In this document: piece after piece, positions 1 through 64,000 of the stretch
How the letters are laid out: the number at the start of each line of letters is the position of its first letter
How positions within the stretch are numbered: position 1 is the stretch's first letter
The notes under the pieces: model-generated
What the model saw: only the letters and a program-made list of their open reading frames with translations
The model's database searches: none
What the model was told of the DNA's origin: nothing
Source: Bugula neritina
Lineage: Eukaryota; Animalia; Bryozoa
NCBI GenBank assembly: GCA_964035545.1
Contig: OZ037765.1
Span: 34,409,504 to 34,473,503 of the forward strand
DNA: 64,000 nt
Reading direction: 5' to 3'
Translations under genes and position numbers: made by a program

Positions 1-478
1 TTTTTGTACCCCTATGACCGTTGTGCCCCCCCACTCCGTTACCCCTAAGATAGTTGCTTGACTGGTGTATAGACATGGCTCCTGGGGTAGAGGGTTTACA
101 TGGGAGGGGGGGGGGGTAGCATCTACGTGTCACGGCCATTACACTTTGACTTGTGTTAATTAACAGTTATGGGTAAAGTTATGCTGACAATGGACACATC
201 TACAAAGTTGATTAACTTCAAAATAAAGAGATTTTAACCATTATTTGGTGTTATAAAATCTCTCAGTACATCATCTTACAGGTGTTACTTGATTTTACAT
301 CCTTTCTAGAGTATATTATATGATATAACTATATGGCTGGTACATGGTATCAGTAGAGATATGTTACAGAGATGTCAAAAGCTAGCTTTAGTTTCTAGTA
401 TTCTACCATGTATATAGTTGTTACAGATGAGAATGAAGACTATTGAATACAACTAGAGCTGTAACCTGCGACTACAGG

Positions 479-3400
479 ATGGGTCAACGTAAATCTCTAC
501 TTCGACCCAGACCTCCACCTCAAACTCCACCTAGACCTCCACCTACACCTCCAGCTCCACTTCCATTTCGACCTCCACTTAGTAAATCTCTACCTCAAGC
601 TACGCCTCCACTTTCTGGTCAGTCTGTGTCAAGTTAGTAAATTATATAAATACAAGTACTTCAACTGCTAACTACAGAAATTTCATACTTTTTTTTATGT
701 GTTATGACATTAAGGTGCAGTAGTGGAGAAGTTGAGGTAGCCTAAGTTCTTTATTGTTCTTAATAAATTATACGTTGAGGTGCAGGTTTATATTCTCACC
801 AGAACATAACTTGTCTCTTACATTTCTTCACTACAGTTTCATTACTTTGCACCTAGCTCTGTGTTGACCATATCTGAGTATTATATTGCTTTTGTTTATT
901 ATGTGATGTTATATACCTGCTTATATTATATACTATAACTATTATACTATAACAGTATAACTATTATACTATAACTATTATACTATAACTATTATACTAT
1001 AACTATTATATTATAACTATTATACTATAACTATTATACTATAACTATTATACTGACTTATATCATATTATATTATATTACATTATATTATATTATATTA
1101 TATTATATTTTATTATATTATATTATATTATATTATAGTGGTGGTCACCTTTCACTGCCGTGTGGCCGGATCAAATCATATTATATTATAGTATAGTATG
1201 TTGTTTTATTATACTGACTTATATTATATTATATAACAAATATTATGCTGACCTATACTATAAAGTGTTATTATTATTTTATGTTATATTGTAGCTATTA
1301 TACTAACCTACATCATGTTATGTTACAATAATTATAGTAACCTTAGTTAACTGTTATATAACATGCACATTTTACTTACCTATATTACATTATATTACAT
1401 TATATTAAATTATTATATATTATTATACTATAAAATATACTGTACAGAGGTATAAACAACATGGCTACCCTTTCAACTGTCAGAATATATCACAGGATGC
1501 ATTTTGAAGTTATAAAATATCCAAGTTTACTTCAATACTGTTTATAGTGTTGAGACACTCTGTTATTTGATATCAAAGTTATTATTTATAAAATGGTGAA
1601 TATTTTGTAGAGAAGTACAAGGTGTGGTTCAACACATCCAGTATAGATGGAGCTGGTTATGGGTGGATGAAGAATGATACTACATCCTACACTATAGAAG
1701 ATATCAATGATATAAGTAGACATCATACAGTGACTCATGTTATACTGGAGAATGACATTCCTCCAAATATCAACAAACTGTTTCCTCATCTCACACATCT
1801 GAGGGTATATGGAGTATACAGCAATGCTGACTGGACCAGGTATTATGTTGTTATAATTTATAACTATATTCATAAGTGAGATATTATCTTGTAGTAGAAT
1901 GTGGAGTAATCTCCCTTCACAATAACACTAGCTTTAGTAACAACTTTTGTATTATTTACCTTATTTATTGTATTTCTATTTATGTTTCAATTTAAAGCAA
2001 GCCAATATGTGATGATTATATATAAGTAAATACTGTCATACCTGTATGTTATGTTACAGCTTATCTTCACTGAAGAATCTTGAGGTGTTGGATATATCAG
2101 AGAATAACCTATCTGAAGGTCTACCTGACAATATATTCATATCCTTACTATCATTGAGAAAGTTGAACATGAAGAGCTGTGAACTGTCAACTCTACCAAA
2201 CAGGTGTGTATTATATTATAGTGTAGAATGATACCAGAATAAATACAATATATAAATATATTATTGAATAATTGTGTAGAAGCTTCTAATATTTTGTGAT
2301 GTACAAAAATTGACTTGTATCAACTAATTACATTATATAAATCATTATACATAATATATGTGATGTCATGTCTTTACTATTCTATTCTATCAGATGTACT
2401 CAGTAAGACATGGTGTGACAACTTGGAACTTTTTACTCTGATAAATATTGGTATATAAAGTTGCTATAATATTATGAAATGCTCATAAGTGACCTCTTAT
2501 GATATTGTTGAGTAGAATGTACAGTATATAGTTCAATTACCTTTCATAATTTTCTACCTGTATGTTATGTTACAGCATATCTTCACTGAAGAATCTTGAG
2601 GTATTGGATATATCAGGGAATTACCTATCTGAAGGTTTACCTGACAATATATTCACATCCTTACTATCATTGAGAGAGTTGAACATGAGTTGGTGTAGAC
2701 TGTCAACTCTACCAAACAGGTGTGTATTATATTATGGTGTAAAAAGATACCAGAATAAATACAATATATAAATATAATATTGAATAATTGTGTAGAAGCT
2801 TCTAATCATTTGTGATGTACATAAATTGACTTGTATCAACTAATTACATTATATAAATCATTATACATAATATATGTGATGTCATGTCTTTACTATTCTA
2901 TTCTATCAGATGTAAGACATGGTGTGACAACTTGGAACTTTATACTCTGATAAATATTGGTATATAAAGTTGCTATAATATTATGAAATGCTCATAAGTG
3001 ACCTCTTATGATATTGTTGAGTAGAATGTACAGTATATATAGTTCAATTACCTTTCATGATTTTCTACCTGTATGTTATGGTACAGCATATCTTCACTGA
3101 AGAACCTTGAGGTATTGAATATATCAGGGAATAACCTATCTGAAGGTCTACCTGACAATATATTCACATCCTTACTATCATTGAGAGAGTTGTACATGAG
3201 TTGGTGTGAACTGTCAACTCTACCAAACAGGTGTGTATTATATCATACATTATGAAGTTATCTGCACTATCTTTATTGAGTCAACTAGACTCTGTGTATA
3301 TTATACATCACAAGTCAATTATTGTATTCTATTCTATTAGATGTACTCAGATAGAAATGGTGTAATAACTTCTCACTTACTCCTCTAATAAATTATTTTG

Positions 3401-6400
3401 CTGTGTAGCAGTTTATATTGGCACCAGGTATAAAATTTGTTATAGTATAAAATTATATCCATATAAGTTAGATCCTCTCTTGTAGCTGAGTGTAATGTGA
3501 AGCTGTTATACATTTCTCTTTCTCTTTGAAATAACCCGAGCCTAGTAGCAACTGCTGTATTATTTATCTGGCTCTTAGTGGTCAGATCAAGAGTTAAATA
3601 AAACTAAATTATTCTTATTCAATAATAATACTTTTATATAGTAAGTCAACTTACTACCTTTTCGTTATGTTACAGCATATCTTCACTGAAGAATCTTGAG
3701 GTATTGAATATATCATGGAATAACCTATCTGAAGGTCTACCTGACAATATATTCACATCCTTACTATCATTGAGAGAGTTGAGCATGGGTTACTGTAAAC
3801 TGTCAACTCTACCAAACAGGTGTGTATTATATTATAGTGTAAAATGATACTGTAAAAAACATAATATATATAAACACAAGGTGAATATATTTGTGTAGAA
3901 ACTTATGACGTAATATTTTACCATAATTAGAGTGACTTATAATATTATAATTATGTCTATTATGAGATATATTACAGTATTATACTGAGATATATTATAA
4001 TGTTATACTGAGATATATTATAATGTTGTACTGCGATATATTATAATGTTATACTGAGATATATTATAATGTTATACTGGGATATATTATAGTATTATAC
4101 TGAGATATACTATAGTATTATACTGAGATATAATATAATATTATACTGAGATATATTATAATGTTATACTGAGGTATATTATAATGTTATACTGAGATAT
4201 ATTATAATACTATACTGAGATATATTATAATGTTATACTGAGATGTATTATAATGTTATACTGAGGTATATTATAATGTTATACTGAGATATATTATAAT
4301 GTTATACTGAGATGTATTATAATGTTATACTGAGGTATATTATAATGTTATACTGAGATATATCATAATGGCAGTCAGTTACTGTGTGATGCATTGTATC
4401 ATTTACCTGCTCCAACTTGCATCAAATACCTGGGAGTATAACTCCTAACAGCTATAAAATCTATACAAAAAGCTATAAATATTATAGCAGAATCCTAAAT
4501 ATTCATTATAATGGTAATCGAGAGCATTTTATATATTCATTATAATGGTATATATTAGAGAGTATATTATAGAATTATATTATTTATTCTCATACCAAAA
4601 CAGTATTTGTATTTCTCTCAGCATACAGAGTCTACAGAGGTTAGAGAAACTGGACATATCATCAAATAAGTTCACCAGTTTACCATCTCCTGTGTACACA
4701 CTGAGTAGTCTGCAGAAGCTGGATATATCATCCAACTACTCCCTGACATCCTTAGATCCTGAGATACTACAGCTAACTCAACTTCGTACACTGGATGTTA
4801 GATATTGTAAAGCTCTCACCTCTCCTCCACAAGAAATATGTAAGAGAGGAGTAGATGCTGTGAGACAATACTACACAGATTTGGCTAAAGGTGCTGGTAG
4901 AAGTCTACCATTTGCTACTATAGCTGTGCTGGGTAATACTATGGCTGGGAAGACCAGTCTAATCAGAACATTACAGAATGCTGACAGAAAGAGAGTTCTG
5001 ACCAACAGAGGGCCAGATGCTGTGAGAGATGAGACAACAAAGGTGTTTAATGTTGAAGAAGTGGAGGTGGATGGTACAGTTCTCCGTGTCATAGATATGG
5101 GAGGCCAGGAGGTCTACCATATTACCTATCAACTGACACTGAGACAGAATTGCATTCCAGTCATAGTAGTCAACATGGAGCAGTATGAGGAGATTTCAAG
5201 TGAATCAACACACAGAGAAGCTTTTAGAAGATTAGCCTTTAATTACATGTCTCACCTCTATCTGGCTAACCCAACTCTGGGTGCTCCAAAACTTATCTTC
5301 ACACATAAAGATAAGTTTCAAAGTACAGAATTTCAGAAGCTTCAAAAGATTTTCCTTGAGACATCCGATCAACTGTGTGAGGAGATGATTAAAGAAGAGA
5401 AAGCATTGGGTGGAGAATTTGCTCAAATCAAACATTTCAGTGAATCAACTGAAGGAGTCTTTCTTGATGAGGACATTTATGAGGTGGGGAAAGATGATAA
5501 GTATGAAGTGTTTGACCTGATCAAGTTGTCTCTTCTTCAAAGCAGTCACCATTTTGTGAAACCTTTACCTTTGGTTTGGGAGGAAGTAAATGAAAAAGTG
5601 CTGTCTATCCCCTCTGTGTACAGCACCTTTGATGAGATACTGAAATACGTGCAAACCGAACTTCGACAAATTGAGTCAAGTCAGCTGGATATAATCCTCA
5701 CATACATGCATGACTGCGGCAAAGTCTTGTGGTATAAAAATATCAGCTCTCTCCGGCCATACATATTCCACAAAATTTCACAAGTCACCAAACTTCTCTG
5801 TGTCTTGTATCATCATGATGCTAACATATGGCAGAGTAGAGTTGACAAGTTCCAGCCATATTTTTCAGAGGATGGGATGCCTGTTGAAAAAGAAGACTTT
5901 GAAAGATTTGTTAATCATTTCACTGAGACTGGTTTGATGGTGCAATGCCTTCTCACTCATCTGGTTAAACAAGAAACACCATTTACTAGTCTGGAAGATG
6001 TAAAAGTTGCTGTTTGCTTGCTCCTCACATTCCGTTTGTTATATGGTCCTTTACCTGGTGATTTCAAGGAGCCCTGTTTTATTGTTCCTCAGTTTGCCAA
6101 CGACCTCTTTGATGCCACTTACTTTTCGCCAAAAAATATGCTTCTTCGAGTTGAAACCCAATTCAATGGCTTAGCGCTACCGCAATATGTCTACCAGCAG
6201 ATGAATGTTGGTTTGCTAGAGTTGTTTTCCGACGAATTTGCTGTGATTAAAGTGAAGAAAAATGGCGCCAATGTCTATCAAGATGGAATCTACACACAGT
6301 TGGTACACGACTACAAATCTAGAAAAGTGTCACTCCACGTGTCATCTAATGCTGCCAACATCAGCAGAATGTGGGAGAGACTCATCACCACCAACAACAA

Positions 6401-9189
6401 TATCCTTAGACATGTTCTACAAACTTGGACAGCGAGTAGACCAGTCACTACATGCTACTGTGCTCACTGTCTTCTGCTAGGACTGCCTTGTCCTAACAAA
6501 GTGCTCAATCCTCCGTGGTGTCTTCGCTCCTTGAAACATTCTACACCAACAAGTCCCAGACTGTGCAGCGGATCTTCAACAACCCTGTGTGGTGATGAGG
6601 AGATACCCAGTGCTCTTCTCTATCCATGTACGTGTAATTTTATTTCAAAAAATAGTTGATTTCTCTGTTGTTTATTTATCAACTTCTATTATTGGAATAA
6701 TTTTTCTGGTAACTGACAGTTTTTCATTCTCCAGGCAGTCCTCTCTCTCCAGAAGAAGCTGATAACATAAAAGAATGTGTCAACAAACTGAGATCTGCAA
6801 GAGAAGAGACTGCTTCAACTGTTTCTGGTATGATCGGTTTTCTATCATAAACTGTTACTGTTAGAAGTAACATTCTTTGCCTGAGCTCAGTCATATGTAA
6901 ACAGCAAAGGACAAGAACTCATGACCCTTAGTTATATAGGCTCTCTGCAAAAGCTCACACACCTTCAATTGTTTTAATTTATTTGTATAATTATTGACAG
7001 AAAAACACTCAAGTATTGATTCTGTTCATTTTTTATAGTCTTTTTGATACTTAGTTTCTGTTACTTAGCACTGAATATATCACCTTTTGTTTTCTTTTAG
7101 AGATAGGTGGAGAAAAGAATTTGTTAACTCAAACTACCTCAGTCCTTGTTGAAAACGACAACATCAGTGAATGCTCTGATATAGAAGAAGAAGGATATGC
7201 TGATTTCACTAAAGATGACCTTGAACCTTTTATATCTCAGGTTGAGGGTATGCAGCTGAAACCTACCAACAATGAACCAGTGAAACAGCTGTTTGACAAC
7301 CACAAACAGGTAAAACAAGTTTTTCGATTTCTTTTTAGATCATTGATTAATATTTTTTTGATATTATGGCTCTTCATCTAATTTCTATTACATTTCATAC
7401 TTGATTTGATTAATCCATTTTCTGTTGTCTACTTTTAGTAATATAAAATTGATTGGTTTGCAGGTTTATAAGATGAGTGACCCTGTTAGAGGTCGTGTCA
7501 TGATCATAAACATTGAGAGATTCTTTAGAGATGATGGCAGTGAACTGACTGAGGCAACCCGAGATGGTTCATACATCGACTATGTTAACATCAAAACTCT
7601 GTTGAAAGACATGGGATTTGTTGTAGCCAATGAAGATGATCCTCTGTTTGACCTGAGTAAACAGGTTACTGTATCATTTTCTTATCTTTTCCTGTAGTTT
7701 ATCCTCCCCAGGCTGTAGCTAGCGGTGATATATAGCAAGTATTTTTACTGCAGAACGGAGGCATTGCATTCCAACAAATCTACAATAATATGTTGTTAAC
7801 TTGTATTCAGGTTGTTTGTTTTTCTCAGTTCTGAGTTTTAGTTTAGAAACAGCAGCACTACTTAATAGTTTATCTTTGTGATAAATATTTCAATATAACT
7901 TTGAAGCAGCTTTGGCTTTGGCGTAGACACATTTACTTATTCAAACTTGTTTTTACACACCATTATATACTTTTATTTTACCAGGAGCTATTATCAGAAG
8001 TGAGGAAGGAGACCACCCACAGAGACCACAAAAATCTTGGCATGTTCATTCTAGTCATCATGTCACATGGAACTTCTGGAAACATCTTCTATGACAAATA
8101 CTGTAAATCTGTCAACTTGTCAGAAGTCAAAGATTTACTCTCAGCTAGTAACTTTCCTGCTATGAGAGGAAAACCCAAACTCATCATCTTCCATGCCTGT
8201 TCTGGCAGTGAGTAATGCAGAGTTGTTCCTCATTTTACTAGAACTAGCAGTTATATTACATAATTCCCTATAACTATAACATCAATTTAAGGAATCATTA
8301 TTTTCAAGATACCTGATGTTATTGGAGTATGCCTATGTGGAAGTGAGCTACACCTCATAACTGGAATCCAATAAACAGTGCTGTGTAATAGAGTTCTGCT
8401 TGTGAATCCAGTCCTAACTTATTACTCACCATCATACCACAGAGTCTACATCTTATGTATTTTATATACAGGCAGAGCTGACTTTGGTAATGCTGCACAG
8501 ACACAAAGCCCAGACACCGTCTCACCACCAACACCAACCCCTCTAACCTCATCTTCTGCAACAGCTGGGAGTGAGTCTTCTGCAGGTCAACATGTGTCTC
8601 CAAATATTCACTTTGATAGATTCACTCACCTAGATGCTGATGACTTCTACATTGTGAAGCCAAGTACAGAAAGTTAGTGAGAAGAAAATTATATTTGAGT
8701 CGACTGAAACTTTTATTTGTGCAAATTAAGATATTTGTTGCATGTAAATAAAATTGTTGCAAATTTTAAATATAAAATAATTTACATCATAATCTGAGAT
8801 TCATATTTAACTACTCAATTTCATGTGTTGCAGCTTACAAGGCTGGTAGGAATGAGAATTATGGTACCTGGTTTATCAGAATACTGGTGGCTACATTCTA
8901 CAGACACAGCTGTCACAGAGATGTTAGTGAGCTGTTTAGGATAGTAAGTACTTCAGTATTACTCTTTGTATGATACTGTGGAGCGTATTGAGTCATCAGC
9001 TTTATATTTCGCTTATATTTATACTTACAGATACAAGACAGAGTTAGACGAGTCAGTATTGCATATTGTAAGAAGACAGGAGATGAAGCAGCTGGTGGTA
9101 ATGTACCTAATTGTCAGGAATGTACTTTCACTCACCTCAGAAAACTTTTCTTTTTTCCAAAGTTTCATGGCAGACAACTCCCACAGTGA
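479..9189 (+). CDS. LRR-Roc-COR (Roco/MFHAS1-like GTPase) fused to a C-terminal caspase (peptidase C14A); 14 coding exons, ~1381 aa
   Basis: Exons: 479-617, 1611-1839, 2060-2203, 2576-2719, 3087-3230, 3676-3819, 4622-6627, 6735-6827, 7101-7309, 7464-7664, 7985-8207, 8472-8672, 8834-8943, 9031-9189. All introns are GT-AG with compatible phases; total 4146 nt, no internal stop. Motifs: LRRs (LKNLEVLDISxNxL); Roco hinge PPQEICKRGVDAVRQY; P-loop GNTMAGKTS; G3 DMGGQ; G4 THKD; COR LTYMHDCGKVLWY. Caspase large subunit YKMSDPVRGRVMIINIERF, RDGSYID, IMSHG, GKPKLIIFHACSG; small subunit GTWFIRIL and LRKLFFFP. The start codon is the least certain element. Confidence 0.88.
928..1137. repeat. Intronic AT-rich minisatellites: (ATACTATAACTATT)n followed by (ATTAT)n
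   Basis: Directly visible tandem units in intron 1 of the Roco-caspase gene. Confidence 0.85.
2030..3850 (+). repeat. Tandem array of four LRR exon+intron units (exon-start spacing 516, 511, 589 bp)
   Basis: Four near-identical 144-nt phase-2/phase-2 exons, each encoding two LRRs. The introns after exons 1 and 2 are almost identical; the third is more diverged. Confidence 0.95.
3960..4370. repeat. ~24-bp minisatellite (TTATACTGAGATATATTATAATG-like)
   Basis: Tandem units in the intron between the LRR exon array and the large Roc-COR exon. Confidence 0.85.
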
Positions 9190-9884
9190 GTGACGTCTGC
9201 AGCACATCACGTGTTCACATGCAGCAGACACAGACCTGCCATATTAGCTAGATACTTGCAGCTGCTAGACAGACCTGTCATGTCTTTGATTTTATGCAAT
9301 CGTTTCTAATTTTTTTAGTTTATATATTTTTCATGTACCTGTGACATTATTTTTATTCTGCTAAGTTTTTTATACAAGCTTTTCAAATTTACCAATTTAT
9401 TTGTAAACAGTTGATAGACGTTATCACATATTGGTGAGCAGTAGCTCTTTCATACTGTAAGACTTGATCAATATCAGCTGGGAGTGGAAAGTCATGCTTC
9501 GACCCCACATTTAAGTTATTAGTGGAATCAGTGGTCACTGTTCCCATTACTGCTTTTTCAGTCTCTTAGCTGCTATAAATAGAGACATGATGGGTTACAC
9601 AAAGGATTTTATGAATATTTATATTACATAATATGTAAAAGTATGATAGTAATAATAGGTAGCTTTTTCTTTGCTATGTACAAGCTATCAAATTATAGCT
9701 GTTGTAGTTAAACACTGACAGAAGGTAGCAGTATTTTAACTTCTGTTGTAACTGAAACCTCAGTGATCAGCCAATCAATATATAGTTGTGGTTTATTGTT
9801 AGTTTGTGGTTTTAATGATTTCTTTTAGTTGCCACTTATGCAGTTTTTATATCAAAAGTGATTGTATGTTTTTATAAATATATA

Positions 9885-10045
9885 TTATATCTACCCGTAC
9901 ACTATACTATATCTACTCTATACTATACTATATCTACTCCTTACACTATACTATATCTACTCTATACACTATACTATATATACTCTACACACTATACTAT
10001 ATCTACTCTATATACTATACTATATCTACTCTATACACTATACTA
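9885..10045. repeat. TA/C-rich minisatellite (ACTATACTATATCTACTCTATAC-like)
   Basis: Visible tandem units; these produce the spurious ORFs 9858..10046 and 9862..10167. Confidence 0.8.
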
Positions 10046-10777
10046 GTACTGCAGGCTGCATGTTTTTAGCATATATAAAAATGGAGCATTTAAAAGGCGG
10101 TTGTCCACTCGAATTCATATACGTGTGCAAAATAATTTTATCTGTTGACCCTTTGAGGGTCACATGAATGTCAGCGGGGGGGGCACATTCGGGGCTACCT
10201 GTTGGACAGCCCTGCGTTTTAAAGGATTGCTCTATCTTAATTTATTACAATCACATTATAATTATGAACTATAATCTAATGTGTATGCAAACAATTGTGA
10301 CTTTGCAAAAGGATATATGCCTAGAAAACAGCTTTTCAAAATTCCAATTTTGAGGGAGGTAAAATTTTCAGCCATGAAAAAGAATAGCCTAATACGTGAC
10401 ATGTGAACGCCAGTAACTATGCTGCACGTGCTAACTCTAACGCTAGTATTCAAGGTTGCCGAGCGCAACATCAACCAATAACGCTCAAGCAGTTACAGTG
10501 CGCTATATAGGTCAGCTTTGGTGTGCCCGCAATATTGCACAATCTAACCTAGTTTAGATCGATCCGCAGGCATTCATCCTAAAGAATGCATGTTTTTGCA
10601 ATGCTTTTTTCTGTGTTTACAAGCAAAATATGGCTTAATGTTATCACATACATGTTATTTAAAATGTCAAAAAACTATAGATTGAGATAATTCACATTTG
10701 CACTTCTATAAATATACAAATTACGAGCTGAAAGATCACATCTCACAGTCATATTTCTATAGTTATTCATTTGTATA

Positions 10778-10787
10778 GTCACGTGAC
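10778..10787. promoter_or_regulatory. Palindromic extended E-box GTCACGTGAC ~440 bp upstream of the NOL11 start codon
   Basis: Perfect 10-bp palindrome in a locally CpG-richer region. Myc/USF-type E-boxes are typical of ribosome-biogenesis promoters. Function is inferred only. Confidence 0.35.
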
Positions 10788-11225
10788 AAGCAGGAATGCT
10801 GGCGCTGTTACGTCACATTTCCCAGCTCATTTCAAAATCGGCGTTTTGGCTGTTACCAATCTACACCCTCAACTTCAACTAACTTTTTCTACCTTTGGTC
10901 AAATGCTTTTTGTCAATGCATGCTTAGAAAAACACAATATTATGTGTGTTTGACCTAAATGGCCATTTATTAGACAAGATAGAGCAATCCTTTAAGCAAC
11001 AAGCAATAAGTGTTTTAGGAGTTGTATTCCTTTCGAGTAAAAATTTACTTCGCTTCAGCTATGGTTTCAAACCAAAATTCCAGTAATTAAAATATATAGA
11101 AAAATTAAGTGTTTTCAAAAAAAAATTCACGAGTGAAATTTTTTTTAAAACTTGGTTTTTGAACATTTTTAATACGCGAACGGTAGGATAAAAACACTAC
11201 CAAAGCAGTTCCGGCATAAAAAGTC

Positions 11226-14200
11226 ATGGCTACTACCAGTAAAACAACCTCAACTACAATAAATGATACTTGGGCCATTGCTTCCTTTGCAAAGGCGAAT
11301 GAATTTTTGGGATTCTCTTCGTTCGACACTAGCAATGTTATTTTGACAAATAGGCAGTCTATGTCAATATATAAGGTAGTATCTTTCATTTTCTGTATTG
11401 CTAATTTGAAGAGTTTTTATAAATATAATAATTATTAATTATAATATTAATAATAATAATAAAATTAATATTGTTGTACTAGTAGTAGTACAGTACTATT
11501 AGACACTAGTATAAGTATAACTACAACCAGTAGTAGTTATAGTAGTATTAGTACTACTACAACTACTAGTAGTATTACTACTAGTACTAGTACTAAACGC
11601 TAAAACAGTAACCAGTGCCCAGTTTAGAGGCAGCAGACGTTGTAGTAGTACAGGTCCTACCAGTCTACTACTACTAGTACTAGTGGTAGACTGGTAGGAC
11701 TTGTACTTTGACTCGCAGTAAAAGTACTACTTATACGTAGTTACACTTTGACTTTCAGTATTTTTGCCTTTAGTTTTAGTGTTCGTAGTACTAGACCAAC
11801 TACTACTTAATCTAGTTTATTTCTAACAGTAACTGACTAACTCTAGTAACTGGAACTGGTGTGAGTATATCTAAACTAAGATTAGTAAAAACACAACCTT
11901 CAGTTAGTTACTGTAACACTAACTATTAGTTAGAGTCTACTTCATGACTTGTATTTGTACGAATAGTGATAATCACAGTTTGAATAACTCAATAACTAAT
12001 AACTATAGGTATAAGCAAAGCTAAGTTAAAGTGTTTTACTTTTAGTAAAATTAAGTAACAAATCACTATAACTGACTAAGCACTCAGTCAAAGTCATTTA
12101 CGGTCGCTAGAAAGTGAAATGTGCTATAACAGTACAGTCAATTCAGCATAGTGACGCCGAGTCAAGCAGTTATTAATTATTATGATAATGGATGTAAACA
12201 CGCAGGAATTGTTTAAACTTGATTTTGAATTGACTAATTCGTAATAACTATAAGTATTGGATTAAATCAGTTGATACTCGCGTTTTAATTAAGCCTTTCG
12301 GTGAATGGCACTGGGTCCTAATACATATTTAAAGTAAATTTCAGTGATAACTATTGAGTATTGAAATGTGATGACACACATTTACTAACTTAGCCTTTAA
12401 TTACTTTAAAATTTATTTTATTCATACTCGGTCGTTGAGTAATTAGCATAAATCAACCACTGTAGTTCAATTCTAAATCGTACTCAATCACGATAACCTT
12501 TATGTTTTTGCTAAACTAAATCTAAATGGCCTTAAAATTTATGCCATGATGAGTTGTTTGTATCGCTTTTAAAATGATTTTAGAATTTTGCTATCAAGTT
12601 GAGAAAATAAATTTAGTTATTTCAGAGTTTCACCGGCCTGGATGAGTATTCTCTGCAGTACAGCCTCTTTCTCATATAAATCTTTGTGGAATAAATTATT
12701 ACTGAAAGTTAAGGCAATAATAACTTTACATGTGTTTATATGCTTCATTCATGAGAGTAGTTCTCTGTTTAGAATATTATTAAATACTAGAGTTTGAGTT
12801 GTGATAAACTTAGGTGAGTGATCAGCAGACAGTATCAAGTTTTACTCTCAAATCAGAGAGCAGTTTCTGTCTGCCTGTGGTTTATGATCACGAAGAAGAA
12901 CATTATGTTGGTTTGGTTGAGAATCTTGGAAAGAGGAGACTTTGTGTCTGGACAAATGAACTTTCTAACTACAAGGACTGGAAGAAGAAACTGGTAAATC
13001 TCTCACTTTGAGTATTTCAGTTGTTTTGTGATTTATAAGATAATATGTTTACAATAACACAATTTGTTGGTCATTTGGTGAAGTATATTTATAGCATTGG
13101 AAATGTTGAAGTGGTGAGAATAGAATATAGAGAATGATAACCTAATGATGATTGGTTCATAATACAAGTGTAACTGTTGTAGTTATCAACTGAGGTGACT
13201 GAACTGGTAGAAGTAGAGAAGACAGAACCACTGGTGGTCACATCTAATAACTGTGTGTGCTGGTTGTCTCATGTGGAGGACATTTCACGGTCTGTCCATC
13301 TGCTGCCTCCAGATCTGAGAGATGCTGACGTGGAGATTAGTCAGTTTAAAAGTTACAGATGGAGTAATAGAACTGAGATTGTCTACATTGTGACTGTTGA
13401 TGTGAGTATCACAATGTGTCAGTATGGTGTCACAATGTGTCAGTATGGTGTCACAATGTGTCAGTATGATGTCACAATGTGTCAGTATGATGTCACAGTA
13501 ATCAGTATGGTGTCACAATGTGTCAGTATGGTGTCACAATGTGTCAGTATGATGTCACAATGTGTCAGTATGGTGTCAAAGTAGAGTGTCGCAGTAGAGT
13601 GTCACAATAGTCAGTCAGGTGTCACAGTAGAGTGTCACAGTAGAGTGTCACAGTAGAGTGTCACAGTTGTTGACATGCATCATAATCATTGCTGTTGAAA
13701 TATCTACAGTTTCTGTTGTGTTATTTCAGGGACGACACCTTGTATATAAGTTACAGTTCAACGACAAGCAGGTGTTTGGCAAGTCTACGCAGGTGTTTCT
13801 CAACTACACAGATGTGACATCAGTGTGTAGAGTTGTCCCTCACGCTGAGTCTAATTACATTGCTACTAGTGAGTCTGATACTATTGAATATATACTGTGT
13901 CTCTGTATGACGTCACCTTTACAATAACCAGTTTATCTGAAATACTCTATACAGGTGGTAAGGGTGAGATACTATACTCTACCGGTACATCTGAAGAAGT
14001 TATTTCCTCTCTCAACTCACAGTTTTCTACTCAGTGTGTCTCTCTTCACCTACTAGACTCTGACCAGCTTCTCATTGCAACATCTCACAGCTCTACGAAT
14101 ACAGGCTAGTATAGTTTACCTTTTCTGAACATGATTGTTCTAGTAAAGTAGTTCTACTGTAACTGTATGCCTCCTTCACTTGAATATGAGTAGATGTAAG

Positions 14201-17200
14201 CCAATCAGTGTAGCTGTTCTCATAGCACCTGTTTAGACGTGTCACAGCTCAAGTATGGTGACATGTGCTGGTCTTGTAGGTGTCTTACTTATATTCAGTA
14301 TCAAGTTCAGAACTACGAGGGTTCTAAAGAGTCTGGACAGTGAGCTCTACGGTGATAAACCTGTGACTCTTCTACCTCCATACATACTGACTCACACGGA
14401 GAGCTCATTGCAGGCTCACTCATATAAGTACAGCAAGTTGACACTAAGGAGCATGATGGGCAGTTTGAGACTGTCTGCTGATTCTGAGTTGGTGAGTCAC
14501 CAGGTTATTCAGTGAGTTACCAGGTTATTCAGTGAGTTACCAGGTTATTCAGTGAGTCACCAGGTTATTCAGTGAGTTACCAGGTTATTCAGTGAGTTAC
14601 CAGGTTATTCAGTGAGTTACCAGGTTATTCAGTGAGTTACCAGGTTATTTAGTGAGTTACCCGGTTATTTAGTGAGTTACCCGGTTATTCAGTGAGTTAC
14701 CAGGTTATTCAGTGAGTTACCAGGTTATTCAGTGAGTTACCAGGTTATTCAGTGAGTTACCAGGTTATTCAGTGAGTTACCAGGTTATTCAGTGAGTCAC
14801 CAGGTTATTCAGTGAGTTACCAGGTTATTATTCACTGAGTCACTTAAGAGAAGCTGTACTAAATCATCGTAGCATGAACCATCTGCATTTGTTTCTAATG
14901 ATATTCAATTCTCTTGTTTAGACTAAAGCTGAAGAACTCAACTCCTGTATGATGTATTTAGAAACTCAAGCTAAGGTGTGTAGCTGTGACGTTGAACTTT
15001 AACCTCTTAGTGCACATAACTCCCTGACTACTGTTCTACTTGAGATTTTATGTTTAGAATGGACAAGAGTTGGTGGAGGAGTTGGCCAAGTATGATAGGA
15101 GTTTGTTATTAGAAGTTGTGCTTTCCTATGCATCCCTAACCTCCATGAGATGGCGCTCCTCTGTGGTTCTAAGGCTACTCAGTTATCTTACCTTACCTTC
15201 ACAGTGAGTTACTATATATTACTCTACTCAGTTACTCTCTCACTGAGTTACTATATACTACTCTACTCAGTTACTCTCACACTGAGTTACTATATACTAC
15301 TCTACTCAGTTACTCTCTCACTGAGTTACTATATACTACTCTACTCAGTTACTCTCACACTGAGTTACTATATACTACTCTACTCAGTTACTCTCACACT
15401 GAGTTACTACATACTACTCTACTCAGTTACTCTCACACTGAGTTACTATGTACTATACAGTATCTACTATCCAGATGTCTTCTTGTTACAGACTTGTGTT
15501 GGCTGTCGCAGATGCAGCAGTGAGACACGCTGACTCAGATCTGGTGAAATATTTAACATTTGTTAGAGAGGAGCTGCCTGAATCAGCCATTGTCTCTCTC
15601 CTCACACATTACATCAAGTAGGTATCTCTTAGCTCTATCTCTAGTCTCAACTCTGAGTTTAAATCTTTTGAGTAAGAGTTATTTACTCAATGCAGTCCAG
15701 TGGGTATGACTAAAATGGGTGGCCACCCAGTGTCGCAGTCTGTGACACCCATTTTAGTCAAATGGGGAGGTTTTGACTGAAATGGGTGTTGCGAAAAAGT
15801 TTCGTTTCATTTTCAGATTTTTAGACAGCTGTGACTGTTGAGATTATTGTTAAATGGATCTTCAGTGAATAATGAACATCTCACAATCGTTTAAACCAAA
15901 AAAACATAAATAAAGATAAAGTTGAAATAATTAAAACAAAAACCAAATTTGTCAAGAGTTATCTTTCCTCATCAAAACTTTAATTTCCACTTAATTTTAT
16001 TGTTATTGTTATGATCATAGACATGCCGACTTATAAAATATATACTTTAAGCTAGTAAAAATGCTGGGAGTAATATTGGAAAAACAAAAATGTTCACAAA
16101 GTTTTAAAAAAAACGAATACTTTCCCCGACACCCATTTCAGTTAAAATAACCCAGGATGACTAAAATGAATGTCAAAAGAATTTCTGGTTTGCATTTAGC
16201 ATTGAGGACAGATATAATTTTACAATTGACATTATTAGACTGCTTTTTGTCACACCCCAGTCCAGCTACCCTCCAATGATTGCACTGCTGTGAGTTTAGT
16301 TTGAGGTTTGAGAATTGCTTTTCTTTTCAAACTTCTCCAACATACGAGAGTTTCACTGAGTGTATTGATGTAATTTGTGTTTTATAGGAATATTCCCCAG
16401 TCTGATGTTACCATGGATACTGATAGCAGCGGACATGATAGTGGAATACTAGACATCCCCTGTGAGCTGATAACTCCCATGTTAGTTGTACTCTTATCTT
16501 ATTCTCTTCCTATCTTGACCTGGTATTGTCAGTATTTCTTTCTAAAGAATGTTGTGTCTTCTAACCATTTACACTATACTGTTGATAGGGATAAGTAATT
16601 CCTTAAACTCTCAGTCTTTAAGTATTACTTTTCTATCCTGAGTAGCTTACTCAAAGGATGTTTGAATAAAGAAGGCTTTAGTAATTCTAGTGAATGCTCA
16701 ATCACTGGCTTTCCATGTATCGATCTCAGATCTGAGAAATGTGCTAAGATCGATCATTTTTCCATGAAAGTGTCAGATAGATCTCACGGAGTTACCTCCT
16801 CTTAAGTGAAAGATACTTTAATAGTATAATTTGCTGACCCATCTAACTGATTAAAGCTACTGCTGTCAAAAAAAAACAAGATTGTTGCAGTCTAAAAATT
16901 AACGCCAGCTATAAACTACACGCAGCAAATTTTTTAGCGTGGAGTAAATTTGCCAATTTATGATGATCTATTTTAATTTTTTAGCTTGACAGCTTATATA
17001 AAATTAATAGCTGTCTTGCAGATTATTCATAAACTTACAGGATTGTTAGGCTTGAAAATAGGCAGCAAATAGCTAATGAAAGCAAGTTTTACTAGCCATT
17101 TAAATTCAATTTAAATGCTCCCATTTTTTGTCTGGTCTATAATTTTATATAATTGAGTTTTCTTAATCATAGTACTGAAAGTTGAAGTTTTGGCATCTGA

Positions 17201-20200
17201 AAATGTGGCTATTGTAATTATTAAGTAATTTGCTTAGTAATTAACAATAAGTTATCATTTTTAAAAGCAGACGACATTTTAGCAAACAGTCTTTTTCTAC
17301 TTCTCAGATTGATCTTTTGTTTTTCCATGGTCTTATTGCCTTGAGATCGATCTGAGTTCAAGCTCTACAGACCGACCAGCTCAGAATGACTGAGATCGAT
17401 CTTTGACGTCTTTCCATGGAAAGACGTCAAAGATCTATCTCAGCGAGATCGATCTGAGATCGACACATGGAAAGCCGGTGATTAGCTTCCCTTCTTATTA
17501 TCACTTGTATGTAATTACCTTTGTGGTTGGCTACACTTCTTTCTATTGCTTTGTACTAATAATTTTGTGATATATATACTCTTTCAAAAGGCTTTTTGTT
17601 ATGATTAGGTAAGTTGTATTAAGTGAATCTTCCACATCAAAGAGTTTCGGTGAAGCTATCACAGGGATTCAGCTGAAACTCAGTATGGGTCATTTTACTT
17701 AATTTAGTACACACTGAAATCTCCAGTTTTTAGCTATTTTTCAATATTTAGCTGGTAATGAACATGGCTTTTTGCCTAAAACTAGTAAAACACCAATAAA
17801 TACACCGAAACAATTAAGGTTCTTCTTAGTTTTACTTGATTTCTCATGTTTTTGCTTATTCATTTAGCTTATTAGGAGTTCAGACTATTAAGAAAACCGT
17901 AACAGTCTGCAACCGAAAGTAGCTGAATAATTAGGAAGAAACATGGGAAATGAAGCAAAATTAAAAAGAACTTGGCTTATTTAGGTGTATATATTGGTGT
18001 TTTGCTAGTTTTGACCAAAAACCCATGTTCATTAGCAGTTAAATCGTGAAAAATAACTAAAAACTGAAGATATATAGTGTGTACTAAATTAAGTAAAATG
18101 ACCAGTATGGTAAATGTGTGAAAAAGAGTACCGAGTTTCAGTTAATTTCACTTGTCGGAGCACCCGTTATAGTTTTACTAAAACTTGCTTAAATCATATT
18201 GATGCAGAAGCTCACTTTTACCTCATTCACACTTGCTGTACCTTAATGTAAAATATCAGCCATTTTTAATGTTTCTGGGCTAATGTTTTCAAAGTCCGAT
18301 ATTGGGTTCGATCTATGCAACTTCATTGGACAATTAATCCCAATGAGTTGATGCAAAAGTTGTTTTGTCCAATAGGAGCCCACCACAACTTGTTTGAATC
18401 AAGGCTTTTTTTAGTAGGTCGTCTGGTCGGCAGAGTAATAACTTATCATCTAGCTCTGCAAGGATTTTTATTTCTCTTAGACTCTTATTCTCGGGTCAGT
18501 TGGTCAAGTTATTACAAAACAAAAGTTTAGCCGGGTGCCTTCTACAATGCAAAGGCAATTTTCAAGGGTTTCTCTCAACCAAATTGACTTTTTGACTATA
18601 AGTGGCTAAGGTATAAACTCACCTTATGTAAGTTTATGTAACAAGAGCTTTTACTGATAGTTCTAACACTTTATGTCTACTTATTACTAAACACATGATG
18701 CCCCTTAAGAGGGGAAAGAGCTGAGTCTATCTAATCTATGGTTTATACTGCACAGGTTCCTTCTCTCTTCTCCCCCATTGATCAATACTACATCCTCAGT
18801 GTCTGTTGCTAGGTGACGATGTGTTGGTAGGTGATGATGTGTTGTTAGGTGATAATGTGTTGCCAGGTGATGGTGCGTTGTTAGGTGATGATGTGTTGTT
18901 GGGTGATGATGTGTTGCTAGGTGACGGTGCGTTGCTAGGTGACGGTATGTTGCTAGGTGATGATGTGTTGCCAGGTGATGGTGTGTTGCTAGGTGATATA
19001 TTACATTTGTGTTTATATTTCAGAGAGACCCTTCTGAGCAAAGACATAACAGATGTGTATGCTGTAGAAGCTGTTAGGAGGATGGACTTTGACCATGTGC
19101 TGGTTCGTTTATATTACGTCATATACTTACTATATTACGTCATATACTTACTATATTACCTCATATACTCACTATATTACATCATATACTCACTATATTA
19201 CATCATATACTCACTATATTACATCATATACTCACTATATTACGTCATATACTTACTATATTACATTATATACTTACTATATTACATCATATACTCACTA
19301 TATTACCTCATATACTTACTATATCACATCATATACTCACTATATTACGTCATATACTTACTATATTACATCATATACTCACTATATTACGTCATATACT
19401 CACTATATTACGTCATATACTCACTATATTACGTCATATACTCACTATGTTACGTCATATACTTACTATATTACATCATATACTCACTATATTACATCAT
19501 ATACTTACTATATTACCTCATATACTCACTATATTACGTCATATACTCACTATATTACGTCATATACTCATTATATTACGTCATATACTTACTATATTAC
19601 ATCATATACTTACTATATTACATCATATACTTACTATATTACATCATATACTCACTATATTACGTCATATACTCACTATATTACGTCATATATTCACTAT
19701 ATTACGTCATATACTCACTGTATTACGTCATATACTTACTATATTACGTCATATACTCACTATATTACGTCATATACTCACTGTATTACGTCATATACTT
19801 ACTATATTACGTCATATACTCACTATATTACGTCATATACTTACTATATTACGTCATATACTTACTATATTACATCATATACTCACTATGTTACGTCATA
19901 TACTCACTATATTACGTCATATACTCACTATATTACGTCATATACTTACTATATTACGTCATATATTACCACATATAATACATGCAGGTTCTACTGAAAC
20001 ATCTTAACACCCTGCTATCAGATGTGAGAATACCGGATGCTGATTGGATACTGGATGGTGAGAGGATGTGCCGGTGGTGTACCGTCATTCTGGATGCTCA
20101 CTCAACTCAACTCATTCTCTCTAATCAGGCGCAACTTCTGGTCAGCTTGCACGAGAACATCAGACGGCAGGTGAATATCTACCTATAGTATTGTTACGGT

Positions 20201-20548
20201 ACACATACTGCTAGTATTGTTACGGTACATATACTGCTAATGTTGTTGCGGTACACATACTGCTAGTATTGTTACGGTACACATACTGCTAATGTTGTTG
20301 CGGTACACATACTGCTAGTATTGTTACGGTACACATACTCCTAGTATTGTTACGGTACACATACTCCTAGTATTGTTACGGTACACATACTGCTAGTATT
20401 GTTACAGTACACATACTGCTGTTGTCAGGTGGAGTTACACGGAGAGATACGGAAGCTGGGGGCAGCCATACACGCTCTGAGTAAACCACCTCAAAGTAAA
20501 CCATCAGCTGGAAGATACAGTATAGAAGTTGTCCCCTTCTACTACTAA
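11226..20548 (+). CDS. NOL11: Nucleolar protein 11 (multi-exon)
   Basis: Exon 11226-11375 spliced to 12814 gives SIYK|VSDQQTVSSFTLK...LPVVYD...YVGLVE...LCVWTNE, resembling human NOL11 ILYKVSDQKPLGSWSVK...PAV...YVVV...LRIWNNE. C-terminal exons WCTVILDAHSTQLIL and GRYSIEVVPFYY* (TAA 20546-20548) resemble LLLDAHFT and GLYSIEVLELF. Internal exon limits only partly resolved. Confidence 0.85.
13402..13670. repeat. 21-bp then 14-bp minisatellites starting at a NOL11 donor site
   Basis: GTGAGTATCACAATGT followed by (GTCAGTATGGTGTCACAATGT)n and (GTGTCACAGTAGA-like)n. Confidence 0.85.
14492..14830. repeat. 20-bp minisatellite (GTGAGTTACCAGGTTATTCA) x ~17 beginning exactly at a NOL11 donor
   Basis: The first unit starts at the GT of the intron (14492). 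Confidence 0.92.
15200..15450. repeat. 39-bp intronic minisatellite in NOL11
   Basis: Unit CACTGAGTTACTATATACTACTCTACTCAGTTACTCTCA-like, ~6 copies. Confidence 0.85.
15687..16206. mobile_element. Probable degenerate non-autonomous DNA transposon with subterminal repeats
   Basis: Short imperfect terminal inverted match (CTCAATGC...GCATTGAG) and a TGACTAAAATGGGTGTC-like motif repeated in both orientations near both ends. Confidence 0.4.
16702..17481. mobile_element. MITE with ~31-bp terminal inverted repeats (superfamily uncertain, possibly PIF/Harbinger-like)
   Basis: Left TCACTGGCTTTCCATGTATCGATCTCAGATC, right GATCTGAGATCGACACATGGAAAGCCGGTGA. Internal AGATCGATCT and TTTCCATGG subrepeats. No ORF. 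Confidence 0.8.
17689..18102. mobile_element. Foldback/Mutator-like non-autonomous element with ~200-bp inverted arms and 8-bp target-site duplication CAGTATGG
   Basis: GTCATTTTACTTAATTTAGTACACACT ... AGTGTGTACTAAATTAAGTAAAATGAC; CAGTATGG at 17681-17688 and 18103-18110. A 6-bp AGTATG duplication with GG..CC ends is an equivalent reading. Confidence 0.85.
18805..19000. repeat. 18-bp minisatellite (GTGTTGCTAGGTGATGAT) upstream of a NOL11 acceptor
   Basis: About 11 visible units. Confidence 0.85.
19110..19970. repeat. 21-bp minisatellite (TATATTACGTCATATACTCAC) x ~41 filling almost an entire NOL11 intron
   Basis: Runs from just after the donor (~19103) to just before the acceptor (~19987). Confidence 0.92.
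20186..20420. repeat. 27-bp minisatellite (TAGTATTGTTACGGTACACATACTGC-like) in the last NOL11 intron
   Basis: About 9 visible units. Confidence 0.88.
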
Positions 20549-20806
20549 CTCTACTAGATAGAGTATCTGTGTATAGAAGTTGTGTTGCTACTGCATAACC
20601 ACACTTTGTGCATACTGTGTAGAAATATTTTATTCATCTGTTAAAATAAAGCTTGTAATACATAATAAAGCTGAAAAACTTCGTTTTTACATAACTGAGA
20701 AACTTTAAAGTACCCACTAGTCTAAAAACATTTACCTATATGAAAGAAACCTGCTATATGCAAGCTGGACTCATCTTTACAAGATGAGGAAAATGTTGAC
20801 TGGACG

Positions 20807-22866
20807 TCAAACAGTTGTAGTTTTACAATAACTCCGCCCTCGGGTTGGTAAATTTGAAGAGGTCAATTCTGGCAATGAGATCTCTGTGAATTTGCTATAC
20901 GAACTTCTGTGAGGGTTTGCAGTTTGAAATTGGAGAGGAGGTGCAATTGTCTCTCCTTCTAGTATGTCACTCTCACTCAGTGCTGTTGGAGTTGTCTCTC
21001 CTTCTAGTATGTTGCTCTCACTCAATGCTGTTAGAGTTGTCTCTCCTTCCAGTATGTTACTCTCACTCAATATTGTTGGAGTTGTCTCCATGTTAGCAAG
21101 GGTTGTCTTCTCACTCTTGGATGAGATTCCCTTTATATTAGAATGTGATTCTGCCCCACATAGCATAGTGAGCTGAGTTGTGTCTCTAACAATAGGAAAT
21201 GCAGGTGACATAGGGAAAGACAACTCTTCAATACCATAGGCACTGCTTCCACTCCGGTTGCGTGATTGGCGCCTGAAAAAGTTACGAATTCGCTCCGACC
21301 TGGATTTATGAGCACTGATTCGAGCGTGCTTTCTCTTGACGCTCTCTTTGTGACGGATTATGAAAAGATAGACTGAGAGAACGCCGGAGATCTCATCGAG
21401 ACAGAAGGCTATGCTCATCATGATAAATGACGACTGGTACTGGTAAGTGAAAGAGGGCCGCTGTAAGTTTGATGATTGGGTCACATGGTTTGCCTCCCCT
21501 GTAACGGCTCCAATGAACAGAACAGAAGCTACCAGCAAGCTTAAACCTAAAAAAAATGTCAGAAACTTTCCGTTTAGTTTTTGTCATGGCCATTATATGT
21601 GTAAGTTACTTGCAGCTAACTCCTCAGAGAATAGAGCATTCAGGTCTAGCAACAATATCTTACCTGATGTTACAAACAGACATCCTGTAATAAACATGAG
21701 GTGTCTTTTTCTACCAACGCAGTAAGCCAGGAGGCAGAGAATGTCTCCTAGAACCTCCATGAAGATACTAGAGAGAGGAAACACCATCATAGTTCGCAAA
21801 CTACCTGCATGCACATGTCAAACAATACATGTATCACTATAGACTACCTGCAAACTACCTGCATGCACATGTCAGACAATGTATCACTACAGACTGCTGG
21901 GAGGAAATTCTATAATATCGTTCCCAGAATACAATGCAATGCTCTGCCAGGACCTCTCTAAATCCCAACATACACTAATTAGTAGTCTGGCTTGAGATAA
22001 AAGTGCATATCAAGAGAACAAAGCTTAGTTAATTCAATAATTACAGAATGCTAATAATAGATAGATGAATAAAGATAATGTAATAAATATCGTATGAATA
22101 TAGATAGATATTAATATAACATCATAGTATACAAGAATAGAGATAATATACATTAATATAAATTACTTATTATAGTTTTAAGGACTGTGTGTCCACTTTG
22201 CCCATCATCTTCCTTTACACTAGCGGCCATGTTGCTATAACATTCAACATCCGTGTAGGCCTTGTCTCCAACATCTGAAATTATACTCTAAATTTTATAA
22301 ACTTTTTTTATTTAAAATTTGAATTTTATGACTAAAAATTAGTATTGTATGTTTACATTTTGTTTTGCTTTTCAATATTCCAACTTATAAATGTCCACAC
22401 TCCTTTCAAAGATGACATACATGCTAATGATAAAATGAAGTTTGCAGAATGTTAGTAGAAAGACAAATAATGTCAATGTTGTTATAGCATAAGTAAAAGG
22501 CAATGGAATAGGCTGTCAAATAATTCCATGCCCTGTAATAGCTGACTTAAGGCAAGTGTTTACATTAAATTACCAGAGGCAGCACTTATCTGGTTTAGTA
22601 GAATATGTAGACATGCATTGAGAACCAAAGTGCCCACCAGTGAACTGTGAGCAGACTCTCCACAGACCCAAGTTAGACAGAGTGTAGACATCAGTCTGGT
22701 TGTATAGTGAGTATATATTGAGGTCACTGATCTCTCCGTCATATCTCTCAGACGTCTGTAGCCAGTGGTCAGTGGATATCGACAGCGTCAGCAGTATCGT
22801 GGATACTCCGGCGCACAGGATTGTAGAGATCATTAGCAACTTCCTCTTCTGGCACGACTCATCCAT
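20807..22866 (-). CDS. TARP/stargazin-like (voltage-gated Ca channel gamma subunit family) 4-TM protein
   Basis: Four exons, approximately 22866-22615, 22274-22167, 21807-21664 and 21546-20807. Motifs: STDHWL; GLWRVC; FPLSSIF...FITGCLFVTSG; YQYQSSFIMMSIAFCLDEISGVLSVYLFI (cf. CACNG YSYGWSF...AE..GVLAVH.FI); RS-rich segment RRQSRNRSGSS; C-terminal class I PDZ ligand KTTTV* (cf. stargazin RRTTPV). Confidence 0.85.
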
Positions 22867-23689
22867 TTCCTCTGGATTATTTCCCGTCTAAGTTACCGAG
22901 TCAAAGTGAAATGCTTGCTGTTGATTGGATATCTACCAGGAAGTAGTAGAGTAACCATTCCGAAGGCTCTCCTAATCTGGTAGAGGATTACTTTGTTAAC
23001 TCCTGTAGACTAGAGATAGCCATAGAGTCCTGCTAGCTACTCTGTGGTTCTTTATGTTACTGACTCGCTTTACTAACTCGCAACTTCCCATAAGCAATGC
23101 TAGTTGGCTAATTAGTCGTGAAATTTCTCAGCGTGTTTTCACAGAAGGGCTGGTGTTGTACTGAGAAGGGATTAATCTCATTATCATCTATTGAGTTCTT
23201 GTCACACGTCAAACTTTATTCAATAAACTCTGCTTGGCAGCACACATTCTGCTAGGCAGCACACACTCAGCGCACACCCTGCTAGGCAGCTCATACTAAA
23301 TACATACTGTCGTCTATCAAGTAGCTCCTTGTGTGTCTTACTATGTTCCACTCATGTATTAGCATCAGCTGAATGTATACTATTATGCTATATTTTAATA
23401 TAATACATTATCTATATACAGTATGCTGTTTAAGCTATGCCAAATACATTGTATCTTGTAAAATTTGTACATAACTTGGTGACAACCATACCACAATGCA
23501 TAGCGCCGAATAACATCAGTAAATATAATTTATATCTCTCATATCCCACCAACCTGCACTTTCATGTAATATATTTAAAGTTGAGCTCTGCAGTGGAGTA
23601 ATAGTAAAGTGGAGGCAATGAGCACAATGTTCCAACACCGAAAATATCATAAAGTGAGTAAATTAATAATTATGAAAAAAGCTGCTAAG

Positions 23690-23815
23690 AAAGGTGTCTG
23701 ATAAAACTGGCACAGGTAAAACTGGCACAGGTGAAACTGGCACAGGTAATAATGGCACAGGTGAAACTGGCACAGGTAAAATGGCCCAGGTAATAATGGC
23801 CCAGGTAATAATGGG
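23690..23815. repeat. 15-bp tandem repeat (GGTAAAACTGGCACA/GGTAATAATGGCACA), possibly the end of a DNA-transposon relic
   Basis: About 7 units after GGTGTCTGATAAAA; no matching opposite end found. Confidence 0.6.
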
Positions 23816-23966
23816 AATATAGAAGTATATGAGAGATAGAATAAAATGACTTGCAACTTTCTAATCTCCAGCTATACTGCGCGACATTTCTCAACTGAAC
23901 GACTGTGAGTATATATTGTAGTATCTGTGAGGTAAAAGCAGATTAGTAGTTGGGGTCGAGTGGTGA

Positions 23967-24120
23967 GTGGTTAGTAAGAATGACTCTATAAGCAGCTCTG
24001 GGTTGGGGATGAATGGGTGCTGTAGTTTGTAGTTCTCCAGTTTAGAGTTGAGCCCCTCCCAACTACTGTACTCATTCACCCCCAACTCGGAGCTGCTTAT
24101 AGAGCCATTCGTCTAGTCAC
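23967..24120. repeat. Short inverted repeat/hairpin with ~60-bp arms (MITE-like)
   Basis: GAATGACTCTATAAGCAGCTCTGGGTTGGGGATGAATG pairs with CATTCACCCCCAACTCGGAGCTGCTTATAGAGCCATTC. Confidence 0.75.
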
Positions 24121-25087
24121 TTTAAGCCCTTAAACTGAGTCCCCAATACATGCCTTGAGGCACAGTCCCTGCCCCACCCCTATCACCAGATAATATCACC
24201 AGCTATGAACTATTGCGACACAACTTTAGTATACAGTTAGTCAGCAGTAACTTTGCTGACAGCAACTGCTGCAACATCTGCCTAGTATAAGACTAGAATT
24301 GTTTCGGTTTAAATTTTCAGTTCAATTGTTGGATATGTTTGGTTTTAGTGAAACCATATAATTTTCATTAAAAGAAAAAACTAACTGTTTTTCTAATACT
24401 TCATATTAGAGATGCCATGGCGACGCCAATCTTATCTTTAAGACATTGACTGCAAAGTGAGAAAGTATGAATGGAATAAATGTATTGAGATATATCGCGG
24501 TTAAAACTCGGAGATAGAAATGTAGCCTCAGTAATAAAACTAGTCTCAACTAATTTATCGGCTAGTATATTGTATAACCTATTGACAGGACTTCTGTTTT
24601 TGGAACGCACGCTTTACAAATCAAATTAGAGCAGACACGCATGAGTAGTCAGCTACACACGCGGTCGGTCACATGACCGGTATTTTGACAACTTATTAGA
24701 AACAGAGTAGCATAATATAATATAAAATTACAGCGTAGAATTCGCATTCCAAATTCAAAGACGAATTTGATACCAACAATAGATAGAAATACTTAGTAAT
24801 GGTAAAAGATATATTGTTCAATATCAAATGTTCTTTTCACGTGCTTAATACCGTGCTCTATTCATATGCAAATAAAGCTATTGCTAGCTCAGGGCTGTCC
24901 AATAGCTGTATAGCTGAGATAATAGACCACATTGTTGAACCATAGAATTGTTGTGGGGCTATTGATCGCTATTCACTACGTTAGAATATATAGTTGAAGG
25001 GCGTAGATATGAACAGTTCGCAGTGTACTAGGTAGCAGCAGACAGACACACCCTGCGATTCATTCCATCAACTACAAGTTGGACAAA

Positions 25088-28000
25088 ATGACGTACCGTA
25101 CTGTTACTCTGGGTTTTGGGGCCTTTTTCACCGTGGCAGCATTTGTATGCTTGCTAGTGGCGCTGTGCACCAACCAGTGGGTCATCATTCAAGTGGACAG
25201 GTCAGCTGATTCTACGCTGCAGATAGGCTCAACCAGTGCTGCCACTCTTGCTGCCTTCACCAGATACAGAGGCATCTTCAAGGAGTGCTATGATGACAAA
25301 GAGGCCACCAAACCTTGTATGTATGACGTCATATTTGCTATTTTACAATTTCAAGTTATGGGTTTTAACGACAAGCTAGTTGAGGGACTGTGAGTCTATT
25401 TCTACAGAGTGTCTCTAATGAGGTAGGTCCAGTAATGGAGGAATTAGGGAACCCTTTGCTTTAGATAAAAAGTGTAGCAAAAGAAAAGACGTCAACAAAA
25501 ATTCCTGAAGAAAACAAAATACACTTGGGCTAGTTATTGATAATTCTCCATTACTGCACCTAAATGTAAAAATAGTAAAATTACAAGCCAGGAATCAAGT
25601 TTACATGATGCCTCTAAAGTCATTCAGTTCCTGCCTTTACCGTCTCTGTGCCAATAGTGATAAAAAGTGACCAAGTTTTATGGCAGTTCAAGAGTGGGAG
25701 GGGCCTTGTTTAGTGGCGATAGAATCTGGCATTATGCCAATATTCAATGTTGCATCAGTTTTCATTAAAGGCAATTACATACAGTTTTGCTGCTGTTACT
25801 GTTTCCTGTTGGGCGGCCATTTCATAATTAATACAAAGAGAATGACTTTTATACGTTGTAGACGTGAGAGCCAACGACTTTAAAGATGACCTGAATGAAT
25901 GTATATTCAATGACTTCATGGTGAACCGTAGAGTTTCTGTCAACTACACCAGCAACTACAAGACTAGAACAAGTAAACTCTACACTTATACTGTATACGC
26001 ATTGTTTTATTGATATAACCTCACTTAAGACTTCATATCATTAAATATGGCCTTGCAAAGCCTCTTCACTACATACTGTGTCACTCCAGTCAGTCGTCTA
26101 CTATTCACTACATACTGTGTCACTTCAGTCAGTCATCTACTATTCACTACAAGTACATACTGTGTCACTTCAGTCAGTCATCTACTCTTCACTACATACT
26201 GTGTCACTACAGTCAGTTGTCTACTATTCACTACATACTGTGTCACTTCAGTCAGTCAGTCGTCTACTATTCACTACATACTGTGTCACTTCAGTCAGTC
26301 GTCTACTATATATTCACTACATACCGTGTCACTTCAGTCAGTTATCTAATATTCAAGCCGATAGTTCTGAATCCTTCTACTACAATAAACACTGTTTTCT
26401 AACCAATAAAAAGCTGATTTTATGCTTAACATAGTTTTATGTAGAAAAGAAGTATTAATTATTCTCCCATCATTTTACTTCTCAATGTAATAACACTTAT
26501 TCATGAAATAGCAGACCATGTTATATTGGAATCCTAGCTTACCAATCAAGTACATTACCGGGCAGCAAACACCCTGACCTACTGAGTCATACACTGAGTC
26601 AGCACACTGAGTCATACACTGAGTCAGCACACGCTGACACATGACTATTATATTGTAGACCTGCTCATAGCTATGGTGGTGTTCATCTGTCTAGCTCTAC
26701 TCCTCTGTGTCATCGGCTTTATCGTCTTCTGCTACAGCGTCATGCTCAACGAGACTGTCATGACCAGGAAATGGAGTCTCGCGACAAAGTGGGCGGGCAT
26801 TCTCTTATTCACCGCAGGTAGTGTTCTTATCACTAGACAGAGTGCGAGCATAGTATGTGAAGGGCGGACAACCTCGCGTTTGCAGTGTATAGTGCTCCAG
26901 TGTAATATGCTTTCATAAAACTTCTTAAAACTCAGCAATAAATTTGTCGAGTTCATTCAAATCAGGTTAAGCTTACGAGGAATATGATTTGCACTGCTAT
27001 GAATAACATCCCACAATTCTCATTCACCTAACAAATTAGTTGTGGTTATTATATTTAAACTGGTTACTTGCGATTGAAATGATTCTTTTGAGAATGACTG
27101 ATGCTTATAGTTTGTTTGCTGCTTACTTGTTCGTTTGTTTGTAGCATTTAGCACAGCGTTGGGGATGGCTTTCTATCACGGAGCAGAGTACATGGAGACA
27201 GAAGTTATCGATACGGACGGGAATGACGCCCCCTACCCTCTCTTCTTTACTAAAACTCAGCCATCTGTACGTATTACATAGACTCAGCTCTCTGTATGTA
27301 TTACATAGACTCAGCTCTCTGTATGTATTACATAGACTCAGCTCTGTGTATGTATTACATAGACTCAGCTCTCTGTATGTATTACATAGCCCCAGCTCTC
27401 TGTATATATTACATAGACTTAGCTCTCTGTATGTATTACATAGACTCAGCTCTCTGTATGTATTACATAGACTCAGCTCTCTGTATGTATTACATAGACT
27501 CAGCTCTCTGTATGTATTACATAGACTCAGCTCTCTGTATGTATTACATAGACTCAGCTCTCTGTATGTATTACATAGACTCAGCTCTCTGTATATATTA
27601 CATAGACTTAGCTCTCTGTATGTATTACATAGACTCAGCTCTCTGTATGTATTACATATACTCAGCTCTCTGTATGTATTACATAGACTCAGCTCTCTGT
27701 ATGTATTACATAGACTCAGCTCTCTGTATGTATTACATAGACTCAGCTCTCTGTATGTATTACATAGACTCAGCTCTCTGTATGTATTACATAGACTCAG
27801 CTCTCTGTATGTATTACATAGACTCAGCTCTGTGTATGTATTACATAGACTCAGCTCTCTGTATGTATTACATAGCCCCAGCTCTCTGTATGTATTACAT
27901 AGACTCAGCTCTCTGTATGTATTACATAGACTCAGCTCTCTGTATGTATTACATAGACTCAACTCTCTGTATGTATTATTCACCTATATTATATAGTTGG

Positions 28001-28908
28001 CTTAATAGTCGCTCTTGAATATCTGTACAAAGTGACTTGATTCTTAGAACCAAGCTGTGACTATTTGGTAACACTGTGACTATTTGGTAGCATTGAAACT
28101 GTTTAGTGACACTGTTCCACACATAAAGACAATGTTATAGAGTTACAATCTCGTCTACAGGCACTACAGAATGCAACTACTAGGAGCTACTCTTGGTCCT
28201 ACGCCCTCGGCTGGCTGTCGGTCTTCTTTGAACTATTAGCTGCTCTCCTGCTTTTCCTCTGCGCCGTTTGCTGCGTGCCATCTGTTGGTGCGGGAGATAA
28301 AGACTTCTTCGACATCAACACCCTCAACTCCACCAAAAGTAAGCTCTTTGGTACATTATTGTTGGTCTTACAGAAACTAATGGGTAACACAGACAGTGTT
28401 TTGTGTAACTATATATAGTGCATAAATGTAGTTAAAGCAAACGCCTCGACACAACTTTAATATGAACATGTATAATATAATTTTGAAATTTAATAAATAT
28501 TGCTGTCTACCAGTCTCACTGGATTTTAATCTGTAATCACTTTGAAAACCCTGCAACATGTTGAGCTGTGAGAGAAGCGATATTTAATATACAGTGTCGT
28601 AAGATTACTTGCTCCATGGTGGGATATTTGAGGCTAGACTTGGGGACTTTCAGTAGCACTCTGATACACAATATTATAATAGTGAGAGTTACTCTGCAGG
28701 TCAGGGCCAAAGAAACATGGCATACGAGTACGTGGAGAGGAAAACTCCAATGGTGTTTGAAGCGCAACCACACATGATGAGTGACGGCTCCTACCACGAC
28801 CACTTCCGAGGCAGACACTACGACCCGTATAGCAGAGCTCCTGTGCAGCAGGAGGGGCGGGTGCAGGCCCAGTACAACTACGAGCAGGGCGGCTGGAGCT
28901 GGCAGTGA
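25088..28908 (+). CDS. Claudin/PMP22/EMP-superfamily tetraspan membrane protein (6 exons)
   Basis: Approximate exons 25088-25317, 25862-25972, 26659-26817, 27145-27266, 28161-28349, 28700-28908, with compatible phases. TM1 followed by ALCTNQW; RGIFKEC (W...GLW..C signature) and a second ECL1 Cys; YSWSYALGW before TM4. Confidence 0.82.
26060..26345. repeat. 39-bp intronic minisatellite (TTCACTACATACTGTGTCACTTCAGTCAGTCGTCTACTA)
   Basis: About 7 visible units. Confidence 0.85.
27256..27978. repeat. 24-bp minisatellite (CTCAGCTCTCTGTATGTATTACATAGA-like) x ~30 whose unit spans an exon end and donor site
   Basis: The first unit is the real junction CTCAGCCATCT|GTACGTATTACATAGA. Confidence 0.9.
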
Positions 28909-29569
28909 TCAGTTCTCAGGCTTCAGTTAGAGGAAAAATAGTCTTACAGCCCGTGTTGAAATTGTCTCCTCATGTTCTCGCCATTCAACTGTTTGTAAGA
29001 TATCCTTCATGTACTAAAGGTGTTTCTTTGAGAATTTTAGGTATTCTTTAGTTGTATTTTTGTATCTCACTTTAACTTATTATATTGCAACAAACTCAAG
29101 GCAAACACTCATATCATAATACTTTATTAAGTTTTCGTTAACACTTGTAACTCAATAAATATACAACACCTTTGTATAATATTGAATTATTCTGTAAAAA
29201 AAAGAACTTAGTATATGTGTTGAAAAATACAGAATGAAGTGTACAGATGAGTCAATAGTAACCGACTGAACTCTGGCAAAATTAAGTCATACTTAAACCC
29301 TTACTTGACTTAATAGTACAACACAAGCATTGACGCTGGCAGTGGCCAAGGGAGTGATAACACATGAGAGCACAACTCAAAAAAATAATCCTAGCACCCT
29401 TAGCAAATATTTGTATAAGTTAAAACATCAAACACACAGTGATATCCAGATATGTGCATTTCGCTAATGAGGCACAGTACGCTCTAAACATATCACCAGG
29501 GGGATACTCATCCCCCCTTGTAGAACACTCCCCCCCTTGTAGGACACCCCACCTTGTAGGACACTGAAC

Positions 29570-30585
29570 CTATTTCTGCGCCTGCACACTCGTCTCGATC
29601 TTCTTGAGCGTGTCCTCGAGCACCTGGAGGTCCGTCTGCCCCATACGACTGTACATCTTGGAGAGTTTGGCTGCGGTATGAGACGTGTCCTGCCCCTGCT
29701 TGATCTCTTTGGCCAGCTGCAACTCCAGCTTCTCGATCTCCTTGTAGGGGTCAATGGCGTAATACAGGTCGCTCAAGTTCTCATCAAGGTCGTTCTCCTC
29801 GCGCAGCACAAAGAAGTAGAGCATGAACACCGCCACCGATATCTGCACAATGACATACTGGTACCGCGGGGCCCCCGACTCCGGGGCTCTGAAGGTGTTG
29901 GCCGCTTTCCAGTCTGCCTGACTTCCTGAGAACTTGACTGGCTCGTCTGAATCTGGTTTCTGCTGAGTTGTTCGGCTGGTGCTGAAACTCAACCTGCAAG
30001 GGGAGATAATTCTCTTAGCAAACTACATATAATATAATTATAGTAACTCCTAGTACATGTAGAACTGTAAGCTAGATGTTGATTCAGGAGTGTAATTGGC
30101 TCATATGACTCATATCATATCATCTCATACCAAACTATGATTACCATAGTAACTTTTGGTAAATATTATTTTAATATTTTAAAATTTTGTCTCAAACAAG
30201 AACTGGCAATGCATTTTTTTCAGATGAATACAAAGTTAACTAAAATTAGTGCAACAATCTCGCCAGCTATTGTCAGCCAGCATACAATTTCTTGTATACT
30301 GAAGCTACATTTGCCAGTTTCCTTGTTTTTTTATTAAAAAACTAAATAATCCTTTATGACGAATAACAATCATGAATACATGTAGAATAATTATCAACAT
30401 ATAGATAACTAATAACACAATAATATATTCACTAACCCATATTTAGCTCTTCTTTCGTTTGAGTTCAAGGATAACGATTGTGAGGATAAAGGTTGAAGGC
30501 ATCCACAAAACTGACGGTGCTTGGAAAACGCAGTGAGATTTCTAACAGACTGAATCTGAATGAGACGGAGGGTTTTGAATATCAT
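29570..30585 (-). CDS. UQCC4: UQCC4/CCSMST1 (C16orf91)-like mitochondrial single-TM protein
   Basis: Exons 30585-30437 and 29993-29570 (phase 2). Basic, Ser-rich presequence-like N-terminus; DEPVKFSGSQADW; TM segment ending YFFVLREENDLDE (family LREExDxD motif). Confidence 0.72.
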
Positions 30586-31515
30586 CTCTGACACATGGGC
30601 TTGGAACTGGTTTGTAAGTTCAGCACAGCTACTAGAATAAAAAGAGCAAAAATTAGCCTTAATAAAAAGTTAAATCCAGAAACTAAAACTAAATAAGAAA
30701 GGCTAATTCTTTGAATCAAAGCTGAGTAGCTAGTACTGACGCCCCGTTGACTGAGTTAAGATTGGAAACTAAAAGCAAAAGGTGGTATCTACCACTCTCC
30801 TAAGCACCACTTCAGTATTAACTTGTTAACAATAACATCGGCATTCGTTTAACTAAAAAGTAAAGTAAATGTAAAAATATGAGTAAGTGTAACACTAACT
30901 ACTAACTAGTAACACCATGACTAACTGTAACAACTATAATTCAATACCAATACTAACAGTAACAGTAATATTATTACTATATTATATTACTAATACTATT
31001 ACTTTTAGTATCAATAATAACATTATAATATAAATATTAATATAAAAAAATTAAACTTTAAGTTTTATTTTCAAATTCTCGAACATGGAAGTCACTTTTT
31101 TACCTGTATTTACCTGTATCCCATAAAAAGTGGGCTAAGGAAAGAAAGCAAGTAGCTTACTTAACCCCAATAATCATAATGTAGCATGCAAATTAAAATG
31201 TATGCGGAATACTAATACTAATAGTAATACTAATACTAGTAGTAGTAACTGTATTACTAATACTAATAGTAATACTAATACTAATAGTAATACTAATACT
31301 AATAGTAATAGTAATACTAATAGTAATACTAATAGTAATACTAATAGCAATAGAGTTTTAAAAGCAAGTACAGAGTTAGCATCAATTGGAGGTGTATAGT
31401 TCCGTTATGACTAGTTGAGCAAAACAACTAAAATATTATGATAAAACCCTACTTAAATACCTTTATATTGCAGAAGTGATCATTGATATGATGATAATTA
31501 CTTGAGGATAGGAAC

Positions 31516-31821
31516 ATGAACAAATACAATCGAAACGATTGTATAACCCCGATAATAATTACTTATGTCGATTAGTGATAAGTAGATCACTAAAACTAAA
31601 AGTAAATGTTCTATTAACCATTACTCTTAGAATTACTTTTTTATCACCAATCACTCATGGCCATGAGCCATTACTTATAAGACTTACACTTTTTGAGTTA
31701 GTTATATTAATATTAAGTTATATTAGTATTACTTATACTTATTATGAATTATGAATTCATAAACTCATAAACTAATGAACAAATACAATCGAAACGATTG
31801 TATAACCCCGATAATAATTAC
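31516..31821. repeat. 47-bp direct repeats (31516-31562 and 31775-31821) flanking a ~180-bp copy of sequence 32408-32590
   Basis: Direct sequence comparison. Confidence 0.85.
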
Positions 31822-31829
31822 CGGAACTC

Positions 31830-32220
31830 ACCTCAGTTTGAAATTAATGTTTTCGAAACTTCTAAAATATTAGATTTAATGAATGAGAAATTAGTTTGTA
31901 AATTTATATACAATTTTTATTTAAAATTTATTTGCGCAAAATTAATATTATCATAAAATTTTTTTTTATTCAAAACAAGCTGCTGTGATTTTGTGCGTTT
32001 AGCGCGTTGGTATCCTGAGCACTTTCTTGATGCTTTTACTAGTTATCACTATAACTTTTAAGTACATTACTATCCCTATTACTATTAGTATTACTATTAC
32101 TATTAGCGAACAAACTTTGAGAATAGAATATACTCCTAAGTAAGAACAAATTAGCGATGTGCTGATTTGCATTCAAACTCACTGTAACGCACTATCACTG
32201 TTACAAAAATTAAGGAGGTA
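31830..32220. promoter_or_regulatory. Putative bidirectional promoter and 5' UTR exons shared by UQCC4-like (-) and MRE11 (+)
   Basis: The genes are head-to-head. Donor-like GAG|GTGAGT on the minus strand at ~31831 and GAG|GTATTT on the plus strand at ~32217. Inferred. Confidence 0.35.
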
Positions 32221-32639
32221 TTTTTAACTTGCAGTTGGCGTTGCACATTTTGATTTTGATTTTCAATTTGATTTTTTTAATTCTCATTCGACATTCTGTA
32301 GAAGTAGTAGTACGAACGTTTAACACTTATGCTAACAGTAACAGTGTAGCACTGACTAACAGCAAGCGCAGCAGTAACATGAACAAAAACTGAAACATTC
32401 AGTTTAACTTATGTCGATTAGTGATAAGTTATAAGTAGATCACTAAAAGTAAATGTTCTATTAACCATTACTCTTAGAATTACTTTTTTATCACCAATCA
32501 CTCATGGCCATGAGCCATTACTTATAAGACTTACACTTTTTGAGTTAGTTATATTAATATTAAGTTATATTAGTATTACTTATACTTATACTTATAGTTT
32601 TACTATAGTTATAGTTATTACTTATACTTATTACTATAC

Positions 32640-33752
32640 TTACTACTTACTTCGATACTTCGACTTTAGCACACGCTAGATCACCATAAGGCGCAAGAGG
32701 CGTGCCTCAGCAGCTTGTTACAATACATTTGACATAGAATTATAACTGTATTTGCATACATTATGCATTTTAAATTTGGCAATTGTAGTACCTTTCAGGT
32801 TATCATTTATCAAGTATTTGGGGAGTTCCAATTCTTAGGTCTCTAATAGTGCGCGGTAGGAAGCTGTTATGATATGCTGTGCACATGGCAGATATCGCAG
32901 TTAGAGGCAGCCCTCGTGGTAACGGTAGCGGTTGATTTGTCCCTTGTCAGTTCAGTGTAGCTGGAAGATAATGCCTGATGACATTCTTCTTTGGACAGGA
33001 TCTTCAAAAGGAGGGTTATTCGTAGGCTTTTGCGACGATCTTCCAGTGATGATATATTGAGTTGTTCTCTTGCATCACTGATGCTAGCCTCCCGGCCTTT
33101 GAGACAGCAGATGAATCTAATAGCTCGGTTCTGGACTAACTCAATTTCTTTCACAAGTTGCTTTGTTACAGGATCCCAAGTGGTTGCAGCGTATTCTAGT
33201 ATAGGTCTGCAGAGAGTCATATATGCCAGCAGCTTTGCTTTCTTGGGAGCTCCATAGAGGGATAGCTTTAGCATGCCAAGAACCTTGTATGCTTTGTTTA
33301 TTTTCTTAGTTATGTGGCTGTGAAACTTGAGGTTAGATTGTAGTGTAACTCCAAGGTGGGTAATCTCATCTACGTAGGGCAATGTTTCTCCCCCTAGTCG
33401 ATATGATGGTAGAATTTGGGGATCTTTGCCAAATGACATGATTCGGCATTTTGAGGAGTTGAACGGCATCTTCCACTTCAGAGACCAATTCTCAATCTGT
33501 TCAATATTCTTTTGGAATTTTCGAACATCATCTAGGGAGTCCACCTCTTGAAAAATCAGTGTGTCATCAGCAAATAAACTGACACTGCAACTTAGTAGAT
33601 CAGGGAGATCATTGATGTAAAGAAGGAATAGGGTGGGCCCCAGGACAGAGCCCTGTGGAACGCCAGAAAAGACTGGTAATCTACCAGAAGAGTGGCCATC
33701 TATGATTACTTGCTGCTCTCGATTTGTCAAAAAATTCTGGAGCCATATATTA
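32640..33752 (-). mobile_element. 5'-truncated non-LTR retrotransposon (CR1/L2-like LINE): C-terminal half of reverse transcriptase plus 3' UTR
   Basis: WLQNFLTNREQ...SGVPQGSVLGPTLFLLYINDL...LFADDT...W.MPFNSSKC...LGV...RPILEYA..W. The terminal HNSFLPRTIRDL motif continues in another frame (frameshift near 32880). Simple-repeat tail near 32640. Confidence 0.9.
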
Positions 33753-34385
33753 GACTTCTGATTCTAATTTATATTCTATGACTAAGAGACAGTTACAGAA
33801 TAGCACTAACAATTACAATTATACTAAATCAATTTGAATTAGCGAACAAGTCTAGCTCAGTAAATGTAATTGCAAGACTGGTTGCAAGTGTATCTCAACT
33901 TTAGCTGTCAGACTAAGTGTAAGACTGAAAGCAAGTTATTATTATGATAACTATTTCTATGTTTCAAACAAATTTTAATGAGTTATTGTATTAAATTTAA
34001 TAAATGAACGTGTAGTAACATTAACTTTGAGAAAATAAAAAATTATTGATAATTGATAGGGCTATCAATTTAATATTCAGAGTTGATAGTAAATATTCTA
34101 ATGAGCAGTTTGAAATTAAATTTGATCTAATGATAATGTTAGTTAATAGTATTATTTGATGATGTGAATTCAGTAATGACTAATGATTATTTTTTCTTGT
34201 CATCATCATCTACCTTCACATATGATACTGCATATAAATATATGTAATAGCTACAGCAATATATACGTATCCCACTGTGTATGTATCTCACTGTATAATA
34301 CTGTATATTACTGCATGATACTGTAATAATGTATAATACTATGGTAATGCTGTATAATATATAATACTGTAATAGTGGCTCAGCC

Positions 34386-37300
34386 ATGACTTCCTGTGAT
34401 GGACTGTCCCAGAATTCCAATACAACTGCTGCCAACAATATACTAGACAATGATGCTGAAGATGGAGACACCATCAAGATATTGCTCTCTACTGATAATC
34501 ATGTCGGGTATAATGAGAAGTGTGAAGTCAGGGGAAACGACTCTCTCACTGCCTTCGAAGAGGTCCTACAGCACGCCAAGAGACACGACGTGGACATGAT
34601 TCTACTAGGTATACTCTCCTGGTCTAGAAATCATACTGATATAACTGGATTGGTCTACTAAACTTGATTACACTTCTTTATTTTTCTGAAAGTAACATTT
34701 GTTTTTAACTTTTAAATTAGCTGAAAAGTCAAAAAAGTTATTCAAAATGTTTATTAAGTCTCGGCAAGAGTTGTCTTCTTTCAAAGAGCTGAATATAGTT
34801 GCTATTGTTTGGCTAGTCTAAGTATTGCAATGGGATAGTTTGTGTATCGTGTCAATAACCTGGCTCTATGAGAGGCCGTTTAGGGGTGCCATGGGCGCTC
34901 CTCAAACTGAGTCTGCCAAACAAAGATATATTTGTTTGGCAGACTATTTGTTTGGTATATCTATTTTCTCTCCAGGCTGCAATACTGGAGTTAGTATATA
35001 GTACTTAGGTTAGTATAGTTACAATAAAAGATAGCAAAGTTGTGTTGACTCTAGGCGGTGACCTGTTCCACGAGAACAAACCCTCCAGAAGGATGGTGAA
35101 CTCGGTGATACAGTTGCTCAGGAAGTATACGACGGGGGACAAGCCCTGTCAGCTAGAGTTCCTCAGTGATCCCTCCATCAACTTTAAGCAGAGTAAATTC
35201 CCTGTAGTCAACTACGAGGACCCCAACATCAACATATCCTATCCGGTCTTCTCAATTCACGGCAATCATGATGACCCCAGTGAGTAGACTCTGCCTTGCT
35301 CTGCTCTCAGATTGGTGACGAGTCTGCCATGTGATGTGTTGTTGGCTAACTCGAGGCAGTACGAGTCAGTACGACACTGTTTCCCACTCTGTAGAAATAT
35401 TCTCCACAATGTAGCAACACGAAACTTTCTAAACATGTCACTAAAGTGTGCATAATAGATTCAAATGGTAGATTTGCCTACCTATGATACAGAATTTATT
35501 TCCTGATTTTTATGCTGAGTAAATATGTATGTGCTGTATAGTATATATAGACTGTATACCCTCCCTTTAGGTATGGGTAACCTGTGTGCTGTACAGTATA
35601 TATATAGACTGTCTACCCTCCCTTTAGGTATGGGTAACCAGTGTGCTGTATAGTATATATAGACTGTATACCCTCTCTTTAGGTATGGGTAACCTGTGTG
35701 CTGTATAGTATATATAGACTGTCTACCCTCCCTTTAGGTATGGGTAACTTGTGTGCTGTATAGTATATATAGACTGTCTACCCTCCCTTTAGGTATGGGT
35801 AACCTGTGTGCTGTATAGTATATATAGACTGTATACCCTCCCTTTAGGTATGGGTAACTTGTGTGCTGTATAGTATATATAGACTGTATACCCTCCCTTT
35901 AGGTATGGGTAACCTGTGTGCTGTATAGTATATATAGACTGTCTACCCTCCCTTTAGGTATGGGTAACCTGTGTGCTGTATAGTATATATAGACTGTCTA
36001 CCCTCCCTTTAGGTATGGGTAACCTGTGTGCTGTATAGTATATATAGACTGTCTACCCTCCCTTTAGGTATGGGTAACTTGTGTGCACTGGATGTTCTCA
36101 GTTCCACCGGTCTAGTCAACTACTTCGGGAAGTGTGATAGTCTAGACAAGGTGCAGGTGTCGCCTCTGCTCTTTAGGAAAGGAGATACAAGACTCGCTCT
36201 CTTCGGACTCGGCTGTATTCGCGATGAACGCTTGCACCGTCTCTTTGAGCAGAAAAAAGTTCAGATTTTGAGATGCAAAGAAGATGCAGACCTGTGGTTC
36301 AATTTGTTTACTATACACCAGGTACTATTATATACTAGGTACTACTGTATACTAGGTACTACTATATACTAGGTACTACTATATACTACAATATGTAGAG
36401 ATGATGTCATACTGTAGAACAGGGCCAAACACGGTGCCAAAGACTATATACCAGAGAGTTTCCTCGGAGACTTCATGGACTTTGTTCTCTGGGGTCATGA
36501 ACACGAGTGTCGAGTGGATCCAGAGTTCAATGGCAGCTTTTGGGTGTCTCAACCCGGTAGCAGTGTGGCCACTTCTCTGTCAGAAGGTTGTTACATTATG
36601 CTACCTTTTACTCCGTGTGTCACATCCTGTCGTACTGTGTCACACTCTTTCATACTGTGTCACACTCTGTCATGCTGTGTCACACTCTTTCATACTGTGT
36701 CACACTCTGTCATGCTGTGTCACACTCTTTCATACTCTGTCACACTCTGTCACACTCTGTCATACTCTGTCATACTCTTGTCACATTAGAGTTTAGACTT
36801 ATGGTTATAAAAAGAGTTCTTGATGCACTAAAAGTACTCTTTATGGAAGCAAATGTATCTTGAACCTTAATCATTGAGCTATTTTTTATTGATTTCTTTT
36901 TACTTCTTCTTAAATTCCCTGTGTGCGAGTGTTTGTAGATCAAGTATATATCTTAGTGAGTCTCAGTTCCCATCCTACTGTTGTTGGATGTTACAGGGGA
37001 GGCAAAGCCCAAGTACTGTGCACTCATGAAGATACACAAGAAGAGTTTCAGCATAGAGAAACTGAGGCTACAGACTGTACGACCTTTCTACTTCGAGGAC
37101 GTTATCCTCAAGTCGACGGACATCAAACCTGAGGCGTTCCACGAGAGGAAAGTGATGAAGTACTGCAAGGAGAGAGTGGAGACTCTGATACAGCTGGCTA
37201 GAGAGGAGCACAGTGGTCACAGGTGTGTTTTACCTCCTCTCTATACTAGTAATAGACTATACCTACTGCATGGCGTAGTAATACATACTATATGGCGTAG

Positions 37301-40300
37301 TGATACATACTATATGGCGTAGTAATACATACTATATGGCGTAGTAATGCATACTGTATGGCGTAGTAATGCATACTGTATGGCGTAGTAATACCTACTG
37401 TGTGGCGTAGTAATACCTACTGTATGGCGTAGTAATACATACTATATGGCGTAGTAATACATGCTGTATGGCGTAGTAATACATACTGTATGGCGGAGTA
37501 ATACACGTTGCAGGGGTCAACCAGCCCTGCCCCTAGTCAGGCTGAGAGTGGACCACTCAGGCGGCTACGAGACATTCAATGCGGTGCAGTTTGGTCAGCA
37601 GTTTGTCGGCCGTGTCGCCAACCCCAAGGACATCGTTTTGTTCACGAAGAAGCGGCAGGCAAGACAGAGGGGAGACATCCTCAATTTGGACGACGTGGAG
37701 GCCCTGGTGTCGGAGCAGAGTCACGAAACTATTGAGTCTCTCGTAAACAGGTTCCTCGGCTCTGTTGAAGAGAGGTGCGTCCCTTTAATTCTTGGGCTAA
37801 CTTTAAGATCTGAATCTAAACAGTGTTCAGCTGTATGAGTCAAGGTGAATAGACGGAGTGTTTTGGTTGTCGGCTGGGAAATCATCTGAAGTTATGTTCA
37901 AAGTGTTGGGGAGATCCTAAATATTATTGTGAAGCTGAATTTAATGGCGATGTGTAGTTGTGCTCTTTCTCTAGCATCTATTGGCATGGCGAAAGTCAAA
38001 TGAAGGTTTCATTATTTGCTAGGAATAAAATTTTTCCAAATAATTTTTTTCCTGAAAGTTGATAATACAGTTAGTAGAAAGACTACATGAAGGTGATGTA
38101 GGGTGTATGGCTTTTGACTGTTAACTGCTGATTTTATTGTATTTACTGATATCCGTGAAACTTTGAAAGTTCTGCCATCTTACTGGTCGCGTGTTTGTTG
38201 TATCAGAGGATCTCTGAAGCTGGACGCGCTGAGTGAGAGGGGACTAAGTAAAGCTGTCGGGGAGTTCGTCAAGAAAGATGATAATGAGGCTATACATGCC
38301 ATGGTGAACCACCAGATTAGCAGCATCAACACCTCCCTAAACTCTGTATGTTCCCTAAACTCTGTATGTTCCCTAAACTCTGTATGTTCCCTCAACTCTG
38401 TATATTCCCTTAACTCTGTATGTTCCCTTAACCCTGTATGTTTCCTCTCTCTACTCTCTATATTCCCTCTCTCTACTCTCTATATTCTCTCTCTCCACTC
38501 TCTATATTCTCTCTCTACTCTCTATATTCTCTCTCTCTACTCTCTATATTCTCTCTCTCTACTCTCTATATTCTCTCTCTACTCTCTATATTCCCTCTCT
38601 CTACTCTCTATATTCTCTCTCTCTACTCTCTATATTCCCTCTCTACTCTCTATATTCTCTCTCTCTACTCTCTATATTCTCTCTCTCTACTCTCTATATT
38701 CTCTCTCTACTCTCTATATTCCCTCTCTCTACTCTCTATATTTCCTCTCTCTACTCTGTCTACTAGTATACTATGTATTATGTTATAGTAATATACACTG
38801 ATATTACTTGTAGAAGAATATTGGGAGAGACGCGGAGATTTCCGAGCATCTGGAAGGACTGAAAGTGGAGAGGACAACTCTCGACCCACGAGAAGAAGAC
38901 CAGCAGGTATACTATGAGATATAATTCTACTAAATGCTGACACAGAGTATACACTGCGTGTTTCTACGTGCTGTAGGGTGTGGCTAATCATAAGGTTGGA
39001 GTGTGTTTGGTGTTGGATCTTTGTTTTGTTGAGCAAATCTTTAGTCATGAAGTTTTTTTGGAAATCTCAGCATTTTCTTCTCACCTGACACTCTACTTTA
39101 CTTGTAGAGAGATTTGATTTGCCAATTCTAGCCTAAGTTTTAGTCTGTAAGATGTAGGAAACTGTAGGAGAGTAAACTGTGTACTGAAAGCCTTATTTAA
39201 TATTAAGTGATATGTCTACGTATTGAGTGCCGAGTAGACTCAGTCTCAAGCCCTGTACTGAGTAGCAGATGACTTGTGTGTAGTTTGAGAGAGTGTTGGA
39301 AGAGAGCCAGAAGTCCCGCACGTATGTCCCTCCCCCCGACCTAGACGATGACCCTGACACTGTGGAACCAGTGCCGAGTAAGCCGGCGAGGGGAAGGGGT
39401 AGTCGGGGTGGACAGAGAGGCCGAGGTCGTGGTGGCAGAGCAAGTCGTGGAGCTCGGGCTAAAAGTGAGTCACACTCTCCAGTTTCTGTAACAGCTATTT
39501 TATTTTCAATCTTTTTTTTCAACTGTTTTTTTATTGATCTTTTAGTTATTTTTTCTCATTTATAGAAATATTTTGAAATATAAATAGACAACATACTCAA
39601 ATATGCAATGGAAAGTTCAGGGTGCATTTGGTACTGAAGTAACACAACGTCTCACTTGGCTAATTCGTGTGAGAAGTTCTCTCTGTGGAATTACTTTCTC
39701 GGTCAGATACTAAAGCTACAGTCTTTGCAAGATACTGATAAATAACTCACTCACTCACTAACTCACTCACTCACTAACTCACTCACTCACTAACTCACTA
39801 GCACTAACTCACTAGCACTAACTCACTAGCACTAACTCACTAGCACTAACTCACTAGCACTAACTCACTAGCACTAACTCACTAGCACTAACTCACTAGC
39901 ACTAACTCACTAGCACTAACTCACTAGCACTAACTCACTAGCACTAACTCACTAGCACTAACTCACTAGCACTAACTCACTAGCACTAACTCACTAGCAC
40001 TAACTCACTAGCACTAACTCACTAGCACTAACTCACTAGCACTAACTCACTAGCACTAACTCACTAGCACTAACTCACTAGCACTAACTCACTAGCACTA
40101 ACTCACTAGCACTAACTCACTAGCACTAACTCACTAGCACTAACTCACTAGCACTAACTCACTAGCACTAACTCACTAGCACTAACTCACTAGCACTAAC
40201 TCACTAGCACTAACTCACTAGCACTAACTCACTAGCACTAACTCACTAGCACTAACTCACTAGCACTAACTCACTAGCACTAACTCACTAGCACTAACTC

Positions 40301-41025
40301 ACTAGCACTAACTCACTAGCACTAACTCACTAGCACTAACTCACTAGCACTAACTCACTAGCACTAACTCACTAGCACTAACTCACTAGCACTAACTCAC
40401 TAGCACTAACTCACTAGCACTAACTCACTAGCACTAACTCACTAGCACTAACTCACTAGCACTAACTCACTAGCACTAACTCACTAGCACTAACTCACTA
40501 GTACTAACTCACTAGCACTAACTCACTAGCACTAACTCACTAGTACTAACTCACTAGCACTAACTCACTAGTACTAACTCACTCACTCACTAACTAACTC
40601 ACTCACAGTAACACTACTCACTCATAATTTCACAGACAATAGTTTTGGCCTTCATATCACGAACTTACAGGACTTCTTGACATCATCAGCCATTAACTTA
40701 TCTAGAGTTAGAGTTATAGTTGGCGGTTACATTCTATGAGTACTTATTTATTAGTTGATATTTAGTGTCTGCAGGTTACATAATAATATGGCTGTATTTC
40801 CTGTATTCTCACTCTCCTTCTAACTGCACAGGCTCTGCGTCCAATGGAAATCTGCTGGTTGATGTTACCAACAGTGACGGTGAAGATGTGCTCGTGGTGA
40901 AAGCAACTCCTCCGCCATCTGGGAAACTGTCCACCAAACTTCCTGCTAAACGATATAAAGGCATTCAAGATGATTCTGACGACGACGATTATCTTCCGGG
41001 AAAGAAATCGTGTGCTCGTCGATGA
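34386..41025 (+). CDS. MRE11: Double-strand break repair nuclease MRE11 (~10 exons)
   Basis: Phosphoesterase motifs [58 protein letters not shown]; LPLVRLRVD; [15 protein letters not shown]; GAR motif [16 protein letters not shown]; acidic C-terminus. The last exons are less certain. Confidence 0.96.
35528..36086. repeat. 55-bp minisatellite x10 containing the MRE11 3' splice site and the first ~19 nt of the exon
   Basis: CCCTCCCTTTAG|GTATGGGTAAC with AG ending at 35570, 35627, 35682, 35737, 35792, 35847, 35902, 35957, 36012 and 36067; only the last copy leads into the open exon. Confidence 0.93.
36615..36785. repeat. Intronic minisatellite (CTGTGTCACACTCTTTCATA-like)
   Basis: Visible 10/20-bp periodicity. 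Confidence 0.8.
37260..37505. repeat. 22-bp minisatellite (TATGGCGTAGTAATACATACTG) in an MRE11 intron
   Basis: About 11 units ending just before the acceptor at ~37513. Confidence 0.88.
38333..38760. repeat. 18-bp donor-spanning repeat (TCCCTAAACTCT|GTATGT) grading into a CT-rich minisatellite
   Basis: The first unit is the MRE11 exon/intron junction at 38345/38346. Confidence 0.88.
39745..40606. repeat. Highly homogeneous 14-bp satellite (ACTAACTCACTAGC) x ~56
   Basis: Near-perfect tandem array in the last MRE11 intron. Confidence 0.95.
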
Positions 41026-42111
41026 GTCATGGCATCTTTATTCTCTTATCTCCGTAGCAACTAGCATTCATCTTCCTTCATTCATATTGACATGTTGCCA
41101 TAGCAACTATAACATGGCGTATTCACTACCTATGGCTTACTAACTGTTCATATTTTACATAACTTTTGATATTGATATGACGTTACTTACATTAAATGTA
41201 GTCATTTACATTTACTCACAGCTCTCCCACTTATTGCTCTGTCAATATCACCTCTCATTGGTCCTCACACTATAAGTTTCTCAGGAATTGGCGGAACGAC
41301 ATTTTGAAATCAGTCTTAGAACGAATATTTTATCTGGCATCAAGTTTGGTGACTACAGTAGGGTATGTGATTTGATGAGTCCAGTTGTATATGAAACTGT
41401 AAGTTATGCTTTAATCTTTCATGTTCATAAAAAGATTTTTATATTAGCTTTGATGTTTGTACATATGTTCATAGGTAAATTTTATTTTTACACTTTAGGC
41501 CATCATTTGGCCATTTATATAAATGTTGAAAATGTGTTATTGCATTTTTGTTGAAGATAGCTTTAATTTAAATTGGTTGTATCATTATATTATGTTGTTG
41601 AGAAGTTATGTTCCAATAATAAAAACTTCTTTATTTAACTGACCCACTTCTTTTCTCATTTTACTCAATACTAAATATTAGGTTGCTTATTAAATGCAAC
41701 TGTTCTTAGCTAACTTAGAACTTACAACTGGTGCTGCTTTGGTTGGCCCATAATATAGCTTTTGCTAACTGACAGCTTGGGCAACATTGTCACATTTGCT
41801 GCATTATGAAACCATTGCTGTTGAAAATAAATAGCATAATAGTACACATTATAGACACTTCATTGTTATAGGGTTTTATCAATAAACTAAAACTTGCAGT
41901 TCAATAGCAAGAGAAGATAACTTTTCATTGATGACGTGTGATCGTATCAAGTTTCAGACGCTCCGCCTACAAATGACACGAGATCGATAATTTGGTAAAA
42001 AATATACTTCTGTCCAATCCCCTCTCTTTGTGTTGGCACATATTCTTAGCTATTCAATTATGAGACTTTGTCGGTTGTAAAACAAAAAGCAACTAATTTC
42101 AAGTAGTCAAC

Positions 42112-44704
42112 ATGAAAGCACTAAATGTTTTCATACTGACAGCCTTGTGTGCTTTAGTTTTTTCAGAAGAAGACGAAATCTTTGAAAGTTCAGCTAATGA
42201 TGCCTACAAAGCAGCTGTTGAGGTAATCACTATCATATTGATTATTTGATGGTCATCATGTTTCATTGTTTGCCGATTATGAGTTCAACTTCATTAAATT
42301 TAATGAGTAACTTTAATCATTATGATTATCATTAACTTTAAGCCTAAGCCCTAAGGATAAGTGATTATTATCTACTCATAGTTATGCCCACACTCATACT
42401 CTGATCATTATTTTGTCTTATCACTCTCGGTATCACTACGAGTATCAGATTAGTATCAATATCAATATGCATAACCGAAACGGCTAACAGTAACTTACAA
42501 TCACTTTGTTACAATGAGTAACAGGAACAGTAATTCTATGGTTCATTGGTTGTATCAGTATGAGTATCACTATTTACTATTATAATTCAAAATCATTATT
42601 GAATTTGAATATATTGATCATCATTATATTTATAATACTCATAATTTAATGTCCTACTCATTCTTTCAGTGTCTAATACCTTAGAGTTAGCCTTACCGCA
42701 TTACGGTATTGCTATTACTATTAGTGTTGCTAATAAATTCCGTAATTTCAACTATTTTCATAATAATAATGACATTTATTTATTATCTGTATTGATTATA
42801 GGTTATGCCTATGGCAACCATGTTAATTCTAATGGTAATGCGAAATAGACCAAGTATGACACTAATGGTTAGAGTAATGATCACTTTGCGAAGGTTCAAA
42901 ATGAATTAATATAAAATCAAAAAATACTTTTGTATAAAATTATTGATGCATCTTTAAATGATAATATTTAATTTTTTTCGAAATCTGATAAGCATAATTT
43001 TAATATACAACTAAGTAAAACTAAAAGTTATATTCATCATTAATCAAATGTCGCAACCATAGGCCTATACTTTTGGTTTTAAAAACGTTGGGTGACTGAT
43101 TCATTTGATAATTTCAAGTTGATACATTTATAATCATTATTCAATAATCAATAGTCCTAGCTCCATTTGCAGACCCAAGAAAAGTTATTTAGTATATACT
43201 CATTTTGATTTCAATATACTAATTAATAGCAGTTATTTAGTTAAAATTTAAGCAATGACTGTTGATAGCAACAATTTGTTAAATATTTTAACTTAATTTT
43301 GTAGATTTTCAACTTTCTTTAACCAAGTTAGTATTAAAGTACTATTTGATAACTGTTGCCACAGTCAGTATAGTGCTTACAGCATTCATGTATCAACTTT
43401 TGCTGCTTACTTTAGATTATGGGCTAGGTCTAAGGTACCGGGTGAGAGAAGTTTCTAACTGAATTAGGTGCTTTATTTTTAGGTATTTTCTCCACATGCC
43501 ACATTTTTAGGTAATAGTGGCCCTCAAGCTCTTCAAAATTAAAATAAACAGAAAGGTGTTGGGCTGGTCAAAGATTTTGATTTTCAAATTCCAAAATCAA
43601 AAATTATATTTATTCAGCATTTCCAAAGTTGCAAAGCAACCTATTATGACCATAGCAGCTTGTTTTCTGATAGAAACTAAAGTTTATTTGGCTATGCTAT
43701 GACTACTACATATAGCGTAATGATTTGCATGCTCTTTAGTTACAGCAGTTACAGTTACATGCACACTGGTTCACGCACTCTCTTTGTCAGCTCGCTCTTA
43801 ATCCTCTCTCTTCCTTCTCTTCCTACATCCTTGACTTCTAATATACAATATAATATTAGAGTATAATCAACATATCAGAGTATAATCAACATATTAGGGT
43901 ATAATCAACACATTAGAATATCATCAACACATTAGAATATCATCAACATATCAGAGTATAATCAACATATCAGAGTATCATCAGCATATCAGAGTATTAT
44001 CAACACATTAGAGTATCAGAGAAGTAGTTTAATTATTCTCTATTTGCAGAGCTGCTCTGGGTGACAACTCAACAAATATCCTGAGGTCAGAGATTTTATC
44101 AACAAAGATCTCCCTCTTTTGTATCCTTTTACCTACTCTCTGCTGATCCATACGCCACCTCCATGTCATCCTGATATGATATGCCACCTTCATGTCACCC
44201 TGATATGATATGCAGTCATTTTAGTTCTTCAGTGAAACTGTGAAATTTTAATAGCTGTTAGACTGATTTGAAAGGTGCAAGTTGTAAGCTTAGAAGTAGA
44301 GAGTAATTATCTGATTGTAATTCAAATAGTAGAAAACATATTTTATTGTATTGACTACATTTCATCTGATAGTTTCCTTGACTGGCTGTACTAGTCATAA
44401 TGTGGTTAGAGTCAATAAACCAGGAGCTCCGCCAAACCTTATAATCTACAACTTGGAGGAGCACGAGATTGAGGTATGTGTTATAAACAGCTTTGTGTTG
44501 GAGCCCAGTCTATGTGATATGTGAGAGTGTATATGTCAAGGTCATATGCTCTACTCATTTTAGAGAATACTACTGTCTGGCAAGAGCAGAGCTCACTGCA
44601 ATGAGTTGCTACTGAGTAGAGGGTTCTACAAGAAGAGGTCTCAGAGTGAGTCAGTACCAGAGGAGTATCTGCAGGGTCCTTACAGACGCAAGGAAGAACT
44701 ATAG
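42112..44704 (+). CDS. SELENOM: Selenoprotein M (Sep15/SelM family), 133 aa, in-frame UGA = Sec at 44062-44064
   Basis: Exons 42112-42222, 44050-44120, 44395-44473, 44564-44704. Signal peptide MKALNVFILTALCALVFS; redox motif CSGU-QLNKYPEVRDFINKDLPLFHN (cf. human [25 protein letters not shown]); PGAPPNL; GFYKK; ER-retention KEEL*. Missed by the ORF track because of the UGA and short exons. Confidence 0.93.
44121..44394 (+). other. U12-type (minor spliceosome) GT-AG intron in SELENOM
   Basis: 5' splice site GTATCCTTTT (U12 consensus RTATCCTTT); branch site TTCCTTGAC at 44374-44382, about 12 nt before the AG; no polypyrimidine tract. Confidence 0.88.
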
Positions 44705-44839
44705 TTATTCCTTTGAGAATATCTCTAACTCTATTTATTCATCATCTCGTTATAAATTCCCTCCATTATTATATTCTACACAATGTTTAATGATGCTGAT
44801 ATTGGCTACAATGATGCAATATTATGAGTTTTATTTTGT

Positions 44840-44915
44840 GTATTGTTGTGACCAAGGAAGTGATGATCTGAAAGCAAATGCTGGGTCAACATGGATATAT
44901 TTCTCCAACTAATAC
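44840..44915 (+). promoter_or_regulatory. Candidate SECIS element (type II shape, non-canonical AGGA/GA core)
   Basis: A-GGA-A (44855-44859), helix GTGATGATCT/GGGTCAACAT, unpaired AAA 12 nt after the GA, ministem GCA/TGC, 3' G-GA-T (44893-44896), lower helix GTATT-GTTG/CAAC-T-AATAC. Folded by eye. Confidence 0.55.
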
Positions 44916-44992
44916 TTAAACTAAGATTCTAGAATATTCAATTATTTTTACAATATACAATAAATGTGTAAATAAAGGGAAGATAAATCCCG

Positions 44993-47900
44993 CTATTGAT
45001 TATCATCATCATGGTAAGCATATATCAACTCTTTCTTGTCGACTTCCTCATTGGAGATGTAAGGTTTCACTTGGCGCCAGTCTTCTGTTGTCGTGGCACT
45101 TATTTTGTCCAGATATGCTTTAAGACGAGAGAAGCCATCTTCTAGCAGCTGGTTTTGTTTTGTAATGGCCTTTATTAGCTGTAGGTTCATATTTACAGGG
45201 TGCACGGGATCCATACCATCGTATGAGGAGTTGTCATCTTCTAACTCTTTCTTTAGCCTTGTCTCGTTGCCAAGGTAACGCTTGTGTATCCAATATGGTG
45301 GCATGTAGTGAGGCATATAGTAGTTATACTCATAGGGGTAACTCTTGTACTGGTAAGGAGGCCACCTTGGCATGCCATACAAACCACCAAACCTACAAGT
45401 TAACAACTGCCCATGAATGTGTAAAGCAGTGAAGAGTTGAAGGCATCCAGTGACATATGCAAGTAAAGGACGTATCGATCTTTCTCTTGGCAGTTTACAA
45501 TAAAACTAGAAGCCAGCTTTCATTTAGTTAGGGTTTTGGTATACAACAATCTGTGAATTAAACTCTTAGTGTATTAAAATATTTGTAACCAACCATAGAA
45601 TATGCAGCAAGCAATTATAAACACTCTGTGTCATAAATCAGTGCAACATATTTGTTTTATTGTATTTCACATCAACATGGGCCCTTACCACCACCCCCCC
45701 CCCCCCCCCCGTGTCATGTTGTGGGTAACTCACTGTGGCAAGTATTTAGGGACTTCCTTTTTTCCTGAAAGTGAGTGTGACATGTGACTGTCAGGTGGCA
45801 CGTCTGCTGAGTGTGACATGTGACTGGCAGGTGGCACGTCTGCTGAGTGTGACATGTGACTGGCAGGTGGCATGTCTGCTGAGTGTGACATGTGACTGTC
45901 AGGTGGCACGTCTGCTGAGTGTGACATGTGACCGTCAGGTGGCACGTCTGCTGAGTGTGACATGTGACTGCCAGGTGACATGTCTGCTGATGGCAACTGA
46001 TGTGAGGGCACATTGTATAGCCTGTGATTATCAACTAGGGTTGGGTGGTTCAAAGGCTGCCCATCCTCACCTTCTGCAAGACATAAAATCACTTGCTAAT
46101 AGTTGTCAACTACATATGCTATACATATAATAAAGCTAGTAAACAAGGTATGCAGAGCACCTGCGTGTAGAGTCGAGTCTGACTCTGAATTCACTTGTAT
46201 GTCAGACACTAAGGGTGCCGGCGGATCAAGTGGATACCCAGAATCTGAGTTGACATCAGTGTGATGAGATGAAGAGTGAATACTGGTGGCTAGCCCTAGA
46301 ACATAGAGTCAAGTCATCATCAAGGTAGGGGGAGTCAGAAACCACACAGTAACTTGTAAATAATCTCAGAATATTTAATTTTTCAAGAAAGACAACTAAG
46401 GAAATTTGAATTGTAGAAGAATAGCTGCAGCATGCAAATGTCTACTCAGAATATTAGAGAAGTAGAATAAGTATCACATAATATACACTACATAATAGTA
46501 CATCATATATTACATAATAGTACATCATATATTACATAATAGTACATCATATATTACATAATAGTACATCATATATTACATAATAGTACATCATATATTA
46601 CATAATAGTACATCATATATTACATAATAGTACATCATATATTACATAATAGTACATCATATATTACATAATATTACATCATATATTACATAATAGTATA
46701 CCATATATTACATAATAGTACATCATATATTACATTATAGTATATCATATATTACATAATAGTACATTGTATATTACATAATAGTATATCATATATTACA
46801 TAATATTACATCATATATTACATAATAGTATACCATATATTACATAATAGTACATCATATATTACATTATAGTATATCATATATTACATAATAGTACATT
46901 GTATATTACATTATAGTATATCATATATTACATAATAGTACATTGTATTAGTACATTGTATATTACATAATAGTATATCATATATTACATAATATTACAT
47001 CATATATTACATAATAGTACATCATATATTACATTATAGTACATCATATATTACATAATAGTACATCATATATTACATAATAGTACATCATATATTACAT
47101 AATAGTACATCATATATTACATAATAGTACATCATATATTACATAATAGTACATCATATATTACATAATATTACATCATATATTACATAATAGTATACCA
47201 TATATTACATAATAGTATATCATATATTACATAATAGTACATTGTATATTACATAATAGTATATCATATATTACATAATATTACATCATATATTACATTA
47301 TAGTACATCATATATTACATAATAGTACATCATACATTACATAATAGTATATCATATATTACATAATATTACATCATATATTACATAATATATACCACCA
47401 ACTCACTGGTAAACCGAAGAGAGTATTTAGTGTACCCATTGCCAACTCCATGATTACAGTCTACCTCTGGAGTCTCCTCTAGCGAAGATTTGCTAGCAAC
47501 TGTAAGATTATACACAGCCACTGTGAGCAAGCAGAGCTGACTCTACTTTGTAAGACATTGACTGTACCACAAAAAATACCTACAGTCACTGATTCATAGG
47601 AAAACTTTTTCACGTCTCAGAAATTATTCCATCAATCAAAAAATTTAAGTAACCACTAAATCTGTGCGTCACTCTGATTGGCTCAATACACTGTAGTGAG
47701 TCACGTTAGAGACCGTCACTCTGATTGGCTCAATACACGGTAGTGAGTCATGTTAGAGTCATACTCATGTTGACAGCATGGCCAGACATGTCATACTCCC
47801 CGTCTCTAGAGAGGACAAGACACTGCAGCTGACTTCTACTTCCTGCCGGCAACCTGGACAGACAGACATGACAAACTGTGATGCATTATAATATATGATA

Positions 47901-48075
47901 TGATATGCTGTAATATAGTTTAATAATATATTATAACAGAAAGCTCACTCCCACAGATATAACTTGAGAATAATTCGTCTAGGATTGCATACAAGTGAAT
48001 AGAATGGCAACTCTTCATTCGTCCTCCCTACAAAACAATAAGACAGAGTGAGAGAGCTAGAGAGAGAGAGAGAGC

Positions 48076-48130
<55 letters not shown>

Positions 48131-48135
48131 AGGAA

Positions 48136-48224
<89 letters not shown>

Positions 48225-48277
48225 AGAGAGAGAGAGAGAGAGAGCTAGAGAGAGAGAGAGCTAGAGAGAGAGAGAGC

Positions 48278-48324
<47 letters not shown>

Positions 48325-50892
48325 AGGGAGAGGGAGAGGGAGAGGGAGAGGGAGAGGGAGAGGGAGAGGGAGAGGGAGAGGGAGAGGGAGAGGGAGAGGG
48401 AGAGGGAGAGGGAGAGGGAGAGGGAGAGGGAGAGGGAGAGGGAGAGGGAGAGGGAGAGGGAGAGGGAGAGGGAGAGGGAGAGGGAGAGGGAGAGGGAGAG
48501 GGAGAGAGGGAGAGAGAGAGAAAGGGAGTAAGAGAGAGAGGGGTATAAAACTGTTTGTAAACTGTAGTGCTTGGTGTATATCTAAAAATGTTTACATTTA
48601 CTTACAGAAGGGGTCCTTGCCAGCCGCCCCGTATGCCCTGTAGTAGGAACTTCTTAACTCAACTATCCTCTCACTTCTTTCCAGCTTCCACTCACCAAGA
48701 AAGCCATGAGGTATTGTTTTGCACACTGTCACTTCAAACAAGCCAATCATAAAGCAGGATATAGCTTAGAAGCACAAATAGACCAATCAAAAAGCAAGGA
48801 AGTTCTATATGAAAGACAACTCCACACAATCTGATAGACTTACTAGATGAGTCTCCACCAGCCCGGGCCACTGCGTTCCCTTTGGGCAACAGGTCCACCC
48901 AGTTCGGTTTATCTAAAACACAGAAGTACACTAAGTACTGACAATACATCAACTGTACCTGGATTCAACACCAGCATAGCTGAATATTTAGTCACTGTAC
49001 ACTGGAGAGGTTACTGTAGACAGAGACAATAACTCCATCAAGTAAGGTGGTTTGATTCTATTAGAAATACACACTACAGTAGGAAGACAACTCCAGGTAT
49101 GCCCTTTACCTCATGCTCTCTAGTTACAAAGGTACAATACAGTTAGTAATTTAGGCACAGTTCTTATCTTCACAGTATAAGCTAAGTTATTATTGGACAG
49201 GGCAATGTGCACTCATTTGGCACAAATGTTCACACAAACATCTGCTTTCTCGCAATATTCTTTCCCTCGAGTTTAGCGAGTGTGTTCGTGCATCAAAGAA
49301 AATGAAGATATCCTAAGTTTCTCATGAACTCACCAGTTAGATGGAACTTGTAGGCTACCCTCCTACTCCCCTCTCCCCAGAACTCACAGTCTATGCCATG
49401 TTTGTGAGAGAGTTGAGTGGCTGAAGAGTAGAAAGTAACAAATCAGTTCACAAGAAACAAGAAACTGCATGATATGCATATACAGTATACATTGTAGTAT
49501 ATCTAAATATAACTTTAAGGGCTAGTAACTTCATTACATGTTATTAATGAGAAAAGTGTTTTAATTAATACCTTTCAAAAATATATAAAGTAAACTTATG
49601 TCTTAAGAACTACTGTAACTATTTTCAGAGTTAGACTACAGTTAAAGGTTAGTACAGTATGCTAAACTACATGTCTGACACAACGTGAGGTCTAACATAC
49701 AGTTCTAACTTTTAATCTTAATTCAAAGTATGAAAATGTTTATTTACTTTAATTATAGTATATACATATTATAATATATAATGCAGCATAATTATACATT
49801 GATCACAACATAAGTATTAAAATGTATTCAATATAATATATATGAACTATAATATGGACATTGTTATATAATATGCATTACAATATATACATGTGCGTTG
49901 AATATAACTGAGTTGATTAAAACATTTTGTTGTCCTACATTCTAATATAAAAGCCCACACAGTAATCTATTCTAGAACATTCTTCTAGACACAGGAAGTA
50001 TAAACACCGTGACAGGAAATACTTACTCTCGCGTACCACCAACCCGCTCACCGCCCCCTCCTCCTTTTGTAGTCTGAGGCACATAAACTCGCCGCTATCA
50101 CGGCTTCGTGACTCACTCAGGGCTGCCTTCACCTGTATGACATCATCATCACACCTGAGACTGTACCAGTGTAGCTTCAGACCACCTGCGGCCTTACCTG
50201 CCCACCATAATATATTATATAGTGCCCACTATAATATATTATATATTGCCCACCATAATACATTATATACTGCCCACCATAATACATTATATACTGCCCA
50301 CTATAATACATTATATACTGTCCACCATAATACATTATATACTACCCACCATAATATATTATATACTGCCCACCATAATACATTATATACTGCCTACCAT
50401 AATACATTATATACTACCCACCATAATACATTGTATATATACTGCCCACCATAATACAATATATACTGTCCACCATAATACATTATATACTGCCCACCAT
50501 AATACATTATATACTACCCACCATAATATATTATATACTGCCCACCATAATATAATATATACTTATATATAAGTATATATAGAAGTACATATATACTTGT
50601 ATAGAAGTATATCTATACTCGTATATAAGTATATATATACTCGTATAGAAGTATATATATACTCGTATAGAAGTATATATATACTAGTGTAGAAGCATAT
50701 ATAGACTCGTATAGAAGTATATATATACTCGTATAGAAATATACATAAGCTCGTATAGAATACCAAACACATCGTCGGGAGGTCCTAGTATACGGAAATA
50801 GTGTTCGCTGAGCCACAGCTGTCTTCCCTTCTGACCAATCAACTGCCAGCGTTTAGTGAAGGATGGAGGAATAGTTTGGCATGAGAACAAAT
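44993..50892 (-). CDS. Uncharacterised multi-exon protein: two tandem ~110-aa Cys-containing beta-type domains, then low-complexity/repeat and Tyr/Pro-rich regions; 5' end unresolved
   Basis: Phase-compatible exons near 50892-50764, 50197-50027, 48912-48844, 48726-48606, 48028-47948, 47853-47767, then ~47579-47407, 46297-46161, 46073-45734 and 45391-44993. Repeat 1: [14 protein letters not shown]...YFRILG...WYSLRC...MCLRL...VSG. Repeat 2: [14 protein letters not shown]...YYRAYG...FYSLVC...QCLVL...MSG. Confidence 0.65.
46485..47392. repeat. 22-bp AT-rich minisatellite (ATTACATAATAGTACATCATAT) x ~41
   Basis: Starts just inside a minus-strand donor site (~47406). Confidence 0.92.
48046..48543. 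repeat. ~500-bp (GA)n/(GAGAGG)n homopurine-homopyrimidine tract
   Basis: Almost pure purine on the plus strand; fills most of one intron. Confidence 0.95.
50198..50760. repeat. Two adjacent minisatellites: 24-bp (CTGCCCACCATAATACATTATATA) and ~22-bp (ACTCGTATAGAAGTATATATAT)
   Basis: One abuts the acceptor and the other the donor of the same minus-strand intron. Confidence 0.88.
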
Positions 50893-50986
50893 CTACAAAG
50901 TGGAGACAAATCTACAAAGTGGAGACAAATCTACAAAGTGGAGACAAATCTACAAAGTGGAGACAAATCTACAAAGTGGAGACAAC
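50887..50986. repeat. 19-bp repeat x5 containing a minus-strand acceptor (CTCCACTTTGTAG|ATTTGT)
   Basis: The AG (CT on plus) occurs at 50893, 50912, 50931, 50950 and 50969. Confidence 0.88.
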
Positions 50987-51789
50987 TATTCACACAAAAA
51001 TGTATAAATTCTTCCAACGATAATGCCACTAATGTATATATACACATTCCACACCTGTGTGTACATATGACTTCATGTAGATGTTGTGATACTCAGTTGG
51101 AAGTCTTGGTATTACCTAATTCAAGTTATCAGCTTAAGATTACACATACATATATAGCTAATTATAGAGCAGACAACTCCAAACAACATAAATACCTCTT
51201 TTATAAATATGGCTGAAGCTAAATGGCAGAGCAAACACAACTAAAAGAGAAATCAAATCAACTCCCATATTATGAGCTGTATGGAGTAGCTGTATGGAGT
51301 AGCTGTACAACACACTGCGATATTTTCCAGTGCATAGGGGATCACCTCACACTCAACAATACCCCTGCTGCTGCTGCTAACATCTCAATGCATTGTTAGC
51401 ATGAAGATGCATTGTTTACTATGTATACTTAACTTATATCAGCTGCTAGCAGATGTTTTCTACTGAAACTGGATGATGTTGTAAGTTGTACACAGGTCTG
51501 TATTAACAAAATAAACTGAAGTCTGAAATTAACAAAATTGCAAAACTATTTTGAACTATAAATATATTAATTGAACTATATTGATCTGAACTTGAAGACA
51601 ATTATATCAATATGAATATGAATTCAAATCATAAGCTAATTATTGCATGGGGAGAACAAGGCACTATAGAGCAATATAATTGGCTTCCATGCCGTGATTG
51701 AAAATGCTTTGATTTCTTCCGGGACTAGTATATACAATAAATAGAGTTTGAGTATTTACAAAGAAATATTCATATGAAGAGATCATAGG

Positions 51790-52262
51790 TCTATACAAAG
51801 AGATCTAGAAACAATACAAAGAGGTCTAGGCATAGTAAAAAGACATCTAGAGGTAGTACAAAGACATCTAGAGGTAATAAAAAGACATCTAGAGGTAATA
51901 CGAAGACATCTAGAGGTAATACAAAGACATCTAGAGGTAATACAAAGACATCTAGAGGTAATACAAAGACATCTAGAGGTTCTACAAAGACATCTAGAGG
52001 TAATACAAAGACATCTAGAGGTAATACAAAGACATCTAGAGGTTCTACAAAGACATCTAGAGGTAATACAAAGACATCTAGAGGTAATACAAAGACATCT
52101 AGAGGTTCTACAAAGACATCTAGAGGTAATACAAAGACATCTAGAGGTAATACAAAGACATCTAGAGGTAATACAAAGACATCTAGAGGTTCTACAAAGA
52201 CATCTAGAGGTAATACAAAGACATCTAGAGGTAATAAAAAGACATCTAGAGGTTCTACAAAC
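51790..52262. repeat. 21-bp minisatellite (ACAAAGACATCTAGAGGTAAT) x ~22 in the PTAR1 3' UTR
   Basis: Begins about 13 nt after the PTAR1 stop codon. Confidence 0.9.
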
Positions 52263-52274
52263 ACTTGACTAGCC

Positions 52275-55200
52275 TCAGCTAACACGCAGAAGTGTTTTCA
52301 GTCCTTTGAGATGTGAAACTATCAAATTATCAGTTGATGTTCGAAGACTATGCAGCTCGTCGTCCACCATCTTTACACAACGTTCCTCCTTCCTCTTAGA
52401 AAGCTGATATACAATCCATTTCCTGTCAATATATTATTTATTGTCTCACTGTGGGATGACAACTTCAAATAGCTACGTTGAAGCGAACTGTATATACTTA
52501 TACTTACAGTAGTTAGCTAGCATAGTGCATAATAAATCTGTCAACAAAAATGTTGTTCCTCAATAAGGTTTGAGGCAAACTTATCCAGTCCATAGTAAAT
52601 CACTATATGATGATGAACGGAAATCAGCAGAAATTAGGCTAAATGTTTCCAGGTTTGGGGCGTGGAGGGATACGCTCTGTTATAAGTGGGCATGGTTTGA
52701 GGCTACACAGCGTAACTCTAGGATACAACCTGGGGAACCATTTATTCCTCAGTAAGGAGCAACTTTCGTTGGATGCCCCTCCTGACATCAACAGACATCT
52801 AGACACGTTGCGGGTGCCTCCATACCCCCCCTCCCCCATCTAACTAATGTCTCTATACTAAACACCTTAATCAACACTGTACACTATTGGAATACACACA
52901 GTATACAGTTTTTAATGTTTATATTACATCTCATATAATACGTGCATTTTACGTAAATCATGGTCATGAGAAACAATGAACCTCCAATAAAATTAGCATT
53001 ATGTTTTAATAACACTATTAGTAGCAACAGTTAAAAACTATACCAGCTCTATAATATGAGTATATTGTAATATTATATTACACACATGCTACACTGTACT
53101 GTATCACATGACTATATGACTATATGACCATAGTACTATATGACTATATATGACTTTATTACTATATTACTATATTACTATTTGACTATATTACTATATT
53201 ACTATACCTGTGATACCAGAGAGACTGATGACCAGGGTACAGCTCTATCAGTTCACACACATCACTGTATTCATACGCCAAGTCATCTGGTCTGAAATCA
53301 CACGATATACAAGCTGATGAGATGCTCATAGACACAGGGAATTCTTCACACACTCAACAAACCACTGTCCCTAAGTTATTCCCTCGTATAAAATTAGTGT
53401 GTGTCTTTAATGTAGATATACAGCTGTTCATTCACTTCTTTATTAACATATATTACCATAACTACTAGCAATCTACTTCAACTATCACTCTGAGTCAGTA
53501 CTACTCACTGTGAGTATAGGGTCAGTACTAATCACTCTGAGTATATAGTCAGTCAGTACTACTCACTGTGAGTATAGGGTCAGTACTAATCACTGTGAGT
53601 ATAGAGTCAGTACTACTCACTGTAAGCCCAGTTGACTCAGTAGATACTGGCAGTAGCTAAACACGCAGTACTGAGAGACGTTCATCTCCCGCCATTTTCT
53701 CATCCTGTCCAACTCAGCTCTCCATATCTGCAAAAAGAAATCAAATTTCTCAGTTTACTTCTGTATCAACCTGCAGGTTGCTGCATACATTGAGGAAGGT
53801 TGTTTGGAGGTCGACTGCACTAAAACTAGGTCATCCTGACGGCTGCTAATAATATTTTATTAAAGTTTTGCCTGAATGAGCAAATTATGCTCATCTTTGA
53901 CAGGTGGAAGATTAATGTAGCCATTTCAACAATACTGAGGAATATTTAGTAACGCAGTTCAGCTCCCCTGGCAATACAAACTCGCACCTGTGACTCACAC
54001 AACACTCAACAAGCAACTTCTATTGAAATATTTGCTAGAGCTCTGCTAACTCTAGCAACGGTACTACGCTATTATAGCTCTGCTACTATACTGCTATAAC
54101 TCTGCTACTATACTGCTATAGCTCTGCTACTATACTGCTATAACTCTGCTACTATACTGCTATAACTCTGCTACTATACTGCTATAACTCTGCTACTATA
54201 CTGCTATAAATCTGCTACTATACTGCTATAAATCTGCTACTATACTGCTATAACTCTGCTACTATACTGCTATAACTCTGCTACTATACTGCTATAAATC
54301 TGCTACTATACTGCTATAACTCTGCTACTATACTGCTATAAATCTGCTACTATACTGCTATAACTCTGCTACTATGCTGCTATAACTCTGCTACTATACT
54401 GCTATAACTCTGCTACTATACTGCTATAACTCTGCTACTATCCTGCTATAACTCTGCTTTTATACTGCTATCACTCTGCTACTATATTCTTGCTTTGATG
54501 CAGCCACAAAACAGGAAATGAATACAGCAGATAAATGGATTCGCTATATCCCAACTAACATGACTGGGTGATAACATCTAATATTACCATTACATGCCAG
54601 ACTTGAAGAGGTTGCAGATGTCAATATTGATTACGAGTAAGAGTTTAGCTACACAATACAGCTAGTATACATTATACACTTGACAGCAGAGCAGTGACAG
54701 CAGAGCAGTGACAGCAGAGCAGTGGCAGCAGAGCAGTGACAGCGTGGTGTGACAATAGCTATCTTATAGTCTATTGTATGACTGCACACAGGGGATTGTA
54801 GTGGGCAGCATATAGCAGTGAATGTGTGATGTACTGAGATGTGTGTGCAGAGTAGACAGGGTAATACTAATGTTGAGTACATAGATGGCAGTGTAACATA
54901 ATATAGTGCAATAATATAATACAACACAATACAATAACATAATATAGTGCAATAGTACACAATAATATAATACAATATACTGAAATAGTGATAAAACATG
55001 ACACGGAAGATGTCTGTGTGTATTGAATAATAGAAATGCTGCCCTGCTCTGTTAAGTATAAAGTTGATTACATTGTGTGCTTGCTGCCGTTGGTTTGGCA
55101 TCACGCTGACAGAGCGGGCTGACTCATACCTGTTTGCTGGAGTGATGAGTCACACAGAAGAGGCGATGACTCCAGGAGTAGTAGTTACTGTAGTACCTGT

Positions 55201-56569
55201 CAGCAGTGAGAGTGCAGAGTTGTAACTCTGCACTCAGTAGAGTGTCCACCATGTTCAACTGAGTCATCAGCCACCGTCTTACCATGAAATCAGACAAACA
55301 GTGTCTAGACATACAGTATACTGTGTCTAGAGTCTAGACATACAGACAGTACACTGTGTCTAGACATACAGACAGTATACTGTGTCTAGACATACAGAGA
55401 GTATACTGTGTCTAGACATACAGAGAGTATACTGTGTCTAGACATACAGAGAGTATACTGTGTCTAGACACAGTATACTGTATGTCTAGACAGACAGACT
55501 AAAATCAACCAACCTGTGCTCGAAGGTTGCGGAACTTTTAGGGTGTAACTTGAGTATCAACTTGGAAACTAGTCTTTCCTCGTCCAATGAAATCACTCCT
55601 TGTATACAAAGCTTCTTCCTGTAAATGAAGAGGAAATGCTAAGAATAGACATAAAAGATGGAGGTGAAAGAGCAGAGAGTAAGAAGAACAACCAGCTACA
55701 GAGAGTAGAGCTACAGAGAGTAGAGCTACAGAGAGTAGAGCTACAGAGAGTAGAGCTACAGAGAGCAGAAAGTAAGAAGAACAACCAGCTAGAAAGAGTA
55801 GAGAAGATCGTACGAAGCCTACTCACCTCAAGTTCCAAAATACTAGACAGTTGGGGTTAGTTAGAAGTAGCACCAGCGACCATTTACTTGTATCTACAAC
55901 AGAGATGTACTATATGTGTGTGTATTGTGTGGTGCATGTATTGTGTGTGTTGTGTGATGTGTGTACGTGTGTGTGTATTGTGTGGTGTGTACGTGTGTGT
56001 ATTGTGTGGTGTGTACGTGTGTGTATTGTGTGGTGTGTATTGTGTGCTTGTGTGTATTGTGTGGTGTGTATTGTGTGCTTGTGTGTACGTGTGTGATGCG
56101 TGCATGCGAGCATGTGGGACAGGTGCAGGTAAGTACAGCTATAATACTTTACCTGCACACTGAGTGGCTGCAGAAGCTGCTAGGGTCTTATGGTAGAGGT
56201 TAGAGTAGAGAATCCTCAGAATGTTACCGGGTATGCCGAGTTGGCCGAGCTCCAGGGGGCACAACTTTACTATGTCCTCAGAAAGGATAGATTCAGGGGG
56301 TAAAATGTGAACCTCACTACAGATAAATATACAACAGATAAACTGAAGAAACAACATTATGTAACACATATATAATATGAAAACAGCTGTCCAACTGCAA
56401 CAAGTTACTAGTATTATCTTCAGTAAAATATAGATAGCAATTTAAAAGAGTATAACATTTAATTGAAACTGTAATTGTTAGACCAGCAGTTGTACGAGAT
56501 TTCAACTCACTCGACTTCTTTCTGTGTGATGATTTGGTGTAGATAATCAACACTTCTGCTGATGTCCAT
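52275..56569 (-). CDS. PTAR1: Protein prenyltransferase alpha subunit repeat-containing protein 1 (GGTase-III alpha subunit)
   Basis: Spliced exons give LLLTNPNCLVFWNLRKKL, LILKLHPKSSATFEHRRWL, ELQLCTLTADRYYSNYYSWSHR, WREMNVSQYCVFSYCQYLL and LIELYPGHQSLWYHRKW. These resemble human PTAR1 LLLNPDFTTAWNVRKEL, TKFPKSPETWIHRRW, RYPSNYNAWSHR, HVSDHSGFHYRQFLL and YPGHETLWCHRR. ATG at 56569, TGA at 52277-52275. Confidence 0.9.
54065..54486. repeat. 22-bp minisatellite (CTCTGCTACTATACTGCTATAA) in a PTAR1 intron
   Basis: About 19 units. Confidence 0.9.
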
Positions 56570-58619
56570 CACTCTTCACTCACACCTGGCTAAAAAGTTA
56601 TAAATAGAATTATGACTAGCAGATCAATATATAAAATATATAAATAGTATACTTTAAATGTTATTGCATCATATGTTAATATATTAAACTGCAAAATTGC
56701 AAGCTAGACGAACAACATGCTTACCAATTACAGCGGTGCTAATATAAACAATAATTATGACTTGGCATAGTGTCAGAACTGACAGGATAACAAAAATATT
56801 AAAGACAATAACAATCAATGCCATAAGAATCACTCATTGATAGTAATATTCCATCAAAATCGAAATTAATGTAAATCAAAATGAAATCCCAATTATAAAT
56901 TGCTATTCTCTTCAAGCTTAGGACTCAAGCAGTGAAGCATAAAGCTTGATAATCAAATAAATTATTGCACTATGACTATGAGAATGAGTATCAGTATGAA
57001 TAAACCTAATACTATTAGTAGTAGTAGCAGCAATATTTAGGTAATATTAGTAGTATTAGTATTAGTATTACTAAGAACAAATCTGAATTATAAATATATC
57101 ATCAATAGTAATAGTAATGGCTAATGCTATTAGTACTACTAATTACAAAAATTAACAATTGCTTTGTGATATAATTACAATAATTATTATATATGAGTAT
57201 AACCAGAATATTATATTTATTAGATTTATTAATATATTATTATTAGTTTGATATTTTCATATCAAATTTAATTACTATTAGAATTATTATAATGATATCA
57301 ATATCATTATAATTTATAATATCAGTATGGTCAAAGACAAATGATCATAATATTAATGGTGATACTGATGATGGTAGTGATACTCAAAGTCAATCTCATA
57401 CTCATAGTGATAGTCATACACTCATTTGCTGATAGTCATAATGATAATCATAAAGTAAATATAAAACTAAATGTAATATTTCTAGCAGTAGTGATAGTGA
57501 CTGATACTAGTTGTAAGTGATAGAAGGATATTATTGATTATTATTAATGTAAACATTATTGACTATATTTATACTTATACTAACTCTAAGCTAATACTTA
57601 TAGAAGTTATAGTGAAATTTAATGTTATACTTATAGTGATAGTACTACTACTACTACTCATACTGGCAGTGACTGATACTAGTAGTAATACTAATGCTAA
57701 TATGATATATGTATAAAATTAGATAATAAACTTAGTCTATTGCTATTATTATTAGCATTAAACTTAGTATTGCAGCTATTAACATTAGTATTACTACAGT
57801 AATAGTTGGTCAGTTTCAGTTTTCAGAAACTGAAAAGGAAAAGCGAGCTAGGGGAGCAAAATAGGGAAGGGGAGGAGGCTTTAAAATAAAAACTCTAAAA
57901 TAAAACCCAATAAAACTTATGCTTAAAACCACAAATCTCACAGAGCTAATAGTAGAAAAATAGTTACATAGAAAAACGAGCTTAGAAAACAAATACCATA
58001 CTTCATTGTCAAAATGATAATACATGTAGTTGTAATTAAAATAATAATAATATTATTTCTTACGATTTGTGCAGAAGTTAATATATTTGAGTCGCTACAA
58101 AAACAATAATTATCGCTTCCTTAAAAATCGGGAAATCGAAGAAGTGTATACTATTTATTTTATAGACCGTTTCCCTGCTGCATCAACTGCCCAGGCAATA
58201 CTGCATTAGATAATGGGTGACAATTATTTTGATATCAAGCAGCAGAAATATTGCTCAGTTTCAATAAAACACGACATGACATGACAATCCATCAGCTAAG
58301 CTGTTACAATCTGACATATTAGTGATGTTTCAGTTTGTTGATTGACTTGGAGAACATAAATACAGACATGCACTAGATGTGCACACTTTTATGTAATGAT
58401 TGATCTGTAAATTAAACAAATAATTATTAAGAAAGATGTTATAACTTAAATCTTACTTTTAAAGAAACTTTTTTTATCCTTTCAAAGAAAATATGGGTGT
58501 ATTGCAGGTAAAATATTGATATATTTGTGCAAGTTTATATTCACTATCCCTGTGAGAAAACCCCTGGTGGAAGGGGTTTTTGTTAAATCGGGCTGAGGAC
58601 TTATTAAGAAGAGGCTCGT

Positions 58620-59139
58620 TAGACGATGTAAATTTGGTACATTTATTACCTTGCACCAACTCTAGAATATTCACCACTATAATGTGTATAAAACTCTACC
58701 TTTTCAAATGCAAATGCATTAGGCCAATCAGATACAAACATCAACTTATCGTGTAAAATCCTGCCAATCAGAACTGTTTAAGAGCTGCTGCGCTTCAAGT
58801 CTACCCAACTGCCAAAAACAACCAGCTCATTCACCACTATGTCAATAAAAAAACCATTATATGTGTTTTTCAAACAGCTGGGGTTGTGGTCAAACTGCAC
58901 CAGGGTATTTGTGCAGGAATAAAAAAATTTTTAGCACTTAATTTAAACATTTTGAAAAATGAACTCATGGTTCATAAATTTAAGATATGAAATAAAATTA
59001 TGCATGTAATAAAAGTTGCACAGCTATTTTCTAAAAGTATGCATTTAGCATTTGAACTTGCAGAAGTTTATATAAGTTATAGTGGTGAGTATTTTAGAGT
59101 TGGTACAAGATACTAAATGTACCAAATTTACATCGTCTA
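58620..59139. mobile_element. 520-bp MITE with ~63-bp terminal inverted repeats (TAGACGATGTAAATTTGGTACATTTA...)
   Basis: Terminal inverted repeats clearly visible; no ORF. Lies between the divergent PTAR1 and PPxY genes. Related to both arms of the element at 61453-63541. Confidence 0.88.
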
Positions 59140-59480
59140 TTATGACTGGATGCTCTTCCTAACATCACCAATGACCTTAGTGCTTACTAGGCAAACGCTT
59201 TAACCCCTAGACCACAGCTGCTCCCTGTGTATTACAGGTAAAAGCTCTGTTTTATTATTTGAGCAGTGTTTTTGTGTGCTATACTTGGTTATAGAGTAGT
59301 TCACAGTAAAAGACTAGACTTTTCCTGCTTTTGGAAATAGGTAACTTTTAATAAAGAAAGTAACACTCAATGAAACATTGACACTGATTATACAGCATAA
59401 CCCAATATAATAGAATTGGGTGTGGTATAATAACCTAGAAATTATAATTATAATGAACATTAGGAGGTCTTGCTGTACAG

Positions 59481-59504
59481 TTGCGTAACACGACGTCACG
59501 TGAT
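59481..59504. promoter_or_regulatory. Motif cluster: C/EBP-like TTGCGTAA plus overlapping CRE-like and CLEAR-type E-box GACGTCACGTGAT
   Basis: In a CpG-rich patch ~300 bp upstream of the ATG at 59792. Function is inferred only. Confidence 0.35.
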
Positions 59505-59791
59505 TTACACATCTCGTCTATAGCTGTGAATCGCAGACTGACAGGTCGCGATTGAAAGGTGATTGAACGTAGAGTAATCGTATTCTATTGGTTAAAGCAG
59601 CCGGTGAAACCTCTCGTCTGCGAATACGAAATGATGACAACGTAATATATAATGTATAGGTAGAAGTCTGTTAGATGGTTCATTGCTTTCATGTCAGTGA
59701 AGGACAGCTAAGTGGTAGGTTGGAGAACGCTCTGAATTGAATACTTATCTTTAGTTTACAACTACTTAGTCATCAGTACTTACTTAACAGC

Positions 59792-62700
59792 ATGTCTCAA
59801 CAACCACCTCCCCAATATGGTAAGTTCTACTAATAATATTATTTGTATAACAGGATTAGTAAAGAAACTGTTAGCACTTGGGTGAATGTGAAATCTTATA
59901 GTTATACTATACTAATACTCTGACTCTAGTTTAAACCAACATCAGTAAAATTCAATCTATTTATCAATTACTTGCTATTATTTCTGTTGATGTTGGAGTT
60001 GGTTATGATTTCAAACCCATGGCCATAGGATAGGGCACAGGGAAAACTTTAATCACTGCCCCTTATACACGAGTTAATTCTTCAATCAGAATATGTAGAA
60101 ATTAATTTCTCTACAGAATAAATACATTTATATTATGTAGTTGGCAGCTGAAGTTAATCAAGTTTATTTAAACTTATATTTAATTGGAAGTACTTCTATG
60201 AATATATGTACCTTTGGCTTTTATCGGAAATCTACAATGGAATTAGGAAATACATTAAATTTAATATACTTTTTACTCAACTCTTGATGTAATCAATGAG
60301 ATATTACATGATAGTAATAATAATGCTTATATTATTATCACACTGATTGTGTGAGTGTACACTAATAACTAGAAAAGTATATATACATTCACATTCTTGT
60401 CCCACTACTATTACATAATTATAATATGCAGTAGAGTCCAAGTAGAGAGAAGTTGACCCTTGAGTTACCAATAAACTTGTTACTGGACTCGTCATGTAGC
60501 TAAGAAAACAAATATTTGTTCTTCATTTTGTGCACAGCAAGTTATATTATGTTTACACTTGTGGTATTATTTATAACACATCACTTTCTCAGAGGATTCT
60601 GGAGAATGTTTAAGTGTGAGCTTGGCAGCTTTTGTGCTACTTTCTTGTTCAACTTATAGAATTATCAGTCTCACTTTTGCTGACACTAAAAATCACACCT
60701 AGCTGTTTGAGCAGGGAACATTTCTCAACTGTTGGCCCTGTAAAACCTAAACTCTGTGTAGAGTGAAAAAAGAATTCGAAACTGTCATATCTATTGCTGA
60801 AAGTATACAACTATAACTATTCAGCGAGGCTTAGCTCTCGAATAAAACTAGTAACAGCTGTTCATGATATCAAAGTATTGGTTGTTAAATTCAATCTTTG
60901 TCTTTTGGAGAAAATATTGATCAGTGTCTTTCTTATCAAAGTTTCATAGAATGTAAATCAAAAGCCCGGAGTCACAACGTAATACCTAAACAGCATTTCT
61001 CACCTTAATGAGTCAAACTCAAGTTAAATGGAGTCTAGAGTCAAGTCATACATTGATTCTAAGTGGGTCTTGAGTATACAATAGTTTGCATAAATGTCTT
61101 TTGCTTTTTGTTATAGCAAACAAATTCGAATTGTTTATAAAATGTTTAGTTGTATTTTACACACCAAATGAATGTGAGAAATCTGTATATCAGAAAGGGT
61201 AGCCAATGGACTAACAACCAATCAACATAAAGTTTATTATTAATATAACAATACTCATGATTGGCTTAGAATATTAACATAAATTTCCTGTTATTTGATT
61301 TAAATCATTTAGCTTATCCAATCAATTTCAGGGGAGACTGGTTTTGAAAAGTATGAGGCAGTTTAACATCAGCAAATTTATGTGTGTAAATAAATGAAAC
61401 AGAAATAATGTTTAGTATAAGTAGAAAGTATAGCCATGCATTATTATATATAAATAGACGATGTAAATTTGGTACATTTAGTACCTTGTACCAACTCTAG
61501 AATACTCACCACTATAACTTATATAAACTTCTGCAAGTTCAAATGCAAAATGCATACTTTTAGAAAATAGCTGTGCAACTTTTATTACATGCATTATTTT
61601 ATTTCATATCTTAAATTTATGAACCATGAGTTCATTTTTCAAAATGTTTAAATTAAGTGCTCAAAAAATGCAATTAAAATTTTTATTCTTGCACAAATAC
61701 CCTGGTGCAGTTTGACCACAACCCCAGCTGTTTTGGCAAACACATTTAATGGTTTTTTTATTGACATAGTGGTGAATGAGCTGGTTGTTTTTGGCAGTTG
61801 GGTAGACTTGAAGCTTGGCAGCTTTTAAACAATTCTGATTGGCAGGATTTTACACGATAAGTTGATGTTTGTATCTGATTGGCCTAATAATGCATTTGCA
61901 TTTGAAAATGTAGAGTTTTATTTAAGCTATAATGGTGATATTTTAGAGTTGGTACACACCCCTTTTGGGTTGAGTTTTATAGTCTGTTCCTGCTGTAGTC
62001 ATCTACAACAACAGTGTATAGGGAAATTATTAGTATTACGAAATCTGTTTTGGCTTACTTTGCTATGCCAGTATTCTGACTTAGTTTTGTTATAATCAAC
62101 TATGTCGGCAGTTAAAACTGAGGGTGATTTCATCAAAGGTGGACATTGCTGAGGCCTTAGAACATCAAATCAACCAGTGCTGTTACTTGGTTGTATTGTA
62201 AAGCAGTAGTGAGAGCATAGCACACTATCACAGTCACTGAGCTGCAATGACAGTATGTAAGGCACGTCAAAACACTAGCCTAGTCTCTGTTAGTATGTAG
62301 AGCAGTAGCACAGTTACAGCAGTCACACCACCCCTCTCTATCCTGTCTACCAAGTACAGAGGTTGCAATAATGATAATCATTTCATGATTTAGTTTTAAA
62401 TCAATGCATACTATTAAATACATTCTCATAGTCTAATGTAATAAATTATAAAAAAGTTGTTTAACATGCACATTACAAGTGCATTAGCCTACGCTAACTA
62501 TAAATTATTTGCTTGTGTACCCGCACTATTATTTTATTTTAAATTTGTAAAACAGTAGCTTTTTACTCTGTCACATATTCATCTGCATTGGATTTAAATG
62601 CACAGCTATTAGCAATAGATAATGTAAAAATTTTGTATAAAAATGAGTATTAGCATGTAGTGCCTTGCATGTGGGTCTATATTGTTTTGACGTGCCTTAT

Positions 62701-63715
62701 ATAAGATAATATAATAGAACTGACGAGTTTGGTGTAGCCACTGTCATTGCAGCTCAGCGACTGTGATAGTGTGCTATGCTCTCACTACTGCTTTACAATA
62801 CAACCAAGTAACAGCACTGGTTGATTTGATGTTCTAAGGCCTCAGCAATGTCTACCTTTGATGAAATCACCCTCAGTTTTAACTGCCGACATAGTTGATT
62901 ATAACAAAACTAAGTCAGAATACTGGCATAGCAAAGTAAGCCAAAACAGATTTCGTAATACTAATAATTTCCCTATACACTGTTGTTGTAGATGACTACA
63001 GCAGGAACAGACTATAAAACTCAACCCAAAAGGGGTGTGTGCCAACTCTAAAATATCACCATTATAGCTTAAATAAAACTCTACATTTTCAAATGCAAAT
63101 GCATTATTAGGCCAATCAGATACAAACATCAACTTATCGTGTGAAATCCTGCCAATCAGAATTGTTTAAAAGCTGCCAAGCTTCAAGTCTACCCAACTGC
63201 CAAAAACAACCAGCTCATTCACCACTATGTCAATAAAAAAACCATTAAATGTGTTTGCCAAAACAGCTGGGGTTGTGGTCAAACTGCACCAGGGTATTTG
63301 TGCAAGAATAAAAATTTTAATTGCATTTTTTGAGCACTTAATTTAAACATTTTGAAAAATGAACTCATGGTTCATAAATTTAAGATATGAAATAAAATAA
63401 TGCATGTAATAAAAGTTGCACAGCTATTTTCTAAAAGTATGCATTTTGCATTTGAACTTGCAGAAGTTTATATAAGTTATAGTGGTGAGTATTCTAGAGT
63501 TGGTACAAGGTACTAAATGTACCAAATTTACATCGTCTATTAGCATAATCAGGCAACAACCTGAAGAGTGATACTGAGGGGAAGTGTTACTGCAGCCACT
63601 TCTGTATGCTACGCCTTTTATTTCTCATTCAGACAAAGACGTGGAAGCAGGAGCACCTCTAGTCAATCAAGGCTACCCGCCCCAACAGCCACAAGTTTTA
63701 ATCGTAGGAGCCCAG
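59792..63715 (+). CDS. 5' part of a small PPxY-containing protein (LITAF/BRI3-like?); continues beyond the window
   Basis: Exons 59792-59819 and 63633-63715 splice in phase 1 with good consensus sites to give MSQQPPPQYDKDVEAGAPLVNQGYPPQQPQVLIVGAQ. The diagnostic domain is not in the window. Confidence 0.6.
61453..63541. mobile_element. 2.1-kb foldback element with ~800-bp near-identical inverted arms and ~410-bp spacer
   Basis: Termini AATAGACG...CGTCTATT. Left arm 61453-~62274 mirrors right arm ~62682-63541, with a few substitutions and one ~37-bp indel near the inner end. No transposase. Confidence 0.92.
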
Positions 63716-64000
63716 GTAACGGTGATTGATCTAATTTAAAGTTGTTAGCAGTTGAAACCATTATGATAAATGAGGTACGTTCCACCTTTCTGCAGAGTCT
63801 GAAGTAGCTGCTATGAGACGGTGATAAGTACAGTGTATACAGTGTGTGTGTTCTACCATCATCTGTGTGAAATGGTAAATATATGGTGCCTGCAGATTAG
63901 CCTGTGTTGCGATGGTGGGCGTGTTCTATAGAATATTTGCTGCTGAGCAGTACTAAGACAATAATATTATTGTAGTAGTAGCATGAAGGCAGTTGGTTAG

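Follow-up and report, generated by a model that had tools for sequence, protein, structure and literature searches.

In the NLR inflammasome and the Apaf-1 apoptosome, a sensor and a nucleotide switch are coupled to an initiator caspase. Initiator caspases are activated by proximity, and caspases require a dimer for their activity.

Bacterial conflict proteins with the order LRR, AP-GTPase (Roc), COR and effector carry at least 24 C-terminal effectors, a caspase among them (Kaur et al. 2021, PMC8195603). In animals, one gene of Owenia fusiformis, reported as species specific, codes for a caspase that has a ROC pro-domain (Krasovec et al. 2024, PMC11463336), and amphioxus LRR-caspase proteins with an intact active-site motif have been put forward as a short path leading from recognition to apoptosis (Zhang et al. 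2008, PMC2575513). In brown algae, ROCO proteins that are candidate immune receptors make up an expanded LRR-Roc-COR family in which the repeats are encoded by exons, and which shows shuffling and diversifying selection (PMC3341825).

Comparison with described systems

The window analysed here is a 64,000-nucleotide stretch of Bugula neritina DNA, in which one gene encodes a chain of LRRs, then Roc and COR, followed by an acidic tether and, last, a caspase that has a His/Cys dyad. Domain order, variable N-terminal LRRs and several paralogs per genome are shared with the bacterial LRR-AP-GTPase-COR-caspase proteins (PMC8195603), but these are predicted only, and the protease of the bryozoan chain is a caspase of metazoan type (matches to caspase-3, caspase-9 and CED-3). 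Because of this protease type, and because the bryozoan Roc-COR is only 24 to 27% identical to its bacterial-type matches, we infer that the bryozoan fusion likely arose independently of the bacterial one; in a quick tree, long branches part the bryozoan clade from the bacterial sequences, which include no Roc-COR-caspase sequence.

The Owenia protein, like the bryozoan one, is an animal caspase in which ROC replaces a CARD or DED; the comparison is by description, and the paper mentions neither LRRs, COR, function nor bryozoans (PMC11463336). The Owenia Roco that our searches found, P0183, lacks a caspase. The amphioxus proteins likewise join LRRs and caspase in one chain, compared by description from a paper in which a GTPase is unmentioned (PMC2575513). 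The preliminary description of this locus knew of no characterised animal protein with the architecture. This statement held in our literature searches, which also found no paper on the bryozoan family, but the design is not categorically new, since a bacterial LRR-Roc-COR-caspase has been predicted (PMC8195603) and the Owenia and amphioxus proteins have been reported. The brown algal family resembles the bryozoan one in its expansion, its exons that encode repeats, its shuffling and its diversifying selection, but has one repeat per exon versus two per 144-bp exon here, and caspases are unmentioned (PMC3341825).

MFHAS1 and the invertebrate LRR-Roc-COR-CARD/Death proteins have the same LRR-Roc-COR core and are the nearest relatives of the bryozoan clade, in a quick tree that gave long-branch warnings and left out vertebrate MFHAS1. 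The Watersipora members carry the name MFHAS1 homolog in databases. After COR, the chains of these relatives have either no further domain or a CARD, a Death domain or a conflict glycosyltransferase (GT4), with no caspase among those scanned; for the outgroup loci L006 and L008, the DNA after COR was too short to judge an effector. The MFHAS1-type architecture, without a C-terminal effector, is not matched here, the caspase exons being spliced on. With the inflammasome and apoptosome the likeness is one of working principle only (sensor, switch and proximity-activated caspase), as those systems use a STAND ATPase, a separate caspase and death-fold adaptors, none of which is found in the bryozoan protein.

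Structure of the gene

The gene comprises 14 exons on the forward strand (479-9189). Every intron is GT-AG, the phases are compatible, and no stop precedes the TGA at 9187-9189. The encoded protein has 1381 aa when donor 617 is used and 1386 aa when donor 632 is used. Its features are as follows.

Exon 1 (coding part), 479-632 (or 617), +: MGQRKS start with a Gly2/Ser6 N-myristoylation-type motif, then a proline-rich stretch
Exon 2, 1611-1839, +: caps the LRR array at its N-terminus; homologous exon in L003, L004, L009, L011 and Watersipora proteins; Pfam scan without a match
Exon 3, 2060-2203, +: 144-bp phase 2-2 LRR cassette, two 24-aa repeats
Exon 4, 2576-2719, +: LRR cassette
Exon 5, 3087-3230, +: LRR cassette
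Exon 6, 3676-3819, +: LRR cassette; RNA joints including 3819/4622
Exon 7, 4622-6627, +: last LRRs (to ~4890), Roc (~4896-5552), COR-A/COR-B (to 6627)
Roc motifs in exon 7, +: G1 4932 (GNTMAGKTS), G3 5094 (DMGGQ), G4 5301 (THKD)
Invariant CxxC in COR, exon 7, 6459-6470, +
Exon 8, 6735-6827, +: helix after COR, from the paralog model; joint 6627/6735 in three runs
Exon 9, 7101-7309, +: acidic, probably disordered tether; ECSD at 7169-7180
Exon 10, 7464-7664, +: start of caspase large subunit; S1-pocket Arg 7560; Peptidase_C14 E 0.0012; RNA joints
Exon 11, 7985-8207, +: SHG at 8063 with catalytic His 8066; HACSG at 8192 with catalytic Cys 8198; Peptidase_C14 E 2.8e-10
Exon 12, 8472-8672, +: Ser/Thr/Pro-rich inter-subunit linker, then start of small subunit
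Exon 13, 8834-8943, +: small subunit; second S1-pocket Arg 8848; joint 8672/8834
Exon 14, 9031-9189, +: end of small subunit (dimer-interface strand), stop

Local translation, intron ends and phases confirmed the preliminary description's single reading frame of 14 exons from LRR to caspase, and its three Roc motifs were all found in place. In-frame stops at 428 and 434 lie upstream of the ATG in exon 1. Both exon 1 donors are in frame; 632 appears the likelier, since the paralog L011 conserves the ATG and the 632 donor, but not 617. A general myristoylation signal for the family was ruled out, L011 starting with MSEHKS and lacking MGxxxS. No AATAAA or ATTAAA polyadenylation signal was found within 1 kb 3' of the stop. 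Searches used single exons; for the caspase searches and the fold of COR plus caspase, the full-length Watersipora paralogs P0071, P0098 and P0204 were used in place of the gene itself.

LRR array and Roc-COR domains

Pfam gave an LRR match in the exons of the gene. Introns 3 and 4 are 97% alike, a likeness that, on its sequence, is that of a recent tandem duplication. Amino acid changes among the cassettes fell at 8 of 12 exposed codons versus 2 of 35 framework codons (p 6e-5), with pN 0.27 and pS 0.08 at the exposed sites, in a comparison of four non-independent cassettes for which exposed positions were set from the LRR consensus after the data had been seen. For the parts that follow, dN/dS values against paralog L001 (Roc 0.16, COR 0.15, caspase 0.22) indicate purifying selection on all three. 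Both results support the proposal of receptor-like evolution, with diversified LRR cassettes and a conserved switch and protease.

Exon 7 scored 31.4 bits for Roc in Pfam (cut-off 27), with a weak COR-A match (E 0.025), and its PDB profile matches were Roco proteins. Its AlphaFold model (pLDDT 87) had only Roco proteins as top Foldseek and VIA matches (LRRK2, Z 22.7, rmsd 3.8 over 447 residues), and it matched the full Roc-COR of LRRK2, LRRK1 and CtRoco with Z of about 20 to 23. By sequence and model, then, the exon has the features of the Roco class, a Roc with G1, G3 and G4 followed directly by COR, as had been read from the sequence earlier. The three motifs (GNTMAGKT, DMGG, THKD) are near-invariant in 21 homologs. 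No NACHT or NB-ARC ATPase was found, the switch being a Ras-like GTPase by Pfam and fold match, and Pfam detected no protein kinase domain in the gene or in full-length paralogs, in contrast to the LRRK and DAPK1 kinases.

Protease domain

Exon 11 matched PDB caspases with E of about 1e-6, its SHG and HACSG aligning with caspase-3 SHG and QACRG. The paralog equivalents of exons 10 and 13 align with caspase-3 RSGTD and WRNSKDGSWF, and the full caspase domain of the paralogs gave a Pfam E of 1e-36. The paralog model matched CED-3 and caspases 9, 3 and 8 in Foldseek; a caspase-2-like subtype was not borne out, with caspase-3, CED-3, caspase-9 and caspase-8 lying within about 11 bits of each other. 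Pfam detected no CARD, DED or Death prodomain on the scanned exons or full-length paralogs, and in the paralog model one helix and a disordered tether of about 50 residues, but no death fold, lie between COR and caspase; the reported lack of a death-fold prodomain is borne out by both. ECSD in the tether fits a family motif, SD[LV]SD, and is a candidate self-cleavage site, and QSPD (Asp at 8513) in exon 12, whose equivalent has low pLDDT in the paralog model, is a candidate cleavage site.

A model for activation

We propose, with a probability of roughly 0.55, that the product of this gene is an intracellular receptor of bryozoans for immunity or damage, made as one chain, whose tethered caspase is activated by clustering of Roc-COR. 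With GTP at cellular levels, it would rest as a monomer, possibly held at the membrane by its N-terminus, with its caspase an inactive monomer. A ligand on the exposed LRR face would cluster chains and favour GTP hydrolysis, and in the resulting GDP-state Roc-COR dimer the two tethered caspases would meet, dimerise and turn active. Cleavage after Asp, both in the linker between the subunits and at the conserved xxSD site of the tether, would mature and release the protease, which would kill the cell or process defence substrates. The caspase fusion would stand in for the CARD or Death adaptor found at the same position in the nearest relatives. The bacterial effector fusions (PMC8195603), the brown algal candidates (PMC3341825) and a monomer-to-membrane-dimer model described for LRRK2 (PMC6337361) speak for this reading. 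The preliminary description had ligand binding and the Roc-COR switch directly dimerise the caspase, a direction that differs from what CtRoco shows. CtRoco, the best-studied Roco protein, forms dimers in the empty or GDP-bound state and is monomeric with GTP (PMC5714945, PMC11052575), so that activation after hydrolysis is the more likely order; a binder on its concave LRR face, however, favours the open monomer, the opposite of the ligand-driven dimerisation proposed here (PMC11052575).

The same receptor might instead work with the switch reversed, a resting GDP-bound or empty dimer, LRRs folded on COR, keeping the caspases apart or occluded until it is opened by ligand and GTP, after which the caspase is freed by self-cleavage or acts in a higher oligomer. 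The closed dimer of CtRoco, its GTP-driven opening and the LRR-face binder that promotes opening speak for this, as does the conserved candidate cleavage motif in the tether. We nevertheless consider it unlikely, as a disordered tether of 50 residues is a poor restraint on a caspase in a resting dimer and caspases work only as dimers. A further alternative would leave the biochemistry as it is and change the role from pathogen sensing to self/non-self recognition (allorecognition) or development (colony contact, polypide regression). Bryozoans are colonial and show allo-incompatibility (PMC8195603), and family transcripts occur in four RNA studies without known challenge. The family's dozens of dispersed paralogs and the turnover of its LRR cassettes, however, are more in keeping with an arms race than with one histocompatibility locus, and we find this role somewhat less plausible again than the reversed switch.

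For LRRK2 and other Roco proteins, it is not settled whether dimerisation of Roc-COR switches an output on or off. Since a caspase needs dimers to work, this natural fusion would be a direct, easily assayed reporter of Roc-COR state. If the proposed activation is correct, it would link recognition to cell death in an animal via a GTPase without an adaptor, in a large unstudied receptor family of a phylum with poorly known immunity.

Conservation of the active site

Both S1-pocket arginines (7560 and 8848) are kept, but the conserved Gln before AC is His in this copy (HACSG versus QACxG) and Glu in other paralogs, so that neither proteolytic activity nor Asp specificity is assured. In L003, L004 and L011 the motif is E[TV]CSG, and L003 and L011 also lack the second S1 Arg. 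These substitutions would fit a reading of the caspase of this copy as a weak or non-proteolytic scaffold, like cFLIP, that recruits or tunes other caspases. This is improbable, given the retention of His, Cys and both arginines here and the purifying selection on the caspase exons.

Transcripts and family members

Splice joints from exon 6 onwards were looked for in contigs from four studies; the runs are presumed to be RNA, and the contigs are short, 88 to 99% alike and partly from paralogs or alleles. Joints 6627/6735, 7309/7464, 7664/7985 and 8672/8834 were each present in three runs, 8207/8472 in four and 3819/4622 in two, and cassette-to-cassette joints also occurred in the exon 6 contigs. 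Among the three junctions singled out in the preliminary description, 6627/6735 and 7309/7464 are thereby supported; 6827/7101 is, among the matches listed, in a single run, in a contig with two substitutions that match L001. For exon 14, contigs start at 9031, and joint 8943/9031 was absent among the matches listed. It is very improbable that a separate caspase gene has been misjoined to an adjacent MFHAS1-like Roco gene that stops at 6659: although exon 7 is open past its donor to that stop, some database models split at the COR/caspase boundary and no single contig spans the gene, contigs carry the spliced joints 6627/6735, 6827/7101 and 7309/7464, a split Watersipora gene is open across the same introns in the same phases (1, 1, 0), and ten database models are single chains.

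Those ten models are from Watersipora, and all eight related bryozoan-clade genes that were fetched have caspase exons after COR in the same order. With the RNA joints, they uphold a single-chain LRR-Roc-COR-caspase, and the gene, far from standing alone, belongs to a large family in bryozoans. Searches for long caspase proteins beyond bryozoans, which were insensitive (the first missed P0098) and so do not show absence, gave one ankyrin-caspase and otherwise Watersipora members. Searches of the ESM Atlas yielded no cluster of Roc plus Peptidase_C14; the best, a cyanobacterial COR-CHAT cluster (0.86), is a lead only. Exon 13 is identical in L001 and L010. Caspase modules appear to have been swapped between paralogs, a feature that is new here, as are the CARD or Death ends of the nearest relatives beyond the clade. 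A broader possibility, which we put forward tentatively and at a little short of even odds, is a large modular Roco repertoire. In it, recognition would be diversified by the LRR cassettes, paralogs would exchange caspase modules that differ in their active sites at the intron that follows COR, and every chain would self-activate via a GTP/GDP dimer switch without an adaptor or STAND ATPase. In databases, family members are named MFHAS1 homolog, CASP8 or uncharacterized, and are often split in two.

Gene structure and transcript evidence

The window opens with an AT-rich animal gene containing introns, which takes up its first 9.2 kb on the plus strand. Fourteen exons with GT-AG ends and agreeing phases gave a frame that was open from the ATG at 479 to the TGA at 9187-9189, encoding a product of 1381 aa when exon 1 ended at the donor at 617 or 1386 aa when it ended at the in-frame donor at 632. 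The sequence around the ATG and the 632 donor are both conserved in the paralog L011, and in-frame stops occur immediately 5' of the ATG; 479 is therefore likely the translation start and, from this sequence comparison, 632 the likely donor. The joined model was used for the frame check only, and domain searches were run on separate exons; Pfam recognized LRRs, Roc (above its cut-off), COR-A (weakly), and, in exons 10 and 11, Peptidase_C14. These results bear out the claim of the preliminary description that 14 phase-consistent exons run from LRR to caspase in one frame. Intron 1 carried a short dispersed repeat (711-830) that was also present in two introns of the paralog L010, and long AT-rich minisatellite arrays (940-1140, 3960-4370, 19000-20000, and 27100-28000) produced spurious repetitive ORFs.

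Contigs from four RNA-type runs (four studies) were aligned to window 3600-9450, which covers exon 6 onward. All three joints that the preliminary description had singled out for RNA checks were found: 6627/6735 (COR to linker) and 7309/7464 (linker to caspase) in contigs of three runs each, and 6827/7101 in one run, with two substitutions shared with paralog L001. These joints demonstrate that COR, linker, and caspase are spliced into one chain in the gene's subfamily. Further GT-AG joints were present at 3819/4622, 7664/7985, 8207/8472, and 8672/8834. Because no contig among the four runs spanned the whole gene, many contigs derive from paralogs or alleles, and the test covered exons 6 to 14, we infer rather than observe a full-length message of the window's exact copy. 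A shorter transcript ending at the exon 7 read-through stop at 6659 may be a minor product. Several cassette variants, together with RNA joints at 3819/4665 and 6833/7150 (window 3676-4665 and 6827-7150), may represent alternative acceptors or other paralogs, and a loose RNA end at 6629 matched the other linker type.

A bryozoan gene family with apparently exchanged modules

Exon 7, which encodes the last LRRs, Roc, and COR, had approximately 40 relatives (27-89% identity). Caspase exons followed in the same order in every fetched locus of the clade, namely, L001, L003, L004, L010, and L011 from one JGI sample (L012 is L011 from a second sample), L005, and L002 and L009 from Watersipora. The annotation divides the L002 gene in two, with 121 bp between the parts, but its sequence read open across the same introns in the same phases. 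COR and caspase were joined in one chain in ten Watersipora subatra models (e.g., XP_067947674.1, 1419 aa), as well as in two from Bugula neritina. These relationships place the host among the bryozoans, probably in Bugula or near it. A quick tree gathered 53 rows into a single group, well supported and with a long branch, in which the window lay among 22 JGI rows forming their own expansion. The gene is real, its expression is supported for the family, and it is conserved in bryozoans; it is uncharacterised, no published study of the family having been found in a searchable literature mostly without subscription papers. Watersipora database models at L002:10001-36333 and L009 were split or cut between COR and caspase and named MFHAS1 homologs.

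The Roc-COR and caspase halves of the gene differ in their histories. For Roc-COR, the window grouped with L011 (80% identity; 113 shared sites versus 29 and 30). For caspase exon 11, L011 instead grouped with L004 and L003 (74-77% versus 45% identity; 26 sites versus 2 and 2), as it did for exon 13 (18 sites versus 0 and 1). The simplest reading of these conflicting relationships is that the linker and caspase module was exchanged at the intron after COR (window 6627-9189 versus L011:11764-14669, L004, and L003). The caspase modules carried HACSG, QACSG, ETCSG, or EVCSG active sites. Paralogs with ETCSG or EVCSG had Ile for the second S1 Arg (L003:13791-14833 and L011:13270-14060); possibly their specificity is altered or they are inactive caspases.

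Relative to paralog L001, dN/dS was 0.16 (Roc), 0.15 (COR), and 0.22 (caspase core). When the four 144-bp LRR cassettes were compared with one another, the encoded residue had changed at 8 of 12 exposed LxxLxLxxN positions versus 2 of 35 (p 6e-5), with pN 0.27 versus pS 0.08 at exposed positions. Two introns between cassettes were 97% alike, and cassette number was four in the window gene, five in L011, and at least six in L010.

Structure and precedents

The AlphaFold model of the window Roc-COR (pLDDT 87, pTM 0.85) had only Roco proteins among its top 35 Foldseek matches and aligned with LRRK2 (VIA-align) at Z 22.7 and rmsd 3.8 over 447 residues. From Roc to the C-terminus, the model of P0204, a full-length Watersipora paralog, contained Roc-COR, one helix, approximately 50 disordered residues, and a caspase fold. 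It contained no death-fold bundle, in agreement with the earlier claim that a death-fold prodomain is absent. By sequence and fold, the protein belonged with Roco proteins and caspases and not with NLRs, classical initiator caspases, LRRK, or MFHAS1. The tether kept an acidic SD[LV]SD motif across the family (ECSD in the window), a candidate self-cleavage site. The N-terminus, MGQRKS, matched the myristoylation pattern, as did three Watersipora paralogs (background 0.5%); L011 had no such start. Toward its end, exon 7 encoded an invariant CxxC (6459-6470) and further Cys conserved family-wide, all at the COR-B end and a candidate zinc site; outside relatives had CPHC.

Outside the clade, the nearest relatives (from Lingula, Branchiostoma, and others) had a C-terminal CARD, Death domain, or conflict-type glycosyltransferase, which suggests that the caspase replaced an adaptor domain. 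Other effectors occurred on the same chassis in P0169 (Branchiostoma belcheri) and P0166, as LRR-Roc-COR with GT4-conflict or HEPN with LRR-Roc-COR-CARD. That no animal protein of this architecture had been characterised held insofar as no paper was found, and must be qualified by precedents: bacterial LRR-AP-GTPase-COR proteins include caspases among their C-terminal effectors, the same domain combination as here (Kaur et al., PMC8195603), and partial ones exist in Owenia (one caspase with a ROC pro-domain; Krasovec et al., PMC11463336) and amphioxus (LRR-caspase proteins; Zhang et al., PMC2575513). The architecture is not a new category. An experimental test of any such Roco-caspase fusion was not found in the literature, with most subscription papers outside the search. 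In brown algae, ROCO genes have shuffled LRR exons that are under diversifying selection (PMC3341825).

Proposed activation

The combination of a diversifying sensor with a conserved switch and a conserved caspase on a loose tether points to proximity-induced activation. CtRoco, the best-studied Roco protein, forms dimers when empty or GDP bound and is monomeric in the presence of GTP (PMC5714945). Its open monomer is favoured by a nanobody that binds the concave face of the LRRs (PMC11052575). In a model of LRRK2, GTP-bound monomers in the cytosol hydrolyse GTP and form dimers on membranes, with higher activity there (PMC6337361). The reading that fits both Roco and caspase biochemistry, to which we give a probability of about 0.55, is that the protein would rest as a GTP-bound monomer, that ligand would cluster the chains and drive GTP hydrolysis, and that the resulting GDP dimer would bring about caspase dimerisation followed by self-cleavage. 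The same receptor with opposite switch polarity is unlikely, and a role in allorecognition or development somewhat more so. The window protease retained its catalytic dyad (His and Cys) as well as both S1 arginines, with HACSG in place of QACxG; that the caspase of this copy is a scaffold is quite improbable. Two separate genes rather than one are very improbable given the spliced joints.

Other features of the window
36028-38300, plus strand, MRE11 gene exons (Pfam Mre11_DNA_bind)
29570-29992, minus strand, CCSMST1-family gene
32867-33730, minus strand, reverse transcriptase fragment of a LINE-like element
20807-21538, minus strand, ORF resembling an exon of another gene (no Pfam match)
11105-11389, minus strand, ORF resembling an exon of another gene (no Pfam match)
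44993-45406, minus strand, ORF resembling an exon of another gene (no Pfam match)

The ORFs at 20807-21538 and 11105-11389 contained membrane-helix-like stretches.

Follow-up and report, generated by a model that had tools for sequence, protein, structure and literature searches.

The window analysed here, a stretch of 64,000 nucleotides from the genome of the cheilostome bryozoan Bugula neritina, contains four repeated exons which we read, with a probability of about three in four, as germline two-LRR cassettes making up most of the ligand-binding arm of one gene within a large, clustered LRR-Roc-COR-caspase family. The ligand-facing residues at the x positions of the LxxLxLxxNxL motif, whose rate of change is four to seven times that of silent sites, suggest inherited immune-type receptors, and the family might sense pathogens, symbionts or allogeneic cells. 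Diversifying LRR surfaces encoded by cassettes typify recognition receptors, among them VLRs, plant NLRs and brown-alga ROCOs, and the same cassette design is seen here in an animal, where the ROCO GTPase is joined to a caspase in about 100 genes. These proteins are candidates for a sensor, a switch and an executioner united in one chain. Our literature search found no description of this bryozoan LRR-Roc-COR-caspase family; its members would offer concrete candidates for allorecognition or symbiont control in this group. They would also represent a natural experiment in which exon symmetry, exchange between paralogs and selection hold a framework while the binding face diversifies.

Cassette exons and gene architecture

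The features of the gene are listed in Table 1. As an earlier note on this DNA had described, the four cassettes are exons of exactly 144 nt in phase 2 on both sides, each frame comprising one nucleotide, 47 codons and two nucleotides. All four are bordered by AG and GT (with ..TTACAG or GTACAG upstream and GTGTGTATTATA downstream), and acceptor and donor contexts are equally strong across them. A serine codon (AG/C) is re-formed at every cassette junction, and the flanking junctions follow the same pattern, with AG closing exon 0 at 1839 and C opening the large exon at 4622. Given the shared phase and this junction codon, any number of cassettes stays in frame, so that copies could indeed be skipped, lost or duplicated without a frameshift. 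Each cassette encodes two 24-residue LRRs, L-x-x-L-x-(I/M)-x-x-N-x-L ... LPDNIF followed by L-x-x-L-x-M-x-x-C-x-L ... LPN, which are tandem units of the typical 24-residue class (LxxLxLxxNxL, then xxLPxxxF). Pfam LRR_1 is matched at 26.3 bits (cut-off 20.6), LRR_8 and LRR_4 are slightly under their cut-offs for one 47-residue cassette exon alone, and the best PDB match is an LRRTM chain (E 6e-16), with VLR chains and VLR-derived repebodies lower.

Table 1. Features of the LRR-Roc-COR-caspase gene in the window (positions within the 64,000-nt stretch).
Feature	Position	Strand	Remarks
First coding exon, MGQRKS... then proline-rich stretch (ACCTCC repeats)	479..617	+	ORF and sequence reading
Exon 0, N-terminal cap ahead of the LRR cassettes	1611..1839	+	ends AG, phase 2
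LRR cassette exon 1	2060..2203	+	144 nt, two LRRs; the most divergent cassette, 12-14 differences from the rest
Intron 1	2204..2575	+	97.3% identity with intron 2
LRR cassette exon 2	2576..2719	+	144 nt; LRR Pfam matches for the cassette type
Intron 2	2720..3086	+	recent duplicate of intron 1
LRR cassette exon 3	3087..3230	+	144 nt
LRR cassette exon 4	3676..3819	+	144 nt
23-nt minisatellite, 17.7 copies, family D8	3963..4370	.	within intron 4
Large exon: three more LRRs, Roc GTPase, putative COR region	4622..6659	+	open frame runs to 6659
Two caspase-domain exons	7425..8215	+	within ORFs 7425-7697 and 7901-8215; Pfam and motifs

The cassettes of the window are each distinct and lie 5-10% apart in pairwise comparisons. 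They vary at 20 nucleotide columns. At three of these (codons 6, 9 and 21) the change is synonymous, the earlier note having counted about three, and the other 17, falling in 10 codons, are nonsynonymous. Fifteen of these 17 columns are located at x positions of LxxLxLxxNxL, within eight codons (11, 14, 16, 34, 36, 38, 39 and 41), and the residue patterns quoted earlier proved exact; the remaining two nonsynonymous codons (1 and 27) vary in cassette 1 alone. Five codons (14, 36, 38, 39 and 41) carry changes of more than one base, also reported previously. Cassette 3 differs from cassette 2 by seven changes, five of them nonsynonymous (all at x positions) and two synonymous. The near identity of neighbouring introns claimed by the earlier note stands for introns 1 and 2 (355 of 365 aligned bases match, with two indels) but not for introns 3 and 4, which match the other introns at just 78-82% and with many gaps.

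The first coding exon ends in phase 1 with a donor GT at 618, and splicing to exon 0 keeps the frame by completing a Glu codon (g + ag); in RNA-like contigs, ACCTCC-repeat sequence stands directly before exon 0 (loose end at 1609). Exon 0 is present upstream of the cassette arrays in 13 paralogs, with dN equal to or above dS in five of six comparisons, and a Pfam search with it gave no match. Within the large exon LRR_4 and LRR_8 were matched and, as in ROCO proteins, a Roc GTPase domain (PF08477, 31.4 bits, cut-off 27) covers residues 100-192 and includes the P-loop GNTMAGKTS; PDB matches over the LRR-Roc part comprise the Roco of C. tepidum, LRRK1 and LRRK2. COR-A (PF16095) reached 14.9 bits at residues 318-382, under the cut-off of 35.3, and the more distant relatives P0033-P0035 and P0042 carry precomputed COR-A matches. 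The caspase exons match Peptidase_C14 (PF00656) at 42.3 and 18.8 bits (cut-off 21.4), and the catalytic His and Cys motifs (SHG and ACSG) can be read in ORF 7901-8215. The domain and structure searches were run exon by exon, and no signal sequence is discernible in the predicted protein. These matches predict an LRR-Roc-COR-caspase architecture for the gene, with COR-A of this protein staying below the Pfam threshold.

Family-wide diversity at the x positions

In the 216-Mb Bugula neritina genome we found 192 cassette candidates, of which the 40 scored were all full length with at least 92% identity, and 113 candidates for the Roc-COR exon, 69 of the 75 scored being without a stop. By these counts the family would comprise at least 75 LRR-Roc-COR-caspase genes, roughly 100, and it is tandemly clustered at 33.8-35.1 Mb of C1 and 2.5-6.3 Mb of C6. 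We recovered 82 distinct, intact, full-length and open cassettes, all AG..GT flanked, from about 320 kb of genome read, so the family statistics use 82 of at least 192 cassettes. Fifty-two of them come from loci picked for their similarity to exon 2, while the 30 of a fully read 200-kb block and the four of the window were sampled without similarity bias. Cassette number is not fixed across paralogs, ranging from 2 to 9. Similar arrays also exist in independently assembled metagenome and Logan contigs and, since the copies are distinct, open, full length and flanked by AG..GT, the array is neither a chance pattern nor the assembly artefact that the earlier note had considered.

Tests of selection were carried out over the 82 cassettes on 12 x codons fixed beforehand, at which omega was 3-7. 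The NG86 method gave a dN of 0.346 versus a dS of 0.126 (exon-wide dS 0.074), parsimony counted 290.5 nonsynonymous versus 19.5 synonymous changes (binomial p 3e-8) and maximum likelihood estimated an omega of 7.3 (LRT 68, p 1e-16). The trees behind the change counts were built from 144 nt and recombination violates their assumptions, a problem that pairwise-diversity and flank-matched tests escape. Among cassette pairs whose flanks are homologous (19 independent ones), replacement divergence at the x sites reached 20.9%, compared to 4.7% in introns and 3.6% at synonymous sites (Fisher p 1e-36), that is, 4.5 times the flanking intron rate and 5.8 times the synonymous one. Within the window, cassettes 2 and 3 differ at 5 of 30 x replacement sites versus 10 of 365 intron sites (Fisher p 0.003). 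Family-wide pairwise diversity is four times higher at x replacement sites than at silent sites (0.277 vs 0.070). Amino-acid entropy across the 82 cassettes is 1.1-3.4 bits at the same eight x codons that vary in the window and 0.8-1.0 bits at codons 5, 13, 18 and 43, the others being mostly near-invariant (0-0.6 bits). Judged from these substitution patterns, the x positions evolve under diversifying selection, as had been proposed, and the diversified ones are x5, x8 and x10 of the first LRR together with x3, x5, x7, x8 and x10 of the second. A Watersipora LRR region (P0039:36-240), folded without an alignment and at low confidence (mean pLDDT 60.8), weakly suggests that the variable positions are located in and just after the predicted strands.

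It is highly improbable that these positions are merely unconstrained or a mutational hot spot, with a conserved solenoid scaffold whose surface residues have been relaxed. Substitutions are generally tolerated at exposed sites of LRR solenoids, and synonymous changes in x codons run at about 1.5 times the rate of the other codons, but a local silent rise of this size falls short of explaining the excess, and both the flank-matched ratios and the ML omega argue against it. Relaxation alone cannot lift a replacement rate above the neutral rate. Stop codons or lost splice sites were found in none of the 82 cassettes, and a pseudogene or relaxed-constraint reading was discarded, all copies being intact and the x replacement rate being above the intron and silent rates. 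On a homogenised framework, eight solvent-exposed positions per cassette change several times faster than silent and intron sites, so that nearly every cassette bears a unique surface.

Probable germline exchange and the question of cassette choice

In the same paralog pairs, dS is 0.01-0.07 (0.014-0.068) for the cassettes versus 0.26-0.39 for Roc-COR. Synonymous constraint was discarded as a cause of the low cassette values, since synonymous and intron rates are equal in flank-matched pairs. The intron flanks are mosaic among paralogs: those of cassette 1 are nearest to the flanks of the first cassette in the C1:34510035 paralog, those of cassette 4 most resemble the flanks of the last cassettes in two paralogs (C1:34323036 and C1:34394906), and the upstream and downstream flanks of cassette 3 come from different intron lineages. 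The large exon shows a similar break against the paralog at 34.51 Mb, with 93% identity over the first 204 residues and just 83% in Roc-COR. The PHI test within the cassette exon gave no distance-dependent recombination signal, and we therefore infer exchange solely from the dS contrasts and the intron mosaics. The presence of 2-9 cassettes, the mosaic flanks, a cassette dS far below that of Roc-COR and the x-site excess point to germline duplication, exchange between paralogs and diversifying selection as the forces shaping the cassettes, in agreement with the gain, loss and shuffling of exons suggested at the outset. Unequal crossing-over and tandem duplication can change cassette number with the frame intact and have done so repeatedly, as the range among paralogs shows, and 5' gene halves were probably exchanged or turned over between paralogs, given that silent sites of the cassettes and the 5' half are far more alike than those of Roc-COR.

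A related possibility is that neighbouring cassettes owe most of their differences to ready-made imports by short gene-conversion patches, older variation being shuffled rather than new mutations selected. The mosaic flanks and the low cassette dS fit such an import, as do the multi-base codon differences clustered at codons 36-41, and the frameworks are so nearly identical family-wide that conversion would alter only hypervariable codons. We consider it unlikely, however, as there are 75 different LRR2 hypervariable haplotypes among the 82 cassettes, the shared ones occurring at most three times, and at least one shared haplotype belongs to cassettes with near-identical intron flanks between paralogs. 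The negative PHI result also counts against it, and the ratio of x to silent diversity is unaffected by recombination. Conversion would in any case alter only the route, diversity being kept by selection either way.

Cassettes of the family are spliced head to tail: in the RNA-like runs X1 and X3, introns have near zero depth, exons are covered and cassette ends are joined to cassette starts. These runs consist of short Logan contigs onto which paralogs of at least 95% identity map together, and no locus-specific transcript was seen in them, so that they speak for the family rather than for expression of this gene or constitutive inclusion of its four cassettes. In one contig of the RNA runs, exon 0 is followed at its end by a cassette beginning with CATATC, unlike cassette 1 in this gene. 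The joint rests on about 25 + 23 bases; in the paralog at C1:34932444 the final 25 bases of exon 0 are identical, and of 20 other sampled arrays 19 have a first cassette starting with CATATC (CATGTC in the remaining one). Paralogs explain the joint as well as skipping of cassette 1 would, and it was attributed to them. A joint from a DNA run (1997 to 3665) has just 20 bases on its shorter side.

We give a low probability to a choice of cassettes per transcript or cell, in which exon skipping or somatic rearrangement would yield many variants from one gene, as has been proposed for brown-alga ROCO genes. Every subset of cassettes would be in frame, and alternative use of LRR exons is reported for ROCO genes of Ectocarpus (PMC11378527). 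On the other hand, the only candidate joint, which at face value would favour such a choice, is short and matched by paralogs, splice contexts are equally strong in the four cassettes, and a family member of Watersipora has three RefSeq isoforms, which vary in the post-COR linker and the caspase but share their LRRs; alternative splicing, named by the earlier note as a possible source of the repertoire, thus finds no backing here. All 30 cassettes of the 200-kb block are inside arrays of six family genes. Exon 0 and the Roc-COR exon are recognisable on either side of five of these arrays, and no exon 0 was found for the sixth. Including the window, 34 of 34 cassettes are within family-gene arrays (six of seven bracketed), and the 264 kb fully read hold no bank of orphan donor cassettes. 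An identical 5-cassette array is carried by two metagenome samples. That the cassettes are combinatorial, through regulated exon choice or somatic rearrangement of the array, so that a colony or its cells express many receptors, is very unlikely; if true, a lophotrochozoan would possess an anticipatory repertoire with direct coupling to a death protease. In the germline reading that we prefer, each gene would encode one fixed recognition surface, coupled via the Roc-COR switch to the caspase effector, and the repertoire would reside in the roughly 100 germline genes rather than in a choice made by each cell.

Relation to known receptor systems and relatives

The comparison with brown-alga ROCO genes drawn earlier is apt. 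LRR-ROCO genes of Ectocarpus and Saccharina (Zambounis et al., 2012, PMC3341825; Teng et al., 2024, PMC11378527) share the N-terminal LRRs before Roc-COR, the repeated symmetric phase-2 exons in numbers variable between genes, positive selection at concave-face positions of these exons, as found here, and membership in a large family proposed as immune receptors. Their LRR exons, as given in PMC11378527, are of 72 bp and phase 2 with one LRR each, whereas in the bryozoan the phase is the same and each exon holds two LRRs (144 nt, or 141 nt in Watersipora). The bryozoan genes differ also in their animal host, their tandem clusters and their C-terminal caspase domain, and alternative splicing of LRR exons is reported in the algae, while here the one candidate joint is explained by paralogs.

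Lamprey and hagfish VLRs possess cassette-like 24-residue LRR modules of the same sequence class, with hypervariability restricted to the beta-strand face. VLR genes are assembled somatically from intronless donor cassettes by a gene-conversion-like process, and their products are secreted or membrane-bound. In contrast, the bryozoan cassettes are normal exons, spliced as parts of germline genes that are complete and have Roc-COR-caspase attached, and the incomplete gene and donor bank lacking splice sites that define somatic assembly were not found in the DNA read. Fungal NLRs with highly internally conserved repeats (HET-E/HET-D type; PMC12222747, PMC13449251) likewise combine near-identical tandem repeats with few hypervariable, positively selected positions, repeat-number variation and exchange between paralogs. 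They are also linked to cell death and allorecognition, a link that the bryozoan family may share. The fungal repeats are WD40, ANK or TPR in one exon of NACHT or NB-ARC NTPases, whereas here LRR pairs are in separate exons and the switch is a Roc-COR GTPase. The predicted LRR-Roc-COR core is shared with MFHAS1/MASL1 and LRRK-type animal ROCO proteins. MFHAS1 and the LRRKs are single- or few-copy and have no hypervariable LRRs, MFHAS1 being without a C-terminal enzyme and the LRRKs having a kinase; the bryozoan family differs from them in its caspase, its size and its hypervariable LRRs.

Metagenome and Logan contigs L051-L061 hold paralogs, none allelic to the genes read (no match of at least 90% over 400 nt); two of them, L058 and L059, are 99.99% identical and may come from one individual. 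Scans of metagenome contigs with the protein and with a 24-sequence alignment gave nothing related, or relatives at 22% only. The nearest named protein is the 'malignant fibrous histiocytoma-amplified sequence 1 homolog' of Watersipora subatra (34% identity), a species which shares the layout of one exon per two LRRs with the AG/C junction, as 141-nt exons.

Gene organization and the cassette exons

The gene under study runs from a proline-rich exon through exon 0 (the N-terminal cap), four LRR cassettes and a large exon to two caspase exons. Each of the four cassettes is exactly 144 nt long, with a pyrimidine-rich tract ending in (T/G)TACAG before it and GTGTGTATTATA after it, and is read as 1 nt, 47 codons and 2 nt. 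The AG at the 3' end of a cassette forms a Ser codon with the C of the next exon at every junction, and, since exon 0 also ends in AG and the large exon starts with C, any number of cassettes remains in frame. Borders and frame agree with the four exact 144-nt phase-2 LRR exons described in the earlier note. Every cassette encodes two 24-residue LRRs, the first (LRR1) with the pattern ..L-K-N-L-E-V-L-x-I-S-x-N-x-L-S-E-G-L-P-D-N-I-F.. and the second (LRR2) with ..L-R-x-L-x-M-x-x-C-x-L-S-T-L-P-N.

Coordinates of the features in the window
Feature	Position	Strand	Description
First coding exon	479-617	+	ATG at 479; MGQRKS, then proline-rich stretch encoded by ACCTCC repeats
Exon 0	1611-1839	+	N-terminal cap
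LRR cassette exons 1-4	2060-2203, 2576-2719, 3087-3230, 3676-3819	+	sequence reading and script check
Large exon	4622-6659	+	LRRs and Roc-COR; at 6659 the open frame ends
Reverse-transcriptase frame	32867-33730	-	287-aa open frame
Minisatellites (examples)	18984-19900, 27112-28113, 39634-40500, 46317-47330		

Protein searches, made exon by exon, identified in the large exon three further LRRs and a Roc GTPase domain (PF08477, 31.4 bits, cut-off 27), while COR-A matches weakly and under its cut-off (14.9 bits); the LRR-Roc part of this exon also matches solved chains of C. tepidum Roco, LRRK1 and LRRK2. The caspase domain, with its SHG and ACSG motifs, lies on the two downstream exons (PF00656, 42.3 bits). 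Of the named proteins, a "malignant fibrous histiocytoma-amplified sequence 1 homolog" from the bryozoan Watersipora subatra comes closest, and LRR-Roc-COR-caspase proteins are annotated in this species. At positions 4670-8374 of the W. subatra sequence OY755164.1, each 47-residue LRR pair occupies a phase-2 exon of its own, 141 nt long and again joined at AG|C, so this layout predates the split of the two cheilostome genera. The predicted N-terminus of the window protein fits the N-myristoylation pattern MGxxxS/T.

Twenty columns vary among the four window cassettes, three of them synonymous, in line with the earlier count of about three, and 17 nonsynonymous. The latter fall in ten codons, eight of which are x positions of LxxLxLxxNxL (two motifs per cassette), with exactly the residues that had been listed; at the remaining two, codons 1 and 27, only cassette 1 differs. 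The near identity claimed for the neighbouring introns holds for introns 1 and 2 (97.3%, 10 mismatches in 365 aligned bases and two indels), whereas introns 3 and 4 match these at only 78-82%, with many gaps. Intron 4 contains a 23-nt minisatellite.

Family size and selection at the x codons

The genome searched (216,009,554 bases in 321 contigs) holds 192 candidate copies of the 144-nt exon, and all 40 that were scored are full length with at least 92% identity. For the Roc-COR part there are 113 candidates (69 of the 75 scored are without a stop), clustered on chromosome C1 at 33.8-35.1 Mb, near the end of this 35.6-Mb chromosome, and on chromosome C6 at 2.5-6.3 Mb, with smaller groups elsewhere. 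The C6 cluster is the larger one, with about 40 Roc-COR exons that are 63-67% identical to the window gene and nearly all open. In 200 kb of the C1 cluster that were fully read, six genes share the same layout of exon 0, cassettes, Roc-COR exon and caspase, although an exon 0 was recognised in only five of them. Together with the window and 30 short loci, this stretch provided 82 cassettes of 144 nt, all different, all bordered by AG..GT and none with a stop; a looser scan of the same sequence found no extra diverged 144-nt copies.

Among these 82 cassettes, amino-acid entropy reaches 1.1-3.4 bits at codons 11, 14, 16, 34, 36, 38, 39 and 41, the most variable showing 12-15 different residues each, with Y, W, N, D, S, R, E and G frequent. 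The other codons are mostly near-invariant (0-0.6 bits), with codons 5, 13, 18 and 43 at 0.8-1.0 bits. The variable codons correspond to x5, x8 and x10 of LRR1 and to x3, x5, x7, x8 and x10 of LRR2, positions that by established LRR geometry lie along the concave sheet and the ascending loop next to it. Cassettes align to solved chains of the 24-residue LRR class with the LxxLxLxxN motif in register, an LRRTM chain being the best match and VLR and VLR-derived repebody chains ranking lower. An AlphaFold single-sequence model of the homologous Watersipora LRR region, of low confidence (pLDDT 60.8), alternates a five-residue strand (x3 to x7) and a helix every 23-24 residues, as expected. The textbook pattern and this weak model support the predicted location of the hypervariable residues on the concave sheet and ascending loop.

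For the selection tests, the 12 x codons of the two motifs were chosen beforehand. Nei-Gojobori estimates over the 82 cassettes gave a dN of 0.346 versus a dS of 0.126 at these codons (whole-exon dS 0.074), and 0.048 and 0.062 at the other 35. Parsimony on a tree counted 290.5 replacement versus 19.5 silent changes at the x codons (omega 3.0-4.2, binomial p 3e-8), and codon maximum likelihood on the same tree gave an omega of 7.3 (LRT against omega = 1 of 68, p 1e-16), with about 1.2 at other codons. As short, recombining sequences make trees unreliable, we added a tree-free test on 19 non-overlapping cassette pairs whose 150-nt flanks are homologous on both sides. Intron divergence in these pairs was 4.7% (266/5668) and synonymous divergence 3.6%, not different from it (p 0.27), while replacement divergence was 3.5% at other codons and 20.9% at the x codons (Fisher p 1e-36). 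A comparison of exons 2 and 3 of the window gives differences at 5 of some 30 x replacement sites, versus 10 of 365 sites in the sister introns (p 0.003).

Relaxed constraint never raises the replacement rate above neutral, and the excess over the intron rate in the flank-matched pairs makes it very unlikely at the x codons. Diversifying selection on these codons, as the earlier note had proposed, is therefore well supported. One caveat is that differences may have been brought in from other cassettes by conversion, which would alter only hypervariable codons; however, 75 of the 82 LRR2 hypervariable haplotypes are unique, and pairwise diversity ratios are insensitive to recombination.

Turnover of cassettes among paralogs

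The genes read through have 2, 2, 2, 3, 4 (the window gene), 4, 5, 5 and 9 cassettes between their exon 0 and Roc-COR exon, a range that bears out the gain and loss of cassettes permitted by their symmetric phase, and two further paralogs have at least six and at least seven. In a tree of intron flanks, each window cassette groups with cassettes of other genes and not with its own neighbours. Cassette 3 has an upstream flank of the c2 type, matching a paralog at 34.51 Mb at 142 of 148 positions, and a downstream flank of the type found at the first cassette of two-cassette paralogs (144/148). It is evident that the intron flanks are mosaic; within the cassette exon, the PHI test gave no recombination signal. 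The window array could have arisen when a g13-like and a g11-like array exchanged unequally inside a cassette, and a later duplication of a 511-516-bp unit (intron plus cassette) would have produced introns 1 and 2. Overall, germline turnover of cassettes is well supported.

Silent divergence differs between the two halves of these genes. Between paralogs, dS in the Roc-COR exon is 0.26-0.39, with omega about 0.25, whereas for these gene pairs it is as low as 0.014-0.068 among the cassettes and 0.02-0.13 for exon 0. Because silent and intronic sites diverge at equal rates in recent pairs, silent-site constraint is ruled out as the source of the low cassette dS, and the low 5' values reflect recent shared ancestry of the 5' halves. 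Exon 0 seems to be under the same fast-evolving, homogenised regime as the cassettes, with dN at or above a very low dS in five of six paralog comparisons (e.g., 0.154 versus 0.022). The large exon is mosaic as well: its identity to the paralog at C1:34506625-34508631 is 93% over the first 204 residues and 83% in the Roc-COR part, for which the paralogs at 34.24, 34.30, 34.33 and 34.53 Mb reach 93-94%. Such a pattern suggests that a recombination breakpoint lies inside the exon.

Transcripts, related systems and genomic surroundings

Among the sequencing runs with short contigs matching the window, two are RNA-like, with exons covered and introns at or near zero depth, and two others are DNA-like; "symbiont metagenome" libraries are among the runs in which the stretch occurs. 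In RNA-like contigs the end of a cassette (..CAACTCTACCAAACAG) is followed directly by the cassette starts at 2576 and 3676, and proline-rich-exon sequence by exon 0; one paralog contig also crosses from cassette to cassette, with different hypervariable codons. These joints show that cassettes are spliced head to tail at the level of the family, the contigs (80-250 nt, with paralogs of at least 95% identity mapping together and cassette junction sequences all identical) being silent on which cassettes of the window gene are included. ACCTCC-type repeat sequence stands directly before exon 0 in RNA-like contigs, and judging from these the length of the proline-rich repeat seems to differ between paralogs. 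Position 2172 reads G for A in a DNA run and in an RNA-like run, which would turn Lys into Glu at hypervariable codon 38 of cassette 1; this is either an allele or the mapping of a paralog at 95% identity or more.

The earlier note had also suggested that alternative splicing yields a repertoire. The sole skipping-like joint connects the exon 0 end with CATATC.. (about 25 + 23 bases), where cassette 1 starts with CTTATC; it could be read as skipping of cassette 1, but paralogs that share this exon 0 end and have cassettes beginning CATATC account for it equally well. The three RefSeq isoforms of a Watersipora family member are alike in their LRRs and differ in a linker of 28 residues behind COR and in caspase truncation. 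A cassette repertoire generated by splicing or somatically is unsupported. One DNA-run contig joins intron positions 1997 and 3665 (shorter side 20 bases), which would remove cassettes 1-3 and may come from a haplotype with fewer cassettes or from a paralog.

Among described systems, the ROCO family of brown algae comes nearest, with 72-nt phase-2 exons of one LRR each, exon shuffling, alternative splicing and positive selection at four concave positions (PMC3341825; PMC11378527). Cassette logic and ROCO core are common to both, although unit size and host kingdom differ, the bryozoan family has tandem clustering and a caspase end, and its contigs give no clear case of the alternative LRR-exon splicing described in the algae. 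Fungal NLRs are similar in their highly conserved internal repeats. VLRs belong to the same LRR class but are assembled somatically from donor cassettes without splice sites, a scheme that the bryozoan cassettes, with AG..GT borders in all 82 copies read, do not fit. No account of this LRR-Roc-COR-caspase family came up in a literature search of incomplete coverage on bryozoan LRR, caspase, ROCO and allorecognition receptors. An immune or allorecognition role for the family would be a reasonable inference.

The 64-kb window contains no further cassette or Roc-COR exon. Minisatellites occupy much of the 55 kb downstream of the cassette gene and are unusually dense at 14.4-54.5 kb, with units of 8-55 nt and many with 20-58 copies. 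The 287-aa open frame matches the reverse-transcriptase domain (PF00078, E 1e-16) and represents the remnant of a retroelement that lies between family genes.
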